Shown here: one piece after another, positions 1-64,000 of the stretch
How the letters are laid out: every line of letters starts with the position of its first letter
Numbering within the stretch: the stretch's first letter is position 1
Source of the DNA: an uncultured Erysipelotrichaceae bacterium
Lineage (GTDB): Bacteria; Bacillota_I; Bacilli_A; RF39; UBA660
Length of the DNA stretch: 64,000 bases
Assembly: GCA_902764545.1 (NCBI GenBank)
Contig: CACWWC010000009.1
Location: forward strand, 5,540-69,539
Direction of reading: 5' to 3'
Translations under genes and position numbers: made by a program
Notes under the pieces: model-generated
What the model was told of the DNA's origin: nothing
Database searches by the model: none
What the model saw: only the letters and a program-made list of their open reading frames with translations

Positions 1-106
1 TTCTAATGTATCTTAAGATAAACCTTAATTCTGCTTCTGTAATATTATTCCTATTTTCTCTGATATATTCAACTATTTCATTATAAACGTCAGTATTTGT
101 TTTCAT
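1..106 (-). CDS. hypothetical protein, 5' part only (gene runs off the window edge)
   Basis: Minus-strand ATG at 104-106 preceded by a GGGGAGAT RBS. Translation begins MKTNTDVYNEIVEYIRENRNN. Confidence 0.4.
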   Translation of the reverse strand, partial: MKTNTDVYNEIVEYIRENRNNITEAELRFILRYIR

Positions 107-217
107 ATAATCTCCCCTTTGATAGTTATCATTGTAACATAAAGTCTAATAAATGTTTCATATTTTTATGCATCTATTACTTAGATATATAGAGTATTAT
201 GCAGTTGACAATTCATT

Positions 218-964
218 CTATTCTATTTTCAATCCTCCATCAACTCTAATTGTTTCTCCAACAATATATCTTGACTTTTCTGATGCTAAAAATAGGACGA
301 CATTTGCAATCTCTTCTGGTTCTGCAAAACGTTTTACAAGTATTTTTGACTTTTCTTCCTTCAAATATTCTTTTGGTAAATCATTATTCATTTCTGTGTC
401 TATCCATCCAGGTGCTACGGCGTTAACATTTACATTAGGAGAAAACTCAATGGCTAGGTTTCTTGTTAGATTAATCAAAGCAGCTTTTGATGCATCATAA
501 TCTATGCTATATGTATAGGTTGTATCAATTCCATTTGTCGATGAAATATTTACTATTTTTCCATACTCTTGGTTTTTCATATATTTTCCTGCATACTTTG
601 ATGTTAGAAAAACCCCTATTAGATTTGTGTCTAATGTATCTTTCCAATCTGATACTTCTCTATCTTCAAATTCATTATCAATAGCAATTCCGGCATTATT
701 AATTAGTATGTCAATTCTTCCATACTTTTCTATAATTTGTTCAATCATACTCTTAACTTCATCTTCTTTTGACACATCTGCTTGAATACACATATATTCT
801 TGACCATATGTAGATATTATTTCATAAAGTGCTTCTGCTTCTTTTTTACTACTTTTATAATTAATAATTACATTAGCACCTTCTTTGGCAAAGCTAATGG
901 CAATACTTCTACCTAAACCTCTTGATGAGCCCGTTATCAAGACAACTTTATCTTTAAATTCCAT
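218..964 (-). CDS. SDR-family oxidoreductase, 3-oxoacyl-ACP reductase (FabG)-like
   Basis: ORF track, 248 aa. N-terminal TGSSRGLGRSIA Rossmann motif plus NNAG and catalytic YxxxK signatures of classical SDRs. Confidence 0.8.
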   Translation of the reverse strand: MEFKDKVVLITGSSRGLGRSIAISFAKEGANVIINYKSSKKEAEALYEIISTYGQEYMCIQADVSKEDEVKSMIEQIIEKYGRIDILINNAGIAIDNEFEDREVSDWKDTLDTNLIGVFLTSKYAGKYMKNQEYGKIVNISSTNGIDTTYTYSIDYDASKAALINLTRNLAIEFSPNVNVNAVAPGWIDTEMNNDLPKEYLKEEKSKILVKRFAEPEEIANVVLFLASEKSRYIVGETIRVDGGLKIE

Positions 965-1901
965 CTACTTCACCTTCTTTATTAACTTTCTCTGCATAAT
1001 TATTTAGAAGTATTTCAAAATAGTCATTGTATGTTTTTATTGAATCTAAATTACAATCAACATATCCTAGTGAATATTCATCATTATATGTATCACGATA
1101 AACACAATCTTTATATATTATTATACCGTCATTAAGCTCTTTTAATAATTCTTGTTCATCTAATAATTTGTTTTTATTTATATAAAATATACTGTATGTA
1201 TTTGAAATGTTATTTAACAGTGTTTTAAAAAAGTAGTTATTTTTTAGTTTTTGAAATTCTTCTGTGGTACAAATAAAAATATCTATTAATTTTGCCCCTT
1301 CTTTTAATAACATTATTTTGTTAACTAAATAGTTAATTTCTTTAGAGGAATCATTAAATATTTTCTTTTCATTGTATATATTTATTTCTTTTACTAAATT
1401 GGCTCTGTTTTGTTTATTTTTGCCACTTAACCAATTATATGATTCTGCTATTGAATCAAATTTAAATATCCAATCATTTTCTTTTGTAATACAAGATGTT
1501 GTATCTATACATAATCCATTTGTGTTATCATCATGGTTTATAAAGTCTAAAATTTTTTTATTTAATATAGAATATATTCCTTTTTTGAATAAGAACTCTT
1601 TTTGGGTATCACTATATTCATTTGAATCTTCTATTAGGTTTGTTAATAGATAGTTAATTGTTGCGGATGTTTCTACTTTTCTTTTTTCGTCGCATACAAT
1701 AATTATTGGCACATTTATATCAGATAGCTCTTTTGATATTTCATTATTATCATCAATAAATACAATTTTATTAATACTATCATTGAAGTACTCAAGATTA
1801 TCATGTTCAATATAGTCTATTTTTTCTGTTTTAAACATGTATAAAATTGCTTCAACTAAATGCGTTTTTTTTCTATAAATAAGCATTACTTTGTTATCCA
1901 T
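954..1901 (-). CDS. hypothetical protein (315 aa)
   Basis: Long ORF overlapping the downstream gene by 11 nt. No recognisable motif. Confidence 0.5.
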   Translation of the reverse strand: MDNKVMLIYRKKTHLVEAILYMFKTEKIDYIEHDNLEYFNDSINKIVFIDDNNEISKELSDINVPIIIVCDEKRKVETSATINYLLTNLIEDSNEYSDTQKEFLFKKGIYSILNKKILDFINHDDNTNGLCIDTTSCITKENDWIFKFDSIAESYNWLSGKNKQNRANLVKEINIYNEKKIFNDSSKEINYLVNKIMLLKEGAKLIDIFICTTEEFQKLKNNYFFKTLLNNISNTYSIFYINKNKLLDEQELLKELNDGIIIYKDCVYRDTYNDEYSLGYVDCNLDSIKTYNDYFEILLNNYAEKVNKEGEVDGI

Positions 1902-1980
1902 TTAAATCACCAATTAAATTATATCAAAAATTAAAACTATTTACTACATAGTTATTGGATGTATTATTTATGTTTATTTT

Positions 1981-2555
1981 ATGGTATTATGTAATCAATG
2001 GATGTTGCATATGCCTAATAGAATAACACTTGTAGGGTTAATTAATAATAAACGAATAAAAGATTATGTTAAATGCTTTGGTAATGAGTTGTGTAAAGTT
2101 CCTTTTGGAAAAGTCAATTTTAGTAGAAAAGATGCTGATACACTACCATTTCATTTTACTTTATCAGCTTGGAATATATCTCTTAAACAAGACGTTTTAG
2201 GATTACTTGATAGAATATGCTTTAATTCTTTGAAAATATCAATTAATGATATTAAAATTATGTATGGTAGTGAAAACAGTTATGTTCTTTATTTTTCTAT
2301 CGCGGAAAATAATGATCTTAAAAAGTTACTAGAAGAAATATATAAGATTTTACCTACAAAAAAGTATAATCCTATGTTTTCCAATTTCATATAACTATTC
2401 ACATTGATAAGGATTTAAGTAAAATTGAATATATGAAAAACAAGTTATTAAGAGATTTTATTCCATTTGATATTCAGATAGATGAATATGGTTTATTTGA
2501 AATTTATCCTGCTAAAGAGATTAAAAGATATTCTAATAAGGAGAAAGTAAAATGA
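1981..2555 (+). pseudogene. 2H phosphoesterase (LigT/ThpR-like) split by a frameshift
   Basis: Frame-1 ORF 1981-2394 carries the first HxT motif (PFHFTLSAW). The frame-3 continuation 2370-2555 carries the second (FQFHITIH). The frame-3 ORF ends in an ATGA overlap with the next gene. One extra T in the T4 run at 2377-2380 fuses both into a ~186-aa protein. Confidence 0.55.
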
Positions 2556-3328
2556 AATTATTAAATTTAAATATTTATATGAAAATTGATAATAATGAAA
2601 AAATAATACAATATATAAATGAAAATTCATTTGATATTGTGACCTTTCAAGAATCTATGAGGGCCCTAGATGATAGTGTTTTTCCTATGTATAATAGCAG
2701 TAATATTATAAAGAACAATATCTTATATAAAAATTCTTTTTTTGGTCCACTATATGTTTCAGATAAATTTATAAAAAATGGGATTGTTACAAGAGATTTT
2801 GGAGGTTTTGTTGAACAAGGTAATGAACTAATTACAAATTATAATATTGTTAGTGCAACTAATCATTTTATTCACAACGATTATGGATTGTTTATTAATA
2901 CCGATAACTTTAGAGTTAATGACCATGGTAGAGCATTTACTGATGTCTTGTTGGATTTAGATGGAGAGTTACTACAAATTATAAATATTCATGGTATATG
3001 GAATGAAAATAAGCTTGGAGATTTAAGAACTATTAATCAGATAAACTCCTTATTATTAAAAGTTAGAGATGATATTCCATCTATTGTAGTAGGTGATTTT
3101 AATCTTCTTCCTAATTCTTTAAGTATTTCTATTGTTAATCGCAGAATGAAAAATTTAATTGAAGAGTATAATATTAAAAACACTAGATATGGAACTGAAA
3201 ATATGATTTGTGATTATGTTTTTGTAAATAATAAGATTAAAGTAAATGACTTTAGAGTGGTGGATTCAGATATTTCTGATCATCTTCCTATAATTTTAGA
3301 TTTCGATATAATAAAGAAAAACTATTAA
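2552..3328 (+). CDS. endonuclease/exonuclease/phosphatase (EEP) family protein
   Basis: 258 aa with the IVTFQE, GDFN and SDHLPI motifs typical of the EEP fold. Confidence 0.7.
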   Translation: MKLLNLNIYMKIDNNEKIIQYINENSFDIVTFQESMRALDDSVFPMYNSSNIIKNNILYKNSFFGPLYVSDKFIKNGIVTRDFGGFVEQGNELITNYNIVSATNHFIHNDYGLFINTDNFRVNDHGRAFTDVLLDLDGELLQIINIHGIWNENKLGDLRTINQINSLLLKVRDDIPSIVVGDFNLLPNSLSISIVNRRMKNLIEEYNIKNTRYGTENMICDYVFVNNKIKVNDFRVVDSDISDHLPIILDFDIIKKNY

Positions 3329-3344
3329 CAGTTTGTTAATAGTT

Positions 3345-3998
3345 TTAATCTTGTGGATATTTTTGTTTTAACTCTTGTATCCTTTTTTTGGATAAAACAC
3401 TATTTAGAGCATAATCATCTAGATCAATATTATATATTTTTGATTCTAATAGTGTTTGTCTTTTTCTTTGTAAACACTCTATAAGTGTATCTAAATTAAA
3501 TTTGATAATTTCATATGCTTCTGGATGAGGTGCATGCATTACGCTCTTTATTATTTCATTAACTAATTTATTTTCTTCTTTTGTTCCCCTATCAAATGGA
3601 TGCTTGTCTGTTGTCCTTTCCAACTTAGGATTATACTCTGGAAAGGTTATATTTAGTAGTTTACTAAATGTTATGAATTCTTTATAATTTAATTTTATAT
3701 CAGAATACATTTCACTTAAATATAGATAGTATATCTCTTCTTTTAATTTATCAATTTCTTCTCCATTTGTTTGTTCAAGTATCGATATTGCTTTATAATA
3801 TTCATTTATATAACTCATACCCCAATAAAATAGGCTTTCTTTTCCTTCATAACTCTTTGGAAGTAATGATATATAGTTAGATAATTCGGAATATGTAGAG
3901 TCTTCTATAATTTCTTCTATCTGTTTTATTAAATACTGTCTATAATTTTCAATATTTTTCATAAAAATACTTGAAATAATAACATCCATTTTATACAC
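3345..3998 (-). CDS. hypothetical protein (217 aa), co-operonic with the 937-aa protein
   Basis: ORF track. Lies 17 nt downstream of the 4016-6829 gene on the same strand. Confidence 0.5.
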   Translation of the reverse strand: MYKMDVIISSIFMKNIENYRQYLIKQIEEIIEDSTYSELSNYISLLPKSYEGKESLFYWGMSYINEYYKAISILEQTNGEEIDKLKEEIYYLYLSEMYSDIKLNYKEFITFSKLLNITFPEYNPKLERTTDKHPFDRGTKEENKLVNEIIKSVMHAPHPEAYEIIKFNLDTLIECLQRKRQTLLESKIYNIDLDDYALNSVLSKKRIQELKQKYPQD

Positions 3999-4015
3999 CT
4001 TCTATTTATTAATTA

Positions 4016-6829
4016 TTATTGTTCTTTTATATATTGATAATTATCATCTTCAAACAATTTTCTATATTTGCCATCACTACCCTTATAATATGTATGCATT
4101 TCTTCATCATCTATTTCATACAAGTATTCTAGTATATTATCAAACTCGTTATCATTATAAAGAGTGTGTAGCCAGTCTACAGTTTGAAATAGCTGTTCGT
4201 TATGAGTAAGCTTATCAAAATTACTTCCAGCTCGTGCTTTAGCTATGGCTTTAACAACGTTAGTTGCCCAACTACCACTTCTATGATTAATTGCATATAT
4301 AGCGCCTGGAACTTCTTTAATAATTTGTCTTTTGTGATTTGATTCCAGTTCTTTTTGTTTACCTTGTAATATTAAATAATCCTCATATCTCATTACGTAT
4401 GTTGCATTATTTGTTGCGGTTCCTTTTTTCTTTTTTCTATTTTTAAAAAACCGTTCTGCAATAATTATTGCATCTTTTTTAATGTCATCTCCTAAACACT
4501 TTTCCTGAACTACATAGAAGTTATAGTTATAAAATGGATGTGTTTCGCCAAATTCACTGTATAGAACTTTTTTTGGTCTCCTTGCTTGTAACGCATTTAA
4601 AAAATCAATTCTTGCCTCTGGATCAATTACAGTATCTATATTTTGGTTTGATGGGTTTGATCCGGTTGTATTATTAATAGATTTTAATTCTCTTTTTTCC
4701 TTGATATTAGGTAGGTTTAGATCACTTTTAATGTTTGGAATATCATCATCATCAATAGTTGTAAGACCAATTAAGTTTCTTCCTACTCTTCTTTCTAATT
4801 CTTTAAGGTTCCTATTTCTAATAGTATTATAAGTGCTTTGCTTAATAATTCCATTTCTAAATAATTGTTTAGCTTCTTTTATAAATATATTTCTATTCTC
4901 AAATATTTTAATAATATTTTCATCGGAAATATATCTCTTGTTTATATAATTCATAAGTTCTTCATCGGTTAAAGTTGAACTTAATATACATTTTTCTAAA
5001 TAATTTCTATCAACCTTTTGGTATTTAAATAACTTTTCAATTTCTGTAATATCAATTATATTTTTTGTAAAGAGATTATTAATTACACTCTCTCCACCTA
5101 AATCAGCAACTGTTTCAAGAGAAATCAAACCATTTATGTAGTAAAAATATAAATCTTCTTCATCTTCTATATAATCGATCATATTTTCTTCAGTTTTTCT
5201 ATCAATTTCATTATTCTCACAATTAATAGCTTTATATACTGTTATTAAACTACTCAATTTGTCAGATTCATTAGAAAAATGCTTTGCATCTAAATATAAA
5301 CTGTTTATATTAGATAATGACACTTCATCTAATGTAAGCTCTCTTTTATATTGTTTAAAAAAATCTATTGATAACTTTCCTTGGTTATATAAATTTAAAA
5401 TTTCAGTACTGTTAGTTTTCTTTAACCTATATAATTCAATGATTGCTTCTTCTAATTTAAATATATTGTTAGATTGATATTTTTCTATAGCCTTGTTAAG
5501 TTTATAATTAAGTTTTATTACTACATAAATAAAATTATTTAGACTATAGTTCATTATACTTTCTAATTCTTCATTGGTAAGATATAACATTTCAAAAATA
5601 TTATTTTCAATAAAATCAACATTAATTTTACCTGATAACAATGCGCTTTTTATATAGTTCAGTTCTCTTTTTGATATATATTTTTTATACGACAATCTTT
5701 TTATGAGTTTATCTAAATCCATATTTGTAAATGTATCATTACTATCTTTATCAATAAATTCACATTTGGGATTTTTTAGATGTTTTTTCAATACTGTTAA
5801 TAATTTTAAATATTTATTATATAATTCTTGTTTTTGATCACTATCTGCATTGAGTTCTAATAATTCTTCGCATCTTTTTGCACAAATCAAGATAAATTTA
5901 TCAAAATCTAAATAATATGAAAAGTAATATATTTGATCTGTTAGCTCTTCTATAAAAGATGATATAGGTATGCTTTTATCAATACTTAAGAGAATATCTA
6001 GGTAATCTAAATCTTTTAGTCCTGTTTTTTTTGCATCATAATTTCTAAGGCTTATATTTTTTTTGCCTCTTTCTCCTAATCTTAGTCTATCTTGAATACA
6101 AATTATAATATGTTTTCCAATTTCTTCATTTAAAAATGATTCACAGATATCATCATATGATAACAATGTTATTAGCTCATTAAGTCCTTGAAAGTCATCT
6201 AGTGCATTACCAATTTCTATTAAAGAATCTTTATTTTTCTTCCAAGGTATTTTTTTATTCCTAAAAAGAACATTTGAATCTGCAAATTCTATTTCTCCTG
6301 TCTTTATGTAGATATTAGTATCTGGGATTATTCCTTGTATGTTTTTTCCGACTTTTACTAGTGAATCAAGTAATTTCCCATCAACAGCTTCACTTTGTTT
6401 GGCGTTTTTCATAACATCAAGTGTCTCATTAATGTTAGCTTGATTATTTTTAATTAATTCCTTTGTAATATCATATATTTTCTGATTCCCTTTTTTTGCT
6501 GTTGCACATAGTTTGGCAGCTGATAAAAGATATCTATTTGGGCTTATTTTGTCAGAATTATCAATTGCAAATTGCAATTCAGCTTTTGTTAAATCACTTA
6601 ATTCACCACTATTTTGTATGGCATGTGTATATTCTCTAATTAACTCTATATTATTACTACAAATATCAATGATATTATAAGCGGTCATTGTTGGACAGAC
6701 AATATACTGATAAAAGCTATCTAGGTCTATTTTTTTTGTTTTTTGTTTTTTGTCTAAAGTAATAAATTCTACTGCAACACTAGTTAATGTATTAATAATA
6801 TCCTTCTTTTTATCCTTTTCTTTTTCCAA
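4016..6829 (-). CDS. large hypothetical protein (937 aa)
   Basis: Uninterrupted 2.8-kb ORF with no recognisable catalytic motif. The C-terminal ~200 aa (…INHRSGSWATNVVKAIAKARAGSNF…) looks like a separate domain. Confidence 0.55.
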   Translation of the reverse strand: MEKEKDKKKDIINTLTSVAVEFITLDKKQKTKKIDLDSFYQYIVCPTMTAYNIIDICSNNIELIREYTHAIQNSGELSDLTKAELQFAIDNSDKISPNRYLLSAAKLCATAKKGNQKIYDITKELIKNNQANINETLDVMKNAKQSEAVDGKLLDSLVKVGKNIQGIIPDTNIYIKTGEIEFADSNVLFRNKKIPWKKNKDSLIEIGNALDDFQGLNELITLLSYDDICESFLNEEIGKHIIICIQDRLRLGERGKKNISLRNYDAKKTGLKDLDYLDILLSIDKSIPISSFIEELTDQIYYFSYYLDFDKFILICAKRCEELLELNADSDQKQELYNKYLKLLTVLKKHLKNPKCEFIDKDSNDTFTNMDLDKLIKRLSYKKYISKRELNYIKSALLSGKINVDFIENNIFEMLYLTNEELESIMNYSLNNFIYVVIKLNYKLNKAIEKYQSNNIFKLEEAIIELYRLKKTNSTEILNLYNQGKLSIDFFKQYKRELTLDEVSLSNINSLYLDAKHFSNESDKLSSLITVYKAINCENNEIDRKTEENMIDYIEDEEDLYFYYINGLISLETVADLGGESVINNLFTKNIIDITEIEKLFKYQKVDRNYLEKCILSSTLTDEELMNYINKRYISDENIIKIFENRNIFIKEAKQLFRNGIIKQSTYNTIRNRNLKELERRVGRNLIGLTTIDDDDIPNIKSDLNLPNIKEKRELKSINNTTGSNPSNQNIDTVIDPEARIDFLNALQARRPKKVLYSEFGETHPFYNYNFYVVQEKCLGDDIKKDAIIIAERFFKNRKKKKGTATNNATYVMRYEDYLILQGKQKELESNHKRQIIKEVPGAIYAINHRSGSWATNVVKAIAKARAGSNFDKLTHNEQLFQTVDWLHTLYNDNEFDNILEYLYEIDDEEMHTYYKGSDGKYRKLFEDDNYQYIKEQ

Positions 6830-6936
6830 TGCATCTCACCCCTGTAAAACATGTGTTGTATTATAACATATTTTTCTTATAATTTAAAGTATTAATAAAA
6901 TATTTTTTGTGAAAAAAAATGCAATAATTGCATTTT

Positions 6937-9900
6937 CTATTCACTTCTTAGAGCTAATACTGGATCTTGTTTGGCAGCCTTTCTAGATGGAATTAAACCT
7001 CCCACTAGTGTGAGAACTGTACTTAGTATTATTAAAGTTATACTTGCTTCTAATGGTAATACTGCTGTTATGTCTTTATTATTTGTCAGTGTATGAATAA
7101 TAGTATTTATAGGTATTATCATTAATAGTGATACTCCCACTCCTATTATTCCGGATAGAAATCCTATAATAAATGTTTCAGCATTAAATATACTTGAAAT
7201 ATTTCTTTTTGATGCACCTATCGCTCTTAATATTCCTATCTCTTTTGTTCTTTCTAGTACAGATATATATGTTATTATTCCAATCATAATTGATGATACA
7301 ATTAATGAAATTGATACAAATGCTATCAATACATAACTGACACTATCAACAATTATTTTTACTGATGATATCATTACTCCCGCAAAATCAGTATATTCTA
7401 TTACTTTTGTTTTATCTTTCTTTTTCATTTTTTTATTGAACGATTCTAAAAAATCAATGAACTTTTCTTTAGAGGAAAAATCTTTAAAATAGAATGATAT
7501 TGATGATGGTTCTTCTAAATTTTGATATCCAAGTGAAATTAGATTGCTATTTGCATCTGTAATTGTAGTGTTTGTCATTGCTCCAAAAATTCTTTTTATA
7601 TCATCTTCTGTTAAATTAAATTTAAATGCATTAGCTATTTTACTTTGATCAACATTAAATGCTGTTGACATAGTCTCCATTAATCTAGTCGTCAATTCCC
7701 CTACTTTTGTCAAAACAGTTTTTTTCATTGTCGCTTCTACCATTTGTTTTGCAAACTCATCTGCTGATGTTGTTATGCCACTTGTATTTAATAATGTATC
7801 TACCATGGTATCTACTGCATCTTTGGCAATTACACTTGATGAATCACCACTTATATTAATATATGTCTTTAAAAATGCATTTATTATTTCTCCAAATGTT
7901 GATTTATAAACCTCTTTTGGAATAATATATTTATTTTCTAATTCTTGTAGTTTATTATTAACATTTTCGGTATTTAGGTAATTATTTGTAATAGATTCTA
8001 CATCATTAATATTTATAGTTGCGACCCCGGGCATGCCAGCATTTTGGTGTGTCTCGATATAATCATTAAGTAATCCTTTAGTTATATCACTAAATGTCGT
8101 AAGAAATAGTGTTTTGGCATCGTTTGTATCAGTCGTTATTGCCGAATTTATTTCCGCCATATATCCTTCTGTTGTTTCACTTATATATGTTTCATCAATA
8201 TTTACGTTAAATGCACTTGATAACATATCAGTATCTATGCTGATTAATTCTTCAAAATTCATCCCTGCTGATTCACTTTTATCGTCGAACCTTTTTCCAC
8301 TAAATACATTTATTTCTTTATCTTCTAATTGTTTTTTTACTATGTCTTTATTTGTTGCTTCTTTTATTATGTGTTCAGTTAATTTTGATGTATATCCAAC
8401 ACCTGACATTAAGGATGACATTCCATTAGAATCTTTCATCTTAACAATGCCTACAATTTTTAATCTTTCAGAGTTATCATATAGTTGATTCATATATTCT
8501 TTATCTTTTGACATATCTTCATACAAGTTATACTTATCATTGTATTTATATTTATCGGTTTGATTTATTAGTTTTAATTCAACATTTAAAAGTTCTTTGT
8601 AAGATATCTCTTTTTCATCTTTAGTAGACTCTATTTTTTCTCCGGCCATTATTTTTGAAATCATACTATTTACATTAGAAGAATCTTTAAGTCCAAGTGA
8701 ATAAAGTAATATATCAGATATGTGATTTTCATCTGGAAGAACTATGATTACTTCATCATATTTTTTTGGAAATCTTCCTGCAATTATTGAATAGTCCTTT
8801 TTCATCATACTCTCATCTGAAGATAATTCTTGAAATACATTCATATTCATTCCTGAAGATGCAGACATACCTCCCATAAGTCCTGAAAATAGGTCACTGG
8901 GATTTAGTTGGGTTAACTCGTTATTTATATTTTTTGTATAGATATTTGGAATTACCTCATATGAATAATTAATATTCGTAGTAAGTTTATTTACTTTTTT
9001 ATTTTCTTTTTCAATGTATGTTTTAAAATATTTCATATCATTTGTTCCAACTGATGACAACATATTTTCAAGATTTTTTGATTCTTTTACTGTTTTCTTG
9101 TCTTTTTTGTTTTTTTCTTTGTCATTTGACATTGTGGATAAAAGAATCTTTGTTATATCTGTTGTGTTTTTTTCTATTGTTAATGGATATGATGTTAATG
9201 TATCTTGTTGAACTTTATCAATGTATTTTTGAAATCCATTTGATAGTGATAAGATTAGGGCTATTCCAATTATTCCAATGGAACCTGCAAATGCAGTTAA
9301 TAATGTTCTTCCCTTTTTTGTTAACAGATTATTTAAACTTAGTGAAAAAGCAGTTAGTAGTGACATTGACGCTTTACCTAAATTTTTATACTTTTGCACT
9401 TTTATTTTTTCTGTTATTTCAAAAGGATTAGAATCATCAATTATTTTTCCATCTTTTAATTTTACAATTCTATTTGAATACTCTTCTGCGAGTTCTGGAT
9501 TATGTGTTACCATTACAACCAATTTATCTTTAGCAATCTTTTTCAATAAATTCATAACTTGAATACTAGTTTCGGAGTCAAGGGCTCCAGTTGGCTCGTC
9601 GGCAAGCAGAATGTCTGGATTATTAACAAGTGCACGCGCAACAGCTACTCTTTGCATTTGTCCACCGCTCATCTGATTTGGCTTTTTATGAGCCTGTTCT
9701 TTTAAACCTACTTCCTTCAATGCTTTAAGCGCCCTTTTCTTTCTTTCTTTTCTAGAAATGCCACTTATTGTTAAGGCAAGTTCAACATTTGATAAAATGG
9801 TTTGATGTGGAATCAAATTATAACTTTGAAAAACAAATCCTATTGTATGATTTCGATAAGAATCCCAATCTCTACTTTTATACTTTTTTGTGGAAATATT

Positions 9901-10095
9901 ATTAATTATTAAATCTCCACTGTCATATCGATCTAGTCCCCCAATGATGTTTAATAAAGTTGTTTTTCCACTTCCTGATGGTCCTAAAATAGAAACAAAT
10001 TCATTATCTCTAAAATTTAGGCTTACCTTATTTAGAGCAGTTTGTTTTAAGTCACCAGTTTTATATACTTTAGATATATTCTTAATCTCTAACAT
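6937..10095 (-). CDS. ABC transporter, fused ATP-binding/permease protein (MacB/FtsX-like) with a large extracytoplasmic domain
   Basis: N-terminal Walker A GPSGSGKTT, LSGGQ signature and Walker B LLADEPTGALD. The C-terminus is a FtsX-type 4-TM permease. About 600 aa of Asn/Thr-rich extracellular domain lies in between. Confidence 0.8.
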   Translation of the reverse strand: MLEIKNISKVYKTGDLKQTALNKVSLNFRDNEFVSILGPSGSGKTTLLNIIGGLDRYDSGDLIINNISTKKYKSRDWDSYRNHTIGFVFQSYNLIPHQTILSNVELALTISGISRKERKKRALKALKEVGLKEQAHKKPNQMSGGQMQRVAVARALVNNPDILLADEPTGALDSETSIQVMNLLKKIAKDKLVVMVTHNPELAEEYSNRIVKLKDGKIIDDSNPFEITEKIKVQKYKNLGKASMSLLTAFSLSLNNLLTKKGRTLLTAFAGSIGIIGIALILSLSNGFQKYIDKVQQDTLTSYPLTIEKNTTDITKILLSTMSNDKEKNKKDKKTVKESKNLENMLSSVGTNDMKYFKTYIEKENKKVNKLTTNINYSYEVIPNIYTKNINNELTQLNPSDLFSGLMGGMSASSGMNMNVFQELSSDESMMKKDYSIIAGRFPKKYDEVIIVLPDENHISDILLYSLGLKDSSNVNSMISKIMAGEKIESTKDEKEISYKELLNVELKLINQTDKYKYNDKYNLYEDMSKDKEYMNQLYDNSERLKIVGIVKMKDSNGMSSLMSGVGYTSKLTEHIIKEATNKDIVKKQLEDKEINVFSGKRFDDKSESAGMNFEELISIDTDMLSSAFNVNIDETYISETTEGYMAEINSAITTDTNDAKTLFLTTFSDITKGLLNDYIETHQNAGMPGVATININDVESITNNYLNTENVNNKLQELENKYIIPKEVYKSTFGEIINAFLKTYINISGDSSSVIAKDAVDTMVDTLLNTSGITTSADEFAKQMVEATMKKTVLTKVGELTTRLMETMSTAFNVDQSKIANAFKFNLTEDDIKRIFGAMTNTTITDANSNLISLGYQNLEEPSSISFYFKDFSSKEKFIDFLESFNKKMKKKDKTKVIEYTDFAGVMISSVKIIVDSVSYVLIAFVSISLIVSSIMIGIITYISVLERTKEIGILRAIGASKRNISSIFNAETFIIGFLSGIIGVGVSLLMIIPINTIIHTLTNNKDITAVLPLEASITLIILSTVLTLVGGLIPSRKAAKQDPVLALRSE

Positions 10096-10179
10096 AGTAT
10101 CAGCTACTTTCTCTTTTTTCTATTATATTATAATCTTTTTATAAAAAAAATACTACAAAAAAAGAACTATTGTTCTTTT

Positions 10180-10950
10180 CTACTTTTTTATCAAATAAAT
10201 TCCTTTTTCACCTGTTTCAACTGAAAAATCAACTTTCTTTTCTTGAGTAATAAATTCCGGAATAATAATATTATAATCTTTATTATTAGAATTATTAATA
10301 TAATGAACCTGATATTCATTAAAATAATCTGGTAATAAATCCATATTTAGACTTTCTTGTATCATTTCGCTATTAAGCTGAATGCCTTTTGTCGATTTAA
10401 GAGTCGCAGTATGATTCATTGGATAATATTCAAAACTAGTTAAATAGCGTTGTCCATTTTGTTCAATTACTCTTTTTATATTAATGTGGTCAGTAAATAA
10501 ATCTAGACCGTCATCTGGTTTCGATGAGTAAAATATCTTTCTTCTTAAAAATTCAGATGAAAACTCATCCTGTAAAACTTCATCAGCAATTTTTGAAAAT
10601 TTGCCTTGTTTTTTAGAAGGTATAAAAATATCATATTCATCGTTTTTAATATAACACCTACCATTATTATCTCTTACAATCACCCCTATTTCATTTCCCC
10701 ATACATACATATTGAAATGAACTTTTAGCTTTTTTATTCGTCCCTTTAAATTTTTATCATTCCAGGTGACTACACAATGTAATTCAGGTTTTTTTACTTC
10801 TATATCATTACTTATATTATATCTAATGCTTTTAACATTCTCATCCTGTTATATACAAGTTAAGCCCTTTAACAATTGTAATTTTGTTTCTAATTCTTCT
10901 AATTTATCTTTTGTGGAAAGTAGAATTTGTTTCGCTGTATATTTTTCCAT
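10180..10950 (-). pseudogene. paralog of the downstream 257-aa protein, carrying an in-frame TAA (minus-strand codon at 10849-10851)
   Basis: Reading frame is continuous from ATG 10948-10950 to stop 10180. N-terminal part MEKYTAKQILLSTKDKLEELETKLQLLKGLTCI*QDENVKSIRY aligns residue by residue with paralog 10965-11738 (…LSSLTQIEENKNVKSIKY). The stop replaces a Glu codon (GAA->TAA). Confidence 0.6.
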
Positions 10951-10964
10951 ATAAATCCTCCAAA

Positions 10965-11738
10965 CTATTTTTTTGTTAAATAAAATCCTTTTGTGCTTTC
11001 TTCCATTTTAAAAATAATCTTTCCATGTGAAACTCCAAATTCTGGAATTATAATTTTTTTATCTTTTGTATTTGATAAATTTAAAAAGTTCTGTTGATAC
11101 TCATTTAAATTATCTTTTGGAATAGGTATATTAAAGGCATTTTCGATTGTTTCATTAGTTATATTAAAACTTTTAGGTGCTGAAAATGTTATTGTATTGT
11201 CCATAACATTGTAGACTGCATATACTATGTAACTAGATTGTGATGTTCTTTCTATAAACTCCATAATTATTCTATCTGAATAAACATCGATATTGTCATT
11301 TGCACTATAAGAATATAGTGGATTATTTATAAAAAATCTTCTTACAAATTCATCATCTACCAAATTATGATAAATGTCTTGAAACATGTTTTGATTATTA
11401 TCTGGAATGACAATATCTATTTTTTTGTTCATTATATACATTCTATCACTATTGTCTCTAACTACTTTACCAGTTTCTATAGAATCCAAATTTCCATTAA
11501 AAAAAGTCTTTAATCTTCTAACTTTTCCACAAAAAGTAGTATCATTATAATTAATGTCACAAAATACCTCTGGCTTAGTAAAAGAGCTTGCAATTCTATA
11601 CTTAATACTCTTAACATTTTTATTTTCTTCAATTTGTGTTAAAGAGCTTAAATCTTTTAATTTTTCTTCTAATTGCTTCAACTTATCTTTAAGTGAAAGT
11701 ATAATTTGTTTACTATTATAATTATTCATATTTTCCAC
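10965..11738 (-). CDS. hypothetical protein (257 aa) with N-terminal coiled coil; intact member of the tandem paralog family
   Basis: Shares the VVRDNxxRxYI, IIIPEF and KGxYLxKK blocks with the 10180-10950 copy. Confidence 0.55.
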   Translation of the reverse strand: MENMNNYNSKQIILSLKDKLKQLEEKLKDLSSLTQIEENKNVKSIKYRIASSFTKPEVFCDINYNDTTFCGKVRRLKTFFNGNLDSIETGKVVRDNSDRMYIMNKKIDIVIPDNNQNMFQDIYHNLVDDEFVRRFFINNPLYSYSANDNIDVYSDRIIMEFIERTSQSSYIVYAVYNVMDNTITFSAPKSFNITNETIENAFNIPIPKDNLNEYQQNFLNLSNTKDKKIIIPEFGVSHGKIIFKMEESTKGFYLTKK

Positions 11739-11739
11739 T

Positions 11740-12570
11740 TCACTTTATTTCATCATAATATTTTAAAAAGCTTTCATACTCTCCATTTCTTTTAGTACCT
11801 ATTGTACAATTTAAATTTACATTGTCAAGTGCTTTATAAATATTATAATCAACATTAGGATTTGATTTTTTCATTTGTTTAATTAAGTTTTTAATTTCCT
11901 TTCTTTTACTTGAATTATTTTCATCATAAAATGTTTCCGATGTAAACTTACAAGCACAATTTATAAAATTTAAGCTATTGTATTTTGCCCATGATATAAC
12001 GCTTTCTTCTTTTACAAGATACATTGGTCTTATTAGTTCTAGTCCTTCAAAGTTATCACTATGTAATTTGGGCATCATTGTTTTAATTTCTGCTCCATAA
12101 AACATAGATAGTAGTGTAGTTTCTATTACATCATCAAAATGATGCCCAAGGGCAATTTTATTACATCCTAGTTCTTCAGCCTTACTATATAGACATCCTC
12201 TTCTCATTCTAGCACATAAATAACATGGGCTTTTATCTACTTGATCTACTATATCAAATATATCGCTTTCAAATATTTCTAAATTAATATTTAATATTTT
12301 TGCGTTTTTTTCAATCAATTCTCTGTTTTGTTTATTATATCCAGGATCCATGCAAACATAATGTGCTTCAAAAGGATATTTACCATGTCTTTTTAATTCT
12401 TCAATACACTTAGCTAACAGAAATGAATCTTTCCCGCCTGAGATGCAAACCATAATTTTGTCATTTTCTTTAATAAGTTCAAACTCTTGAACAGCTTTCA
12501 CAAATTTAGACCATATATCTTTTCTAAACTTTTTTATAATACTTCTTTCTATTTCTTGATATTTTTCCAT
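11740..12570 (-). CDS. ttcA: tRNA 2-thiocytidine biosynthesis protein TtcA family (PP-loop ATPase)
   Basis: SGGKDS PP-loop, CYLCARMRRG, ALGHHFDD and a C-terminal Cys cluster. Colinear with E. coli TtcA. Confidence 0.7.
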   Translation of the reverse strand: MEKYQEIERSIIKKFRKDIWSKFVKAVQEFELIKENDKIMVCISGGKDSFLLAKCIEELKRHGKYPFEAHYVCMDPGYNKQNRELIEKNAKILNINLEIFESDIFDIVDQVDKSPCYLCARMRRGCLYSKAEELGCNKIALGHHFDDVIETTLLSMFYGAEIKTMMPKLHSDNFEGLELIRPMYLVKEESVISWAKYNSLNFINCACKFTSETFYDENNSSKRKEIKNLIKQMKKSNPNVDYNIYKALDNVNLNCTIGTKRNGEYESFLKYYDEIK

Positions 12571-12626
12571 AGACTCAGCTCCTAGGTATATTTTATCATT
12601 AAAAGATGCCTATTACTATAAAAAAA

Positions 12627-12645
12627 GTAAGCATGTATGCTTACC
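12627..12645 (-). terminator. rho-independent terminator (GTAAGCAT-GT-ATGCTTAC plus T-run on the minus strand)
   Basis: Perfect 8-bp inverted repeat followed by a T-tract. Lies downstream of glmS and the small ORF. Confidence 0.6.
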
Positions 12646-12650
12646 TTTTA

Positions 12651-12788
12651 CTATCTCATATTATTGTTATTACCATTAAATCCCCAGAATAGGAAAAAGA
12701 TAATTATAATAACTATAAATATTGCCCACCAACCATTAAATCCATCGTTGTTCTGATTCATTGGGTATGGGTATGCATATCCACACAT
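12651..12788 (-). CDS. small hydrophobic Tyr/Gly/Asn-rich protein (45 aa), YjcZ-like
   Basis: Not in the ORF track. AGGAGA RBS sits 6 nt before the ATG. Peptide is MCGYAYPYPMNQNNDGFNGWWAIFIVIIIIFFLFWGFNGNNNNMR. A terminator hairpin follows immediately. Confidence 0.4.
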   Translation of the reverse strand: MCGYAYPYPMNQNNDGFNGWWAIFIVIIIIFFLFWGFNGNNNNMR

Positions 12789-12836
12789 AAACATTCTCCT
12801 TTCATGATATTATATTGAGAATATTTATGCTTGACA

Positions 12837-14612
12837 CTACTCTACGGTAACTGATTTTGCTAAGTTACGAGGTTTATCTATGTCTAATCCTCTAGAATCC
12901 GCCGTAAAATAACCTATTAATTGTAGTGGTGGAACAATTAAAATTGGTTGAAAATAATCTGATATTTTTTCAACAACATATTTAAAATGGTGTGTTTTTA
13001 AAGTTTTATCATTAGTTATTGTATAAACTTGTGCCTTTCTAGCTTCTACTTCTATAACATTAGATTCCGTTTTATCTTTTATCTTTTTATCTGTGATGAT
13101 TGCGAAAACTGGCATTCCATCTTCAATTAAAGATATAGTTCCATGTTTTAATTCACCGGCTTGATAGGCATCACTGTGAATATATGATACTTCCTTTAAT
13201 TTTAGACTTCCTTCTTGACACATTGAATAGTCTATACCTCTACCGATGAAGAAGGCATCATCTTTGTGCATTAATTCTTTTCCAACTACCTTAAATATAT
13301 TTTTATCATTTAAAACTTTTTTTAGTTTTTCTGGCAATAATTTTGCTTCTTGTAATATATCATCATATTCCTTTTCAAGTCCTTTTTTATTTGCTGCTTT
13401 AAGTGCAATGAGTGAGAACATTGCAACTTGAAGCAAATAGGCCTTTGTAGTTGCAACTGCAATTTCAGGTCCCGCTTCAATAAATAACTGATATTTTGCT
13501 TCTCTTGCAATGGTTGAAGTTTTAACATTAACTATAGCCAGTGTCTCAATACCACATTCATGTGCTTTTCTCATCGCAGCAATTGTATCAGCAGTTTCTC
13601 CAGATTGTGATACTAAAATTACTAATGTTTTTCTATCATAGATAACTTTTTTATATCTGTATTCGCTTGCACATTCTGTAATACATTTAATATTAGCTTT
13701 TTCTTCTAGAAGGTTCTTTCCAATCATTCCTGCATATAAAGCTGAGCCACAGGCTACTATATGAATTTCATCATAATTAGATACATCAAAAATATCATCC
13801 ATTTTATTAATATATTTATTAATGGTTCTTTGCAATACAATTGGTTCTTCCATAATTTCTTTTAGCATAAAATGTTTATAATTACCCTTATTTGCTTCTT
13901 CTATAGACATTGTTGATATTTCGATTTTTTTACTTATCTTTTTTCCATTCTTGTATACGTTTACTCCATCTTGACTTAGTTCAACAATTTCATTATCTTC
14001 AAGTAATATATATTTATCGGTATATTTTATAATGGCTGCAATATCAGATGCAATGAAGTTTTCATGAGTTCCAATCCCTACTATTAGCGGAGAATCTTTC
14101 CTTACTGCATATAATTTATTTTGATCGTTAAAAATAATGCCAAATGCGTATGATCCATTTAGAAGTTCCATTGCCTTGGTTATTGCTTCTATTGGATCTT
14201 TTTGATAACAGTTGTTTATTACTGCTGCTGCTACTTCTGTATCTGTCTCACCTTTAAAGATTAGATTTTTGTTGATTAATTCTTCTTTTAGTTCTCTTTC
14301 ATTTTCTATTATTCCATTATGAACTATTGTGACTTTTCCAAATTGGTGGGGATGAGCATTTGTCTCATTTGCTTCTCCGTGCGTTGCCCATCTAGTGTGT
14401 GCAATTCCCAGTTTTGACTCTATTAAAGAACTATTCTCAACTTTCTTTTCTAAATCACTTATCTTACCTTCGCTTTTTATAATTTGGATATTATCTTGAG
14501 ATTTTATAGCAATACCACTTGAGTCATATCCTCTATACTCTAGCTTATTTAAACCTTCTAGAAGTATTTCTGTTGTTTTTCTATCACCTACATATCCAAC
14601 AATTCCACACAT
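12837..14612 (-). CDS. glmS: glutamine--fructose-6-phosphate aminotransferase (isomerising)
   Basis: N-terminal MCGIVGY Ntn-amidotransferase start, two SIS domains and the C-terminal …SVTVE ending, 591 aa. Confidence 0.9.
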   Translation of the reverse strand: MCGIVGYVGDRKTTEILLEGLNKLEYRGYDSSGIAIKSQDNIQIIKSEGKISDLEKKVENSSLIESKLGIAHTRWATHGEANETNAHPHQFGKVTIVHNGIIENERELKEELINKNLIFKGETDTEVAAAVINNCYQKDPIEAITKAMELLNGSYAFGIIFNDQNKLYAVRKDSPLIVGIGTHENFIASDIAAIIKYTDKYILLEDNEIVELSQDGVNVYKNGKKISKKIEISTMSIEEANKGNYKHFMLKEIMEEPIVLQRTINKYINKMDDIFDVSNYDEIHIVACGSALYAGMIGKNLLEEKANIKCITECASEYRYKKVIYDRKTLVILVSQSGETADTIAAMRKAHECGIETLAIVNVKTSTIAREAKYQLFIEAGPEIAVATTKAYLLQVAMFSLIALKAANKKGLEKEYDDILQEAKLLPEKLKKVLNDKNIFKVVGKELMHKDDAFFIGRGIDYSMCQEGSLKLKEVSYIHSDAYQAGELKHGTISLIEDGMPVFAIITDKKIKDKTESNVIEVEARKAQVYTITNDKTLKTHHFKYVVEKISDYFQPILIVPPLQLIGYFTADSRGLDIDKPRNLAKSVTVE

Positions 14613-14624
14613 ATTTATAATTCC

Positions 14625-14780
14625 TCCAGTTTATTTTTAGTAATGATATATTTTTTGTTATAATATTGATTTTATTTTTTGTAATATATCTTTCGAATAA
14701 CTTATCCGTAGTAGCATCCGCCGAATTTTCGATTAACTACTAACCTCGTCAACTCTTAATAGTTCTGGCGCTTAACAATT
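14625..14780 (-). ncRNA. glmS ribozyme (GlcN6P-responsive self-cleaving riboswitch) in the glmS 5' UTR
   Basis: Minus-strand RNA AAGCGCCAGAACU…GACGAGG…UUAAUCGAAAAUUCGGCGGAUGC matches the conserved glmS ribozyme core. It lies directly upstream of glmS. The region is locally GC-richer. Confidence 0.75.
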
Positions 14781-14844
14781 ATTACAACCTTTCTTATAAT
14801 TGTTATATAATAATTATACATAAAATTAAAAAAGATGACAAATT

Positions 14845-16002
14845 TTATCTTAGTATGTCATCTTTAATAATAATATAGTTTAGTTTTTCACTCTTATTTT
14901 TTCTCTTTTTTATTAGTACATCTTCTTTTTCAGCTTCATCTACTATATCTTCATAATCACTTTTTATTTTATTTATTTGTGTTAATAGTTCTTTTTCTTC
15001 TCTTGAGATGGTATTGTTTCTGTTTTTATTTTGTAGTTCTTTTAGATTTGCATTTGCTCCAACAATTTCTACAGATGTTTTATTATCTTTAAAGTATATA
15101 TATTTATATTCATTATTGTCTTTAAGTTTAAAGTAAACGTCATATGATTTAGTTGTGTTTGTTACTCTAACTTGGCATACCGCTTCGTCTAATTCTCCAT
15201 TAATGTTTTTTTCAGATAATAGTCTATTACTATATTTTGTCATTGACTCACAATTTGCTTTATTTTCACTGTTTTCTTGCCAAAACTTTCTGTTTTCGAA
15301 ATTCAGATGGAAACTGTAATATGTAAATATCATAATAATTAAGAATAGTGCGAAAATCACTAGAGTAACAATTATATTTACTCCACCTTTTTCTTTACAG
15401 ATTTCTTCTATATTAAAATCATCAGTTCCGTAGTTCTTCTTTTTAATTATCGATATTCTTATATGTATATATAATCTATAAATCCAATTAAAAGTTAGTC
15501 CTGATATAATCATGACTGCTGGAATATAATAAATTAAATCATTTGGAAATAATCTGATTATTATTCCTGTTAGAATTAATCCCAATGTACCTATTATGTA
15601 CATTTTTCTATATATAAAGTAGATCCAACTTAGAAGCAATGCATAGATATTGATTGGTCTTCTAATTACCCATTTATAATCTTCTCCAATAAATGCTTCT
15701 CTGAAACGTTCTTCCTGAAAGTTACCTAATTTTTTACCCTGATCATTATTTCTTATATCGATGTTTGTATTATTTATTAGATTTAGTTGAACGTCATCTT
15801 CTTCTCTTTCCTCTTCATAATCCTCATCTAAGTAGTCATCATCTTCTTCTTTTTCTTCATCAAATAGATCATTATTTTGTGGTTCTTCTATTTCAAATCC
15901 TTCAATATCTGGGTTATTATAATATCCACATACATTACAGAAGTTTTCTCCTTCTTTTAACCTCTTTCCACATTTTCTACATAGCATAGGTTTACCCTCC
16001 AT
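14845..16002 (-). CDS. zinc-ribbon domain membrane protein (385 aa)
   Basis: N-terminal CRKCGKRL…CNVCG zinc ribbon, an acidic linker, two or three TM helices and a C-terminal extracellular domain. Confidence 0.5.
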   Translation of the reverse strand: MEGKPMLCRKCGKRLKEGENFCNVCGYYNNPDIEGFEIEEPQNNDLFDEEKEEDDDYLDEDYEEEREEDDVQLNLINNTNIDIRNNDQGKKLGNFQEERFREAFIGEDYKWVIRRPINIYALLLSWIYFIYRKMYIIGTLGLILTGIIIRLFPNDLIYYIPAVMIISGLTFNWIYRLYIHIRISIIKKKNYGTDDFNIEEICKEKGGVNIIVTLVIFALFLIIMIFTYYSFHLNFENRKFWQENSENKANCESMTKYSNRLLSEKNINGELDEAVCQVRVTNTTKSYDVYFKLKDNNEYKYIYFKDNKTSVEIVGANANLKELQNKNRNNTISREEKELLTQINKIKSDYEDIVDEAEKEDVLIKKRKNKSEKLNYIIIKDDILR

Positions 16003-16086
16003 CTATTTATTATTATATCTTATATAGTTAGTTATTTTTTTAATAGTTACTTGTTTTATGTCAAATTTGTGTAAAAAAGAAACAGT

Positions 16087-17076
16087 TTAGACTGTTTCTT
16101 CAGATAATTTTTCAAAGTCCCCTTGAATGTTTTTTCTATATTCTTCAATCTGATCTGCAAACACTGTATCAAACTGTGGCATGGATTTCTTTATAACATC
16201 TGGATATATATTTTTGCTGTTCATTATGGCTTGTTTGATATCTAGTATGTTTACTTCTCTTCTATTATCAAATAACGCATTAGAAAATGCCTGTTGGACT
16301 ATTGTTAAAGATACATCTGGATATCTAGACCCTATTTCATAAATTCTTTTAAATTCACTGGTAATATCTGTTATAAATTCCATTATTTTTCTTTGAATAA
16401 ATGGTGTATACATTAATTTTGCACCTGTTCGTATTTCTATTTTTGGTAGTGTTCCAATTAGTATTTGAATATTTTCTTCTCTAGTTGGTTCAAATAATTC
16501 TACTTTTTGGAAACGTCTTACAAATGCTTTATCTCTTAAAATATATCTCTCATATTCTTCGGTTGTAGTAGCTCCTATTACTTTTATATCTCCTCTATCT
16601 AATGCTGGTTTAAACATATTAGCAAAGTCAAGCGCTTCACCTTTTGTACCCATCAATGTATGTATTTCATCAATAAATAATATAAGTTTTGTTTTGTCTT
16701 TTAATTCATCAATTAAAGTTTGGACTTTAGATTCTCCCGTTATGGGATCAACACCTAATAGAGCTGCTGTATTTAATTTAATTACTTGATAACCTTTTAG
16801 TACATCTGGTACTTCATTTCTTTGTATTCTATAGGCTAGGCCTTCTACTGTTGCTGTTTTACCAACACCTGGCTTACCTATTAATACTGCTGACTTATCA
16901 GGTGTAAGTAATATTAATATTAGCTGTTTGATTTGTTCATCTCGACCTATTGCAGGGTTTGTAATATAATCATTTTTTTGGAAGTTTTCACCATAGTTTT
17001 CTAACATGCTTATTCTTTTTGATTTTATATCAAACTTTTCATTTGTGTTATTATTAAATAGTTCTTCTTGCTTCAT
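16087..17076 (-). CDS. AAA+ ATPase, stand-alone ClpA/ClpB D1-like domain (329 aa)
   Basis: GRDEQIKQLILIL…LIGKPGVGKTATVEGLAYRI…VP matches the Clp/Hsp100 D1 Walker A region. No second AAA domain and no N-domain. Confidence 0.65.
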   Translation of the reverse strand: MKQEELFNNNTNEKFDIKSKRISMLENYGENFQKNDYITNPAIGRDEQIKQLILILLTPDKSAVLIGKPGVGKTATVEGLAYRIQRNEVPDVLKGYQVIKLNTAALLGVDPITGESKVQTLIDELKDKTKLILFIDEIHTLMGTKGEALDFANMFKPALDRGDIKVIGATTTEEYERYILRDKAFVRRFQKVELFEPTREENIQILIGTLPKIEIRTGAKLMYTPFIQRKIMEFITDITSEFKRIYEIGSRYPDVSLTIVQQAFSNALFDNRREVNILDIKQAIMNSKNIYPDVIKKSMPQFDTVFADQIEEYRKNIQGDFEKLSEETV

Positions 17077-17148
17077 TTTATCACTTCCTAATCTACACTA
17101 TTATATCATAGTTTATTTTTTATATGTATATAAAATACAATGTATTAT

Positions 17149-18219
17149 TTATATTTTATCTATTTTATCAATAAAGTTATTCATATAATTTTGTTTTTGT
17201 TTCATTTCAGTTTCATCATTTTTTAATTCTACTATTTTGTCAAATGAATAGTTATTAATAAGATTATGCCATGCAGTGTTAATGCATGTTCTTGAAATAA
17301 TTATATTGCCTTTCAAAACAGATAAATCTTTTGTACAATAAAAATAATTACTCTTTATAATTAATGCCTTGTTACATCCTTTATAGTACTGTAATAACCT
17401 TTTATAGATATAGTCAAATGAATTTTTTAAGTTCAGTTCTTTTTTATTATCTTTATAAATATATTTATACAATTTTCTATTTTTATTCATTGATAAATCA
17501 TCTATATCTATTACAATATATTCATTATTATAATTTGCATTAAATAACTCACTTTTATCACTTCCGGGCAATCCAGTTAAATTAATTATATTCTCTTCTG
17601 ATATATATTTAATATAGGGATCTTTGTCAATATCATCAGTAATATATAAATCTTCTTTTCTGAAAAGTTCCTTCAAAAATTCTTCTTTATTTAAAGTATA
17701 ATTGACGCATTCTTCTTCTTTTTCTTTAAATGTATATTTGACCTTTCTTGTACTGTTTTGTTTTTTAAATCCCAATTTTTCCATTAAAAGATAACTTGGA
17801 GGATTATTTTTGGATGCACATGTTTCTATTTTTGAAATACCAACTTCAATAAACATATATTTTAAAATTTCTCTTGTGGCTTCAAAGCAATATCCTTTTC
17901 TTTGATATTTACTGTCTATGAACCATCCTATGTCTTTAACATCTTCTATTTCAGTATCAACTATATCGATTTGTCCAATAACTTCATGTCTTTTTGTTTC
18001 TATTGTCCATCTAAAGACATCTTTGTTATCTGCTTTAGCCAACTTTTTATATTGCCACTGTTTTTCTTTTTCCCAATCATCGTGAATTACGCTTGTTAAA
18101 TATAGATTTGATATTTCCTTTTTTAAAAGAATACTCCAAAGTATTTTTAGATCTTTTTCTTCAGTTTTATGTAGAAACAATCTTTCTGTTTCTAAACTTT
18201 TACTTCCTAAATATTTCAT
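17149..18219 (-). CDS. GNAT-family N-acetyltransferase fused to a C-terminal P-loop kinase-like domain
   Basis: RimJ/RimL-like GNAT core (…QRKGYCFEATREIL…). Residues ~200-356 contain the Walker-A-like GLPGSDKS. Confidence 0.5.
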   Translation of the reverse strand: MKYLGSKSLETERLFLHKTEEKDLKILWSILLKKEISNLYLTSVIHDDWEKEKQWQYKKLAKADNKDVFRWTIETKRHEVIGQIDIVDTEIEDVKDIGWFIDSKYQRKGYCFEATREILKYMFIEVGISKIETCASKNNPPSYLLMEKLGFKKQNSTRKVKYTFKEKEEECVNYTLNKEEFLKELFRKEDLYITDDIDKDPYIKYISEENIINLTGLPGSDKSELFNANYNNEYIVIDIDDLSMNKNRKLYKYIYKDNKKELNLKNSFDYIYKRLLQYYKGCNKALIIKSNYFYCTKDLSVLKGNIIISRTCINTAWHNLINNYSFDKIVELKNDETEMKQKQNYMNNFIDKIDKI

Positions 18220-18220
18220 A

Positions 18221-18448
18221 TTACATATCTCTTAAATATTTCATATAATCAATCTGCATTAACTTATTTGTGTTTTCTTTTATTTCAGCTAATAGTTTCT
18301 CTTTAATATTTAATGCTAACGATAAATCTTCTTTCGAAATATCTCCTGTTTCATATGCATTATATAATTCATCTTCATCAAGAAATAATTTAATTTGATA
18401 TTTTTCTGCTTCATTTAAGTAAGTATTTGTAATTAGTTTTTTTTTCAT
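18221..18448 (-). CDS. hypothetical protein (75 aa)
   Basis: ORF track. Its 4-nt overlap with the upstream gene suggests translational coupling. Confidence 0.4.
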   Translation of the reverse strand: MKKKLITNTYLNEAEKYQIKLFLDEDELYNAYETGDISKEDLSLALNIKEKLLAEIKENTNKLMQIDYMKYLRDM

Positions 18449-18795
18449 GAAATCAACTCTTTATATTCATTTTCTTTATAACCAACTATAATTTTATCTT
18501 CTGTTATTAATAGTGGTCTTTTTATTAGCATACCGTCACTACTTAGAATTTCTATCTTTTCGTCATCATTTATAGATTGAAGCTTTTCTTTTAAATTTAG
18601 TTCCCTATATTTCATTCCGCTTGTATTAAATAATTTTTTAATATCAAGATTATATTTTTTTATCCATTTTTTTAATTCTTCTTTTGTAGGATTATCTTCT
18701 ACTATATGTCTGTTTTCATACTTTATGTTATTATCGTCTAAATATTTTTTTGCTTTTTTGCAAGTAGAACATTTTGGATACTCTATAAATAACAT
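18445..18795 (-). CDS. ArsC/Spx-family protein (thioredoxin-like fold, CxxC)
   Basis: 116 aa. N-terminal YPKCSTCKKAKKYL with the Cys pair is characteristic of the ArsC/Spx/YffB family. Confidence 0.6.
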   Translation of the reverse strand: MLFIEYPKCSTCKKAKKYLDDNNIKYENRHIVEDNPTKEELKKWIKKYNLDIKKLFNTSGMKYRELNLKEKLQSINDDEKIEILSSDGMLIKRPLLITEDKIIVGYKENEYKELIS

Positions 18796-18806
18796 TTTAT
18801 CACCTC

Positions 18807-19874
18807 TTATTTTTTTCTATTTCTCAAATATTCTATAAAACCTTCTATTAGATATTTTTTTTCTTCTTTTATCCATGAAATTTTATTTAATAATTTGATT
18901 GCTTCATTATATAGTTCATTCATCATATCATTGGCATAATCATATGATTTTGATTTTATTAGGATTTCTTTTACTTTATCGATATCTTCATCTGTTAAAT
19001 TTTCATTTCCATAATATTTTATAAATTCATCTTTATACTTTGTGTTTACTACATGTGAATAGAGAATTGTTTGTTTAAATTCTTTAATATCTGATCCTTT
19101 ATTTCTTTTCATTTCATTAGGAAAAATGCCTAAAATATCATCTTGAATTTGAAAAGCTATTCCAACTTTTTCTCCAAATTTTTCGATATCTTTAATCATA
19201 TCTTCTGTTCCACCTGCGAGAATAATCCCTACTGACATTGGACCAATAATTGTATAATGTGATGTTTTTAATCTATATATCTCTAGAATTGTTTCTTCTA
19301 AACCTTCTTTATCAAATAAATTGTATTTGCTTTCAAAAGGAAGAATAGTATCAAGTATTTCACCTTTAATTGTTGTTATAATTGTTTCATTAAAGTTTTT
19401 TAGTACTTTTCCAAGATTATTATCATTCATATAATTATCAACTATTATCTTATTTGCTTCAAATAATCCATAATCACCAATGCATATTGCAATTGACTCA
19501 CTTAAATGTTTTGCTTCTTTTGAATACTTTTTATATTTATTGTAGTTTGCATAGTGTACTGTATCTTTGCCCCTTCTCTTATCATCATTATCAATGATAT
19601 CATCATGGGCTAATATTGCCGTTTGGGCAACTTCATATGCAACTGATAAGCCTAGTGAATAATCATTATCATCCTTCAATAAATGATATCCTAAATTCAC
19701 TAATGTTCCTCTTACTAACTTACCTTCCGAATTTAGATTACTAAATAATTCTAAATTATATTTTATTAAATCATTATCTTGATGAATTATATTTCTATTA
19801 TATTCTGTTAATTTTTTATTAATCTTTTCTTTTGTCTCATTATAGTAATTTTTAAATATCTTTGTTGTATCCAT
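18807..19874 (-). CDS. polyprenyl diphosphate synthase (trans-isoprenyl diphosphate synthase family)
   Basis: First DDxxD motif in LAHDDIIDNDDKRRGK and second in FQIQDDILG. Confidence 0.75.
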   Translation of the reverse strand: MDTTKIFKNYYNETKEKINKKLTEYNRNIIHQDNDLIKYNLELFSNLNSEGKLVRGTLVNLGYHLLKDDNDYSLGLSVAYEVAQTAILAHDDIIDNDDKRRGKDTVHYANYNKYKKYSKEAKHLSESIAICIGDYGLFEANKIIVDNYMNDNNLGKVLKNFNETIITTIKGEILDTILPFESKYNLFDKEGLEETILEIYRLKTSHYTIIGPMSVGIILAGGTEDMIKDIEKFGEKVGIAFQIQDDILGIFPNEMKRNKGSDIKEFKQTILYSHVVNTKYKDEFIKYYGNENLTDEDIDKVKEILIKSKSYDYANDMMNELYNEAIKLLNKISWIKEEKKYLIEGFIEYLRNRKK

Positions 19875-19888
19875 AAATCCTCCTATTT

Positions 19889-20371
19889 TTAATTATCTTT
19901 ATTTATCATTTTTTCTTTAGAAAAAAATAAATTCAAAATAATAAGCAATGTTCCTATTGTAATACAAATGTCTGCAAAATTGAATACTGGAAAACTATAA
20001 TTAATTATTTTAAATGATAAATAGTCAATTACTCCTTTATGAATAATTCGATCTATTAAATTACCAAATATTCCACCCATTATTAATCCAAATGATAATA
20101 TATCTATTTTATTAAGACTATTTTGTTCTTTTCTAATATATTTGTCTAGTATTATTATAAAAATTACACTTATTATTATCAAAATGAATGTTGAATCTTT
20201 AAATAGTGAAAAAGCTGCTCCTGTATTTTTTAAATATAGAATTGAAAAAAAGTTCTTTATTATTATTATTTCATCATATAAATTCATATTATATTTTATT
20301 ATGATTTTTATAATTTGATCTAAAATTAGTAAAGTTGAAGCTATTTTATATATATTTTGTCTATTCTTCAT
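19889..20371 (-). CDS. lspA: lipoprotein signal peptidase (signal peptidase II)
   Basis: 160 aa, 4 TM, NTGAAFSL and FNFADICITIG motifs. Confidence 0.8.
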   Translation of the reverse strand: MKNRQNIYKIASTLLILDQIIKIIIKYNMNLYDEIIIIKNFFSILYLKNTGAAFSLFKDSTFILIIISVIFIIILDKYIRKEQNSLNKIDILSFGLIMGGIFGNLIDRIIHKGVIDYLSFKIINYSFPVFNFADICITIGTLLIILNLFFSKEKMINKDN

Positions 20372-23312
20372 AATTATCTCCTTGTAATCTTTTTATTTTA
20401 TCAACAATTATCTGCGTCTCATCTAGCCTTTTTTCAACTCTACCTCTTATTTTTAATAAATCTCCTATATTAGTGGATTCATATTGTTTATATACTTTTG
20501 GAAATAATATAAACTCTTTTGATGCAGTTTCATCACTTCCTGTTACAAACGCCATTTTATCTCCATTTTTTGTATTTATAACTTTTATTTTTTCAACTAG
20601 AATTAATACATCTACTTTTTTATCAAAAAAATTATCAATTTCATTAATAGATATACAATATGGATTATCTTTTTTATATATTGTGGTTGGGTGGGATGAT
20701 AAATAAAAACCAAATACTTCTTTCTCCTTCAATAATAATGTTTGTATATCATATTCATCTATAATTTCTAATTCTGGTTTGATTACTAATGATGGATCTA
20801 TATCTTTTGTAAGTTCTGCATAATTATATAAGCTATCTAAATTTTCAATGAGAGTTTTTCTATTAATATTAAACTCTTTAAAAAGATCAGCATATATCAA
20901 AGTTTCTATTGTTTTTTTGCTTACGCCTGAGATGCATAATCTACTTATACAGTCATATATATCAATAAATTTACCATTTGTTTTTGCATTATTTATCTCA
21001 TCTGCAACAACTGATCCTATTCCCTTTATATTTGATATTGGATATATTATTTTATTATCTATAACTTTGTATGTATTATCACTATTATTTATTGTGGGTT
21101 TTACAATTTCAATGTTATTGGCTTTAGCTTCCATGATATATTCATTAGTCTTGCTTTCAGAACCTATTACGTTAGTTAGAAGGTTGGCAAAGAAAATTGT
21201 TGGATAATATCTTTTTAAATACGCCATTTTATAAGCAATAATTGAATAAACTACTGAATGTGATTTATTAAAACCAAAACCTGCAAAGTTTAAAACTAAT
21301 TTGAATAGCTGTTCTGCTTGTTCTTTTGAATGATTATTTTCAATACTTTTTCTTATAAACTTTTCTTCTTCCGATTTTAGTAAGTCTAGTTTTTTCTTAG
21401 ACATTGCTCGTCGTAAGATGTCAGCCTCTCCTAGAGAGTATCCTGCATATACATTTGCCAATTGCATTATTTGTTCTTGATAAATTAATATTCCGTAGGT
21501 ACTTTTAGTTATTTTCTCTAGTGACGGGTCTAGGTATTCTACTTTTTCTTCATTATGTTTTCTTTTTATGTATGTATCTATATTTGATGCTGCTCCTGGT
21601 CTGAATAAGGCTATTGCCGCAAAAATATCATCTATTGAATTTGGTTTTAATCTTTTTAGGAAATTTTTCATCCCAGTAGATTCAAATTGAAATATGCCGC
21701 ATGTATTAGCTGTTTCAAATAATTTTAAAGTTTCTTGATCGTTTAATGGTATTTTTGAAAATTCGATTTCTTCGTTATGAATTTTCTTTATATCTGTTAG
21801 AATGTTATCTATTAATGTTAAATTTTTCAATACTAGAAAGTCCATTTTTAGAAGTCCTAATTCTTCTAAATATTCCATGGAATAGCTTGTAAGATACATG
21901 CCATCTACTTTTATTAGTGGAACAACTTCATCAAGATCTATTTGAGACATAATAATTCCAGCTGCATGTTGTGATGTATGGCGTGGAAAACCTTCTAATT
22001 TAGATGCAATTCTAAACATATTTGTAAGAATTGAGTCACTATCAATTCTTGTTTTAAAAGATGAATTATTATTATACAATTCTGTTAAAGTTTCTTTAGA
22101 TTGGCCTATTAATTTTGATAGAGAGTCTACTTTATATAAGGGAATATTTAATACTCTTGAAACATCTCTTATAACCTGTTTTGAAGCCATTGTTCCAAAA
22201 GTTATAATACCACTTACTCTTTTATCTCCATATTTTTCTCTAACATAATCAATAACAAGCGCTCTTTTATTATCAGGGAAATCCGTGTCTATGTCTGGCA
22301 TAGTTTTTCTGGCTGGATTTAAAAACCTTTCAAAGAGCAAATCATATTTAATTGGATCTATATCTGTAATACCTAGGGAATATGCAACGAGGCTACCAGC
22401 GGCACTTCCTCTTCCTGGCCCGACTAATATTTTATTTTTCTTCGCAAACTTTATGAAATCATAAACTATTAAAAAGTAATTTGGAAACCCCATCTCATTT
22501 ATTACTTTTAACTCATATATTAATCTTTCCTTATAATTGTCTGGTATTTCTCCTTGAAGTCTTTTCTTTAATCCAACTTTACATAATTCAAATAAATATT
22601 CTTTCGGATTATCACATTCATATATTGGTAATAAGTTTTTTACTTTTGGAAATTCAATTTTACATTCATCTGAAATTTTTAAAGTATTTAGTAATCCTAT
22701 ATTATCTGTGAGGTCTAGAATGTTATCTATTTTTAATTCATGATTTTGTATATCATAGCTAACATCATCCAATATTGTTTTTCCATCTCGTATTCTATAT
22801 AAGTATGACAATATTTCTTGATTGTCTTTTTGAAAGTACAAATTTCTTCTGAAAAATACTACATTTTTTGTTAACAATAAAGCTTCCATTTCTTCTTTCT
22901 TATTTGTATATCCTAAATACAGTTCATCATATATTTTTTTAAGTTCTGGTAATTTACCTTTGTTTTTAAATTCTATTACGGAAATTATATTATTATTATA
23001 TTTTTGTAAATCATTAGTATCAACTTTTCTTTCATTTTGAATCGTTGAGAGTTTCATTAAGTTTTGATATCCGGAATAGTTTTTTGCATATAATACAAGA
23101 CTATAATCATCTGTAATAACTTCTAATCCAATAATTGGTTTTATATTGTTTTTTTCACACTTTTTTATAAATTCCATAACTCCAAACATATTAGAATCTG
23201 AAATTGCTATTGAGGTAGTATTATTATCTATAGCGTATGTTATTAATTCATCTATTTTTAATAGTGATGATAGTAATGTGTAGTTTGTTGTATTAAATAA
23301 TGGTATATACAT
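20361..23312 (-). CDS. dnaE: DNA polymerase III alpha subunit (DnaE-type)
   Basis: N-terminal PHP domain, polymerase core (GFPRHTSQHAAG, PDIDTDF) and C-terminal OB fold, 983 aa. Confidence 0.85.
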   Translation of the reverse strand: MYIPLFNTTNYTLLSSLLKIDELITYAIDNNTTSIAISDSNMFGVMEFIKKCEKNNIKPIIGLEVITDDYSLVLYAKNYSGYQNLMKLSTIQNERKVDTNDLQKYNNNIISVIEFKNKGKLPELKKIYDELYLGYTNKKEEMEALLLTKNVVFFRRNLYFQKDNQEILSYLYRIRDGKTILDDVSYDIQNHELKIDNILDLTDNIGLLNTLKISDECKIEFPKVKNLLPIYECDNPKEYLFELCKVGLKKRLQGEIPDNYKERLIYELKVINEMGFPNYFLIVYDFIKFAKKNKILVGPGRGSAAGSLVAYSLGITDIDPIKYDLLFERFLNPARKTMPDIDTDFPDNKRALVIDYVREKYGDKRVSGIITFGTMASKQVIRDVSRVLNIPLYKVDSLSKLIGQSKETLTELYNNNSSFKTRIDSDSILTNMFRIASKLEGFPRHTSQHAAGIIMSQIDLDEVVPLIKVDGMYLTSYSMEYLEELGLLKMDFLVLKNLTLIDNILTDIKKIHNEEIEFSKIPLNDQETLKLFETANTCGIFQFESTGMKNFLKRLKPNSIDDIFAAIALFRPGAASNIDTYIKRKHNEEKVEYLDPSLEKITKSTYGILIYQEQIMQLANVYAGYSLGEADILRRAMSKKKLDLLKSEEEKFIRKSIENNHSKEQAEQLFKLVLNFAGFGFNKSHSVVYSIIAYKMAYLKRYYPTIFFANLLTNVIGSESKTNEYIMEAKANNIEIVKPTINNSDNTYKVIDNKIIYPISNIKGIGSVVADEINNAKTNGKFIDIYDCISRLCISGVSKKTIETLIYADLFKEFNINRKTLIENLDSLYNYAELTKDIDPSLVIKPELEIIDEYDIQTLLLKEKEVFGFYLSSHPTTIYKKDNPYCISINEIDNFFDKKVDVLILVEKIKVINTKNGDKMAFVTGSDETASKEFILFPKVYKQYESTNIGDLLKIRGRVEKRLDETQIIVDKIKRLQGDNYEE

Positions 23313-23475
23313 AATATTACCTCCTTTAGTTATATTTTATCATATATTGTATTTTACTTGTAGAGAAGTTTTTTATTATTCAGCATGTTTGTTTTTTACT
23401 GATTTTATTTGACTTTGCTTTCTTTTTATGTTAAAGTTATTAAGCAGTGAAGGAAATACCGAAGGAGGGATATTA

Positions 23476-23655
23476 ATGGCAAAAAATATTACTACAAGAA
23501 AAGATAATGTAAAAAATATTAGATCTCATGCTTTAAATGCAACAAAAAAGAGACAAAATTTAAATTTACAAGTTTATAGACTTGAAGATGGTACTAAAGT
23601 TAGACTTTCAGCAAGAGAGATTAGAACTTTAGCAAAGAATGAAAAAGCTGCATAG
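23476..23655 (+). CDS. rpmB: 50S ribosomal protein bL28
   Basis: NIRSHALNATKKRQNLNLQ matches the bL28 core (NRSHALNATKRRFLPNL). GGAGGG RBS 7 nt upstream. I start at the internal Met rather than the ORF-track start. Confidence 0.8.
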   Translation: MAKNITTRKDNVKNIRSHALNATKKRQNLNLQVYRLEDGTKVRLSAREIRTLAKNEKAA

Positions 23656-23683
23656 TAAAATGTGGCTTATTTTTTTATCAATA

Positions 23684-23712
23684 AAAATGAGTAGATTTTT
23701 TCTACTCATTTT
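23684..23712. terminator. bidirectional rho-independent terminator (AAAATGAGTAGA / TCTACTCATTTT)
   Basis: 12-bp perfect inverted repeat flanked by A/T runs on both sides, between convergent rpmB and the 395-aa gene. Confidence 0.65.
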
Positions 23713-23716
23713 AAGT

Positions 23717-24904
23717 TTATGTATTTTCTATTCCATATCTATCTTTTGTAAATCCAAAATTTATCTTTATTTGATTTCCAGCTATTAAATCATAGTTGTC
23801 TATATCTTGTCCTTCTAACCATATATAAACTCTTACTTTAGTTATAGAGTTACCAGCTAGTTTTATTAATTGGTTACTTTGTGTATATGTCATTGATGGG
23901 CTAATTTTATATGAAGTATAACTTAGTAATGGTGAGGTTGATGTGGATGAATAATTTGTTGTTGTATTTGCTGTATACCCGTTTAGCCCATCATAAATGT
24001 CTACGTTGCCTGATGAAGCTACTGCGTGATATACAGAATAAGTATTTCTTTCTGTGGTCGTCGTAATTTGTGTACATGCATCAGATAAATATTCCCCAGT
24101 AGATGTATTTCGCTTTTTGCAGGCATTATTATAGTAATTAACTAAAGCCTGTGTGTGCGAATTATAGTTTGGCTCCCAAATATTCCAATACAACGCTTTG
24201 CTACTACCCTCCGCAGGGCAAAGTTTTTTTGTAGTTGAGGAATTTGCCGTAGAGCATGACAATGCCTGTATATTTGCAATACTTGCTCCTGATGATTTAA
24301 TATTTGCAAGCGAAAAAAATCCAACTCTTACTGAATTTGCTGCTCCATTATTTGTTCCATTATATGTTGCTGAAGAATTTTTAGTTAGATAAATATTTTC
24401 AGCGGCTGATGTTGAATTATCTCCATTGTACGATGCACCTTTACCATTTCTAATAAATAAGTCAAAGACAATGTACCCGTCTTGCTCTGTTGTTGAGTTA
24501 TCAATTGCGTTAGCTATTAATCTGTATCCTCCTTGGGTTGCAGATAAACTGGTCTTTTCAAAAAGTTTAAGTCTTCCTGTTGTTGTATCAAGCACTCCTG
24601 ATGATGATACTGGAGATAATCCGGATGCAGGCCATTTGTTTGTGTTTGTTGAGTATGCTGTAAGGCCTGTCGTTATTGCTGTCTCTGAAATAGTTAGTTT
24701 GTTACTTCCACTCTTCCAGGCACTTCCATCAAGGGATATTTCTAATCCCGGATCTGTATTAACACTTACTGTAAATTCATTTGTAGTAACAGTTGATGTT
24801 CCTACAAACCAGGCATATGTTTCTGTAATAAGGACAATTGTAGTAATAGTTATTACAACAAATAAAAAGAAGATTTTACGTTTTTTTCTTTTATTGCTGT
24901 TCAT
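23717..24904 (-). CDS. secreted Thr/Ser/Asn-rich protein with a SipW-cognate (TasA/camelysin-type) signal peptide
   Basis: Basic N-terminus and hydrophobic span ending …ITETYAWFVGTST, resembling the TxAxF motif of SipW-dependent signal peptides. Confidence 0.5.
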   Translation of the reverse strand: MNSNKRKKRKIFFLFVVITITTIVLITETYAWFVGTSTVTTNEFTVSVNTDPGLEISLDGSAWKSGSNKLTISETAITTGLTAYSTNTNKWPASGLSPVSSSGVLDTTTGRLKLFEKTSLSATQGGYRLIANAIDNSTTEQDGYIVFDLFIRNGKGASYNGDNSTSAAENIYLTKNSSATYNGTNNGAANSVRVGFFSLANIKSSGASIANIQALSCSTANSSTTKKLCPAEGSSKALYWNIWEPNYNSHTQALVNYYNNACKKRNTSTGEYLSDACTQITTTTERNTYSVYHAVASSGNVDIYDGLNGYTANTTTNYSSTSTSPLLSYTSYKISPSMTYTQSNQLIKLAGNSITKVRVYIWLEGQDIDNYDLIAGNQIKINFGFTKDRYGIENT

Positions 24905-25059
24905 ACTACCAATTCCTTTCTATATGCCACGTATTATATGAGTATATTATATTCTAATTTTATTATATATTAATAAGAAAATATAGTCAATTTTGTTTTT
25001 CAGTTTTTATCATAATGTAGTGTTTCAGTTTTTATCATAAAAAAAAGAGTAAATACTCT

Positions 25060-25731
25060 TTATTCACAGTTGAATCCATGTTGTGTTGTGACATCTTGGT
25101 AAATTGATTCTTTTGTAGAATCCTTAATATATATAACATTAAATCTATAATTTTCTTGATTAATAGTTGGAATTGTACTAACATCTAAATTACTATAATC
25201 AACTTCTGTTGTTGTTACGACTCCATTTTCAATATCTTTTACTGATAATGAATACCCATTTTGTTTTCTTAAATATGGTACAAGTGCTGTTTTAAAACTT
25301 TGAATAGCCGCTTGGGCGTTTTGATTACCTTCAACTATTGTTAATGTGTATTCTTTGGTAAGTGAAGATAGTTTATTATCTTTAAATGTATAGTTCACTT
25401 TGATGACTTCATTAGTACCATCGCTATTGACATTGGATTTTGTACAACCAAGTTTCGTTGTATTTACTTCTGGAGTTTCTTTTCTTGCTTGAATATTTGT
25501 ATTGTTTGATTCTTTTCTTTTTTCCATTTGAGATTGTACTATTGGGTAGCTTCCTCCGATAACAATTAATAATAATCCTAGTAGCGCTAAGATTGCAGCT
25601 GGCTTTTTACTATTTACTTTTTCAAAGTGAGCAATTTTTTTAAATGTCTCAAAATTAAGAACTTGTGTTCTTTGTAATTCTTCTTCGCTCATCTGTTGTT
25701 TAACATCATTATTTTTGTTTTGCTGCATCAT
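25060..25731 (-). CDS. membrane-anchored hypothetical protein (223 aa)
   Basis: Single TM (AAILALLGLLLIVIGG) then an extracytoplasmic domain. Terminator-like hairpin downstream. Confidence 0.5.
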   Translation of the reverse strand: MMQQNKNNDVKQQMSEEELQRTQVLNFETFKKIAHFEKVNSKKPAAILALLGLLLIVIGGSYPIVQSQMEKRKESNNTNIQARKETPEVNTTKLGCTKSNVNSDGTNEVIKVNYTFKDNKLSSLTKEYTLTIVEGNQNAQAAIQSFKTALVPYLRKQNGYSLSVKDIENGVVTTTEVDYSNLDVSTIPTINQENYRFNVIYIKDSTKESIYQDVTTQHGFNCE

Positions 25732-25799
25732 ATCATCACCTTACCTTAAATACATTATATTAAATACTTGTTTAATATTCAAGAAAAAAATAACTATTT

Positions 25800-27617
25800 C
25801 TAGTTATTTTTATTTCTTGCGTCCCATTTTTTTCTTTCTTCTGTATTTAAAATTCTTTTTCTAAGTCTTATAAAGTTAGGTGTAACTTCTACTAATTCGT
25901 CCGAATTGATATAGTCAAGTGCATATTCTAGGGTAATTGGTCTTGGTCTTTTTAATACTACAGTATGATCTGATCCAGCTGCACGAGTATTTGTTAATTG
26001 TTTTCCCTTAACAACATTGACTGCAAGATCATTATCTCTATTACATTCTCCAACTATCATTCCTTCGTAAACTTCTGTTCCCGGTTCAATAAACATTGTT
26101 CCTCTATCTTCTAAGTTTCCAATAGAATATGCTGTTGCATTTCCATTCTCCATAGAAACTAAAGCACCTAGTTTTCTTTCACCTATTACAACATTTTCAT
26201 ATGGAAGATACTCTTTAAATGTATGATTCATTATTCCATAGCCTTTTGTAAGTGTCATGAAATCTGTTGAAAATCCTATAAGCCCTCTTGATGGAATTGT
26301 GTAGATCAATCTTACTTGTCCTTCGAAGTTATTCATGCTTTCCATTTTTCCACCACGGATACCTATTTGTTCTATTACTGTACCCATTGATTCTTCTGGA
26401 ACTTCTATTTGTAATTCTTCATATGGTTCACATTTAACTCCATCTATTTCTTTTATGATTACAGTTGGTTTTGATACTTCAAGTTCAAATCCTTCACGTC
26501 TCATGTTTTCAATTAAAATACCTAGATGTAATTCTCCTCGTCCACTCACTAGGAATGACTCATTAGTTGCTTGTTCTACTTTTAGTGAGACATCTTTTTG
26601 AGTTTCTCTTATTAATCTTTCTTCTATCTTTCTAGCGGTTACTATTTTTCCATCTTTTCCAACCATTGGAGATGAGTTGGTTCCAAATGTCATTTGAAGA
26701 GTTGGTTCATCTATGTGTAGTTTAGGAAGTGGCAAAATATTATCATTATTACAAATTGTTTCTCCGACAGATATATCAGCAAGTCCAGCTATAGCTATAA
26801 TATCTCCAGCTTCTGCGCTTTCGATTTCTACTCTATTATATCCGTAGTAACCAAATAACTTTTGAATTCTAAATTGTTTTGTGCTTCCATCTAGTCTGCA
26901 ACAAGTAACCATTTCTCCGGTTTTTATCTTTCCATTATGTACTCTACCTATTCCAATTCTACCAACAAACTCATTATAATCTAATAATGCCGGTTGGAAT
27001 TGCAATGGTGATTCAGAATCTCCTGTAGGTTCGGGAATAATTTCAATAATTTTATCTAATATTTCTTCAAATCCTGGGGTTTGAGTTGACAAGTCATCAC
27101 TTAGTGAACATGTTCCATTTAGAGCTGATGCATAAATTACATCAAAGTCTAATTGGTCATCATCTGCACCTAATTCTATAAATAAATCCAGTACTTCATC
27201 TACAACCGCAGCACATCTTGCACTTGGTTTATCTACTTTATTAATAACAACTATTGGTTTTACTCCTGCTTCAAAAGCTTTCTTAAGTACAAATCTTGTT
27301 TGAGGCATTGCTCCTTCATAGGCGTCTACTACTAAAATAACTCCGTCAACCATATTCATGATTCGTTCTACTTCTCCACCAAAGTCAGCATGACCTGGAG
27401 TATCTAGAATATTAATTCTTACTCCCTTGTAATCTAAAGCAGTAGTTTTTGCAAGTATTGTAATTCCTCTTTCACGCTCTAAATCATTTGAATCCATTGA
27501 AACATTTGACACATCTTCATTATCTCTAAACATTCCTGAACTTTTTAAAATACCATCTACTAATGTAGTTTTTCCATGGTCAACATGGGCTATTATTGCT
27601 ACATTTCTTTTTTCCAT
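25800..27617 (-). CDS. typA: translational GTPase TypA/BipA
   Basis: AIIAHVDHGKTTLVD G1 motif and EF-G-like domain order, ~605 aa. Start set at ATG (MEKRNV…) with an AGAGGTG RBS. Confidence 0.85.
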   Translation of the reverse strand: MEKRNVAIIAHVDHGKTTLVDGILKSSGMFRDNEDVSNVSMDSNDLERERGITILAKTTALDYKGVRINILDTPGHADFGGEVERIMNMVDGVILVVDAYEGAMPQTRFVLKKAFEAGVKPIVVINKVDKPSARCAAVVDEVLDLFIELGADDDQLDFDVIYASALNGTCSLSDDLSTQTPGFEEILDKIIEIIPEPTGDSESPLQFQPALLDYNEFVGRIGIGRVHNGKIKTGEMVTCCRLDGSTKQFRIQKLFGYYGYNRVEIESAEAGDIIAIAGLADISVGETICNNDNILPLPKLHIDEPTLQMTFGTNSSPMVGKDGKIVTARKIEERLIRETQKDVSLKVEQATNESFLVSGRGELHLGILIENMRREGFELEVSKPTVIIKEIDGVKCEPYEELQIEVPEESMGTVIEQIGIRGGKMESMNNFEGQVRLIYTIPSRGLIGFSTDFMTLTKGYGIMNHTFKEYLPYENVVIGERKLGALVSMENGNATAYSIGNLEDRGTMFIEPGTEVYEGMIVGECNRDNDLAVNVVKGKQLTNTRAAGSDHTVVLKRPRPITLEYALDYINSDELVEVTPNFIRLRKRILNTEERKKWDARNKNN

Positions 27618-27704
27618 ACTATACACCTCTTTACACGTCGCATCCCATTATAACATAAGTCAAAAAAAAATACTAGAATTTTCTAGTATTTTCACATTTT
27701 TATG

Positions 27705-28961
27705 TTATTTTTGATTTTTTTGCTGATCAAGAAAATTAGTTAAATATTCTAATTCTTCTTCTGATAACTCCCTTTTTGATGGGTATAATGAAGTTTCTTC
27801 GTAATTTTTAATATCTATTTTTTTGTTATCATTTATGTCTAAAAATATTTTTAAAATATACGTTAATTTATCAATACTCCATAAAACTTCTCTTTTTAAT
27901 TGTTTATTAAATTGATCTTTGTTAAGTCTTATCATGGTTTTTTTGGCTTTTTCGTATGCAAATTTATATTTTTCATCTTCTTTTGAATAACCTTCTTTTA
28001 ATAGAAGGCTATTGGCTTCCCACTCTTCTGATGAAAATTCTCCTAAATAATTATCATCAAAGTCAATAGATAATTTTTCTACTTCTTTTCTCATTAATTC
28101 AAGTTTACTTATGAATCTTCTTGCAACGTCTGGATATAGTTCTACAATACATTTAATATTCTTTCTTATGTTTCCAGTATGAAAATAGCCATATTTGTCA
28201 AAGATTGATCCATTTTGTGCCTTATTTATGAAGTTCATATAATTCTCTTCATATGATAAGCCTTCCTTATACTTAAATACAGGGCTCATTCCACTATCAT
28301 ATGATGAGAATTTGCTTGTATGATAATTAGGTTCATCAATATGCATAAACATTTCAGAGAACTCTGTATCAATAATTGGGGCTACTCTTTCAAATTTATT
28401 ATCTTTTTTTATTAAAGAAACATTTTCATAATGATAATTATCATCTCTTCTTAATATTGAACATAATATTTGTTCTGCTAACTGTTCTCCTAAATCTTTT
28501 CTTTCTGTAAAAAATGTACTTTTTAAAATATTTTCATAATCATATTGAACTTCACAATAATTAATGTAATCGTTTATATCAACAAGAGAATCAGGATACT
28601 TTCTAAATAGTTCTAATAGATTAACTAATTCTTCACCATCTTGTAATATATTTTCAACAATTGTTCCTTTTTCATAGTATTTTGGTTGTTCCTGCGATAA
28701 GTTTTTACATGTTGCGAGAGTATATTGGGGATTTTTTTTATCAATATACTTTTTTAATAAATATGACCAGTATACCTCACTGTATGCAAATAATGGTGTT
28801 GAATATGGTTTTGTTTTGGATAATGGTTTAAATATCATTTCTTTACCATCTACTTCAAATACTGGAAAGTATTTAGTACTAGATACAACACCACTTGATT
28901 TGCTTTCTAAATTTCGTTTTTTATTTTCTATCTCAAATTTTTCAATATTAAAAATCCCCAT
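27705..28961 (-). CDS. hypothetical protein (418 aa)
   Basis: ORF track, no recognisable motif. Confidence 0.5.
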   Translation of the reverse strand: MGIFNIEKFEIENKKRNLESKSSGVVSSTKYFPVFEVDGKEMIFKPLSKTKPYSTPLFAYSEVYWSYLLKKYIDKKNPQYTLATCKNLSQEQPKYYEKGTIVENILQDGEELVNLLELFRKYPDSLVDINDYINYCEVQYDYENILKSTFFTERKDLGEQLAEQILCSILRRDDNYHYENVSLIKKDNKFERVAPIIDTEFSEMFMHIDEPNYHTSKFSSYDSGMSPVFKYKEGLSYEENYMNFINKAQNGSIFDKYGYFHTGNIRKNIKCIVELYPDVARRFISKLELMRKEVEKLSIDFDDNYLGEFSSEEWEANSLLLKEGYSKEDEKYKFAYEKAKKTMIRLNKDQFNKQLKREVLWSIDKLTYILKIFLDINDNKKIDIKNYEETSLYPSKRELSEEELEYLTNFLDQQKNQK

Positions 28962-28980
28962 ATATTCACCTCTTGTGATT

Positions 28981-29586
28981 TCATATCATATCATGTTTTT
29001 TTCTTTTTGAAAATAATTTATATATTGTTCTAACTATTATTACTGCTATTAGTATTCTTATTGGTGTTTTTAAATACGATATATATCCATTTATTAATAT
29101 CCAATTTTCTCCTAAACTATATCCAAAATATACAAATGCTAGTGTCCAAGGAATGGATCCTATTGTCGTATATACTAAAAATTTAATAAACGATTGTTTT
29201 GTTATACCGATAGGAAGTGATATTAGAGTTCTTACTATTGGGAAGTTTCTTCCAATAAGAGCAGATAACATTCCATATTTATTAAACCAGGAATCACTTT
29301 TTTCTATTTCATCTTCTTTCATAAAAAAATACTTCCCATATTTTTTTACAAATGCTTTTCCTCCAAAATACCCCATAAAATAAATTGCAACTGCGCAAAA
29401 AACACTACCAAGTAGTCCTGTTATAAATGCTCCCCAAAATGTAAATATTTTTTTACTAGCAAGTATTCCTCCTGTTGCTAGTATTAATTCACTTGGTATA
29501 ATTATTATTACAGCTTCTAGAACCATACCAAGAAACATTCCTAAGTAACCATAATTTATTATTAAATTTAGTACAAAGTTATCCAT
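28981..29586 (-). CDS. DedA/VTT-family membrane protein
   Basis: 201 aa, multi-TM, GMFLGMVLEAVIIIIPSELIL is DedA-like. Confidence 0.65.
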   Translation of the reverse strand: MDNFVLNLIINYGYLGMFLGMVLEAVIIIIPSELILATGGILASKKIFTFWGAFITGLLGSVFCAVAIYFMGYFGGKAFVKKYGKYFFMKEDEIEKSDSWFNKYGMLSALIGRNFPIVRTLISLPIGITKQSFIKFLVYTTIGSIPWTLAFVYFGYSLGENWILINGYISYLKTPIRILIAVIIVRTIYKLFSKRKKHDMI

Positions 29587-29619
29587 ATTATCACCTATTT
29601 AATAATATGAAAAAAAGAA

Positions 29620-30309
29620 TTAATTTTTCATTAATTCTTCAATATAACTACTAAGAGTATTATACTCTTTGATGTTTAATTCTTCTAATAAGTGATTATG
29701 TTTTTTTAATGTTACTCCATTAAATTCTTTTAACATTTCATAATCATTATCATTATCTCCAATAGTGTATAAGTCGTTTAGATTAAGTTTTTCCAAATTA
29801 AATAGTTTTTTTAAAGCATTTCTTTTATTAACATATTTATTTATAATATTTATATGTGTTCTACTAGCATAGATATGTATATCTAATTTATCTTTTAATA
29901 GTCTAACCATTTCTTTTTTATTATCTTCATCTTTGCAATTAACAACTATTTTTACAACATCTTCTATGTATTCTGTTTTGTTATAGCCATCATCTAAATA
30001 ATAATCACATTTTAATTCATTGAGGATTTCTTTTGTCTTTGTAACATCTTTTTTTTCTAAATATGTTGTTTCAATACAAAAATCCATGTTATTAAAAATT
30101 TTTGCTCCATCCTCACATATCAGATAAGAATATGGTACTTCATACTTATTGAGTAATTTTTTTAGATCAGTATAGTTTCTTCCTGTTATTATACAAAAGA
30201 CGTTACCATGTGAGATAAATTTTTTTATTGATTTAATATTATTTATGGTTTTGTTATTATCATCTTCAAAATATATTGTTTCATCAAAGTCACTGGCTAG
30301 TATCTTCAT
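29620..30309 (-). CDS. HAD-superfamily hydrolase (Cof-like, subfamily IIB)
   Basis: N-terminal DFDETI (DxD nucleophile), ITGR and a C-terminal GDNDND motif. Confidence 0.65.
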   Translation of the reverse strand: MKILASDFDETIYFEDDNNKTINNIKSIKKFISHGNVFCIITGRNYTDLKKLLNKYEVPYSYLICEDGAKIFNNMDFCIETTYLEKKDVTKTKEILNELKCDYYLDDGYNKTEYIEDVVKIVVNCKDEDNKKEMVRLLKDKLDIHIYASRTHINIINKYVNKRNALKKLFNLEKLNLNDLYTIGDNDNDYEMLKEFNGVTLKKHNHLLEELNIKEYNTLSSYIEELMKN

Positions 30310-30375
30310 ATTATCACCTATCTATATTATATAATACCAATATTTTTTTTCAAAGAAAAAACCTTAATTAAGGTT

Positions 30376-32175
30376 TTACTTGTCATTATTTTTTATGTTG
30401 TCTAATAGATCATCACTATTTGTTTCATCATCCACTTGTTCTAATAATTCTTCTTCTTTTTCCCAGGTCTCATTTCCATTTTTCATTTCTTCTTCGTGAA
30501 TTAATACATTATATGCAATTTTACCAACTAACGTTTTTGGAAGTTCAGCTCTAAATTCATATGATACAGGCCATGAGAATCTTGCGAGATTTTTTTCAAC
30601 TAATTGTTTAATTTCAGCTATTGTTTCTTCGTTTTCTTTACTTTTATCGTTTAAGACAATAAATGCTTTTGCTGCGGTTACTTTGTATGGGTGTGGTATT
30701 CCAATTACACATGACATACTTACTGCTGGATGGGAATCTATTACATTTTCAATATTATTTGGATATACGCAATATCCTGATGATATAATCATTCTTTTTA
30801 ATCTACCCTTAAAGTATACAAATCCGTCTTCATCCATCATACCTTCGTCTCCAGTATGAAGCCAGATGCGTCCATCTTTATGTTTTCTTAATGTTTGCTT
30901 TGTTTCTTTTTTATTTCGTATATATCCGGCCATTACAGTAGGTCCTGAAATAACTATTTCACCTTCTGTTCCGTAAGGCACTTCTTTCTCAGTACCGTCT
31001 TCAACAATTTTATAATACATATCTGGGTATGGGATTCCTATACTTCCTGGTCTGTAATAATTAAGTGGTGTAAAACAGCTAGCTGCACAGCATTCTGTTA
31101 ATCCATAACCCTCTCTGATTGTGGTTGGAGAATGATGTTTTTCTAGCCATTCATCAAACTTTTTCTTTAATTCGATTGATAATGAATCGCCGCCTGAAAT
31201 TACACATGTTAAATATTTTAATTTCATATGATTAAAGTTTCTATTATTAGTTATAGCTTCAAAAAGCGTTGGTACACCTACAAGTACATTTGGTTCGTAT
31301 TTTTTTAGTATCTTATCAAATGTCTTAGCATTAAATTGTGGTAACAGGATACTTTCTCCACCAAAATATTGGACACAGTGTATACACACACTTAATCCAA
31401 ATCCATGGAAGATAGGCATAATGGCTAAAACTTTGTCTTTTGCTTTTAAACAAGCAACATGTTCAAAATTCTGCATTGCTGAAGCATTTAGATTTAAGTT
31501 TGTCAGTTTTACTCCTTTTGGTGTTCCTGTTGTACCTCCTGAATATAATATTGCTGCAATATCTTTTCCTTTAAAGTCATCATCTATTTCTTTAGTGTAC
31601 TCTCTTCCTAATTTTATAAAGTCTCTCCATGAAATTTGTTTTGGATTTTTCTCCAACCATATTTTATATCCCTTTGTTGCAATATATATTGGAACCATGT
31701 ACATTGGCATCGAATCTGCCACACTTACTGTAACTATTTTTTTTACTTTGGTTTCATTTACAATATGATTGACTTTATTAAATGCAAAATCAATGGTAAT
31801 TAACCATTCTGTTTTTGATATGTTTAGATAATGTTTTATTTCATTTTCTGCAGATAGCGGATGAATCATACTTGCAATTGCTCCTATTTTATTGGCTGCG
31901 TAAAATGAAATAATTCCTTCAGGGGTATTAGGCATACATATTGAAACAACATCCTTTGGTTTTACTCCAATGGATTTCATTGCTCTTGCTGCTTCATCAA
32001 TTTGTTTTAAGAATTCGTGATAAGTTTTCTTGTTACCATAATAATTATAACTGATATTATTTAAGTGTTTACTGGCTGTGTATTCTATCAATTTATATGC
32101 AGAAAAATCAGGATATTCTAAATGCTCCTTTTCATTATCATAAAATTTTCTCCATGGAGCCTTTAATCTTTTCAT
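30376..32175 (-). CDS. AMP-dependent synthetase/ligase (long-chain fatty acid--CoA ligase-like)
   Basis: AMP-binding box LYSGGTTGTPKGV, and GYGLTE/TGD motifs further along, 599 aa. Confidence 0.75.
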   Translation of the reverse strand: MKRLKAPWRKFYDNEKEHLEYPDFSAYKLIEYTASKHLNNISYNYYGNKKTYHEFLKQIDEAARAMKSIGVKPKDVVSICMPNTPEGIISFYAANKIGAIASMIHPLSAENEIKHYLNISKTEWLITIDFAFNKVNHIVNETKVKKIVTVSVADSMPMYMVPIYIATKGYKIWLEKNPKQISWRDFIKLGREYTKEIDDDFKGKDIAAILYSGGTTGTPKGVKLTNLNLNASAMQNFEHVACLKAKDKVLAIMPIFHGFGLSVCIHCVQYFGGESILLPQFNAKTFDKILKKYEPNVLVGVPTLFEAITNNRNFNHMKLKYLTCVISGGDSLSIELKKKFDEWLEKHHSPTTIREGYGLTECCAASCFTPLNYYRPGSIGIPYPDMYYKIVEDGTEKEVPYGTEGEIVISGPTVMAGYIRNKKETKQTLRKHKDGRIWLHTGDEGMMDEDGFVYFKGRLKRMIISSGYCVYPNNIENVIDSHPAVSMSCVIGIPHPYKVTAAKAFIVLNDKSKENEETIAEIKQLVEKNLARFSWPVSYEFRAELPKTLVGKIAYNVLIHEEEMKNGNETWEKEEELLEQVDDETNSDDLLDNIKNNDK

Positions 32176-32246
32176 ACTATCACCTCAAAAAAATATCATG
32201 ATAATTATACTATTTTTTGACTTTTTTTGCAAATATTACACTAATT

Positions 32247-32275
32247 AAAAAAAGCCATTATATTGGCTTTTTTTA
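32247..32275 (-). terminator. rho-independent terminator (GCCA-TTATAT-TGGC with T-run)
   Basis: Hairpin immediately after the stop of the 520-aa gene. Confidence 0.5.
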
Positions 32276-33835
32276 ATTAATATTAGCATTTATATTATTA
32301 ATTATATTATTTGTTTCTTGAAAGGCTATGTAATCACCATTATTTTTCCATTCACTATATTGTGTAGAATTCCACTCATCAAAACTTATCCATTCTCCAT
32401 CGTAATAAGTTCTTGTTGCATAGAAGTAATAATTTGAACTATTGTAATTTGATGTATAGAATGTTAAATCACAATATTGTGGTACATCCATATCTGAAGT
32501 TTGTTCTTGATCTTGACCTCTATTAAGTATCATCTTATCAAATTGATTTCTATTGAACTTAAATTGTACCGCTGAGCCTCCTGCAGATTCCGTAATAGAA
32601 CTTCCTGGCCAAGATCCATTGTTATTACCTGTTGCATTATTCCATAAATAATATTTTAAATTATGTTTATCTATGGTAAAAAATCTTACTTCATTTGAAT
32701 TGGCTCTATTAGGATAAATTTTAGGTACAAATATTTTTCCCCAATCATTTGATGTGAATTCTAGGTCTATGGTTTGTTTTCTTTTTATGTCATCATTTAA
32801 CCAAGTAATACTTGATTCTTTTCCATTAGTGAATATTATGTCAGTATAGTTTTCTAGGTATGATTCATTTATGGTATATTTGTATATATTTCTTTCATCA
32901 ATCTTAGTCATATCAATACCTGGCCAGACCATATATGCTGTTTCACTTGTTTTATTATATAAATACATTTTCACTGTGTAGTCTGATTCACTATCATCTT
33001 TATACCAATCTGGTGGCATTTGGAAATATATATTGTAGTTTTGATTATACTTTGCGTATAAAGTAATGTCTCCTGTTTTATTATTTAAGTTTGTTACTTT
33101 GTTGCCGCTGAATGTTGAATCTTCATACCAACCTACAAATGTTGCGTTTGTTTTGCTAGCATCTAGTATTTCAACAGTTTCTCCTTCTGCATAATATGTT
33201 GGCTGATTTTCTGCTTGAACTCCGCCGTTTAGTTCATACGTGATGTTATATAGTCTTGTAAATTTAAATTTAATTGTACCTGTTAAATTTCCATCTGTGA
33301 ATGTTTCATTATTATATTTATATTTTACAATGATATTTTTTGAGGATTTTTCTTCTATCAAATCTCCTATTCCAGTTGATGTATCATCAGTAATAACTTC
33401 TGGTACTATATCAGTGTTAGTATAGGCCCCAAGCTCCTCGTTTCCTGTTGTATCATATATAATTCCATCAAATCTATATTTAACATTATCAGTGTTTTTT
33501 ATTTCTACATTTAAAGATACTTCAGAGTCTTTATCTGCCAATATTATTTCGTTAGTTAATAATGTTTCAACATAATGATTAACTTTATATGAGGAATTTT
33601 CGCTCATACTTTCTAGTTTGACATCAGTTATTATTACACCGTCTTGTAAATCAAGTTCTAAATGCCCGTTTGCATATAAATTATATGTTGTTTGAGCAAA
33701 CGCTATTGTTGTAAATAGTAATCCTATAAAAACTATTGCAATTATTTTTGGTGATACCACTGTATTTCTTTTTCTTCTAATTTTTTTCAAATTATCACTC
33801 TCCTGTGTATGGTTCTGATGTAGCTTGAATTTCAA
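32273..33835 (-). CDS. secreted Asn/Tyr-rich protein (520 aa); last gene of the SipW-like operon
   Basis: Signal-like N-terminus …IAIVFIGLLFTTIAFAQTTYNLYANG resembles those of the small paralogs. Overlaps the upstream gene by 41 nt. Confidence 0.55.
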   Translation of the reverse strand: MKFKLHQNHTQESDNLKKIRRKRNTVVSPKIIAIVFIGLLFTTIAFAQTTYNLYANGHLELDLQDGVIITDVKLESMSENSSYKVNHYVETLLTNEIILADKDSEVSLNVEIKNTDNVKYRFDGIIYDTTGNEELGAYTNTDIVPEVITDDTSTGIGDLIEEKSSKNIIVKYKYNNETFTDGNLTGTIKFKFTRLYNITYELNGGVQAENQPTYYAEGETVEILDASKTNATFVGWYEDSTFSGNKVTNLNNKTGDITLYAKYNQNYNIYFQMPPDWYKDDSESDYTVKMYLYNKTSETAYMVWPGIDMTKIDERNIYKYTINESYLENYTDIIFTNGKESSITWLNDDIKRKQTIDLEFTSNDWGKIFVPKIYPNRANSNEVRFFTIDKHNLKYYLWNNATGNNNGSWPGSSITESAGGSAVQFKFNRNQFDKMILNRGQDQEQTSDMDVPQYCDLTFYTSNYNSSNYYFYATRTYYDGEWISFDEWNSTQYSEWKNNGDYIAFQETNNIINNINANIN

Positions 33836-34349
33836 TAGTTACGTCAGCACTTTTTTTACTGTCTGTTGGAACTTTTATAACTTTTCCTTTTATTGTAATG
33901 GTTGCATTTTTTCCAGGAGCTAATGTAGTTGTGTCATTTCCTTCTTCATCTTTTGTAATTTCCTCAACTTCAAAATATTCTGAATCACACGTTACATTTA
34001 TATTGAAATTAGCCGAAAAGTAGTTACTTTCATTTGCTATTGTATACTTTACTACTGCAGTATCTCCATATCCTTTCATACCCGTTACAGTAAACGATGC
34101 AGTTCTATTTGTTACATCATTACTGTCTAAATTTGCATCGATTGTCATATGACTTGGTTGATTTTCTGGGACTTCGACATCAACAAATTTTACTTTAAAA
34201 TCATCTGCAGATTTTATTCCTGTTGCACGGGCAGTTCCATTAATATTTAAAGTGATATTATTTATTTTAGCATATCCTATTGTTGCTATAGCAATAAGTA
34301 ATAATACTAATGTTAGTAGAAACATTTTATTATTAATTTTTTTTCTCAT
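33795..34349 (-). CDS. small secreted beta-rich protein B (184 aa), TasA/CalY-like candidate, paralog of 36854-37387
   Basis: Start set at MRKKINNK (GAAGGTGA RBS). Signal …LLLIAIATIGYAKINNITLNINGTARA parallels GIGYATINSIPLIINGTATA of the paralog. Confidence 0.55.
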   Translation of the reverse strand: MRKKINNKMFLLTLVLLLIAIATIGYAKINNITLNINGTARATGIKSADDFKVKFVDVEVPENQPSHMTIDANLDSNDVTNRTASFTVTGMKGYGDTAVVKYTIANESNYFSANFNINVTCDSEYFEVEEITKDEEGNDTTTLAPGKNATITIKGKVIKVPTDSKKSADVTIEIQATSEPYTGE

Positions 34350-34400
34350 TTTATCACCTTCTATAATGGAATAAATAGACATTTTTATAATGCCTATTAA

Positions 34401-35669
34401 TTATTTTTTAAATTTATATTCAGCTGTCTTATCTAATTGTTCATAAAGATCTTCATCAGAATTTTTAGTACCCATGATGGCATTTTTATCATCTAGAATT
34501 TCTATTTCTGTTGTATTTTTTATATCTTCATTTATTTTATCGATTGTATAGAATTTTTGTACAGGTCTTTGGTTGGTAATGTCTCTTGCATCGTAATCTG
34601 GAGCTTTTGTCCCCCTAATTTCTGATTCAATATCTACTACTCTAATTGCGTATGTATAAATTACCCCGTCTTCTACAGGAATAAGGAAATATGTTCCAGT
34701 TTTTTCTTTGTTTTCAAGCATTAGTAGTGGTTTTTCTGATGATTCTTTGATTTCAATCATATCTTGAAAACTTTCTACCTTACATATTTGTGATGCACCT
34801 AATGGGTAATCTCCGCTTATTTTTTGAATATATGAGTCATATGCTAGAGTTATTTTTTTAATTCTATTTTCATAAATATCTTGTACTGTTCTAGTTTTCT
34901 TAATATATCTATTAATTAAAACAAACATAACTATTGAACATATTATAAATATTATTCCTGTTATTAATATTAAAATATAATTTTTATCAGGTTTTACTAG
35001 TATTCTACTATCGTTTGAATTAAGAGATGTTCCACTTATATCAACATTAACTGTTTTTGTGGTTAATGGTATTGTAATACTACTTTTAGCATTACTAATT
35101 TTAGATAAATCTATATTCTGATGTGTATTTAGATTTCTGACATTAACATCCATTGATACTTTTAATGTATTTGTTGTTTGTGATAAATCATAAGTACTAA
35201 TAAAACTGCTTAACAAATTATTATATTTATTATAATCAATATCAATATTATAATTTATATTCATTCCATTTTTAGTTATTTTATCTTCTGATGTATATAA
35301 TACTTCATTTTTTGTAAATAAAACTTTATCATTGTCACCATCTGTTACATTAAATTCAGCAATTATTCTATAATTATATGAATACTCAATTCCACTTTGA
35401 AGATCTAACTTATAATTAAAGTTTGCAGGTATATAATCAATTAATGATGCAACATATTGATTACCTCTTTCAATGCACTTAGATTCATAGAAATTATTGT
35501 CTTTTAAACATACACTATAATTAACATTACTATCTTCTTGATAATTAATGTAGTGTCCATTACTTAGTATTTTAAACATTAACAGCGAAAATACACCTAC
35601 TACTAAAAGAATTGTAGGCAATAAGTATAAATTTTTAATATTGATTTTTTCTTTTTTATTATGATTCAT
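34401..35669 (-). CDS. two-TM membrane protein (422 aa) with an extracellular Asn-rich domain and a cytoplasmic C-terminal domain
   Basis: TM at residues ~15-35 and ~232-254. Sits between the peptidase gene and secreted protein B. Confidence 0.5.
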   Translation of the reverse strand: MNHNKKEKINIKNLYLLPTILLVVGVFSLLMFKILSNGHYINYQEDSNVNYSVCLKDNNFYESKCIERGNQYVASLIDYIPANFNYKLDLQSGIEYSYNYRIIAEFNVTDGDNDKVLFTKNEVLYTSEDKITKNGMNINYNIDIDYNKYNNLLSSFISTYDLSQTTNTLKVSMDVNVRNLNTHQNIDLSKISNAKSSITIPLTTKTVNVDISGTSLNSNDSRILVKPDKNYILILITGIIFIICSIVMFVLINRYIKKTRTVQDIYENRIKKITLAYDSYIQKISGDYPLGASQICKVESFQDMIEIKESSEKPLLMLENKEKTGTYFLIPVEDGVIYTYAIRVVDIESEIRGTKAPDYDARDITNQRPVQKFYTIDKINEDIKNTTEIEILDDKNAIMGTKNSDEDLYEQLDKTAEYKFKK

Positions 35670-35672
35670 AAT

Positions 35673-36812
35673 TTAACCTCTCTTTACTCTTTCAAAAAAC
35701 TCATTAATCCATATCGTTGGTTGTCCAATTTTTGCTATTTTTAATTTAACTTTTCCTTTGAATGTTTTTCTTGTAACATATCCTGAATCCTGTTGTATAT
35801 TATTGTCACCTTTTGTATATAATCTTATTTCATCATTTATATCTTCTATTTTTACCACTCTATGAACAATAATTTTTGTATTGGTTGAATATAAAATGAT
35901 ATCCCCTTTTTTTATATCTTTTATATCTTTTGAATTTTTATAAATTATTGCATCTCCTTTATCAAGTGTTCCTGTCATCGAGCCTGAGCCTATCACTAGC
36001 ATTCCATATGTAAATTTGCATGATATTAACATTGCGACTATTGCCATTATTACAATACTTATTATTGTTGAGGCCGCTTTTAATTTTCGATTATGTACTG
36101 TTATTACTTTTTTATCTTTTTCATATACACTCTTTAAAACAATATATATTAATAATGGATAAAGCATTCTACATACTGATTTGAAATATATGTATACATC
36201 AGGAGTAAATGGTATTATATATAAATATATTGTTGTAATAATCCTGTAAATGATATTGGGTACAATCCCAAATTCTTCTGATATATAGTTGAAAAGGATG
36301 TTTGATACAATTGATGCAAAAAATATATAGCCTATTGCTTCTAAAAATTCATTTAAATTGAATATATTGTAAATATTAACATACATTACTAAATCAACTA
36401 GTACAGTAAAGATTAGTGTATTTATTCTTGAAGCATTTGTCTTTTCAGATAAAAATTCATTTCTAATTATTTCAGATGTAATTATTATCAATATTGAAGG
36501 AATAATATAATTTATTATTGTATGAATTCCAAATTTGTAGGCCGACACATAATAACCCACATATATTCCAATTACATAATATAGTACAACATATAGAATA
36601 GCAAATATGGTCATATATTTTGTAATATCTTTTTTATATATTGAGGATTGGTGTGTTCTACTAATTATCTTTCTTGTGATAAATGCATATAGGACTAAAA
36701 TTAATGCAATAAGCATTTTATTGGTTAAAACTTTTGATGTAATTAGAATACTTACAAAAAATATAATTATAAATAATTGTAATGCATATATTTTGTATAA
36801 CCCCTTTTTCAT
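35673..36812 (-). CDS. signal peptidase I, SipW-type (S26B), with a ~245-aa polytopic N-terminal extension
   Basis: The C-terminal 130 aa has GSGSMTGTLDKGD (catalytic Ser) and IIVHRVV (His) and is colinear with SipW/archaeal-type SPase I. It is preceded by 7-8 predicted TM helices of unknown function. Confidence 0.7.
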   Translation of the reverse strand: MKKGLYKIYALQLFIIIFFVSILITSKVLTNKMLIALILVLYAFITRKIISRTHQSSIYKKDITKYMTIFAILYVVLYYVIGIYVGYYVSAYKFGIHTIINYIIPSILIIITSEIIRNEFLSEKTNASRINTLIFTVLVDLVMYVNIYNIFNLNEFLEAIGYIFFASIVSNILFNYISEEFGIVPNIIYRIITTIYLYIIPFTPDVYIYFKSVCRMLYPLLIYIVLKSVYEKDKKVITVHNRKLKAASTIISIVIMAIVAMLISCKFTYGMLVIGSGSMTGTLDKGDAIIYKNSKDIKDIKKGDIILYSTNTKIIVHRVVKIEDINDEIRLYTKGDNNIQQDSGYVTRKTFKGKVKLKIAKIGQPTIWINEFFERVKRG

Positions 36813-36853
36813 AACTTTACTCCTTTTTATGTTTTATTAATTCACGGAGTTTA

Positions 36854-37387
36854 TTAATTTACTGGACTTGCTACTAATCTTGTTGTAATAATTGATTCTT
36901 GATTATTTTCTATTGGTGTTTTTACTACCTCAACTTCTATTGCAAGTGTTGTTGTTGCACCAGCATCCAATAATGTTTTATTTTGATTGTTAGCATCAGG
37001 TGTTCCAAACGTTCTAGTAACTTTGAAATACTCCGCATTTGTATTAGAAGTTCCATCATTTGAAATTTCTATTTCTGCATTTAATCCAGTTGATGAATTT
37101 GTAATATTGAAAATAATTATTGCTTTATCGCCTACTGCCGTTAAATCTTTTGTGGTAAAACTTGCACTTAAACCTTTTGAGATAGGTTCAGGATCAAGCA
37201 CAATATTTTGCGGTCCATCTTGATAACCATTAAATTCTACTTTAAAGTTGTTTTGATTTGGGGAAGCAGTTGCGGTACCATTTATAATTAATGGTATTGA
37301 ATTAATCGTGGCATAACCGATACCCAAAACAATTACAGCGATTAGTGCATATAATGCGATGGATAGACTTTTGCTTTTGTGATTCAC
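36854..37387 (-). CDS. small secreted beta-rich protein A (177 aa), TasA/CalY-like candidate
   Basis: GTG start with an AAAGGA RBS. Signal peptide …LGIGYATINSIPLIINGTATA. First gene of the operon. Confidence 0.55.
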   Translation of the reverse strand: MNHKSKSLSIALYALIAVIVLGIGYATINSIPLIINGTATASPNQNNFKVEFNGYQDGPQNIVLDPEPISKGLSASFTTKDLTAVGDKAIIIFNITNSSTGLNAEIEISNDGTSNTNAEYFKVTRTFGTPDANNQNKTLLDAGATTTLAIEVEVVKTPIENNQESIITTRLVASPVN

Positions 37388-37555
37388 CTTAAATCAATCC
37401 TTTCTCTCTATAATTATTTTTCCTATTATCTATTTAATGATACCAAATTTTATAATTTTTGTATATTATTTTTGAAATTTTTGTCGTAAAATTATACTTT
37501 TTGTTGAAGATTTGGATAATATACTCAATAATAATTGATTAAAGGAGTGGTAAGT

Positions 37556-37903
37556 ATGAAAAATAAAAATGCTTATGACAATAATAGAGATTTTATCAAC
37601 AAGATTTTTGATAGATCTGATAATCCGATTGAGGAATTAGAGAGGATTAATAGCGTTGTTCCAATATTTTTTATTGATGAGAATAACATAAACTATATTA
37701 ATGAAGGGTTAGATAAATATGGCTATGAAATCAATCCAAATTATATTTCTGATGTGAAATCACAGTGTCAAATGTATGGTTACCCTGCTTGTGGTGGTGG
37801 CGGTATAGGACATTCTTCTTGTTGTAGTTCACTAAATATTGATAAGCCGTTATTATTGGTAAAAAAGAATAATGGTGGTATTGAAAATGGAATTAGATAT
37901 TAA
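37556..37903 (+). CDS. Cys-rich small protein (115 aa); candidate precursor/partner of the adjacent radical SAM enzyme
   Basis: AAAGGAGTGG RBS. C-terminal QCQMYGYPACGGGGIGHSSCCSS cluster. The 3' end overlaps the radical SAM ORF by 32 nt in another frame. Confidence 0.45.
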   Translation: MKNKNAYDNNRDFINKIFDRSDNPIEELERINSVVPIFFIDENNINYINEGLDKYGYEINPNYISDVKSQCQMYGYPACGGGGIGHSSCCSSLNIDKPLLLVKKNNGGIENGIRY

Positions 37904-38363
37904 AGGAAAAAAATATAATATTAAACCCTATGCCTGTTCTCCCTGTGATGAATTTCCTTTTTATATAAATATTACTAATGTATGTAATGCAAAGTGTAGT
38001 TTTTGTTCTAACGCTTGTAATAAAGATTATGGTAAATTAGACTTAAATTACTTAGAGGAAATTTTAGAACAAATCAGCAATAATATAAGTAGATTCTCTA
38101 TTAGTGGTTGTGAAACACTATTATATCCAAATGATTTAGAAGATTTACTTAAATTATTACAAAAATATGATAGAAGAATAACTTTAAATACTAATGGTAG
38201 TTTTTTAAAAGAGAATGTTGAAATGCTAAATAAATATAATAATATTGAATCTATTCAGCTAAGTAGACATCATTACATCGATGAAAAAAATAATGAAGTA
38301 TTCAATATAGAGACTTTACCTTTTAGTGAATTGAATAAAAAAACTAACCTATTTCTTGATTAG
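37872..38363 (+). CDS. radical SAM protein, minimal activase-like (163 aa)
   Basis: CNAKCSFCSN is a CX3CX2C motif, followed by a SAM-binding-like ISGCETLL. No SPASM domain. Confidence 0.6.
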   Translation: MVVLKMELDIKGKKYNIKPYACSPCDEFPFYINITNVCNAKCSFCSNACNKDYGKLDLNYLEEILEQISNNISRFSISGCETLLYPNDLEDLLKLLQKYDRRITLNTNGSFLKENVEMLNKYNNIESIQLSRHHYIDEKNNEVFNIETLPFSELNKKTNLFLD

Positions 38364-38375
38364 TTATATAAAAAA

Positions 38376-38401
38376 GCTCGAAAAGTTTGAGCATATTTTT
38401 T
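38376..38401 (+). terminator. possible rho-independent terminator
   Basis: GCTCGAAA-AG-TTTGAGC imperfect hairpin plus a T6 run, 13 nt after the radical SAM stop. Confidence 0.35.
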
Positions 38402-38669
38402 ATGGAGCAGTTAAGTAACAGTTTACTCTCTTTCTAAAAATATTGCATATGAATTCTTATTAAATGTCAATGGGAGTATATGAAAAATCGTAAAATAATG
38501 TATAATATATTTTATAGATTATTTTACATTTAATTAAAAGGAGGAGGTAAAAATAGATAGATTAGAAGAAAACACAGTATATTTATATGCTGAATATAAA
38601 ATTAATGATGAAACAAAATGCCAAGTTATTCCTAGTGGTAACATTTCAGATTTAATATATGAAGAAGGA

Positions 38670-40151
38670 ATGAAAGAGGTATGTTTTAAAAATATTATAT
38701 ATGATGATGGTGTTTTAATAGATTGTACATTGAATAATTCAGGTACTTATTCTTTAGGTATTCCAGTAATATCTAAGGAATTTATAGAAATGTATGAAAA
38801 TAATGATTTACGAATTAAAAAAGGTAATACTATCAATGATGCATATGAATATTTTAAAGAGAATCATTTGATGGATGCTAATCTTATTATTATGCCAAAC
38901 AACCAAATAATTTTTAATCTTAATTCAAAATCAGTAATGCCAAAAATAAATGGTGAACCTATTTATATATCTAAATCAGATATTATTAAAGGAAATAATT
39001 ATTGGTATATTGAACTACATGAAGGTAATTCTGTAAAATATGAAAAAACTTACTTAGGGGATAAAAAATATAGAGGTCAAAAATGTGATTATTATTCTTT
39101 CGTTTTAGTAACAGAGTATCAAGTAGATGGTAAAGAAATGCATAAAATCATTCATAGAGATAAAACAAATTATTTGTATAGTGAGTATAATCCTAGTAAA
39201 TTAGACCTGATTATCGACCAAGCAAAAACATTATTGGAATCTCATGACTATAAATTTAAAGATTTTAGTGGAGTTACACCACTTTATAGATTTAATTCTG
39301 AAGATAGCGCATGTGTCTTTATGGATAATAAATCATTAATAACGGGACAAAATGTTGTTACAGTTACAGGAAGTGGTGATGCAATTTTAGATTTATTTAT
39401 GAATGGTGCAAAAAAAATAGTATCATTTGATATTAATTCTATGGCTGCATTTTGGGCAGAATTAAAATTTGTTGCTGCAAAATATCTAAATTATCAAGAT
39501 TATTTAAATTTAATTAATAATCTTAATTATGATATATATAGTAAGATAAGTTATTATTTAAACCCTAATACAAAAAAATTATGGGACGAATTATATAATT
39601 TTTGTGATTTAAGAGAAATAAGAATTGATGGAGAACAATCCAATTTGATATACCACACATCATTTTTAAGTTTTGATTATTCACAAGATAATCTTAATGG
39701 ATACTGCAATGAAGATAATTATTATAGATTACAAAAAATATTAAGTAACAAATCTATTAGTGATGTTAGTTTTGTTACATGTGATATATTTGATTTACCA
39801 AATTCAGCAGATTTAAGCAACTATTCATATGCTTATTTGTCAAATATAATGGATTTTCTTGTAGGTATTGACAAATTAGAAATTGACGAAAGTGCCGTAG
39901 AAAAATTTAAAGATTTTGTTTCTCAATCCTTATTACCATCAATGAAAGAAGATGCCAATATAGATTTGTGTTATATATCTGAAAATTGGCATTTAGGTAA
40001 ATCTAAAAAAATCTATTCTGAAAAATTTTCAGAATATGAAGGATATCGTAAGACACCTTTATCAAATACTAATTGTAAAGCTTGTGTATTATCATTTAGA
40101 TCATATCTAAGAAAAAATTATATACAAAGTACCAGTTCACATAAAAAATAA
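38670..40151 (+). CDS. hypothetical protein (493 aa), possibly with a Rossmann-like nucleotide/SAM-binding segment
   Basis: GGAGG RBS upstream. The VVTVTGSGDAILDLF segment resembles motif I of class I methyltransferases and DUF3419/BtaA-like proteins. Confidence 0.45.
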   Translation: MKEVCFKNIIYDDGVLIDCTLNNSGTYSLGIPVISKEFIEMYENNDLRIKKGNTINDAYEYFKENHLMDANLIIMPNNQIIFNLNSKSVMPKINGEPIYISKSDIIKGNNYWYIELHEGNSVKYEKTYLGDKKYRGQKCDYYSFVLVTEYQVDGKEMHKIIHRDKTNYLYSEYNPSKLDLIIDQAKTLLESHDYKFKDFSGVTPLYRFNSEDSACVFMDNKSLITGQNVVTVTGSGDAILDLFMNGAKKIVSFDINSMAAFWAELKFVAAKYLNYQDYLNLINNLNYDIYSKISYYLNPNTKKLWDELYNFCDLREIRIDGEQSNLIYHTSFLSFDYSQDNLNGYCNEDNYYRLQKILSNKSISDVSFVTCDIFDLPNSADLSNYSYAYLSNIMDFLVGIDKLEIDESAVEKFKDFVSQSLLPSMKEDANIDLCYISENWHLGKSKKIYSEKFSEYEGYRKTPLSNTNCKACVLSFRSYLRKNYIQSTSSHKK

Positions 40152-40191
40152 AAAGAAAAAAATTGAAATCTCTAGGGTTAAAAAAGTTATG

Positions 40192-40222
40192 AACTCCATT
40201 TATAGATGGAGTTATATTTTTA
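40192..40222 (+). terminator. rho-independent terminator (AACTCCAT-TTATAG-ATGGAGTT plus T-run)
   Basis: Perfect 8-bp stem and a T-rich tail downstream of the 493-aa gene. Confidence 0.6.
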
Positions 40223-40450
40223 CTATTATATTAAAGATATATTTTTTTACTATTCATATTTATCTGCGTATAATTAACTGCTTTTATCATTTATAATTTT
40301 ATTTAAATCTTTAATTACTTTATCTAATTTTTTTGACAATTATTATTGTCATTTATTACTAAATGTATTTTTATAAAATAAAAACTTACGAACTTTAATT
40401 AGTCCGTAAGTTGTCTTCAAATGGAGCGGTTGCCGTAGATATCTACAACT

Positions 40451-40848
40451 TTAAAATGATAATATAATCATATTTTCGTCTGGATCTAATATACCAAACT
40501 CAATATTTCCATAGTCTGTGTTTGTCCATTCCATAAAAAATTTTATTTTATTATTTAAAAGCGTGTTATATAAATTTAATAATTCATCTCTATCATCAAA
40601 TTTCAATTTAATTAAGTTACTATTTTTGTTTTCCTTGGATAACTAGGAATTTCTTTACAAACTACCGCATAATTTTCAAACATAATTGAATAATCATCTC
40701 TTCTCATTTTAACCAATGAAATCGGATCACCATCGGTTTCAATAACTTCAAATCCAAGATGTTTATTATAAAAATTAATAGACTTTTCTATATCACTAAC
40801 AGCAAATTCATTTATAATCTCTAAAAGTTTTATATTATTATCCTCCAA
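40451..40848 (-). pseudogene. VOC/glyoxalase-family protein disrupted by a frameshift
   Basis: N-half (40612-40848, …HLGFEVIETDG…) and C-half (40451-40611 in the +1 frame, …EFGILDPDENMIIL) together make a ~130-aa glyoxalase fold. One extra A in the A5 run (plus-strand T5 at 40623-40627) restores a single ORF. Confidence 0.6.
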
Positions 40849-41132
40849 AATTTTTTATATTTATTATATCATTTTTATTATTTTTAGTATATAAATTAGC
40901 AATATTTTGTTTATGACAAAATATTTAACCCCCCTAGGTATTTTGACACAAGTATCAAAATTACCTGTGGGGATTCTTTATTCAAAAAAAATCAGTCGTT
41001 TCAGACTGAAAGTTTATTTAAAGTTCGAAAAAGTTCGAACAGACTTCCCAATAGAGCGATAACTTTACTTATATTCGAAAAATCATACTCCCAAAGTTAT
41101 TTGATTAAATCAACTAAATAAATTATAGCACA

Positions 41133-42050
41133 TTATTTTACTATTATAAAGTCTTTTAAATTTATTTTTGTGGGTTTCATATTTTCTTCGTTATTTGAAT
41201 ATTTAAATCCTGACAAATTAGTTACATACTCTTTTGAATCATAATCGAATGAGAAAGCCATAAAGTCTATCAAGTGATAAGAATCATAATACATAAATAT
41301 ATCGTATGTATTATTAGGTAAGCATGGTATTTTGCATGCTACAATATTATCTGAAGTAACTAGCAATTGACACCCTTCAATATTATTTAAATTTGTTATT
41401 GTATAATGTTTAGAATTTGAAATTATATTAGAAAATTGTGCTAGTTTTATAATATCTTCTTTAGTTAATAATTCTTTTAAAATAGAAATATTATTAAATC
41501 TTTTTTTAGGGTCAAACTTTTTAATTATTTCTTCATAACAATCTTCAATATTTTCGTCTGCATAATATTTAAAGAAAAATGGTATATTTAACAATGTGTC
41601 CAATAATTGCTTTTCTACACCTTCACACATAAGTGTATTTAAAAAACAATCGTATAATTTATAAACATAATCTATTACTTTTCTATCTGACTCAGTTACC
41701 GCAAAGAATGCTTCATTATTCTTATATGTATTCATAAAGATTTCAAAGTTTATAATTTCATTTCTAGATTTATTTATCGTAATGTTTATTTTGTTATTTC
41801 TATCAAATTCTTTTTTTGAAATAAATAGAGATATATTTTTTGAAGAAATGTGAGTAACTATTCCAACTAGTAATGCATCTCCTAAAATATTAAATACTAA
41901 AAAATCCAAATCGTTAAATCCACTAGTAAAAAATAATAAACCATTATAAGACAGTAAGGCAATAATTATGAAGGTTATTATTAAGCCTAATAAAATAATT
42001 TTATATTTATAAGTTTTCAATTTTTCTGTTTTTATTTCAAATATCACCAT
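41133..42050 (-). CDS. hypothetical membrane-anchored protein (305 aa)
   Basis: Two N-terminal TM helices, no recognisable domain. Located in the island-like region. Confidence 0.45.
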   Translation of the reverse strand: MVIFEIKTEKLKTYKYKIILLGLIITFIIIALLSYNGLLFFTSGFNDLDFLVFNILGDALLVGIVTHISSKNISLFISKKEFDRNNKINITINKSRNEIINFEIFMNTYKNNEAFFAVTESDRKVIDYVYKLYDCFLNTLMCEGVEKQLLDTLLNIPFFFKYYADENIEDCYEEIIKKFDPKKRFNNISILKELLTKEDIIKLAQFSNIISNSKHYTITNLNNIEGCQLLVTSDNIVACKIPCLPNNTYDIFMYYDSYHLIDFMAFSFDYDSKEYVTNLSGFKYSNNEENMKPTKINLKDFIIVK

Positions 42051-42147
42051 TTCTAATTAATTTTTAAATATTATACCATTTATTATCTATTAAGTCTTTA
42101 TTATTAGGAAAATAATAGGAAATTTAATAGAAAAATGATAATGAAAT

Positions 42148-42286
42148 CAACAATAACTTTCTTACGACATTTTCTTACGACAAATAATCATATTACTAAA
42201 ACCTTTTACTGACAAAATATTAGGGAATTATAAGAAATTTTAACAACTTTCTTACGACATTTTCTTACGACATTTCTTACGACATG
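42148..42286 (+). repeat. five copies of the 12-mer TTTCTTACGACA in two tandem clusters (2 + 3)
   Basis: CAACTTTCTTACGACATTTTCTTACGACA appears at 42150-42182 and again at 42243-42275, followed by one extra unit. Lies upstream of the 42320 regulator gene. Confidence 0.7.
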
Positions 42287-42319
42287 ATATAATTAGATTA
42301 CAAGAATCAGAAGGTAAAA

Positions 42320-43624
42320 ATGATAGATGTAATTGAAGATGTAAGAAATGAATTTAAAGTTAAATTAACAGATAAGTTTGAAGAAGAAGTTATATCATTT
42401 TTGAATACTAATGGTGGTAATATCTACATTGGTGTTAATGATAAAGGTGATATTGTTGGAATAAATGGTAATATTGATTTATTACAAAGGACTATTAAGG
42501 ATAGAATAAAAGATAATATAATGCCATCAACATTAGGATTATATGATGTTGTTGTATTGGAAGAAAACAATAAAAAATATATTAAAATAATTATTGCTCG
42601 TGGTAGTGATGATCCATATTACATTAAAGGTATGGGAATGACACTAGATAGTTGCTTTATTAGAGTTGGTAGTTCAATACAAAGTATGCCTTATGATATG
42701 ATTAATAATAGAGTTAATAAAAGAACTAGGACATCATTAAGGAATATAGTATCCCCTAAACAAGATTTAACTTTTAGTCAATTAAAAATATATTATGAAG
42801 AAAAAGGTTTTAATATTAATAATAATTTTTTAAAGCAATTAGACTTATATACTGATGATGGTAAATATAATTATAATGCTTATTTACTTGCTGACAATAA
42901 TACAATATCTATTAGATTTGGAAAATATGAAGGAACAAATGCTGTTGATTTAATAGAAAATGAAGATTTTGGTAATTGTTCTATTGTTAAAGCAACAAAG
43001 AATATTTTAAATAAGATAGAAATAGAAAATAGGATATTTACAAAAATAGAATACCCTGAAAGAAAAGAAATTAAAATGTATGATTTTGCCGCAGTAAGAG
43101 AAGCAGTTGTTAATGCAATTGTACATAATGATTGGTCTAACGAATATGCTCCAAAATTTGAAATGTTTAGTGATAAATTAGTAATATCATCAAATGGTGG
43201 TATTCAACCATCTACTACAAAAGAAGAATTTTTAGAGGGATATTCATTACCTAAAAATAAAGAACTAATGAAAGTATTTAATGATTTAGATTTAGTTGAA
43301 CAAATGGGTACAGGTATAATAAGAATACTTCAAAGTTATGATAAAAAATCATTTGAATTTTTTCCTAATTTTATTAGAGTTACATTTCCATTTAATAAAG
43401 ATAAATTTAGAGAAGAAGCAAAAGAAATTACCGAATTAACTGAAACTCAAAAATCTATTATTAATTTAATGTTAGATTCACCAACTATTACACAAGAGGT
43501 GTTGTCAAAACTATTAGGTGTTAATATTAGAACTATTCAAAGAAATATAAAAACACTTATTGAAATGGGATTAATTGAAAGAACTGGTGCTACTAAAAAA
43601 GGTGAATGGATAGTAAAAAAATAA
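42320..43624 (+). CDS. AlbA_2/Schlafen-like putative ATP-dependent DNA-binding regulator with a C-terminal winged HTH
   Basis: N-terminal …EEVISFLNTNGGNIYIGVNDKGDIVGI is the AlbA_2 (divergent AAA-4) signature. A HATPase_c_4-like middle region. The C-terminal TQEVLSKLLGVNIRTIQRNIKTLIEMGLIER is a wHTH. Confidence 0.6.
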   Translation: MIDVIEDVRNEFKVKLTDKFEEEVISFLNTNGGNIYIGVNDKGDIVGINGNIDLLQRTIKDRIKDNIMPSTLGLYDVVVLEENNKKYIKIIIARGSDDPYYIKGMGMTLDSCFIRVGSSIQSMPYDMINNRVNKRTRTSLRNIVSPKQDLTFSQLKIYYEEKGFNINNNFLKQLDLYTDDGKYNYNAYLLADNNTISIRFGKYEGTNAVDLIENEDFGNCSIVKATKNILNKIEIENRIFTKIEYPERKEIKMYDFAAVREAVVNAIVHNDWSNEYAPKFEMFSDKLVISSNGGIQPSTTKEEFLEGYSLPKNKELMKVFNDLDLVEQMGTGIIRILQSYDKKSFEFFPNFIRVTFPFNKDKFREEAKEITELTETQKSIINLMLDSPTITQEVLSKLLGVNIRTIQRNIKTLIEMGLIERTGATKKGEWIVKK

Positions 43625-43701
43625 ACCATTAATATGTTAATTTGTAGAATTATTATAGGATTCATGCTAAAATAAAATAGAAGTAGGAGGAAAAAAATAA
43701 T

Positions 43702-44571
43702 ATGGATAATGATGAAAATATGGATTTAATGCTTAGTGATGAAGAATTAGAAAAGTTAGGTATTTCTTTTCACGAGCCAACACCTGAAGAAATAGAAGAA
43801 AAAAGGATAAATAGAGCAAAAGAATTAGAAAGTAAGGGCTTTTTACCGGAAAATGCTGAACTTAATGAAACCATGTCTAGTCCACAAGAATTAGTTGAAA
43901 CAAATCCGAGAAGATTTATTATTGAGGAATGTATTCCTGCATGTCAAGAATTATGGTCAAAAAATATTTATACTTTTATGGTTAGTGATCATTTAAATGA
44001 GGGGCAATGCTGGATAGAAATAATAGTTGATGGACTTTCAGATGAAAATAAGGAAGTTTTCATGAATTTATCTGGTGATGATGTGATAAAATTTTCATAT
44101 CATAGAGGAACTATTAATTTTGGAGTTAAACTTGTTGGAAAGGAAGGACAGTCAAGATTACTAGAACTAGCACAGCAGTTTCAAATGCAAGATGTTCCTA
44201 TAAATCAATCATATATCTCAATGCAGGATTTTCTATTAGAATATTGTGGTTGCTATGATGAAATACCTAATCCAAATTATATAGAAATGAAACCAGCTTG
44301 GGAAATGGAATTGTCGGTAGAACAGATAGCTGATTATATGCAAAAATATGATGAGTGGCAAGAATCACCAGCAAGCAAAAAAACTTTTAAACAATTTAAT
44401 CCAAATAAACTTACAAAATCTGTAAATGAAGTAGCAGAAGAAAAAGGAATGATTATTGACGGCGATAGAGTTTATTTAAGCAAATTTCATTATAAAAAGC
44501 ATCAAAACTATTTGAATTCATTAGAAAATGTGACAAGTTTGGAGGAAAAAACTGGTCATTCAAAAAAATAA
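43702..44571 (+). CDS. acidic hypothetical protein (289 aa)
   Basis: GGAGG RBS, terminator hairpin downstream at 44584-44620. Confidence 0.5.
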   Translation: MDNDENMDLMLSDEELEKLGISFHEPTPEEIEEKRINRAKELESKGFLPENAELNETMSSPQELVETNPRRFIIEECIPACQELWSKNIYTFMVSDHLNEGQCWIEIIVDGLSDENKEVFMNLSGDDVIKFSYHRGTINFGVKLVGKEGQSRLLELAQQFQMQDVPINQSYISMQDFLLEYCGCYDEIPNPNYIEMKPAWEMELSVEQIADYMQKYDEWQESPASKKTFKQFNPNKLTKSVNEVAEEKGMIIDGDRVYLSKFHYKKHQNYLNSLENVTSLEEKTGHSKK

Positions 44572-44583
44572 TTTAGTTATTAA

Positions 44584-44620
44584 AAATGCTAGATTAAAGT
44601 GTTCTAGCATTTTCTTTTTG
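44584..44620 (+). terminator. rho-independent terminator (AATGCTAGA…TCTAGCATT plus T-run)
   Basis: 9-bp inverted repeat and a T-rich tail after the 289-aa gene. Confidence 0.6.
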
Positions 44621-44905
44621 GATATCTTTATCAAAATTATTAAGATTATTTTGTATGTCTTTGACTCTTTTAGTTATTTCTTTACAATACTTATCATATT
44701 TATAAAGTTCTTTAATTTCATTAATTTCTGCAAGTATTTAAGTTCTTTACTCTGTCTTTATACAAATAAAAGATTTTCTCCTTTCTATAAAGAAAACATT
44801 ATAAAAGTTTTTTCTTTATATTATGTATTACCTTGTCAAGCTAGGTTAGGTTTTATACAATAAAAAACTTACGAACCACTACAGATTCGTAAGATATTTT
44901 TAAAT

Positions 44906-45015
44906 GGAGCGACATTTTGTCATATATACGCAAAATATCACGTTATATAAGGCAATCAAGATTCTCAATTGCTAAATAAAATATAACATATATTATGGAA
45001 AAAGAAAAGAATAGA
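44906..45015 (+). repeat. ~110-bp direct repeat, copy 1
   Basis: About 85% identical to 45371-45480 (GGAGCGACATTTTGTCATATATACGCAAAATATCACGTTA…TCAATTGCTAAAT…AAAAGAAAAG). Contains a TTGCTA-16-TATTAT promoter-like element. Confidence 0.7.
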
Positions 45016-45127
45016 AAATTCATGTGTTCGATTGATTTATACTTGGAATAGTGCTATATTGCAATTAGGAACATTTAGTTGTTGAGTGTCTACCTCTAAT
45101 CTTCTAGAAGAAAGGAGGTTTGATAAG

Positions 45128-45220
45128 ATGAAAACTAAGACTTTTATTATAAGAGTTTTAAAACTCATTTCTATCATTTTATTCCTTCTTATCATTATGA
45201 TAGTAGTAATAAAAAAATGA
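45128..45220 (+). CDS. 30-aa hydrophobic peptide, type I toxin-like (Fst/Hok-like small membrane peptide)
   Basis: Not in the ORF track. AGGAGG RBS 9 nt before the ATG. Peptide MKTKTFIIRVLKLISIILFLLIIMIVVIKK has a single TM and a basic C-terminus. Flanked by the two repeat copies. Confidence 0.45.
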   Translation: MKTKTFIIRVLKLISIILFLLIIMIVVIKK

Positions 45221-45370
45221 CACTCATTCATAGAATAAGTGTCTAAACACATTGGTGGGTAGACATTCAACTCGCAAAAACTGAATGTTCCCATTTTTAT
45301 TTTATGCAAGATTTCTTGCTAGATACATAATAACATAAAAAGGAACTTTTTTCAAGTTCCTTTAATTTTT

Positions 45371-45480
45371 CATGGAGCGACATTTTGTCATATATACGCA
45401 AAATATCACGTTACATAAGGCAATCGACAAACTCAATTGCTAAATGAAATATAACATACATTTTGACAAAAGAAAAGCTC
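45371..45480 (+). repeat. ~110-bp direct repeat, copy 2
   Basis: See copy 1. Preceded by a hairpin (AAAGGAACTT…AAGTTCCTTT) and followed by another (AAGTGGGA…TCCCACTT). Confidence 0.7.
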
Positions 45481-45542
45481 CTAAATTAAAAGTGGGAATT
45501 TGTACTCCCACTTAGCTCGTAATATCTTAATCTTACGATTAT

Positions 45543-45866
45543 TTATATTCTAACTATAAAGAACACAAATCCAATTGTTCCAACAACCATAAATATGATT
45601 CCTACTAATGCAACTTTCTTTCTTCTATCTATTTCATTTTGTTCTTCTTTTGTAATATTCTTTATTGGATATTTTCTTCTATGTAATAGATAAAGAATAA
45701 TTCCCTCTGAACTTTTACCACTTGTTGCAAGTAATCCCATTAATTTTGGATGTTTAATTCCTCTTGCCTTTGCATCTATAACAGTTATTTTATAAATTTG
45801 ATATATTGTTGCAACTACTCCAATAAGATATATCGCTATAAATATTGCTAATAAAATATAATTCAT
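45543..45866 (-). CDS. small membrane protein (107 aa, TM helices at both termini)
   Basis: ORF track. Immediately downstream of the XRE regulator gene. Confidence 0.5.
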   Translation of the reverse strand: MNYILLAIFIAIYLIGVVATIYQIYKITVIDAKARGIKHPKLMGLLATSGKSSEGIILYLLHRRKYPIKNITKEEQNEIDRRKKVALVGIIFMVVGTIGFVFFIVRI

Positions 45867-45874
45867 AATTCCTC

Positions 45875-46282
45875 CTATAATTTTTTAATGATTTGATAAA
45901 ACAAATAAGAAAAACTAATAATAGAAATAGTAAATACTATTACTATAATTGAGATGCTTTCATTTACAGTTATTCCTACTATTACAAATAGAATAATAAC
46001 TAAAATATTTAATAAAATTGCATAAAGTAATTTCTTATTACTTTTTACGACATCTGTGCTATCCTTTAAATATTCCAAAACTTTATTGTCATAACTTAGT
46101 AAGTCATCTAAAGAAATATTAAAGTATTTGCTTATTTTAACTAAAGCATCAATGTCAGGATAAAATTTTCCATTTTCCCAATTAGATATTGTTTGTCTAG
46201 TGACATTTAGTTTTTCTGCTAATTCTTCTTGTGAAAGTTTTGCATTTTTTCTCATTTCAATTATTTTGTTACCTAAATCCAT
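45875..46282 (-). CDS. XRE-family HTH transcriptional regulator with a C-terminal TM segment
   Basis: LSQEELAEKLNVTRQTISNWENG is a Cro/C1-type HTH, followed by a hydrophobic C-terminal helix. Confidence 0.75.
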   Translation of the reverse strand: MDLGNKIIEMRKNAKLSQEELAEKLNVTRQTISNWENGKFYPDIDALVKISKYFNISLDDLLSYDNKVLEYLKDSTDVVKSNKKLLYAILLNILVIILFVIVGITVNESISIIVIVFTISIISFSYLFYQIIKKL

Positions 46283-46442
46283 AATCTTTCTCCTTTCACA
46301 AAAAACTATACATTTTTTATTATTATTTTACTATCAAATATGTTTTACATTTAAAAAATTATAGTAATTATATATAAATTATACCATAAATTTCTACTAT
46401 TGATTTATATCGGAAGTTTACTATTTTATGAGATATTCAAGC

Positions 46443-46469
46443 ATAAAAAAATTAGTCTCACGACTAATT
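46443..46469 (-). terminator. rho-independent terminator after tRNA-Gly
   Basis: ATTAGTC-GTGA-GACTAAT hairpin and T7 run on the minus strand, directly 3' of the tRNA. Confidence 0.6.
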
Positions 46470-46480
46470 GTATTTCTAAA

Positions 46481-46554
46481 TGGAGCGGATGATGGGAATC
46501 GAACCCACGTAGTCAGCTTGGAAGGCTGAGGTTCTACCATTAAACTACATCCGC
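46481..46554 (-). tRNA. tRNA-Gly (anticodon UCC), CCA encoded
   Basis: Minus strand GCGGATGTAGTTTAATGGTAGAACCTCAGCCTTCCAAGCTGACTACGTGGGTTCGATTCCCATCATCCGCTCCA. Cloverleaf with a CUUCCAA anticodon loop. Confidence 0.9.
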
Positions 46555-46596
46555 ATAAATTTTAATCGAATCTTGGATGTCAACATTTTTTTATTA

Positions 46597-46983
46597 TTAA
46601 ATTATTTTTTTTAATACAAAATTCACAATATCACTGTTTACTTCTTGAATTCTTTTATTGTTTTTTAATTCTTCAATACTAAACCATTTATATTCTATAC
46701 CATTTATTTTAAAGGTTTCTAGTGGTAAGTTTTTTTCCAATGTAACTTTGTAAATTATGTGATGGTACAATTTATTTACATGATGTGGAATAGAATATTT
46801 TTGATGTACTATATCATCAAGTAACTCAATATTATTAATTTTATCATTTAGTTTTGTTGATACATATTTTGACAAATCTTCTTTAGTATTTAAAAATAAA
46901 TAACTTTTCCAACGATTATCATAATATTGTAATAATTTATCTTCATTCATAATAACAATTATATAGTGTTTATGTTCTTTCAT
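46597..46983 (-). CDS. hypothetical protein (128 aa), overlaps ispH by 14 nt
   Basis: ORF track, co-operonic with ispH. Confidence 0.45.
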   Translation of the reverse strand: MKEHKHYIIVIMNEDKLLQYYDNRWKSYLFLNTKEDLSKYVSTKLNDKINNIELLDDIVHQKYSIPHHVNKLYHHIIYKVTLEKNLPLETFKINGIEYKWFSIEELKNNKRIQEVNSDIVNFVLKKII

Positions 46984-47848
46984 GGGATCCCCTTTTTAAA
47001 TATAATATAACTTCATCAACTAAATTATCAGGTGTTGATGCACCAGCCATAATTCCTACTTTTGAATCACTTTTAATTTCTATATCTTTTAGTTCCTTAT
47101 AGTCTTGAATTAAATATGTATTTTTACAATTTTCTTTAGAGATAGTTTCTAACTCCTTAGTATTTGAACTTTTTTTACCACCTATAATTATCATGTAATC
47201 TACTTTTTTAGATAAATCCTCTGTTTCTTTTTGACGACTGCTTGTTGCATTACATATTGTCTTATCAACCTCAATAAACAAGTTATATTCATCTGATATC
47301 TTATTTACAAGATATTCAAACTTTATACTGTTAAATGTAGTTTGAGATATTATAAATAGTTTCTTTAATTTTGATTCCTTGATAATATTTTTTAATTGTT
47401 TTATATCATCTTCATCTTCTACTATATATGAATAGTTGCCTGCAAAACTTTTTAATCCTAATGCTTCTGGATGATTTTTTTTACCAATGATTATTATAAA
47501 GTGATCTTTATTTTTTTGAATAATTTTACTTTTAATTACTTTGATTTTTCCACAGGTTAAATCTATCAAATCTATGTTTTTTTCTTTTGCTTTGTCATAA
47601 GTTTCTTTAATCTCTCCATGTGCTCTGATAATAACCTTAGAGTTTTGAGGACATTTATCAATTTGGTTTATTGTTATCATACCTTTTGATTCTAAGTCTT
47701 TAATAACACTTTCATTATGAACAATTTCTCCTAAGCAATATACGTTATGATATTTTTTGATTACTTCATTTGCTTTTTCTATAGTATATTTAACCCCATT
47801 ACAAAATCCGCTTAATTTTCCAACTATGATTTGCATAAATTTCACCAT
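46970..47848 (-). CDS. ispH: 4-hydroxy-3-methylbut-2-enyl diphosphate reductase
   Basis: 292 aa. N-terminal GFCNGVKYTI cluster-binding Cys, and CNAT and ASTPD signatures of IspH/LytB. Confidence 0.8.
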   Translation of the reverse strand: MVKFMQIIVGKLSGFCNGVKYTIEKANEVIKKYHNVYCLGEIVHNESVIKDLESKGMITINQIDKCPQNSKVIIRAHGEIKETYDKAKEKNIDLIDLTCGKIKVIKSKIIQKNKDHFIIIIGKKNHPEALGLKSFAGNYSYIVEDEDDIKQLKNIIKESKLKKLFIISQTTFNSIKFEYLVNKISDEYNLFIEVDKTICNATSSRQKETEDLSKKVDYMIIIGGKKSSNTKELETISKENCKNTYLIQDYKELKDIEIKSDSKVGIMAGASTPDNLVDEVILYLKRGSHERT

Positions 47849-47887
47849 AAATATTATATAACAAAAAAAGTAGAATTACATCTACTT

Positions 47888-48193
47888 TTAATAATTAACT
47901 GTTCCTGTTCCGTTTTCATCTGTTGCTGACATTTTTTCAATTACAGTAGAAATATTACGTACTTGATTTTCTACTGTTGTGATAAAACTAGGAATTTTTT
48001 CTGCTAACTCATCCCATGATTGTCTAAATTCAGTTGCGGCAACACCATCCCATGCTGTTCCATTTGTTCCAACAGATTCTTTTATTTCTTTATCAATATC
48101 TTGCAAGCTAGTTCTTGTTTCTTCACTTGATGTCTTTATATCTGCTAATATTTCTTTTATTTGTTCAAAATTTAACTCATTTGCTAAAGCCAT
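47888..48193 (-). CDS. WXG100-family protein (EsxA/YukE-like)
   Basis: 101 aa. Central TAWDGVAATEFRQSWDELAEKIPSF aligns with B. subtilis YukE WEGASSEAFADQYEQLKPSF. Confidence 0.75.
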   Translation of the reverse strand: MALANELNFEQIKEILADIKTSSEETRTSLQDIDKEIKESVGTNGTAWDGVAATEFRQSWDELAEKIPSFITTVENQVRNISTVIEKMSATDENGTGTVNY

Positions 48194-48207
48194 TTTATCA
48201 TCTCCTT

Positions 48208-48501
48208 CTAATTAAACGAATTTTTAACTGCTGTTGAAGTTTCATCTAATTCCAACATTTTAGAATTTAATTTATTACAGAAATTTGTCATATATTCTCT
48301 TGCATCAAAAAGTGTTTGTCTATTTTCGTTATATTTTGAAACTAATGCTTCATAGATTCCAACCTCTGATGTTTTAAGAGCTTCAGATAATTCCTTTATT
48401 TTTGCATCTAATGTGTTTATTGCATCAGAATATTTTGCAGTTTGTCTTACTGAGTTATCTAATGTAGCTTGCATTTCTGCTAATGAAAATTTTAATGCCA
48501 T
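48208..48501 (-). CDS. small helical WXG100-like protein (97 aa, no W-x-G)
   Basis: Same size, position and helical-hairpin character as Esx partner proteins. Confidence 0.45.
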   Translation of the reverse strand: MALKFSLAEMQATLDNSVRQTAKYSDAINTLDAKIKELSEALKTSEVGIYEALVSKYNENRQTLFDAREYMTNFCNKLNSKMLELDETSTAVKNSFN

Positions 48502-48584
48502 TGCATATCCTCCTTATATTTATTATTACATTTTTATTTTACTAAAGATATTTTTTCATGTCAATATTTCACGTCAATAACATG

Positions 48585-49904
48585 TCAAGTTAATTTTTCA
48601 GCTTGTTCCTTAGTAATTCTCTTATAATTATTGTCATAATATAACGTACCATTTTCCGTATTTATTTGATAGTATAATACATCATTATCATTGTTTGTTA
48701 CAATGTATTCACCATAACTACTCTTATTTAGATATGTATTAATTCCTTCTTTATCTGATTTTACTTCACTCCATGTTTTCGAATAATCTTTTTCAACATC
48801 TTCGGTTGTTGTTTTTTCATTCGTGACATATCTGCCTTCTCTTAAACTTGCCAAATTGTCTAATTCTGTTTCTTGAACGACTATCTGTCCCGGATCTGCG
48901 GTAAAGTCTTGAGAGCGTGTTAATGCAACTGTTGTATTTTCAGATATAGCATTTCCACTGGCGTCATAATAATAATTATGTCCATCCTTGGCTATTGCAG
49001 ATAAAAATAAAATGTTGCCGGCAGAATTTGTGTATATCTTATATTCTGTTCCGTCTTTTGTATATTTGTATGTTGTTCCTGAACCACTAGCAGTTATAAC
49101 TGTTTGACCAGCATTAGCATCTATCCACTTTGAACTATTTTTTTCAATATCGTTTAATAGTTCAGGATTATCTGAAGCATATATTCGATCACTTTCTGTT
49201 GATTTTAAATCTGTTGAATTCTTGCCATATTTTTCATACATTGCTTTAAGATAGTCTTCATAAGTTGGATATTTTTTTCTCAATGCTGGACGTCTACTAT
49301 ATTCTGATTTTGTTGCTATATTTGAACAATTATCTTTTGCGGCATCACTATAGCTACTCCACGCTGTCCATAGTGTCGCTAATCTTTTATTTATTTCTTT
49401 TATCTTAGTTGAGTTCTCGTCTACCAATTTTTTTATTGGACTAATCATATTATTATATTTTACGTTAATCTCTTCTATCATATTAGGTGTTAATGTTGTA
49501 TTATTATCTTGATAACCTTTTATTTCATTAGATTGCTGTGTGTTTATTGAACTAATCTTATCATTTAATGCACTTGTATTTTTTTCGATTTGATTCTTTA
49601 ATCTTATTAGCTCTTCTTCTTCTTTTTCTCTTGATTTTGTATCTATCTGTTTTTTATACTCTTTCAACAGTTCTAATATTGAATTATAGTCTGTAATTAA
49701 ACTTTTTCCATAACTATTAAAATCTGAACTACCACTGAGAATAGTATTTTGTCCCAAACCATTTCCTTCTTGCGTTTCTTTTTGTAACACTGAAATTCTA
49801 TCAGAAATAACACGCATTGCATTATTGATTGGTGTTTCTGCAATATCATCAATATTGTTATGGTTCAATATCTTATCTAATTCTGTTTCTTTAGTAATTT
49901 CCAT
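48585..49904 (-). CDS. hypothetical protein (439 aa), coiled-coil N-terminal half and C-terminal Tyr/Asp/Gly repeats
   Basis: C-terminal TYKYTKDGTEYKIYTNSAGN…YYYDASGNAI…YYQINTENGTLYYDNNYK resembles YD/cell-wall-binding-type repeats. Confidence 0.45.
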   Translation of the reverse strand: MEITKETELDKILNHNNIDDIAETPINNAMRVISDRISVLQKETQEGNGLGQNTILSGSSDFNSYGKSLITDYNSILELLKEYKKQIDTKSREKEEEELIRLKNQIEKNTSALNDKISSINTQQSNEIKGYQDNNTTLTPNMIEEINVKYNNMISPIKKLVDENSTKIKEINKRLATLWTAWSSYSDAAKDNCSNIATKSEYSRRPALRKKYPTYEDYLKAMYEKYGKNSTDLKSTESDRIYASDNPELLNDIEKNSSKWIDANAGQTVITASGSGTTYKYTKDGTEYKIYTNSAGNILFLSAIAKDGHNYYYDASGNAISENTTVALTRSQDFTADPGQIVVQETELDNLASLREGRYVTNEKTTTEDVEKDYSKTWSEVKSDKEGINTYLNKSSYGEYIVTNNDNDVLYYQINTENGTLYYDNNYKRITKEQAEKLT

Positions 49905-49906
49905 AA

Positions 49907-51247
49907 TTATGCCTCGCCCCCTTCAGTATCTTCTATATCATCTAATATGTTGTTTTCTATAGTTTCATTTTCAATTTCAGATTCTAATAATGATTGCTTT
50001 TCTTTTTGTTCTATGTCTCCTTTTGTTTTTTTTACTTTCTTTGCAACTCCTACTCCTCCTCCTGCTATTCCTGCAAATCCTAATATATATGCAATTGCTG
50101 TTACTGAAAGTGTGCTTCCTTTTTTTATTTCTGTATTAGCTTTTGACTCAGGCCTAATTATTTCCGTTATTAAATTATCAGCTATTGTATTTCTTTTTGA
50201 TATTTCACTTAGTGTGTTATTTAAATCATAAATATCCAATTCATCTTTTTGATCTATAACTAGCGCCATCGCTAATTTATCACTGTTTACAGTATTGTCA
50301 TCTTCAAAGATATCAAATCCATATGTATCTTTTAATATATTTCTTAAAGATTTGTTTTTCTTTGCTTCTTTTTCTAATAATTCTTTTAGTTCATCTACAT
50401 CTTTTTCGGCAACATTTATCTCTCCACCAAGGATATTATTTGTCTCTTCTTCAGAATACCCTGCATTTTGTAATTTTTGTTTTATTAAATCTTCTTCTGA
50501 TAAGTCTACTGATGTATTTAATAGATATGGTTTTAGTTCTTCTTCAGGTATATTTTCTTCTAATTTTTGAATACTTTCTGCTATTCCTGTTGCACCTAAG
50601 GTCGTTGCTGCCCCAATACTTGCTCCTGTACCTATCTTAGATGCGGAACTGTAGTCTACACTTTTTGATAATTGTGGAGAGGATGATGCTATCCTTTTTT
50701 CTGTGGTTGATTTTAAGGATGGTGTTTCAGATTTTGTTGGTGTAATTTTGCTAGTTGATGTATCATAATTTGATCCAATATTATCAAGTCTATCTGAGAT
50801 TTCCTGACTAAATGATTGTGGATCATAATCAGCCACTCCAGTTTGAATTGGTGTATATCCACTTGATGTATAGTTTGGACTATATGATTGATTTGCTGAT
50901 GATGCTGGTGAAGAACTAATATTAGTTGATACACTACCATCTTTTTCCGCATTACTGAATCCATTTAATGCAATATCTACTCGATCAGTTAATGCTGCAT
51001 AATTGTCATTTGTCTGTTTCATTGCTCTTGCAATACCATTATTATTTGACACTTCAAAATCCCCTAAAATATCTGATAAGTAATTGTCATGATTTTTACT
51101 TAATTGAGATAGTTCATCAATTAATGCCCCAAATGTATTTGATATTTCAGTATCGTTTGGCATTTGCTGACTCATATTTGTAAGTGTATTGCTTAAGGAC
51201 TCAAGATCAATGTTATTTTCTATTTGCGGCATTTTTCTTACCTCCAA
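49907..51247 (-). CDS. hypothetical protein (446 aa), helical N-terminal domain, Ser-rich linker, single C-proximal TM
   Basis: TM is TLSVTAIAYILGFAGIAGGGVGVA. First gene of the operon that ends with the WXG100 genes. Confidence 0.45.
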   Translation of the reverse strand: MEVRKMPQIENNIDLESLSNTLTNMSQQMPNDTEISNTFGALIDELSQLSKNHDNYLSDILGDFEVSNNNGIARAMKQTNDNYAALTDRVDIALNGFSNAEKDGSVSTNISSSPASSANQSYSPNYTSSGYTPIQTGVADYDPQSFSQEISDRLDNIGSNYDTSTSKITPTKSETPSLKSTTEKRIASSSPQLSKSVDYSSASKIGTGASIGAATTLGATGIAESIQKLEENIPEEELKPYLLNTSVDLSEEDLIKQKLQNAGYSEEETNNILGGEINVAEKDVDELKELLEKEAKKNKSLRNILKDTYGFDIFEDDNTVNSDKLAMALVIDQKDELDIYDLNNTLSEISKRNTIADNLITEIIRPESKANTEIKKGSTLSVTAIAYILGFAGIAGGGVGVAKKVKKTKGDIEQKEKQSLLESEIENETIENNILDDIEDTEGGEA

Positions 51248-51348
51248 TGCTATATCTTATAAGATTATTTTACCACATCTATTTAAATATAACTACATCT
51301 TGACAACCTATTTTACATAGAAAAAAACTATTTGCATAGTTTTTATTT

Positions 51349-52359
51349 TTATTTATCTTTTTTTATTATTTCTACAAGTTGGATGGGCATCCTTCTAATA
51401 TTTCTAACCGACTTTAATCCATACTTTTTTATGATGTCAAAACTATATTTATCTTTTGGATATTTTTCAATTAGTTTTATTTTCATTGTTTTATTTGCCC
51501 AATTTGGATATGGAGATTTTAAATCTATGTCTACTACTTTGCACTTGTAATAGATACATGAGTATGGTTTTCCAACATATATGTATACAATATCATTTAT
51601 GTTAATATTTCTTGGTTGTTTCCACTCAATAACGTTATTATTATCAAAATAATTGATTATATCAAAATATTTTGGATTTGTTGGTATTACCCACTCATTT
51701 ATCTCTATGGTATAGTTGTGACTTTTATCTATCAGTTCCATTATTTTGGAGTCATCTAATGTATCATCTAGTGTTATTGTTACCCAATATTTTTTATTCA
51801 TGTGATATGCTCTATAAAATCCTTTTTTTGTTACCAAAGTATCAATTTCTTCTTTTGGAAGCTTAATATTAATTACTTCTATCATTTTATCTTCATCGGT
51901 CAATTTATTCTTATTAATGTACATAATAATTCCATACCACTTTTTATTATTAGTATTTCTAAATACTGAATTATCCTCATCATTATCCCATAAAAATTCT
52001 GGGTTATCATCATATTTTTTTTTAATTAAATTGCTTATTCTATTTGCTTGATCACCTATATAGTATTTACTTCTGCAACAATTATTTCTTATCTCTTCTA
52101 ATATCTTAATAAACTCTTCTCTAACCCCATTTACAAATTCTCCTACTTGATTCTCAATTCTATAACTCAAATATTCTTCATTTATTTCCTTATCTATTAT
52201 TTTTCCTTTAAGCTTATTATTTTTATATGTAATTATTATTTCTAAGTTTTTATTTGGTATTGTATATCTATATGTTGGGATGTTTTTTTCGATAATAAAA
52301 CCATAGTCTATAAGTTTATTAAAATCTATTTCACATTTTTTAAATATATCTTCTTCCAT
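51349..52359 (-). CDS. MmcQ/YjbR-family DNA-binding domain protein with extra N- and C-terminal domains
   Basis: KWYGIIMYINKNKL…YRAYHMNKKYWVTITLDD matches the YjbR signature (…HMNKKHW…). Confidence 0.5.
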   Translation of the reverse strand: MEEDIFKKCEIDFNKLIDYGFIIEKNIPTYRYTIPNKNLEIIITYKNNKLKGKIIDKEINEEYLSYRIENQVGEFVNGVREEFIKILEEIRNNCCRSKYYIGDQANRISNLIKKKYDDNPEFLWDNDEDNSVFRNTNNKKWYGIIMYINKNKLTDEDKMIEVINIKLPKEEIDTLVTKKGFYRAYHMNKKYWVTITLDDTLDDSKIMELIDKSHNYTIEINEWVIPTNPKYFDIINYFDNNNVIEWKQPRNININDIVYIYVGKPYSCIYYKCKVVDIDLKSPYPNWANKTMKIKLIEKYPKDKYSFDIIKKYGLKSVRNIRRMPIQLVEIIKKDK

Positions 52360-52371
52360 TTTATCACTACC

Positions 52372-53439
52372 TTATTGCTTTCTTTTTTTTAATATGTTTT
52401 TTATTGATTCTCTTTTTTTTCTAAAATTATTATCACTTTTTATCACTTCATATATTAAATTCCAATTTTGTATAATACTTTCTACAAGTATATTTTTATC
52501 AACTGTATATGTACTTGCTAAAAGAAGAATTACATTTTCTTCTGGAGTTAAGTTATTTGTTGCTAATGAATCATTAAAAAAGAAGTCAATAAGATGGTTT
52601 GTTTTTTCATCTTCTATAGTGCTATCAAAATTCAGCTCTTGAACATCATCATTTTGAATCAAATGTGCTAATAGAGTTGTATCATTTCCTAATGATGGAA
52701 AGTATTTTTCATAATAATCTTCCATGTCAAATAAATAATATAGTTTATTGTTTGAATCAGACAATCTATACATTAAAGTTATTAATTGTACATAAGAATA
52801 ATATATTAACTGAGTGTTATTATTAAGATATTGATGTTTTTTTGATAAAAGTAGTCTATAGAAATGATATGAGATCATTTTTCTTCTTTCTTCATCTTTA
52901 ATATAATATTCATTATTTGTATATGATGATCCTATTTCTGAAAATAACATTGTTGGTAAGCCAAAAATTATACTTCTTATGACATTATCCATTGCAGTTT
53001 TATAAATCCTGATGACTTTTTGGAATTTGACTGGAGTTGAGTAGTATAATTCTGTAAAATTTTCATCTAAATATTGTTTTAATACTGGTACTTCTTCATC
53101 GGGAACTTCTTCTGATTCCAATTGTTCAAGCAACTCTTGTAAGTGTGGATTATCTTTTAGTTTTTGCATTGCTATTTCATATCTATTTTGATTAGTTTTT
53201 ATTATACTTGCATATATATCAAGGGCATATGTGTTAAGTGACTTTTCTAAATAATTTAGTAAATTCTTTATATCCTTTGTTATCTCTACTTTTTTAGCTA
53301 ATTCATGTAGATTAAAATATAACCTTAATTTTGAATAATAATATTTTGAGGTCCTTGGGTCGTACAAATCTTCATCTTTCATTGATCCTTCTTTAAATAA
53401 GTAATTAAACGAGGCGTTGATAAGTTCAAAATATGTCAT
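52372..53439 (-). CDS. hypothetical protein (355 aa)
   Basis: ORF track. Confidence 0.45.
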   Translation of the reverse strand: MTYFELINASFNYLFKEGSMKDEDLYDPRTSKYYYSKLRLYFNLHELAKKVEITKDIKNLLNYLEKSLNTYALDIYASIIKTNQNRYEIAMQKLKDNPHLQELLEQLESEEVPDEEVPVLKQYLDENFTELYYSTPVKFQKVIRIYKTAMDNVIRSIIFGLPTMLFSEIGSSYTNNEYYIKDEERRKMISYHFYRLLLSKKHQYLNNNTQLIYYSYVQLITLMYRLSDSNNKLYYLFDMEDYYEKYFPSLGNDTTLLAHLIQNDDVQELNFDSTIEDEKTNHLIDFFFNDSLATNNLTPEENVILLLASTYTVDKNILVESIIQNWNLIYEVIKSDNNFRKKRESIKNILKKRKQ

Positions 53440-53529
53440 ATTGCTTACTCCTTTGTATTTGGTATTATAACATATTTTTTTTCATTGAGAAATAAAAGCC
53501 AACACATGAATAGTGCTGACTATATTTAT

Positions 53530-54780
53530 TTATGATAAGGTAACTTCTACGTCTTTTTCTTTATATTTATTCTTTTCAATATAACTGATTGTCAATTTAA
53601 CTTTATCACCTTTATTTTTTTCGTATAGAATATCTGTAATATCTGACATTGATGATATTTCTTTTCCTTCTATTTTTGTAATTATATTTCCCATTTCAAG
53701 ACCTGCTTTATCTGCTCCAGAATTTTCATTTACTTTTGAAATGTAGAATCCTTGTGGACTGTTGTTGTATTTACTTTGTGACTTTGTAATAATATATCCT
53801 TCTATTCCTATAGTTCCACCTGATTCATCATTACTTCCGTTCATTAATTTTTCAATTAATTTTTTTACATCAGATATTGGTATGGCAAATCCCATTCCTT
53901 CGATACTTGCAGATGATGTAGAACCACTTGATGAATATTTTACGGAGTTTATACCTATTACTTCTCCGGCACTGTTTAAAAGCGCCCCTCCACTATTTCC
54001 TCCATTAATTGCTGCATCTATTTGAATCATCTTATTTTTTGTATTATCTACTGTAACTTCTCTATCTAATGCACTGACAACTCCTGTAGTTACAGATTGA
54101 CCATATCCTAGGGCATTTCCAATTGCTATAATACCGTTTCCTACTTTTAATTTTGAACTGTCGCCTATTGTTGCAATTTTTATTTTACTAAGCGTATCAT
54201 TATCTAGGCTAGATAATTTTACTGAGATGACAGCTACATCTTTTCTTTCAGATGTTCCTTTGATAGATGCATCTACGCTTTTTTCATTTACGAACTGAAC
54301 AGATAGTTCTTCTGCTCCTTCTACAACGTGATTGTTGGTTAATATTAATAATTCTGTGTCAGTTTTACTAATAATAATGCCTGAGCCTGCACCTTCTGAA
54401 TATTGTTCTTGATTAAAGAAGCTTGGTCCATATCTTCCAGTTGATACTAATGTTTTACTAGTTATTGAAACTATCGATGGCATTACTTCTTCTACAACTT
54501 CTGATACATCTGTTATATATACTCCTTCTTTTTGCTTAGTGTTAGTAGTTGTATAGTTTAATTCAGCTTTTTTTCCTGTTGGTAAATTCCCAAAATTTAT
54601 TAGTCCAATATTATTTAGAGCTATTATAAATGCTGCAAAAATTGCAATGATAAATACAACTATTACTATGTATATACCTACGTTTTTTTGTTTTTTGTTT
54701 ATAGAGTTCTTTGATTTTTCTTCTATTTTGACTTCTTCTTTAATTTCACTATTTATTTCTTTTTTTTCTTCTTTCTTCAC
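53530..54780 (-). CDS. htrA: HtrA/DegP-family serine protease with PDZ domain
   Basis: N-terminal TM. Catalytic triad context (TNNHVV; D; GNSGGAL) and a C-terminal PDZ. Confidence 0.8.
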   Translation of the reverse strand: MKKEEKKEINSEIKEEVKIEEKSKNSINKKQKNVGIYIVIVVFIIAIFAAFIIALNNIGLINFGNLPTGKKAELNYTTTNTKQKEGVYITDVSEVVEEVMPSIVSITSKTLVSTGRYGPSFFNQEQYSEGAGSGIIISKTDTELLILTNNHVVEGAEELSVQFVNEKSVDASIKGTSERKDVAVISVKLSSLDNDTLSKIKIATIGDSSKLKVGNGIIAIGNALGYGQSVTTGVVSALDREVTVDNTKNKMIQIDAAINGGNSGGALLNSAGEVIGINSVKYSSSGSTSSASIEGMGFAIPISDVKKLIEKLMNGSNDESGGTIGIEGYIITKSQSKYNNSPQGFYISKVNENSGADKAGLEMGNIITKIEGKEISSMSDITDILYEKNKGDKVKLTISYIEKNKYKEKDVEVTLS

Positions 54781-54843
54781 TTTTTTATCACCTCTTATAT
54801 ATTTATATAACTTAATTGTGAAAATTATATGAAATTATTAAAT

Positions 54844-55791
54844 TTATCCGTGACGTCCTCCACCGCTTGAATGACCCCCACCGGATGAACCACTACTTGA
54901 ATGAAAACTTCCTCCTCCAGAACTTCCTGAGTCAGATGAAATTGTGTGTTGTGTTGTATGAGAAGTTATAAAAACATCTTGCCTATTACTTATCTTTACA
55001 CTTTTCATATCAATATATTGATCTGCTCTAGTTTCTTTCATAATCATTTTATTCTTTTTTATTAATATCAAAATTATTATAAGCGTTATTATACTTGATA
55101 TGCCTAATGCAAGAATTATAGGAGGATGATATTTTTTAGGAGGAGCTTGAAGATAGCCATTTTCATCTATTGTATATCCTTCCATTTCACTGGACTTTCC
55201 GCTATCATAGTATGAATCCATTTTTGATATATAATTATTAAATCCTTCATAATAATTGCCACTATGTAAGTCATTATAAATATCATCTAATACTGATTCT
55301 AATCTATAATAATCAAAATATAATTGAGCTTCCCCAAATGTATAAATATTATAGTATGGGTCTTCTTCATATGTATTTCTGAATAATAAAACTCCACTAT
55401 AATTTTTATCTAGGTCAAGACCAAAATCGTTATAATCATAAAAATCTGCTGCATAATCTTCATTTTGTTTATCGCTTGAATATACTAAGCTATCAGTTAA
55501 AATAATTATTTCCATGTTAGTTTTATTTTTAAATTCTATGGACTTTTGTTTTAATTTTTCTATTTCTTCGTCTGTCATTACATTTGAAAAGTCATATATT
55601 TTTTCTTCTGAATCTACTAACTTTGTTCTTAAAACATTACTTCTATTATTTTCATTAATATTCCATTTTTTATTTACGCCTAGGTTATCTAGTTCTTCTC
55701 TATTTCTTGTTGTTGGAGTCTGTGCATTAACATTTATTAGGCCGATTAATAATATGAATAATACTAATAATATATATTTAAACTTTTTCAT
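54844..55791 (-). CDS. TPM-domain protein (YgcG-like) with a C-terminal Gly/Ser-rich tail
   Basis: Signal peptide, TPM-phosphatase-like domain, one TM and a GSSGGGSFHSSSGSSGGGHSSGGGRHG tail. Confidence 0.6.
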   Translation of the reverse strand: MKKFKYILLVLFILLIGLINVNAQTPTTRNREELDNLGVNKKWNINENNRSNVLRTKLVDSEEKIYDFSNVMTDEEIEKLKQKSIEFKNKTNMEIIILTDSLVYSSDKQNEDYAADFYDYNDFGLDLDKNYSGVLLFRNTYEEDPYYNIYTFGEAQLYFDYYRLESVLDDIYNDLHSGNYYEGFNNYISKMDSYYDSGKSSEMEGYTIDENGYLQAPPKKYHPPIILALGISSIITLIIILILIKKNKMIMKETRADQYIDMKSVKISNRQDVFITSHTTQHTISSDSGSSGGGSFHSSSGSSGGGHSSGGGRHG

Positions 55792-55795
55792 CTAA

Positions 55796-56905
55796 TTAAC
55801 CTCCCATAATAAACATTAGATAGCTTCCTATCATTATCACTGCAAATGATATAGAGAAAATTAGTATTGTGTATATAAGTGTTCTTTTTCCATCAAGCGG
55901 AATATTACCAATAAATTCTCCTGTTTGCCCGTTCATTGCAAAAATATGCATTTTATCTTTATATTTTACATTTACCATCCATACAGGTAACATAGCATAT
56001 TGTTTTTTTGTTTCCGTTGCAGTTAGATTATCTCCTGTGATAACTTTACTTGTATATCTTGTTGCGTCGCTATATAGTCTATCTTTACTGGAGTTTAGTG
56101 CACGCTTTTTGACTTCTTCGTAAACTTTGTCTCCTTCTTCATCATACTTTTCTGCATAAAAACCTGATAAATAAGCATGATTATAATCTTCTAATTCTGC
56201 AAAAGCAAATGGTTCGATAGAATTCATTATATCATTATCAAATCTTGATGAGCCATCTACGGGAATATTATGATAATCCATTGTTCCTCCACGAACAATA
56301 TTATACTTATCAGTTTTTGTATAATGAGTATCTCCACTAGTCCACTGTGTTACAATATTACCGGTCATATTTACGTCACCGGAGATATTAATATCATATA
56401 ACCAAAAAGGAATATATACACCTTTTATTTTCTCTATATTCTTTTCACTATTAAAGTCTTTTGGCATTAAGGGTCTTCCTTTACTAAGCCCTTTAAATGC
56501 TTTAATTGCTTCTTCTTTTTCTTTTTTAAAAGGAATAATTTTATCTGGGGTAAAGTTTCCAGATAGTTTGCTTTTTAGTATTGCTGTATTTCCACAATAC
56601 ACACAAAATGTCGCGGCAGTTTGCTCATCTGCAATAATCTCTGCACCACAACTTTCACATCTGTATGTAATATATGAATTATAATCATCTTTTACTTTTT
56701 GCTCTTTTTTTGGTTTGTTCTTATCATCTGTTGATGCATTGTCACTATGCTGTTTCATTTCTTCTAATGTAAATTCACTTCCACAGTACTCACATTTAAA
56801 TTTTTTTAACTTAGGATTATATTTTATAGATGCTCTACATGCCGGACATCTATTTTCTAGTGTATCCTCATTAACTATTTTCTTTTCCTCGGTCAAATTG
56901 ATCAC
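55796..56905 (-). CDS. double zinc-ribbon protein with a C-terminal TM anchor (369 aa)
   Basis: CPACR…CEYCG and CESCG…CVYCG motifs. C-terminal hydrophobic helix. Confidence 0.5.
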   Translation of the reverse strand: MINLTEEKKIVNEDTLENRCPACRASIKYNPKLKKFKCEYCGSEFTLEEMKQHSDNASTDDKNKPKKEQKVKDDYNSYITYRCESCGAEIIADEQTAATFCVYCGNTAILKSKLSGNFTPDKIIPFKKEKEEAIKAFKGLSKGRPLMPKDFNSEKNIEKIKGVYIPFWLYDINISGDVNMTGNIVTQWTSGDTHYTKTDKYNIVRGGTMDYHNIPVDGSSRFDNDIMNSIEPFAFAELEDYNHAYLSGFYAEKYDEEGDKVYEEVKKRALNSSKDRLYSDATRYTSKVITGDNLTATETKKQYAMLPVWMVNVKYKDKMHIFAMNGQTGEFIGNIPLDGKRTLIYTILIFSISFAVIMIGSYLMFIMGG

Positions 56906-56980
56906 CTTCCATGATTATATTAATTATAGCATATAAATTATTTATATGGTAAAGTAATTGTATTTTTTGATATAATTTCT

Positions 56981-58246
56981 ATGAGGTGTCTTATGAAAGA
57001 TATATTATTAAAAAATAAACCTGTAATCTTTAAAAATAACAATTTTCAATCAATACAAATCAGACTTTTTTTCCCATATGAAAGAAATGAAAATGAATAT
57101 GCTTTATCTGATTTATTACTTTCTATAATACAAAATACTTCATTAAAGTATCCTACGGAAGAGGATTTTAGACTTCAGGAACAAAAGTTATATATACTTA
57201 ATTCTTTTTGTTATAATTCTATAATTGGTGATACTTGTTATTTTGTTATGAATCTGAGTATTCCAAATAAAAGTATCTTAAATAAAGATTTATATGAGGA
57301 ACAATTAAAATTCTTTAGTGAAATGATATATAATCCTAAGGTTAAGAATAAAAATTTTGATTTTGATGAAGTTGAAAGAGAAAAAACTAATTTGCGTAAT
57401 AGAATTGAAAAAATTAATAATGATAGTGAGAGTTACGCTATTATGAAAGCTAGAGAGCTTGTTGATAATGTTGGATTATTGTCAGGATGTACATATAATC
57501 ATCCTGAACAAATTGATTTAATTAATACATCTAATTTATATGAATTTTATTATAAAAATATTTATAATAATCAGCCTGCTATTTATGTAATGGGAGATGT
57601 TTGTGAAGATGAATTTGGTAAATTGTGTAGTAAATATCTTCTAAAAAGAAATTTTCGTGATAAACATATTAAAATTAATCTTAATTATTTAAAACCAAGG
57701 AGTACTATTAGTAATATTATAGAGAATTCAAAGTTTAAAAACTCTGTTATTGTTTACTTATATAAAATAATTGATATGTCTCTCAATGATGTTGTAACAT
57801 TAAATACTGTTAATAATCTTCTATCTTCTATGAGTTCAAGACTTTTAAATAAAAAACTGAGGGATGAAAATGATTTAGTTTATTCATCTCATGTCATTTT
57901 AGATGAGGAATATGGTGTTTTTGGAGTGTATGCACTTATTAATAAAGATAATGAAGATATTGTTAGAGAAAAGATAGTTGAAGTGATTAATGATTTAAAA
58001 GATGAAAAACTTATTACTCCTTTGCTTAATAATATAAAGGAGAGATTTAGAGTATCATTAATTCGTAATCTTGATTTTAAGGGATGTGTATTTAAAAATT
58101 ATATAATAGAAGATTCAGGTATTGATTATACAGATTCTCTGTATTACGAGAAGCTAAAAAATATTACTGCAAAAGATATTTCTCTATTTATAGATAGATT
58201 AGTTCTAGACACTACTTATTTCTTAAGGGAGGATTATAATGAATAA
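56981..58246 (+). CDS. M16-family peptidase-like protein (non-catalytic partner subunit, no HxxEH)
   Basis: 421 aa, overlaps the next M16 gene by 8 nt. Arrangement is typical of YmfF/YmfH-type pairs. Confidence 0.55.
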   Translation: MRCLMKDILLKNKPVIFKNNNFQSIQIRLFFPYERNENEYALSDLLLSIIQNTSLKYPTEEDFRLQEQKLYILNSFCYNSIIGDTCYFVMNLSIPNKSILNKDLYEEQLKFFSEMIYNPKVKNKNFDFDEVEREKTNLRNRIEKINNDSESYAIMKARELVDNVGLLSGCTYNHPEQIDLINTSNLYEFYYKNIYNNQPAIYVMGDVCEDEFGKLCSKYLLKRNFRDKHIKINLNYLKPRSTISNIIENSKFKNSVIVYLYKIIDMSLNDVVTLNTVNNLLSSMSSRLLNKKLRDENDLVYSSHVILDEEYGVFGVYALINKDNEDIVREKIVEVINDLKDEKLITPLLNNIKERFRVSLIRNLDFKGCVFKNYIIEDSGIDYTDSLYYEKLKNITAKDISLFIDRLVLDTTYFLREDYNE

Positions 58247-59483
58247 TTTAGAGACTATTATTTTAGATAACGGACTTAAGATATATTTGTATTCTGACTT
58301 AAGAAAACATTCTACTTTTTTTCAATTTACTACTTTATGTGGTGGTTTAACAAAACATTTTAAATATAGAGGATGTGAATATCATCTTAGCGATGGTATA
58401 AGTCATATTTTAGAACACTATATTGTTGAGTGTAATGATAGTGGTAATTTTCTTGATAAATTAGGAAAGAGGCAAATGAGTACAAATGCATCAACTCAGT
58501 TTAAAGATACTAGTTATTATTTTGAGACTGTTGAAGATGTTTTATTTGGTATTAAAACAATGCTTGAAGGTATAAATAATGTTTCGTTTAAACCTGATAA
58601 ATTGGAAAAACTAAAAAATCCAATACTGCAAGAAATAAGAGGAAAGTATGATAATAAATTTTATCATTTAAATAAAAAAAAGATTACTAATCTTTTTAAT
58701 AGTTTAAATTTTACTGACATTGGTGGAACACTAGAGGAAGTTAAGAATGCTAAAATAGAGGATTTAAAGATACTTTATGATGCTCTTTATCAGCCTAGTA
58801 ATCAATTTATTGTAATTGCTGGTAATTTCAATAAAGATGAAGTTTTAGGTGTAATTAGAAACTTTTATGCGAAGAATAAAAAGAAATATTACCCTTTTGA
58901 ATTAATTAGAAGTAAAGAAGATGTTCATGTTAATAAAAAGAATGATACTATATATTTTCCAACACCTACTGATTACTGTGACCTGTCTTTTAAATTTGAT
59001 GTTTCAAACTACACAAGCAAGCAATTATTAGATTTAGACTTTTTCTTGCATTGTTTTTTTGGTAGTTCGTTTGGAATTACTTCTCCGTTATATAAAAGAT
59101 TTGTTTCTCGCAAAATTATTACGGAGACTATATCTTGTACTATGGTTATTATTAATAAAACTTTAATTATTAGTATTGGAGCATATACATATGATTTAAA
59201 AGCGTTTAGTAAGGGGATCTTGGATGAAGTTAAGACACTTAATAATCTCAGTGAAGAAAAATTTGAATTAGATAAGAAATCCTCCATAGTTGGATTAATA
59301 ATGAGAGATGAAAGTATTTTTAATACAATTTATCCTTTTATTTATAACATTGTATGTTTTAATTATCCTTATATGGATAAAGTTTTGGATATTGATAATT
59401 TGAAGTATACTGATTATGTTGATAGTATTAAGAGATTAGACTTTTCTAATTATACTAAAATTGTTATTAAAGATAAAAAGTAA
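58239..59483 (+). CDS. M16-family zinc peptidase (pitrilysin-like, inverted zincin HxxEH)
   Basis: HILEHYIVE carries the HxxEH motif, 414 aa. Confidence 0.7.
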   Translation: MNNLETIILDNGLKIYLYSDLRKHSTFFQFTTLCGGLTKHFKYRGCEYHLSDGISHILEHYIVECNDSGNFLDKLGKRQMSTNASTQFKDTSYYFETVEDVLFGIKTMLEGINNVSFKPDKLEKLKNPILQEIRGKYDNKFYHLNKKKITNLFNSLNFTDIGGTLEEVKNAKIEDLKILYDALYQPSNQFIVIAGNFNKDEVLGVIRNFYAKNKKKYYPFELIRSKEDVHVNKKNDTIYFPTPTDYCDLSFKFDVSNYTSKQLLDLDFFLHCFFGSSFGITSPLYKRFVSRKIITETISCTMVIINKTLIISIGAYTYDLKAFSKGILDEVKTLNNLSEEKFELDKKSSIVGLIMRDESIFNTIYPFIYNIVCFNYPYMDKVLDIDNLKYTDYVDSIKRLDFSNYTKIVIKDKK

Positions 59484-59522
59484 AAAGCTAAGATTTTTCT
59501 TAGCTTTTCTTATTACTTATAT

Positions 59523-61145
59523 TTACAGTGCTATTAATGAAAAGATTAGGCAAAAAACAGATAATATCAGTCCTAATAAATAGAATGCTTTTGCTAATGG
59601 ATACGTGAATATTTTCTTAGTGACTCCATTTATTTCATAGCTATATATTTCTACATATGGGACTGGGCTTCTACGATACCATCCTTTTACTTTGATATGT
59701 TGATCTATATTATCTTTGTTTTTAAATAGTGCATAGATTTTATTTATAATAAATAATGGTTGATTATAATCAAGAAATATTAATCCTGTTTCATCTTGAA
59801 TGGTCATATCCTCATTAAAGATATATCCTGGATCTCCTCTACCGATTACTTTTCCCTCTAGTGCACATGGAATGGCAGTTATATTTGATACTTTAACTTC
59901 ACTTAATAGGTTTCTAACATTTGTTTTATTATAGTTTTTGTTTGGATGTCTTCTGTTAAATTTTATTATTGATGACAATAGTGATAAAATCAATGTCACA
60001 CTTGCACTGATACCTCCAAGCTTTAAGTTATCTTTACTTAAATATATAACTGAAATAATTAGACCAATAATAAATATAATCATGGGCTGATAACTTATAT
60101 ATAGTTCTAATAAGAAGTCATCAAGGTATGATTCTTCTTTATTTAGATCAAATACTATATATGGCTCTTCATTAAATTCTTTACTTCTTTGTGAGATAGC
60201 TAGTAGTCTTTTTGATATTAGTGGATGAGTTGAATTTAATTCATACCATTTGGCCCATATATTCCATTGTTCCCATTTCATTGCTTCCTTAATGTTTTCT
60301 TTTGATATTTCTCCATTATCATACGATGATACTACTAGTGATTTTGATGTTTTTGAATCAAAAATTCCTAAAGCATTGGATTTTGCTGCGGCACTCTTAC
60401 CATTAGAATTCGTTGATGTAGTTAATCCATATCCTACTTTCACAAGTGCACTTGCTAACGAATTCGGCTTTTTAGTTATTTCTATTGAATAGCTATCTGC
60501 ATAGTATTCTCTTGTTCTTGATAGCCATAAAATTATATAGTTACTAATCACATATAAAATATATGCAATAATTGCAATTAATTGTCCATAGTTATTATCA
60601 TTATTATTACTATTTCCTTTTTTACTATCATCATGAGATGAAAGCATTGTATAAATACCATATAGTACTAATGGTACTAGTTGAGCAACTGTCATAAATA
60701 ACATATCATAGTGTACTGCGTGTCCTAATTCGTGTGCTACGACTGCTTTTACTTCATCTTCATCTAATAGTTCTAATATACCTCTTGTGATAATAATTCT
60801 AGCGTCATTTTTTGTATGTCCATACGTAAATGCATTGGGAGCTCCATCGTCGATTAGTCCTACTCTTGGGTATTTCATTTTTTCATTATTACATACTTCT
60901 TCAATAAACTTTTTTAGGTAGTCTGGGATATCTTTATCAAATTTTGCTTTATAGAACCATTTCATTGATATATCAGTTAAAAATGGTGATACTAGGAATT
61001 GGATGATTAATAATATAATGCTTATTCCAATTCCATAAATGACTGGTTCATGTAATAAAATTGTTACTAGGATAATGATTGCTGACAATAAAACATATAG
61101 TCCTGTAATTGTTAGTAGTGAAACTCCTAATAAATTTTTTTTCAT
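59523..61145 (-). CDS. M48-family zinc metalloprotease (HtpX-like) with an extended C-terminal membrane/soluble region
   Basis: AVVAHELGHAVHYD is an HExxH motif, 540 aa. Overlaps gpmI by 4 nt. Confidence 0.7.
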   Translation of the reverse strand: MKKNLLGVSLLTITGLYVLLSAIIILVTILLHEPVIYGIGISIILLIIQFLVSPFLTDISMKWFYKAKFDKDIPDYLKKFIEEVCNNEKMKYPRVGLIDDGAPNAFTYGHTKNDARIIITRGILELLDEDEVKAVVAHELGHAVHYDMLFMTVAQLVPLVLYGIYTMLSSHDDSKKGNSNNNDNNYGQLIAIIAYILYVISNYIILWLSRTREYYADSYSIEITKKPNSLASALVKVGYGLTTSTNSNGKSAAAKSNALGIFDSKTSKSLVVSSYDNGEISKENIKEAMKWEQWNIWAKWYELNSTHPLISKRLLAISQRSKEFNEEPYIVFDLNKEESYLDDFLLELYISYQPMIIFIIGLIISVIYLSKDNLKLGGISASVTLILSLLSSIIKFNRRHPNKNYNKTNVRNLLSEVKVSNITAIPCALEGKVIGRGDPGYIFNEDMTIQDETGLIFLDYNQPLFIINKIYALFKNKDNIDQHIKVKGWYRRSPVPYVEIYSYEINGVTKKIFTYPLAKAFYLLGLILSVFCLIFSLIAL

Positions 61146-62665
61146 AATACTTCTCCTTTATTTTTTATTAGTGACTCTCCATTTATTTCTACTGGAATTG
61201 GTAAATTCATCAAATTTAATATAGTAGGAGCTATATCTGCAAGTTTTCCGTGTTCTCTTAATTTTATATCTTTTCTAGTTACCATAAATGGCACTGGATT
61301 TGTTGTATGTGTTGTACATATTGTTCCATCTTCATTTACCATAACATCACAGTTTCCGTGATCGGCTGTGATTATCATTGTTCCGCCAATCTCTTCTATT
61401 TTGTCATATACTCTTTTGATACACTTATCCATAAATTCTACTGCTTTTACGGCTGCTTCATATACACCCGTATGTCCAACCATATCACCATTTGCGTAGT
61501 TTAATACTACTATATCTAAATAGTCTTTATCTAACTCTTCTAATAACTTATCAGTTATTTCTTCAGCACTCATTTCTGGTTTCATGTCATATGTGGCAAC
61601 TTTTGGGGATGGTATTAGAATTTGTTTTGCATTTGGAAGATCTAAATCTTTATCTCCATCGAAGAAGTGAGTAACATGAGCATACTTTTCTGTTTCTGCA
61701 ATTCTTAATTGAGATAGCCCTAAATTTGATAAATATTCTCCTAGTCCGTTTGTTATTTCTTGGTGTTTGAAAGCTGTTAGCCCTTTTACTGTTTCATTGA
61801 TTGGCATCATTGAAACAAACTTAATATTATTATATGTTGTCGTCTCCATTGGTGATGCATCGGGATTAGTTATTGCCGTAAACATTTCTCTTAATCTATC
61901 CGGTCTGTAATTCCAAACAATTATACCATCATTATCTGCCAATCTTCCTTCATCGATGATGCTTGGCTTAATAAACTCATCTGTAATTTCTTTAGAATAT
62001 TGATCGTCAAATACTTCTTTCACACTATCATAGTGTTCTCCTATACCGTAACATATTGCATCATATGCAAGTTTTAACCTATCGTAATTATTATCTCTAT
62101 CCATGGCATAATATCTTCCTGATATTGTTGTAATTTTACCTATCTTTGTTTCGTCTATTTTATCTTCTAGTTTTTTTATCCACTGCTGAGCTGTATGAAC
62201 ACCTGTATCTCGACCATCAGTAAATAAATGAAAGTAAATCTCTTTAATACCTTCTTGTTTACACATATCTATTATTGCTAACAAATGTTTTGTATGTGAA
62301 TGTATTCCACCATCACTGATTAATCCCATCAAATGTAACTTTGAATTATTTTCTTTAGTATGATTAATAACCTTTAATATATTTTCGTTTGTAAAAAATT
62401 CTCCTGTTTCAATTGAATGATTAATCATTTCAAGTGATTGATATACTATTCTTCCTGCTCCTATATTCATATGCCCTACTTCACTTGTTCCCATCTGTCC
62501 TTCTGGTAGACCAACTGGTTTTCCTGATGCCTCTAAAATAGTATGTGGATAATTATCTCTAATAAAATCTAGTGTTGTTTTTTTTGCGTTATCAAATGCA
62601 TTATACTTATTCTTTGGAGCAATACCACAACCATCTAGAATACAAAGTACTAATGTCTTTTTCAT
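61142..62665 (-). CDS. gpmI: 2,3-bisphosphoglycerate-independent phosphoglycerate mutase
   Basis: 507 aa. N-terminal …CILDGCGIA… and SEVGHMNIGAGRIV (catalytic Ser region) of iPGM. Confidence 0.85.
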   Translation of the reverse strand: MKKTLVLCILDGCGIAPKNKYNAFDNAKKTTLDFIRDNYPHTILEASGKPVGLPEGQMGTSEVGHMNIGAGRIVYQSLEMINHSIETGEFFTNENILKVINHTKENNSKLHLMGLISDGGIHSHTKHLLAIIDMCKQEGIKEIYFHLFTDGRDTGVHTAQQWIKKLEDKIDETKIGKITTISGRYYAMDRDNNYDRLKLAYDAICYGIGEHYDSVKEVFDDQYSKEITDEFIKPSIIDEGRLADNDGIIVWNYRPDRLREMFTAITNPDASPMETTTYNNIKFVSMMPINETVKGLTAFKHQEITNGLGEYLSNLGLSQLRIAETEKYAHVTHFFDGDKDLDLPNAKQILIPSPKVATYDMKPEMSAEEITDKLLEELDKDYLDIVVLNYANGDMVGHTGVYEAAVKAVEFMDKCIKRVYDKIEEIGGTMIITADHGNCDVMVNEDGTICTTHTTNPVPFMVTRKDIKLREHGKLADIAPTILNLMNLPIPVEINGESLIKNKGEVL

Positions 62666-62781
62666 ATCTTCCTCCTTATATATTGTTATTATAACATATA
62701 TAAGAATATGTTTATAAAGAAAAACAAAAGTTTTCTTTTTTTATTTCAACATAAAAGGATGATTTATATCATCCTAAAATA

Positions 62782-63279
62782 TCATTTTATTCCTGCACTT
62801 TTACCTGATGTTGTTAATTCTTCTATATTTTTCAATTCCGAGACAAAAGCAAGTGTTTTCTTAGTATTATTTGGAAATTGATACGCATTAATTACATCTG
62901 GAATTACATTTTCATTTTTTCTGGTTACTATTAAATACAAGAAATCTTGGTGTAAATATTTCATTAAATTTTCTAAAGTTTTTAGTTGTTCTGGTGATGC
63001 ATCTTCTGATACAGCTAAAAGCATAATTCCCTTCTGATATAAATTAACTGGTATAATTATTGCATCTTTTAATGAGGTTAGGCAGGCAATTTCATAGCCC
63101 GTATAGTTACGTATATCTTGTGGAAAAGCATCTATAATTCCTGGCATTATTTCTCTATCTATTCTTTTAATTAATTGGAAGTGAAAGGCTTCGTAAGAAA
63201 TCCTTTTTACATCTATTTCATTTCCATTCGGTTCTACTATTATCGAGACGTTTTCATAAAATGGATTTTTATTTATCAT
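62782..63279 (-). CDS. hypothetical protein (165 aa), paralog of 63289-63834
   Basis: Shared N-terminus (N)xFYENVxIIxxPNGxxIDxKR. Confidence 0.5.
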   Translation of the reverse strand: MINKNPFYENVSIIVEPNGNEIDVKRISYEAFHFQLIKRIDREIMPGIIDAFPQDIRNYTGYEIACLTSLKDAIIIPVNLYQKGIMLLAVSEDASPEQLKTLENLMKYLHQDFLYLIVTRKNENVIPDVINAYQFPNNTKKTLAFVSELKNIEELTTSGKSAGIK

Positions 63280-63288
63280 TTAATTCCT

Positions 63289-63834
63289 CTATTGTCTATT
63301 TTGAGAGACATTTTCTATATTTATTTCTTTCGTTGATTCTTTTTCAAGCATCGAATCTAACATCTCAACTTTATTCAAATATTCTAATACCTTATTGTAT
63401 GTTTCAAAAAAATTTCCAGTTGGTGAAGATAATGAAGTACTTAGTACTGTTGTTGAATTTCTTTTCTTAAAGGAACAAATGGTTGCATATAAATTCAATT
63501 CACTTATTTCTGATAATATTTCTTTTACTTTTTGACATTGCTCTGGTGTTGGAATCTTTGGTAAGAATAAAATCATATGTTCATTGTTATTGATATCTGA
63601 TGGGCAGAATACACAGTAATTATTTGCAGCAACAAAGCCTGCTAATTCAAAGCCACTACTTATTTTCATATCTAGGACATATTTTTCAAATAAACCAGGT
63701 ATTTGTTCTTTTTCAATTCTTGTAAACGCTTGTGGATGTGAATTCTCATTTCTGTTTCTTTTTGTATCAATTATTTTTCCGTTTGGATCAATAATTGTTA
63801 TTACATTTTCATAAAATCTATTATTTAATTTCAT
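63289..63834 (-). CDS. hypothetical protein (181 aa), paralog of 62782-63279
   Basis: See above. The two are tandem. Confidence 0.5.
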   Translation of the reverse strand: MKLNNRFYENVITIIDPNGKIIDTKRNRNENSHPQAFTRIEKEQIPGLFEKYVLDMKISSGFELAGFVAANNYCVFCPSDINNNEHMILFLPKIPTPEQCQKVKEILSEISELNLYATICSFKKRNSTTVLSTSLSSPTGNFFETYNKVLEYLNKVEMLDSMLEKESTKEINIENVSQNRQ

Positions 63835-63851
63835 ATTATTCCTCTTTTCAT

Positions 63852-64000
63852 TTAGAATGCTTAATTCTATTATATGTTATTTTTCCTTTGTCTTTTTTTC
63901 TTTCTACTTCTCCTAAATATATTTCAAACTTTTCTCTTTCTAAATTCTTCATTAGCCTAGTGAGCTGAATATTTTGTGCTGACGTTCTAACTTTTGGTAT
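63852..64000 (-). CDS. hypothetical protein, C-terminal part only (gene runs off the window edge)
   Basis: Open minus-strand frame …LTRLMKNLEREKFEIYLGEVERKKDKGKITYNRIKHSK* ending at 63852. Confidence 0.3.

Follow-up and report, generated by a model that had tools for sequence, protein, structure and literature searches.

The window, by which we mean the whole 64-kb stretch of DNA that was analysed, contains a tandem array whose neighbours are ispH, a 128-aa ORF and a tRNA-Gly(UCC) gene (Table 1). A preliminary description had reported two direct repeats of ~110 bp and ~85% identity around a 30-aa peptide gene, each preceded by a hairpin, and had placed an XRE regulator, a small membrane protein and tRNA-Gly next to them. 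We observed all three neighbours. The repeats proved to be 115 nt each and 89% identical in a gapless alignment (44895-45009 and 45363-45477, spaced 468 nt). An identical 41-nt block in both copies occurs just twice in the 64-kb window, compared to 0 times in 100 shuffles. The hairpins 5′ of the repeats on the plus strand (44868-44893 and 45339-45363) both carry a T-run and score as intrinsic terminators, the latter on both strands. The conserved internal stem GCAAT...ATTGC also exists inside the repeats. The 90-aa antisense ORF noted earlier is indeed called at 45037-45309 on the minus strand; it is almost certainly spurious.

Read on the minus strand, copy 2 includes the terminator hairpin of the 107-aa gene (45513 to 45490), followed by a 98-nt unit common to copy 1 (about 105 nt counting the core). 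The variant in copy 1, ...TTCCATAATATATG..., generates a plus-strand TATTAT, and the identical variant lies beside the toxin gene in another locus (L023). All cores are on the same strand (CGCTCCA at 46481, 45373, 44905 and 40422; degenerate at 41052).

Table 1. Features of the array and of the toxin cassette, with positions in the 64-kb window
Feature	Position	Strand	Basis or remark
tRNA-Gly(UCC)	46481..46554	-	ARAGORN; Rfam 71.7 bits
Core 1, CGCTCCA = tRNA 3′ end	46487->46481	-	Sequence
Cassette 1 right arm R01	46409..46480	-	tRNA trailer, hairpin TTAGTCGTGAGACTAA + T-run, conserved extension to CTTCCGAT
Cassette 1 cargo	45543..46282	-	XRE regulator + membrane protein
XRE-type HTH protein, C-terminal membrane segment	45875-46282	-	Pfam HTH_3 9e-20
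107-aa membrane protein	45543-45866	-	ORF
Repeat copy 2, type A left arm, long form	45380..45539	-	Starts ATCGTAAGATTAAGATATT
Core 2, CGCTCCA, cassette 1/toxin cassette junction	45373..45379	-	L042/L046 homology end; L040 deletion
Cassette 2 (toxin)	44905-45372		One 468-bp repeat period
Toxin-cassette right arm: terminator hairpin, T-runs on both strands	45339..45363	.	Terminator scoring
Toxin cassette junction ends		-	Left arm finishes ...GACAAAATGT; right arm begins TGAAAAATTAAAGG
Candidate antitoxin RNA unit	45210..45355	-	Antisense to toxin 3′ UTR + last codons
Putative toxin transcription unit	45032..45305	+	Promoter-like TTGATT-17-(TG)TATATT 45032-45060
30-aa hydrophobic peptide ORF, toxin candidate	45128..45220	+	Product MKTKTFIIRVLKLISIILFLLIIMIVVIKK
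Repeat copy 1, type A left arm, short form	44912..45009	-	Carries the copy 1 variant ...TTCCATAATATATG...
Core 3, CGCTCCA	44905..44911	-	L023: identical arm + core, then different right arm
Terminator hairpin + T-run after core 3	44868..44893	-	Next segment's right arm
Degenerate core CGCTCTA, behind 305-aa gene	41052..41058	-	Right arm resembles L028 position 2024
Last recognisable junction	40385..40450	-	Type C left arm AGTTGTAGATATCTACGGCAAC 40450->40429; arm type also in L009
Last junction: core CGCTCCA, spacer, terminator hairpin + T-run	40428->40422 (core); 40410->40385 (hairpin)	-	

The preliminary description had proposed a search for further copies of the repeat. We did not observe a third copy across the remaining 58 kb of the window, but low-GC rumen/gut Bacilli yielded 43 near-identical copies, spread over 11 species-representative genomes and 24 metagenome contigs. 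Diverged copies were not detected by an nhmmer profile in the window and the loci searched. Mean column identity across the 43 copies was 95%, and their flanks and neighbouring genes were unrelated. On the minus strand of the window each copy terminates in CGCTCCA, the final 7 nt of the adjoining tRNA-Gly(UCC), and conservation ends at CCA in 42 of the 43 copies. After this heptamer come a variable spacer and an intrinsic terminator: at 53 of 56 sites a hairpin with a T-run lies ≤60 nt after CGCTCCA, in at least 30 sequence classes. In the window and at L013, L019/L021, L028 and L035 a tRNA-Gly(UCC) gene is found 1.1-2.1 kb upstream, on the same strand, and tRNA-Gly is the sole kind of tRNA gene in any locus.

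We observed that unrelated sequences are joined precisely at the heptamer. The left arms comprise the tRNA itself, type A (the repeat) and at least three other unrelated types, and types B/D, C and E have the core alone in common with type A. Right arms are interchangeable: R01 comes after the tRNA (four times), type A (five times) and type B/D (once), and R06, R08 and the toxin right arm are each joined to varied left arms in the same manner. The toxin-cassette right arm is preceded by type A, B or D arms, its left arm in L017 and L001 being different from that in the window. Homology blocks start at core position 0 or +1 in 43 cases, with the remaining starts mostly at left ends of the repeat element; positions ≤12 nt from a core edge make up only 0.7% of the total. 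In L040, an otherwise 98% identical locus, hairpin 2 is removed by a 42-nt deletion (45420..45379) that stops on one side at C|GCTCCA. RNA-like features of the type A arm, namely a conserved -10 box of the extended kind and a strong RNA fold on that strand (z = -6.7), weigh against the cassette model below, which does not require them.

Whole segments also recur from core to core. A 1630-nt segment follows a type B arm in L001 and the tRNA in L035 (94% identity). Window positions 46486..45373 (1114 nt) were found in L042/L046 at 99.4% identity with both flanks different, and the homology halts exactly at 45373. At the corresponding point in L044 a type E arm takes the place of the tRNA. ispH of the window and of L035 have 57% protein identity, compared to about 92% identity for the non-coding R01 arm, a contrast that would count in favour of horizontal spread of the cassettes. 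Because arms shuffle at the heptamer and whole cassettes recur from core to core in different contexts, the window contains a tandem cassette array: integrase-less cassettes stand behind the tRNA from 46554 to about 40385. Among the cargo of the loci are genes for surface proteins, restriction enzymes and regulators, as well as a toxin-antitoxin-like module.

These data suggest that the repeats are probably a conserved junction element marking the distal ends of small integrase-less cassettes arranged in tandem behind tRNA-Gly(UCC). The toxin module is simply content between two cassette boundaries. On the minus strand a cassette would run from the core, (C)GCTCCA, through the right arm, cargo genes and left arm to the next core. 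The right arm, a short trailer with an intrinsic terminator, would supply the proper 3′ flank for the tRNA gene when placed beside it. Site-specific recombination at the core would allow gain, loss and reshuffling of cassettes and, because the cassettes carry no recombinase, the enzyme would have to be supplied in trans. Counting against this model, the core of 6-7 nt is shorter than the usual tRNA-derived repeats of tRNA-targeting islands. We found no circular junction, empty site or precise loss of the toxin cassette. Cargo also has two other swap points, in L052 and L018 at the left end (19 bp) of the long arm and in L047 at the R01 end CTTCCGAT; the system may therefore exceed one site and one enzyme.

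Also counting against the model, Pfam scans, among the 25 best families listed for each, gave no recombinase for the 43 window proteins or adjoining any array. Among the matches listed for 91 locus proteins, the L018 integrase was the only integrase or recombinase. Its flanks carry another repeat, of 19 bp, and phmmer found no other match to this integrase among all ORFs. Its homologues occur in mobilisable elements (XRE, AAA_25, Mob_Pre relaxase, Int), around which we observed no core, no 19-bp site and no tRNA. This gave no lead to the GCTCCA recombinase. PADLOC and NCBIfam searches of the cargo proteins returned nothing informative. No match to the 661-bp region or a 20-mer was found in phage, plasmid and viral collections, so these give no indication of a phage attP.

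Several features of the repeat would also suit a small RNA gene, with a transcript of ~70 nt from the extended -10 box that mimics or regulates tRNA-Gly. Such an RNA would have two hairpins. An 11-bp helix with U-CCA behind it would form the second and would resemble a tRNA acceptor/T-arm minihelix, and processing upstream of the RNA's own terminator would be that of a tRNA 3′ end. The minus strand folds at -35 kcal/mol (z = -6.7) compared to -22.9 for the opposite strand, TGnTATATT is kept in nearly all copies, and tRNA-Gly(UCC) has the identical 3′ end. Conservation moreover stops exactly at CCA, giving way to variable trailers and covarying terminators. We nevertheless consider this reading unlikely. 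Rfam 15 (gathering and E-value thresholds) contained no family matching the repeat or the toxin region, with a chance-level best score of 24.5 bits against a gathering score of 60, and ARAGORN did not call the repeat as a tRNA. The 23 distinct sequences had 0 compensatory changes and 13 pair-breaking cells, with the 3′ strand constrained by the pattern used in the search. The promoter region equals the 'RNA' in conservation, a sign of young DNA and not of RNA constraint, and L040 is without hairpin 2. A small RNA also cannot explain why unrelated left arms, sharing only the core with type A, are joined to unrelated right arms precisely at that core. The small-RNA reading could be true alongside the cassette model.

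It seems similarly improbable that a ~250-bp module of long left arm, core and R01 is a MITE-type non-autonomous element, with the cassettes being the DNA between insertions. The module ends do match each other imperfectly, in inverted orientation, over about 25 bp (ATCGTAAGATTAAGATATTACGAG vs CTCGTAAAATAGTAATATTACGAT), although most copies are without one or both ends, and sharp-ended full modules occur in L010, L015, L017, L018 and L020. Cargo varies on either side of unchanged modules (L052), and in L047 an IS110 transposase adjoins one module end. Yet target-site duplications were not visible at the ends of full modules, and most copies finish at the core and not at the inverted repeat. 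The copies cluster behind tRNA-Gly instead of being dispersed, with no more in the other 58 kb of the window, and whole-module insertion cannot account for the core junctions of R01 with the tRNA and with arms of types B/D, C and E. Still less credible is the earlier proposal that the repeats belong to the toxin-antitoxin locus and encode cis- or trans-acting small RNAs controlling the peptide gene. In both the window and L023 a short-form copy is indeed the immediate upstream neighbour of the toxin gene, and its variant makes a TATTAT box facing the toxin. The distribution of the repeats already contradicts this proposal: the 43 copies lie by unrelated genes, with no adjacent toxin gene for 39 of them, and L038 has the toxin gene and its intact leader but no repeat, while L039 has both beside a mere fragment of the repeat. 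The predicted duplex energy of the repeats with the toxin mRNA was at the level of shuffles: of 200 shuffles each, 120 paired at least as well as copy 1 and 37 at least as well as copy 2.

Other candidates for the repeat were rejected. Both copies contain an open 23-aa ORF (MERHFVIYTQNITLYKAIKILNC), but this lacks a Shine-Dalgarno sequence and is 58 aa in L006. A TR/VR pair of a diversity-generating retroelement was discarded because the copy differences are not adenine-specific and there is no reverse transcriptase. Group II intron or IS200/IS605-type ends were discarded given no RNA-domain matches, no transposase and dissimilar hairpins. A tRNA pseudogene was discarded since neither ARAGORN nor inspection gave a cloverleaf, and CGCTCCA is the sole sequence common to the repeat and the tRNA.

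We compared the cassette array with known systems of gene accretion. Genomic islands accrete in tandem at tRNA genes, and CIMEs keep att sites after losing the integrase (PMC5704250; for CIMEs, Pavlovic et al. 2004 as cited there). Similar to such islands and CIMEs, the array starts from an intact tRNA, has a repeat of the 3′ end of this tRNA at every boundary and consists of several integrase-less segments in tandem. Newer insertions are tRNA-proximal (L044 vs the window), and the boundaries act as recombination junctions, as seen in arm shuffling and cassette recurrence. In contrast to them, the segments here are very small (0.47-2 kb), the repeat is just 6-7 nt, and conserved arms flank many unrelated cargos, more like 'adaptors' than decayed ends of large elements. 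Each cassette also brings a terminator for the tRNA, and a cognate integrase-bearing element was not found at these loci. Prochlorococcus tycheposons likewise integrate with cargo at a few tRNA genes, pushing older elements outward and leaving partial tRNA repeats through the island (bioRxiv 10.1101/2020.12.28.424599). Unlike the cassettes here, they have their own tyrosine recombinase, often replication genes and a size of several kb, and their repeats are partial tRNAs compared to the 6-7-nt core (10.1101/2020.12.28.424599).

The array is also similar to integrons: its cassettes are small, mostly single-gene and without a recombinase of their own, they end in a conserved recombination element that forms a hairpin, and they reshuffle at a short core. 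Toxin-antitoxin cassettes occur in chromosomal integron arrays. Unlike in integrons, no intI or attI lies beside the array and its anchor is a tRNA gene; the arms share the core (C)GCTCCA and have no attC-type RYYYAAC/GTTRRRY (R''/R') cores. The cassettes here begin with a terminator and need their own promoters. To our knowledge, integrons are essentially unknown in low-GC Bacilli.

A broader and more tentative reading, which we hold possible but somewhat doubtful, is that uncultured rumen/gut Bacilli have an undescribed integron-like gene-capture platform with adaptor arms, a trans-acting recombinase and supply of tRNA trailers. Standardised adaptor arms may convert arbitrary genes into cassettes, and a recombinase from elsewhere may insert these at the last six bases of tRNA-Gly(UCC), every cassette giving the tRNA a new trailer and terminator. 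The type A arm might also be transcribed as a tRNA-acceptor-like minihelix RNA ending in UCCA. If true, the cassette model would describe compact, sequence-defined gene exchange in poorly known gut/rumen bacteria, searchable as arm, GCTCCA and terminator. It would show where surface-protein, defence and toxin genes turn over in small AT-rich genomes, and would offer a defined substrate for a recombinase hunt. The cassettes would be natural elements that repair the tRNA gene they target by means of a carried terminator.

The preliminary description had interpreted the peptide gene and the repeats together as a type I toxin-antitoxin-like module. This is supported for the peptide gene, which is conserved, with a predicted structured mRNA and a convergent antisense unit, and fails for the repeats as components. 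The hydrophobic, membrane-type 30-aa ORF was rightly described as preceded by a ribosome-binding site: its ATG is at 45128, 10 nt downstream of the Shine-Dalgarno sequence GGAGG (45114-45118). We observed the exact peptide in four other contigs with differing contexts, including L023, L038 and L039. Both nucleotide changes in the L039 toxin gene are synonymous, and the changes in peptide variants P0121/P0122 are conservative (R>K, M>L, V>I, L>F, S>A). The TTGCTA-16-TATTAT site proposed as the promoter is present (44969-44996) but absent in L038 and L039, despite their intact toxin gene and leader. The TTGATT-17-(TG)TATATT site is kept in L023, L038 and L039. Promoter-like matches were not enriched in this AT-rich stretch (20 vs 16.8 ± 3.9 in shuffles).

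The putative toxin mRNA is predicted to fold at -75.4 kcal/mol (z = -8.5) and to end at a terminator with a T-run (45257-45292). In the predicted leader ACCTC (45092-45096) or CUUCU pairs with the toxin Shine-Dalgarno sequence, and 45068-45094 forms a long-range 5′-3′ pairing with 45258-45291. This predicted fold would be a translation-blocking structure that buries the ribosome-binding site. The antisense unit has a promoter-like TTGAAA-17-(TG)TATTAT (45355-45327) and a terminator with a T-run (45243 to 45219). Its predicted RNA of about 110 nt (45320 to 45210) folds at -32.4 kcal/mol (z = -5.0) and, by overlapping the mRNA 3′ end convergently, could lead to degradation or a locked inactive fold. 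The unit is kept in L017 and is present without the toxin ORF in L001; L023 has an intact toxin gene and the antisense promoter region is absent. Both the 30-aa gene and the antisense unit opposite it are probably real, though rarely annotated. Transcription of either RNA, and toxicity of the peptide, are predicted. The toxin module might plausibly stabilise the cassette or the array.

In its predicted architecture the peptide gene resembles the genes of type I toxins. Fold-back inhibition is a feature of hok mRNA. Similar to known type I loci, the module has a predicted sequestered ribosome-binding site with long-range 5′-3′ pairing and lies in mobile DNA. We found no Pfam match to the peptide at E ≤ 10 and no NCBIfam match at E ≤ 1. 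In contrast to known type I toxins (Fst/Ldr, TxpA/BsrG, Hok, Ibs, TisB), it thus matches no Pfam or NCBIfam toxin family, and it is a candidate for a new type I family with a textbook-like predicted mRNA architecture. Antisense RNAs overlapping the toxin mRNA at the 3′ end are found in B. subtilis txpA/RatA and bsrG/SR4 and in Enterococcus fst RNA I/RNA II (PMC4147584). Our module is similar in its small hydrophobic peptide with charged ends and in its predicted converging transcripts that overlap 3′. In fst, direct repeats inside both RNAs mediate their pairing (PMC4147584), whereas the repeats here lie outside the module and are unrelated to it.

We read 40385-46554 as a tandem cassette array, and we think it fairly probable that its two direct repeats are cassette junctions with toxin-antitoxin-like cargo. 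Most features of the preliminary description were recovered: two ungapped 115-nt repeats (89% identical, 468 nt apart), a hairpin with a T-run before each copy, a 30-aa ORF with a strong ribosome-binding site, and, as neighbours, an XRE gene, a 107-aa membrane protein, tRNA-Gly(UCC) and a 90-aa antisense ORF. A 41-nt block identical between both repeats occurred twice in the window and never in 100 shuffles. The 468-bp period is exactly one cassette.

On the minus strand, a left arm precedes and a right arm follows each CGCTCCA core, and the repeat is the type A left arm. The array reads: tRNA-Gly, core; R01 right arm, XRE and 107-aa genes, long type A arm (copy 2), core; terminator, toxin module, short type A arm (copy 1), core; terminator, genes of 289 aa, 434 aa (Schlafen/AlbA_2) and 305 aa, degenerate core; glyoxalase-like gene, type C arm, core, terminator. 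The last two junctions lie 4-4.5 kb past the repeat pair.

Features of the array and of other parts of the window
Feature	Position	Strand	Remark
tRNA-Gly(UCC)	46481-46554		final 7 nt CGCTCCA
Repeat copy 1	44895-45009		
Repeat copy 2	45363-45477		
Hairpins before copies 1, 2	44868-44893, 45339-45363	+	
Long-form module		minus-strand reading	optional, as copy 2; ATCG(G/T)AAGATTAAGATATTACGAGCTAA + terminator hairpin
Invariable part of repeat		minus-strand reading	~105 nt, in every copy; end ...GACAAAATGT-CGCTCCA
23-aa ORF in repeats	44904-44975, 45372-45443	+	
TTGCTA-16-TATTAT	44969-44996		
TTGATT-17-(TG)TATATT	45032-45060		promoter-like
Putative toxin mRNA	45067-45305		
Toxin leader (+ strand)	45068-45094		
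GGAGG	45114-45118		
30-aa ORF	45128-45220		
Stretch of toxin 3' terminator hairpin that pairs with leader	45258-45291		
Candidate antisense promoter-like site	45355-45327	-	TTGAAA-17-(TG)TATTAT
Candidate antisense terminator	45243-45219	-	abuts toxin stop codon
Degenerate core CGCTCTA	41058->41052	-	behind 305-aa gene, same layout as type C junction
Type C junction	40422-40450	-	arm 40450-40429, core 40428->40422, terminator
Glyoxalase/bleomycin-resistance-like gene	40450-40840	-	last cassette
glmS ribozyme	14635-14783	-	
122-aa and 163-aa ORFs	37535-38363	+	overlapping
Two ~100-aa genes	47888-48501	-	adjoining

A search for further copies of the repeat brought the total to 43 across species-representative genomes, metagenome contigs and the window. 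A repeat 20-mer gave, apart from one chance match, 12 true stretches spread over 11 species-representative genomes, and a shifted 20-mer matched 24 metagenome contigs. The genomes were all low-GC MAGs from rumen or gut, labelled Bacilli, Erysipelotrichaceae or 'Bacillales'; phage, plasmid and viral collections and Rfam gave no match. Mean column identity was 95% across the last 72 nt, with unrelated flanks. Beyond CCA, conservation was lost in 42 of the 43 copies; a variable 8-14 nt spacer came next, and then a hairpin and T-run of many differing sequences. A 23-aa ORF (MERHFVIYTQNITL(Y/H)KAI..LNC), open in both repeats and at other loci, is not preceded by a Shine-Dalgarno sequence and is probably non-coding.

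The core occurred 58 times in the window plus 250 kb of compared loci (~2.5 expected from base composition). In the window and at loci L013, L019/L021, L028 and L035, tRNA-Gly(UCC) was located on the same strand, 1.1-2.1 kb upstream; at L006, tRNA-Gly(GCC) lay upstream at a comparable distance. tRNA-Gly was the only tRNA type across the loci. Seven of the ten sites other than type A and tRNAs shared the left arm-core-spacer-terminator layout; their left arms, of types B/D, C and E, were unrelated. A terminator-like site followed within 60 nt at 53 of 56 cores, and right arms fell into at least 30 classes. The same right arm stood behind differing left arms, R01 following tRNA four times, type A five times and type B/D once. 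Homology blocks started at position 0 or +1 of the core in 43 cases; positions up to 12 nt from a core edge make up 0.7% of all positions. We read CGCTCCA, the 3' end of tRNA-Gly(UCC), as a recombination junction.

Whole cassettes move, standing in different contexts at different loci. L001 (after a type B arm) and L035 (after tRNA) had 1630 nt in common at 94% identity, precisely core to core. Contigs 98-100% identical to the window included L040, L042 and L046. With L042 and L046 the window shared only 46486..45373 (1114 nt, 99.4%), which spans the XRE cassette between its two cores, and both flanks differed; L044 carried a type E arm in place of the window's tRNA. L040 (98% identical) had a 42-nt deletion (45420..45379) that takes out hairpin 2 of repeat copy 2 and ends exactly between C and GCTCCA, so the common core is probably GCTCCA. 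The comparison with L035 indicates that the arms spread horizontally: ispH was 57% identical, versus ~92% for the non-coding R01 arm. Right arms all started with a trailer and a terminator, most simply explained if a cassette inserted beside the tRNA must restore the tRNA's 3' flank. No circular junction or empty site was found among the loci compared.

Among the matches listed, no recombinase lay in the window or beside the arrays. The sole integrase, a tyrosine integrase at L018, heads a 4.4-kb island between 1381-1399 and 5799-5817, with a DpnII-like endonuclease and a surface protein. On either side of the island stands a direct repeat, ATCG(T/G)AAGATTAAGATATT, corresponding to the opening 19 nt of the long type A arm; this start is another att-like site, one internal to the junction module. 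Homologues of the integrase were found in mobilisable elements elsewhere. One such element, L054 1-8119 (XRE, Fic, AAA_25, Mob_Pre relaxase and an integrase 70% identical to that of L018), comes from sample ERZ1024293, as does L040; no GCTCCA core or tRNA was found near its integrase. At L052 cargo was swapped at the 19-bp long-arm start, and at L047 an IS110-family transposase (205-1374) sits, upstream of the XRE gene, right against the CTTCCGAT end of the R01 arm. The module may therefore be a substrate for more than one recombination activity.

We weighed other origins and roles for these sequences. The start of the long arm and the end of R01 are imperfect inverted repeats of each other over ~25 bp, which would fit a MITE, but the module has no target duplications, its copies cluster behind tRNA and its arms are joined at the core, making a MITE unlikely. 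The proposal that the repeats encode sRNAs acting on the toxin was not supported, as the predicted repeat RNA paired with the toxin mRNA no better than shuffles. The repeat could possibly, in addition to its junction role, give a small RNA ending in UCCA: the minus-strand RNA folds well in silico (z = -6.7) and a conserved extended -10 box is present, but 13 cells break pairs in the two hairpins with no compensatory change, a weak test with the 3' strand fixed by the search pattern.

For the cargo, the exact 30-aa peptide, the candidate toxin, was encoded at L023, L038 and L039 (in L039 with two nucleotide changes, both synonymous), and a decayed gene copy was seen at L017. Two database variants carried R>K, M>L, V>I, L>F and S>A; Pfam and NCBIfam gave no family match. 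At L038, IS21 (rve + IstB; 175-2174) lies directly upstream of the toxin gene. The promoter proposed for the peptide, TTGCTA-16-TATTAT, is present in the sequence but absent beside the toxin gene in L038 and L039, and promoter-like matches in the region were not enriched (20 vs 16.8 +/- 3.9 in shuffles). The distinct TTGATT site is conserved. A putative mRNA from it has a predicted fold of -75.4 kcal/mol (z = -8.5), in which the Shine-Dalgarno is paired and the leader pairs with the 3' terminator hairpin. This leader is complementary to both hairpin arms (14 bp + 8 bp) and resembles part of the candidate antisense RNA (~110 nt, predicted-fold z = -5.0), so that the leader and the antitoxin would be competing for a single 3' UTR site.

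A buried ribosome-binding site is likewise found in many type I toxins (PMC4147584), and the predicted layout of the module is that of txpA/RatA and fst RNA I/RNA II. L023 lacks the antisense promoter region. L001 (6145-6335) has only the 3' antisense region without the toxin ORF, and may carry an orphan antitoxin.

Among known kinds, the array comes closest to tandem tRNA-gene accretion and integrase-less CIMEs (PMC5704250), to tycheposons (10.1101/2020.12.28.424599) and to integron cassettes, and its cargo to 3'-overlapping type I toxin-antitoxin loci. It stands apart from all of these in its short core (6-7 nt), in its very small cassettes fitted with standard adaptor arms, in terminators that would repair the tRNA flank, and in having no local integrase.

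The commonest cargo was a secreted or anchored protein family (L005, L009, L010, L014, L015, L019, L020, L027, L028, L033) with the N-terminus MKK..LLPILLF.MFIPFVVNAETCDT and often a terminal membrane anchor, ...ITYIIFKRKK. InlB B-repeat-like domains in some members point to surface variation. The glyoxalase-like gene is apparently interrupted by an in-frame stop, and its call in related contigs is just 78 aa long. Elsewhere in the window, a glmS-like gene is preceded by the glmS ribozyme (Rfam, 71.4 bits). One of the ~100-aa genes matches WXG100 in related contigs; the 439/446-aa ORFs beside them had no Pfam match, and the region may be an ESX/type VII-like cluster. The 122-aa and 163-aa ORFs, the second matching Radical_SAM, may be one frameshifted gene.

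What the first reader, a model, noticed from the sequence alone, without database searches (positions are those of the whole stretch)
47888..51247. WXG100 (EsxA-like) pair at the 3' end of an operon with two large unknown proteins, and no T7SS core (EssC) in the window
The 101-aa protein aligns convincingly with YukE/EsxA around the W-x-G turn. Its 97-aa neighbour is WXG100-like without the Trp. Upstream in the same operon are a 446-aa protein (helical N-terminal domain, Ser-rich linker, C-proximal TM) and a 439-aa protein (coiled-coil half plus repeat half). This could be an effector or LXG-like toxin module using small Esx-type chaperones, or an orphan Esx locus. The gene order, with large proteins ahead of the WXG genes, is atypical.
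Basis: partly seen in the sequence, partly recalled or inferred. Interest (0 to 1): 0.55.

Follow-up and report, generated by a model that had tools for sequence, protein, structure and literature searches.

The report
Conserved type VII secretion cargo cassette
The four genes are a conserved cassette found in uncultured low-GC gut and rumen bacteria: a membrane-anchored repeat protein with an Esx-like head, a second large helical protein with a variable tail, and two small Esx-type helper proteins. It is most likely cargo of a type VII secretion system encoded elsewhere in the genome, which makes it a new variant of a known kind of system.

Summary
Four minus-strand genes are present: D (441 aa from the ATG at 51232), E (439 aa), a 97-aa protein and a 101-aa protein. 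The 101-aa protein passes Pfam's WXG100 threshold. No EssC or other T7SS core gene lies in the window or within 10 kb of either end.

The large proteins match no curated family, but they are not orphans.
- D belongs to a family of at least 87 sequence clusters. Its parts are a WXG100-like helical head, a Ser/Thr-rich linker, 1-6 copies of a new ~105-aa helical domain (motif YGFDIFNxDGTVN), a Gly/Ala-rich C-terminal membrane helix, a Lys cluster and an acidic tail.
- E has a conserved helical N-terminal half and a variable C-terminal half.
- The exact order D-E-97-101 recurs in six diverged metagenome loci, each with a conserved promoter in front of the small pair.
- A sister cassette (two small WXG-like genes, a variable protein, then D) lies 3.4-4.5 kb from an FHA+FtsK EssC gene in four loci.

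The best reading is T7SS cargo plus Lap-like targeting factors. Whether D is a surface-anchored protein or a glycine-zipper toxin is open. Whether this genome has EssC could not be tested. Verdict: new variant of a known kind, moderate interest.

The parts
49907..51232 (-). Gene D, 441 aa (ORF listing gives 446 aa from a TTG at 51247). It is a WXG100-headed, repeat-containing protein anchored by a C-terminal TM helix.
   Evidence: ORF. RBS and ATG. Callers use 441 aa. The family has 87 representatives. The AF2 model has two confident domains. pN/pS is 0.22.
50918..51232 (-). D residues 1-105: N-terminal helical domain, WXG100-like, ending in a D-x-x-G-x-V tail motif.
   Evidence: pLDDT >90 with helices 10-22, 27-47, 53-59 and 67-98. 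Conserved in 19 aligned family members. hhalign against the 101-aa family gives 62.6% probability, E 7e-5, over 100 columns. The Dn profile hits the 101-aa protein at 2.3e-4.
50576..50935 (-). D residues 100-219: Ser/Thr-rich disordered linker.
   Evidence: 37% Ser+Thr. pLDDT <50.
50183..50545 (-). D residues ~230-350: one copy of a new ~105-aa helical domain (LKELGFSDEEI...YGFDIFNxDGTVNxDKLALALxxD). Relatives carry 1-6 tandem copies.
   Evidence: Alignment A2 has 13 invariant columns. Copy numbers are. pLDDT ~95. No Pfam match, no PDB sequence match and no Foldseek match.
50024..50098 (-). D residues 379-403: Gly/Ala-rich TM helix (AIAYILGFAGIAGGGVGVA), followed by KKVKKTK and an acidic tail that runs to the stop codon.
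   Evidence: Hydropathy maximum 1.78 at residue 379; the tail has 14 acidic residues. The same G/A-rich TM + KKKK + acidic-tail pattern recurs across the family.
48585..49904 (-). Gene E, 439 aa: conserved helical N-terminal ~190 aa and a variable beta-rich C-terminal half. Its start codon directly abuts D's stop codon.
   Evidence: ORF. Homologues sit next to D in L007, L012, L025, L026, L027, L035, L036 and L039. Alignment A5 shows a conserved N-terminus and a variable C-terminus. No Pfam match. pN/pS is 0.27.
48502..48584 (-). Intergenic region with a sigma-70-type promoter for the small pair: -35 TTGACA at 48564-48559 and -10 TAAAAT at 48541-48536. It also holds two further TTGAC repeats upstream and the RBS AAGGAGG.
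   Evidence: 11 of 12 consensus match. TTGAC[AG]-N17-TA[AG]AAT, mostly as TTTAGTAAAAT, is conserved in the same gap in all seven type II cassettes.
48208..48501 (-). 97-aa helical protein, a WXG100-like partner that has Leu in place of the family's Trp.
   Evidence: ORF. No family match. Homologues occupy the same position in L025, L035, L036, L039, L048 and L050, and also occur in L044 and L046.
47888..48193 (-). 101-aa WXG100 protein (W48-D-G50) with a conserved C-terminal D-x-x-x-G-T-V-N tail.
   Evidence: Pfam WXG100 32.7 vs 27.3 bits. Hit by the profile of the WXG100 gene next to essC in relatives, 2.3e-9. hhalign gives 93% to that family and 93.5% to family B.
47862..47887 (-). Terminator-like hairpin (AGTAGA-tgtaat-TCTACT) plus a T-run directly after the 101-aa gene.
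   Evidence: Read from the sequence. The scan's G+C rule does not pick it up.
51267..51345 (-). Upstream boundary of the cassette: an AT-rich hairpin with T-run after the yjbR-like gene (~51345-51321), then an extended -10 (TGgTAAAAT, 51275-51267) ahead of D.
   Evidence: Read from the sequence. This is inference only.

Best explanation
The four genes are one instance of a conserved cassette of uncultured low-GC Bacilli. It encodes cargo and targeting factors for an EssC-driven type VII secretion system located elsewhere in the genome.

Proposed mechanism (inferred by analogy with LXG-Lap complexes):
1. The two small WXG100-type proteins (97 and 101 aa) are made from their own strong promoter.
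2. They bundle with the helical N-terminal targeting region of a large partner, either E's ~190-aa helical domain or D's WXG100-like head or both. This forms an elongated helical complex.
3. Its C-terminal tail motif (D-x-x-G-x-V/N on the 101-aa protein, repeated at the end of D's head) is presented to EssC.

Proposed roles:
- D has no signal peptide but has a Ser/Thr-rich stalk, one copy of a new helical repeat domain and a C-terminal TM helix followed by Lys residues and an acidic tail. It would be exported head first and stay anchored in the producer's membrane as a surface protein.
- E, with its conserved N-terminus and variable C-terminus, would be the polymorphic effector.

Shown here: the cassette's conservation, the domain architecture, the WXG100 membership of the 101-aa protein, and the linkage of the sister cassette and of related WXG100 genes to essC.

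Inferred: complex formation, export, topology and the roles of D and E.
For: 1. The 101-aa protein passes Pfam WXG100. It is homologous to the WXG100 gene that sits directly upstream of essC in relatives (2.3e-9; 93% hhalign probability).
2. The order D-E-97-101 recurs in L025, L035, L036, L039, L048 and L050, at about 30% protein identity for D.
3. In roughly 19 loci, D-family genes are preceded by two small genes plus a variable protein C. The small proteins carry W-x-G-P and Y-S-G motifs; in the one locus scanned against Pfam (L017) the Y-S-G protein scored sub-threshold on WXG100 and the W-x-G-P protein had no hit.
4. An essC-like gene lies 3.4-4.5 kb downstream of D in L017, L031, L040 and L043. 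The L017 gene was confirmed as a 1518-aa FHA + 2x FtsK_SpoIIIE protein. The other three were identified by phmmer with the L017 protein.
5. L014 has a DUF4176 gene nearby. L025 and L039 have the essC-type small-protein set immediately upstream of D.
6. D's head resembles the 101-aa family over its full length and shares its tail motif.
7. Neither D nor E has an N-terminal hydrophobic segment. D's linker is 37% Ser+Thr and disordered.
8. A G/A-rich TM helix + KKKK + acidic tail is the family rule.
9. E's N-terminal half is conserved and its C-terminal half is variable.
10. The promoter in front of the small pair is conserved.
11. D and E are under purifying selection.
12. Published precedent: T7SS substrates are typically flanked by one or two small WXG100-related Lap genes (PMC11217815). 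LXG-Lap-Lap heterotrimers are sufficient for export (PMC10801868).
Against: - No EssC or other T7SS core gene lies in the window or within 10 kb beyond either end, about 84 kb in all. The rest of the genome could not be searched.
- No type II cassette (the window's type) was seen within reach of an essC gene.
- D-E pairs in L007/L008, L012 and L047 have no small pair nearby.
- D and E fail the Pfam LXG test.
- The similarity of D's head to WXG100 is only moderate (62.6% probability). Foldseek finds only generic helical hairpins.
- The 97-aa family has no detectable profile similarity to any WXG100 group.
- Export of a protein that retains a C-terminal TM anchor has no established T7SSb precedent that I know of (own knowledge).
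- No complex prediction could be run.
Confidence: 0.55

Rival explanations
1. D is a secreted membrane-depolarising toxin of the TelE/EsxX/LXG-T2 type. An N-terminal helical targeting domain takes it through the T7SS, and the C-terminal Gly-rich helix inserts into target membranes as a glycine-zipper pore. The small pair act as its Laps, and E is a chaperone, immunity protein or second toxin.
For: D's C-terminal helix is Gly/Ala-rich with two GxxxG motifs. Small-xxx-small zippers are common across the family. T7SSb toxins with an N-terminal helical domain and a C-terminal glycine zipper are documented: TelE PMC10434224, EsxX PMC12744356, LXG-T2 PMC12955049.
Against: - No small membrane immunity gene is conserved next to D.
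- The helix is followed by a KKKK cluster and a long acidic tail, which looks like a stop-transfer anchor.
- About 15 family members carry 190-350 further residues after the helix.
- A strict GxxxGxxxG occurs in only one of the family members listed.
- D is the conserved partner of the cassette, not the polymorphic one.
- The repeat number varies from 1 to 6, as in surface stalk proteins.
Confidence: 0.15
2. D is not cargo but a lineage-specific accessory or structural component of a variant T7SS. It would be an envelope-spanning or surface element analogous to EsaA or TsdI. C or E would be the true substrates, and the small proteins their Laps or EsxA-like partners.
For: D is the constant element of both cassette types and lies 3.4-4.5 kb from essC in four loci. 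No EssB, EsaA or YukD gene was seen between the cassette and essC. Variant T7SSs with new single-TM and C-terminally anchored components have been described (PMC11217815).
Against: - D has no Sec signal peptide, unlike TsdI.
- D occurs far from any essC in the window and in most loci.
- L013 and L015 carry a second, repeat-less protein with a related head and the same TM/tail next to a second C gene. That looks like cargo multiplicity.
- The regions downstream of essC were not available.
Confidence: 0.12
3. The cassette does not depend on a T7SS. The helical proteins form an intracellular, membrane-tethered complex (for example a scaffold at the cytoplasmic face). The WXG100-like fold is just a helical-hairpin building block.
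For: There is no T7SS core within ~84 kb. The cassette is embedded among housekeeping genes, with htrA upstream and ispH downstream. D-E pairs occur without the small pair. The 97-aa protein has no WXG100 signal.
Against: - The sister cassette is repeatedly close to essC. DUF4176 and essC-type small proteins also lie nearby.
- The 101-aa protein is homologous to the essC-adjacent WXG100.
- With the N-terminus inside, the Lys-rich and strongly acidic tail would have to cross the membrane, against the positive-inside rule.
- Long Ser/Thr-rich stalks are typical of extracellular proteins (own knowledge).
Confidence: 0.15
4. The WXG100 pair is an orphan Esx locus that merely happens to sit next to two unrelated large genes.
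For: The pair has its own promoter and terminator. In L044 a homologous pair lies 3 kb away from a D gene rather than next to it.
Against: The same four genes occur in the same order in six further loci whose D proteins are only ~30% identical to the window's. The pair lies close to D again in L046, where it sits upstream of D with the E-like gene on the opposite strand.
Confidence: 0.03

Closest known systems
LXG toxin + Lap1/Lap2 (or Lap3/Lap4) cassettes of T7SSb (Streptococcus intermedius TelA/TelC; PMC10801868)
   Same: Both have a large protein with a helical N-terminal region, encoded next to two small WXG100-like helical proteins. Cassettes are often remote from the essC locus. The partner has a variable C-terminal half (E here).
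   Different: - There is no Pfam LXG domain in D or E, and no DUF3130, DUF3958 or DUF5082 match. The 101-aa protein has only a sub-threshold DUF5344 hit (17 vs 27 bits).
- The small genes lie downstream rather than upstream, and have their own conserved promoter.
- No recognisable toxin or immunity gene is present.
- There are two large proteins rather than one.
Glycine-zipper T7SSb toxins TelE, EsxX, LXG-T2 (PMC10434224, PMC12744356, PMC12955049)
   Same: Both have an N-terminal helical targeting region and a Gly-rich hydrophobic helix near the C-terminus, and both are associated with small WXG100-like genes.
   Different: - D lacks LXG.
- D has a Ser/Thr stalk and a repeated helical domain.
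- D's helix is followed by a Lys cluster and an acidic tail, or in some relatives by a further domain.
- No adjacent immunity gene is present.
- A strict GxxxGxxxG is rare in the family.
EsxA/EsxB-type WXG100 pairs (S. aureus EsxA, B. subtilis YukE, M. tuberculosis ESAT-6/CFP-10)
   Same: Two adjacent ~100-aa helical-hairpin genes. One has a canonical W-x-G and passes Pfam WXG100.
   Different: - The pair is not next to essC.
- The partner (97 aa) has no WXG100 profile signal and has lost the Trp.
- Pairwise similarity to solved EsxA/ESAT-6 structures is marginal.
Variant T7SS loci T7SSc-j with WXG100-related Laps next to candidate substrates (Garrett, Higginson & Palmer 2024, PMC11217815)
   Same: The general pattern matches: candidate substrates flanked by one or two small WXG100-related genes distinct from the core EsxA. 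The diversity lies in Bacillota outside the model organisms.
   Different: A term search of that paper found no mention of Erysipelotrichaceae, Mollicutes, Tenericutes, Acholeplasma or Coprobacillus, and I saw no D, E or YGFDIF-domain family in the sections read. The subtype of the essC seen in L017, L031 and L040 was not determined here.

Membership tests
WXG100 (Pfam PF06013), 101-aa protein | Score above the Pfam gathering threshold over the full ~86-residue model | tested here: met
   32.7 bits vs 27.3, residues 8-93 aligned to model positions 5-86.
WXG100 (Pfam PF06013), 101-aa protein | Central W-x-G turn in a ~100-residue helical hairpin | tested here: met
   W48-D-G50 in a 101-aa protein. 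W-x-G is conserved in all 9 family members.
WXG100_ESAT6 (NCBIfam TIGR03930), 101-aa protein | Score above the curated cut-off | tested here: not met
   33.7 bits vs 44.85.
T7SS substrate (functional class), 101-aa protein | An EssC/EccC FtsK-type ATPase in the same genome, and EssC-dependent export | not testable with these tools
   None was found in the window or within 10 kb of either end. Homologues sit directly upstream of essC in L017, L031 and L040.
WXG100, 97-aa protein | Pfam/NCBIfam score, or profile similarity to WXG100 groups; W-x-G turn | tested here: not met
   No WXG100 hit. hhalign probability is <5% against all four WXG-like groups. The window has Leu where 7 of 9 relatives have Trp. 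The protein is helical and of the right size, so it resembles the family but membership is not shown.
LXG domain (Pfam PF04740), D and E | Score above the gathering threshold on an N-terminal ~200-aa helical domain | tested here: not met
   No LXG hit for D or E at E<=1, for 60 D-family members or for 9 E-family members. Only the 101-aa protein gives a sub-threshold LXG hit (18.5 vs 26.5 bits).
Lap targeting factors (DUF3130/DUF3958/DUF5344/DUF5082), 97- and 101-aa proteins | Pfam membership in one of the four Lap families | tested here: not met
   The only signal is a sub-threshold DUF5344 hit for the 101-aa protein (17.0 vs 27 bits).
Lap targeting factors, 97- and 101-aa proteins | Physical binding to the N-terminal helical domain of the adjacent large protein, and requirement for its export | not testable with these tools
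   No multimer prediction or experiment was available.
Glycine-zipper membrane toxins (TelE/EsxX type), D | C-terminal GxxxGxxxG-type zipper required for toxicity, with a cognate immunity gene adjacent | tested here: inconclusive
   The window helix has two GxxxG motifs but no triple. The family is rich in small-xxx-small motifs. No conserved adjacent small membrane protein was seen. Toxicity is untestable here.
D family (new; WXG-like head + YGFDIF repeat + C-terminal TM) | All three modules present, in the same order as in relatives | tested here: met
   Dn profile 3.4e-32 and Drep profile 1.2e-38 on the window protein. TM + KK + acidic tail.

The most novel reading that the evidence does not exclude
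The D family is a previously unrecognised class of T7SS-exported proteins that stay tethered to the producer by a C-terminal membrane anchor. The cell surface of reduced, possibly thin-walled or wall-less gut Bacilli would then be decorated by head-first type VII export of tail-anchored proteins. These carry a new helical repeat domain with an EF-hand/dockerin-like DG-x-V-N loop. The adjacent polymorphic proteins (C or E) would be docked or delivered by them.
Probability: 0.2. Interest if true: 0.7.

Novelty: new variant of a known kind. Interest (0 to 1): 0.5.

Why it matters
T7SS biology rests on a few cultured Firmicutes and mycobacteria. This finding defines two uncharacterised protein families and a new ~105-aa domain that recur in uncultured low-GC Bacilli MAGs and metagenome contigs whose sample names point to gut and rumen sources. 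They occur in two fixed cassette layouts tied to WXG100 genes and, in a sister layout, to essC.

If D is exported and retained by its C-terminal anchor, type VII secretion would be extended from releasing soluble helical bundles to installing surface-anchored proteins. If D is instead a glycine-zipper toxin, the known toxin repertoire would extend into lineages that dominate some gut communities but cannot yet be grown.

The conserved internal promoter also gives a concrete handle on how helper and cargo levels are set.

Tried and rejected
- **Word-indexed homologue searches.** Searches with D, E and the 101-aa protein returned only the species' own clusters, apart from one 83%-identical WXG100 cluster. 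That suggested orphans. The full HMMER scan overturned this for D.
- **Loci scan with the full-length D alignment.** It failed for lack of a conserved stretch. The repeat-domain alignment worked.
- **Metagenome scan with the E alignment.** It found nothing.
- **Viral contigs.** No D relatives were found, so a phage origin was rejected.
- **PADLOC.** Only weak coiled-coil matches appeared, so an anti-phage defence reading was rejected.
- **Rfam over 44-54 kb.** Only a tRNA was found.
- **PDB profile searches.** The searches with D's head and repeat domain gave coiled-coil or designed-protein noise.
- **Foldseek with the D model.** Nothing below E = 4.6.
- **Foldseek with the E model.** It was poor (pLDDT 52). 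Its Foldseek hits to OspA-like beta-sheets have TM-scores of ~0.1 and were disregarded.
- **Profile comparison of C and E, and of the 97-aa family with groups A, B, e1 and e2.** No relationship was shown.
- **Diversifying selection on D or E.** Rejected within the species (pN/pS 0.22-0.27).
- **Walking along the source contig to look for essC.** Blocked, because only proteins encoded in the window can be looked up.
- **EF-hand/dockerin reading of the DG-T-V-N loop.** This rests only on inspection. Pfam gives no support.

Full report
**What is in the sequence**

Four minus-strand ORFs occupy 47888-51247. The first gene's real start is the ATG at 51232. GGAGG at 51245-51241 lies 8 nt upstream of it, and the TTG that the ORF listing reports overlaps that ribosome-binding site. 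Gene callers on six other assemblies of the same species also give 441 aa. I call the genes D (441 aa), E (439 aa), w97 and w101.

- E's ATG abuts D's stop codon.
- An 83-nt gap separates E from w97, and 14 nt with an RBS separate w97 from w101.
- A hairpin with a T-run follows w101. Another follows the upstream yjbR-like gene.
- The region is about 26-29% G+C, like the rest of the window.
- Across the window and six strain-level copies, pN/pS is 0.22 for D and 0.27 for E, and the small proteins are invariant. All four are therefore real, constrained genes.

**Family tests on the four proteins**

- w101 passes Pfam WXG100 (32.7 vs 27.3 bits) and has W48-D-G50.
- It fails the stricter NCBIfam TIGR03930 cut-off (33.7 vs 44.85).
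- Its pairwise matches to solved ESAT-6, EsxA and SAG1039 structures are only marginal (E 0.04-0.2).
- w97, D and E match nothing in Pfam or NCBIfam.
- None of the four has a credible PADLOC match; w101, w97 and E gave only weak coiled-coil hits and D none.
- Neither D nor E hits LXG.

**No secretion machine nearby**

The large ORFs of the window are housekeeping genes: DnaE, GlmS, BipA, iPGM and an ABC-FtsX fusion. Pfam-annotated gene lists cover nearly the whole window and 10 kb beyond each end. They show no FtsK_SpoIIIE, FHA, YukD or EssB.

**D is not an orphan**

Word-indexed searches found only the species' own clusters. A full HMMER scan of 1.84 billion representatives found 87 relatives of D, 60 of them below 1e-10. 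They share one architecture:
- a ~100-aa helical head;
- a low-complexity Ser/Thr/Gly linker;
- one to six tandem copies of a ~105-aa domain, with consensus LKELGFSDEEI...LRxxLxxxYGFDIFNxDGTVNKDKLALALLMDxKNxxDxYDL;
- a Gly/Ala-rich hydrophobic helix;
- a Lys cluster and an acidic tail.

About 15 members carry a further 190-350 residues after the helix.

An AF2 model built with a 60-sequence alignment gives two confident domains: the head (residues 10-100, pLDDT >90) and the repeat domain (~230-350, pLDDT ~95). The linker and tail are disordered. The repeat domain has no Pfam match, no PDB sequence match and no Foldseek match, so it appears to be undescribed. In the window protein the linker is 37% Ser+Thr, the hydrophobic helix is at 379-403, and no N-terminal hydrophobic segment could serve as a signal peptide.

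**Comparative context**

One scan of GTDB species genomes and one of metagenome contigs with the repeat-domain alignment gave 37 loci. The named sources are uncultured Bacilli, 'Mollicutes', 'Tenericutes' and Erysipelotrichaceae MAGs. Local profiles built from the neighbours resolve two layouts.

*Type I* is A-B-C-D:
- A is a ~100-aa protein with W-[WFY]-G-P.
- B is a ~103-aa protein with Y-S-G. In L017 it scores weakly on WXG100.
- C is a 240-930-aa protein of variable length.
- About 19 loci have all four genes. L033 has A-B-D without C.
- In L017, L031, L040 and L043 an essC-like gene lies 3.4-4.5 kb downstream of D. It is preceded by its own pair of small proteins. One of them (e2) passes Pfam WXG100 in L017 (28.9 bits). 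The other (e1) has no family match.
- The L017 gene is a 1518-aa FHA + 2x FtsK_SpoIIIE protein by Pfam. The other three were identified by phmmer with it.
- L014 has a DUF4176 gene upstream.

*Type II* is the window's layout, D-E-w97-w101:
- It recurs with all four genes in the same order in L025, L035, L036 and L039, and in L048 and L050. The D proteins are only about 30% identical to the window's.
- L025 and L039 also carry the essC-type small-protein set immediately upstream of D.
- D-E pairs without the small genes occur in L007/L008, L012 and L047.
- L046 and L044 have the w97-w101 pair near a D gene in other arrangements.

The association of the WXG pair with D and E is therefore not chance. 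The 'atypical' order is the conserved state of this cassette type.

**Relationships among the small proteins and D's head**

- The profile of the essC-adjacent WXG100 hits w101 at 2.3e-9, and the B profile hits it at 2.2e-6.
- hhalign of the w101 family gives 93.5% probability to B, 93% to the essC-adjacent family and 84% to A.
- D's head aligns to the w101 family over 100 columns at 62.6% probability, E 7e-5.
- Both end in the same motif: an acidic residue, a few residues, then G-x-V(N). In w101 it reads TDENGTGTVNY. In D it reads AEKDGSVST. It is conserved in both families. I take this as moderate evidence that D carries a fused WXG100-type unit with a shared tail signal.
- The w97 family shows no profile similarity to any other group. 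It is a ~100-aa helical family with W-x-S-x-E-x-G-x-Y and a conserved Phe three residues from the C-terminus. The window copy has Leu for Trp.

**E**

Nine E homologues share a helical N-terminal ~190 residues, including a KE-EEL--LK coiled-coil segment. They then diverge completely in the C-terminal half. This is the pattern of polymorphic effectors. No member hits LXG or any toxin family. The only model I could make was from a single sequence and is poor (pLDDT 52). It shows long helices to ~225 and two beta-meanders. Its Foldseek matches are not meaningful.

**Transcription**

The E/w97 gap holds TTGACA-17-TAAAAT, an 11 of 12 consensus match. The same TTGAC[AG]-N17-TA[AG]AAT, mostly as TTTAGTAAAAT, sits in the corresponding 77-116-nt gap of all seven type II cassettes. 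This is a phylogenetic footprint for an internal promoter. The small pair is therefore not simply the 3' end of the D-E operon. The window and L025 each have two extra TTGAC copies upstream.

**Interpretation**

The published picture is that T7SS substrates are encoded with one or two small WXG100-like Lap proteins (PMC11217815). These bind the substrate's helical N-terminal domain into a heterotrimer that is sufficient for export (PMC10801868). Such cassettes often lie away from the core locus.

The window's cassette works like that, but it fails the membership tests for LXG and for the four Lap families. I therefore file it as a new variant, not as a member.

For D, the following features argue that the bulk of the protein is outside the cell and the tail is inside:
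- no signal peptide;
- a Ser/Thr stalk;
- a variable number of repeat domains;
- a TM helix followed by Lys residues and an acidic tail.

That topology requires a non-Sec export route for the N-terminus, and the WXG-like head supplies a candidate.

The main alternative is a TelE/EsxX-like glycine-zipper toxin. The Gly-rich helix suggests it. The charged tail, the post-helix domains in some relatives and the lack of an adjacent immunity gene weaken it.

A T7SS-independent role cannot be excluded, because the genome's EssC status is unknown.

**Limits**

- Caps on the genome and metagenome scans, and the rule that only window-encoded proteins can be looked up, prevented a search of the rest of this genome.
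- No multimer prediction was possible.
- E's structure is unresolved.
- The organism is known only as an uncultured low-GC bacterium seen in ENA, NCBI and Logan assemblies. Its nearest D-E relative (L007) has the same flanking synteny, but there htrA and ispH are directly adjacent and D-E sit elsewhere.

Noticed in passing
window 46484-46554 (-), and L002/L004 downstream of the 128-aa gene: A tRNA gene (71.7 bits) lies just past the ispH/128-aa genes. The sequence beyond it differs between strains. L004 has a serine recombinase, Mob_Pre relaxase and DUF6870. L002 has a transglutaminase-core protein. The window has an XRE-type HTH gene plus a small membrane protein. This looks like an integration hot spot.
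   Followed up: partly
window 51349-53439 (-) compared with L007 3960-4805: In the closest relative (L007), htrA is directly followed by ispH. In the window, six genes sit between them: a 355-aa protein with no family, a 336-aa YjbR-domain fusion, and D, E, w97 and w101. In L007, D-E lie about 5 kb further on, next to the signal-peptidase cluster. The cassette has therefore moved between lineages.
   Followed up: partly
window 32273-37387 (-); L007 12799-18022: This cluster holds a type I signal peptidase (S26), DUF5305, two ~180-195-aa proteins with N-terminal hydrophobic segments, and a Listeria-Bacteroides-repeat (Flg_new) protein. It resembles SipW/TasA-type fibre loci. In L007 it lies immediately downstream of D-E.
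   Followed up: no
L051 906-1655 (about 8-9 kb beyond window position 64000): A 249-aa protein with an ADP-ribosylating exotoxin domain (PF03496) sits next to a copper P-type ATPase and an HMA chaperone gene.
   Followed up: no
window 48559-48584 (-); L025 intergenic E/w97: Three TTGAC[AG]TG-like direct repeats are spaced 11-13 nt apart, and the last one serves as the -35 element. The triple occurs in the window and in L025 but not in the other five cassettes. It may be a regulator binding site.
   Followed up: partly
L013 6211-7865 and L015 6233-7851: A second C-type gene is followed by a ~297-aa protein. That protein has a D-like helical head, an acidic low-complexity region, and the same Gly/Ala-rich TM helix and acidic tail, but no YGFDIF repeat. 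It is a 'minimal' version of the D architecture.
   Followed up: no
window 4016-10095 (-): A 937-aa protein with no Pfam match lies directly downstream of a 1052-aa fused ABC ATPase/FtsX permease (MacB-like).
   Followed up: no
window 42320-44571 (+): A 434-aa Schlafen/AlbA_2 + HATPase_c_4 + HTH protein is followed by a 289-aa protein with no family. They sit in the strain-variable stretch downstream of the cassette and could be a defence-type pair.
   Followed up: no
L039 1287-4049; L014 3451-5583: Further uncharacterised candidate T7SS cargo lies beside D cassettes. L039 has a 712-aa and a 203-aa protein ahead of an essC-type small pair. L014 has a 390-aa helical protein followed by DUF4176 and a 222-aa protein. 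None has a Pfam match apart from DUF4176 itself; the 222-aa protein was not scanned.
   Followed up: partly
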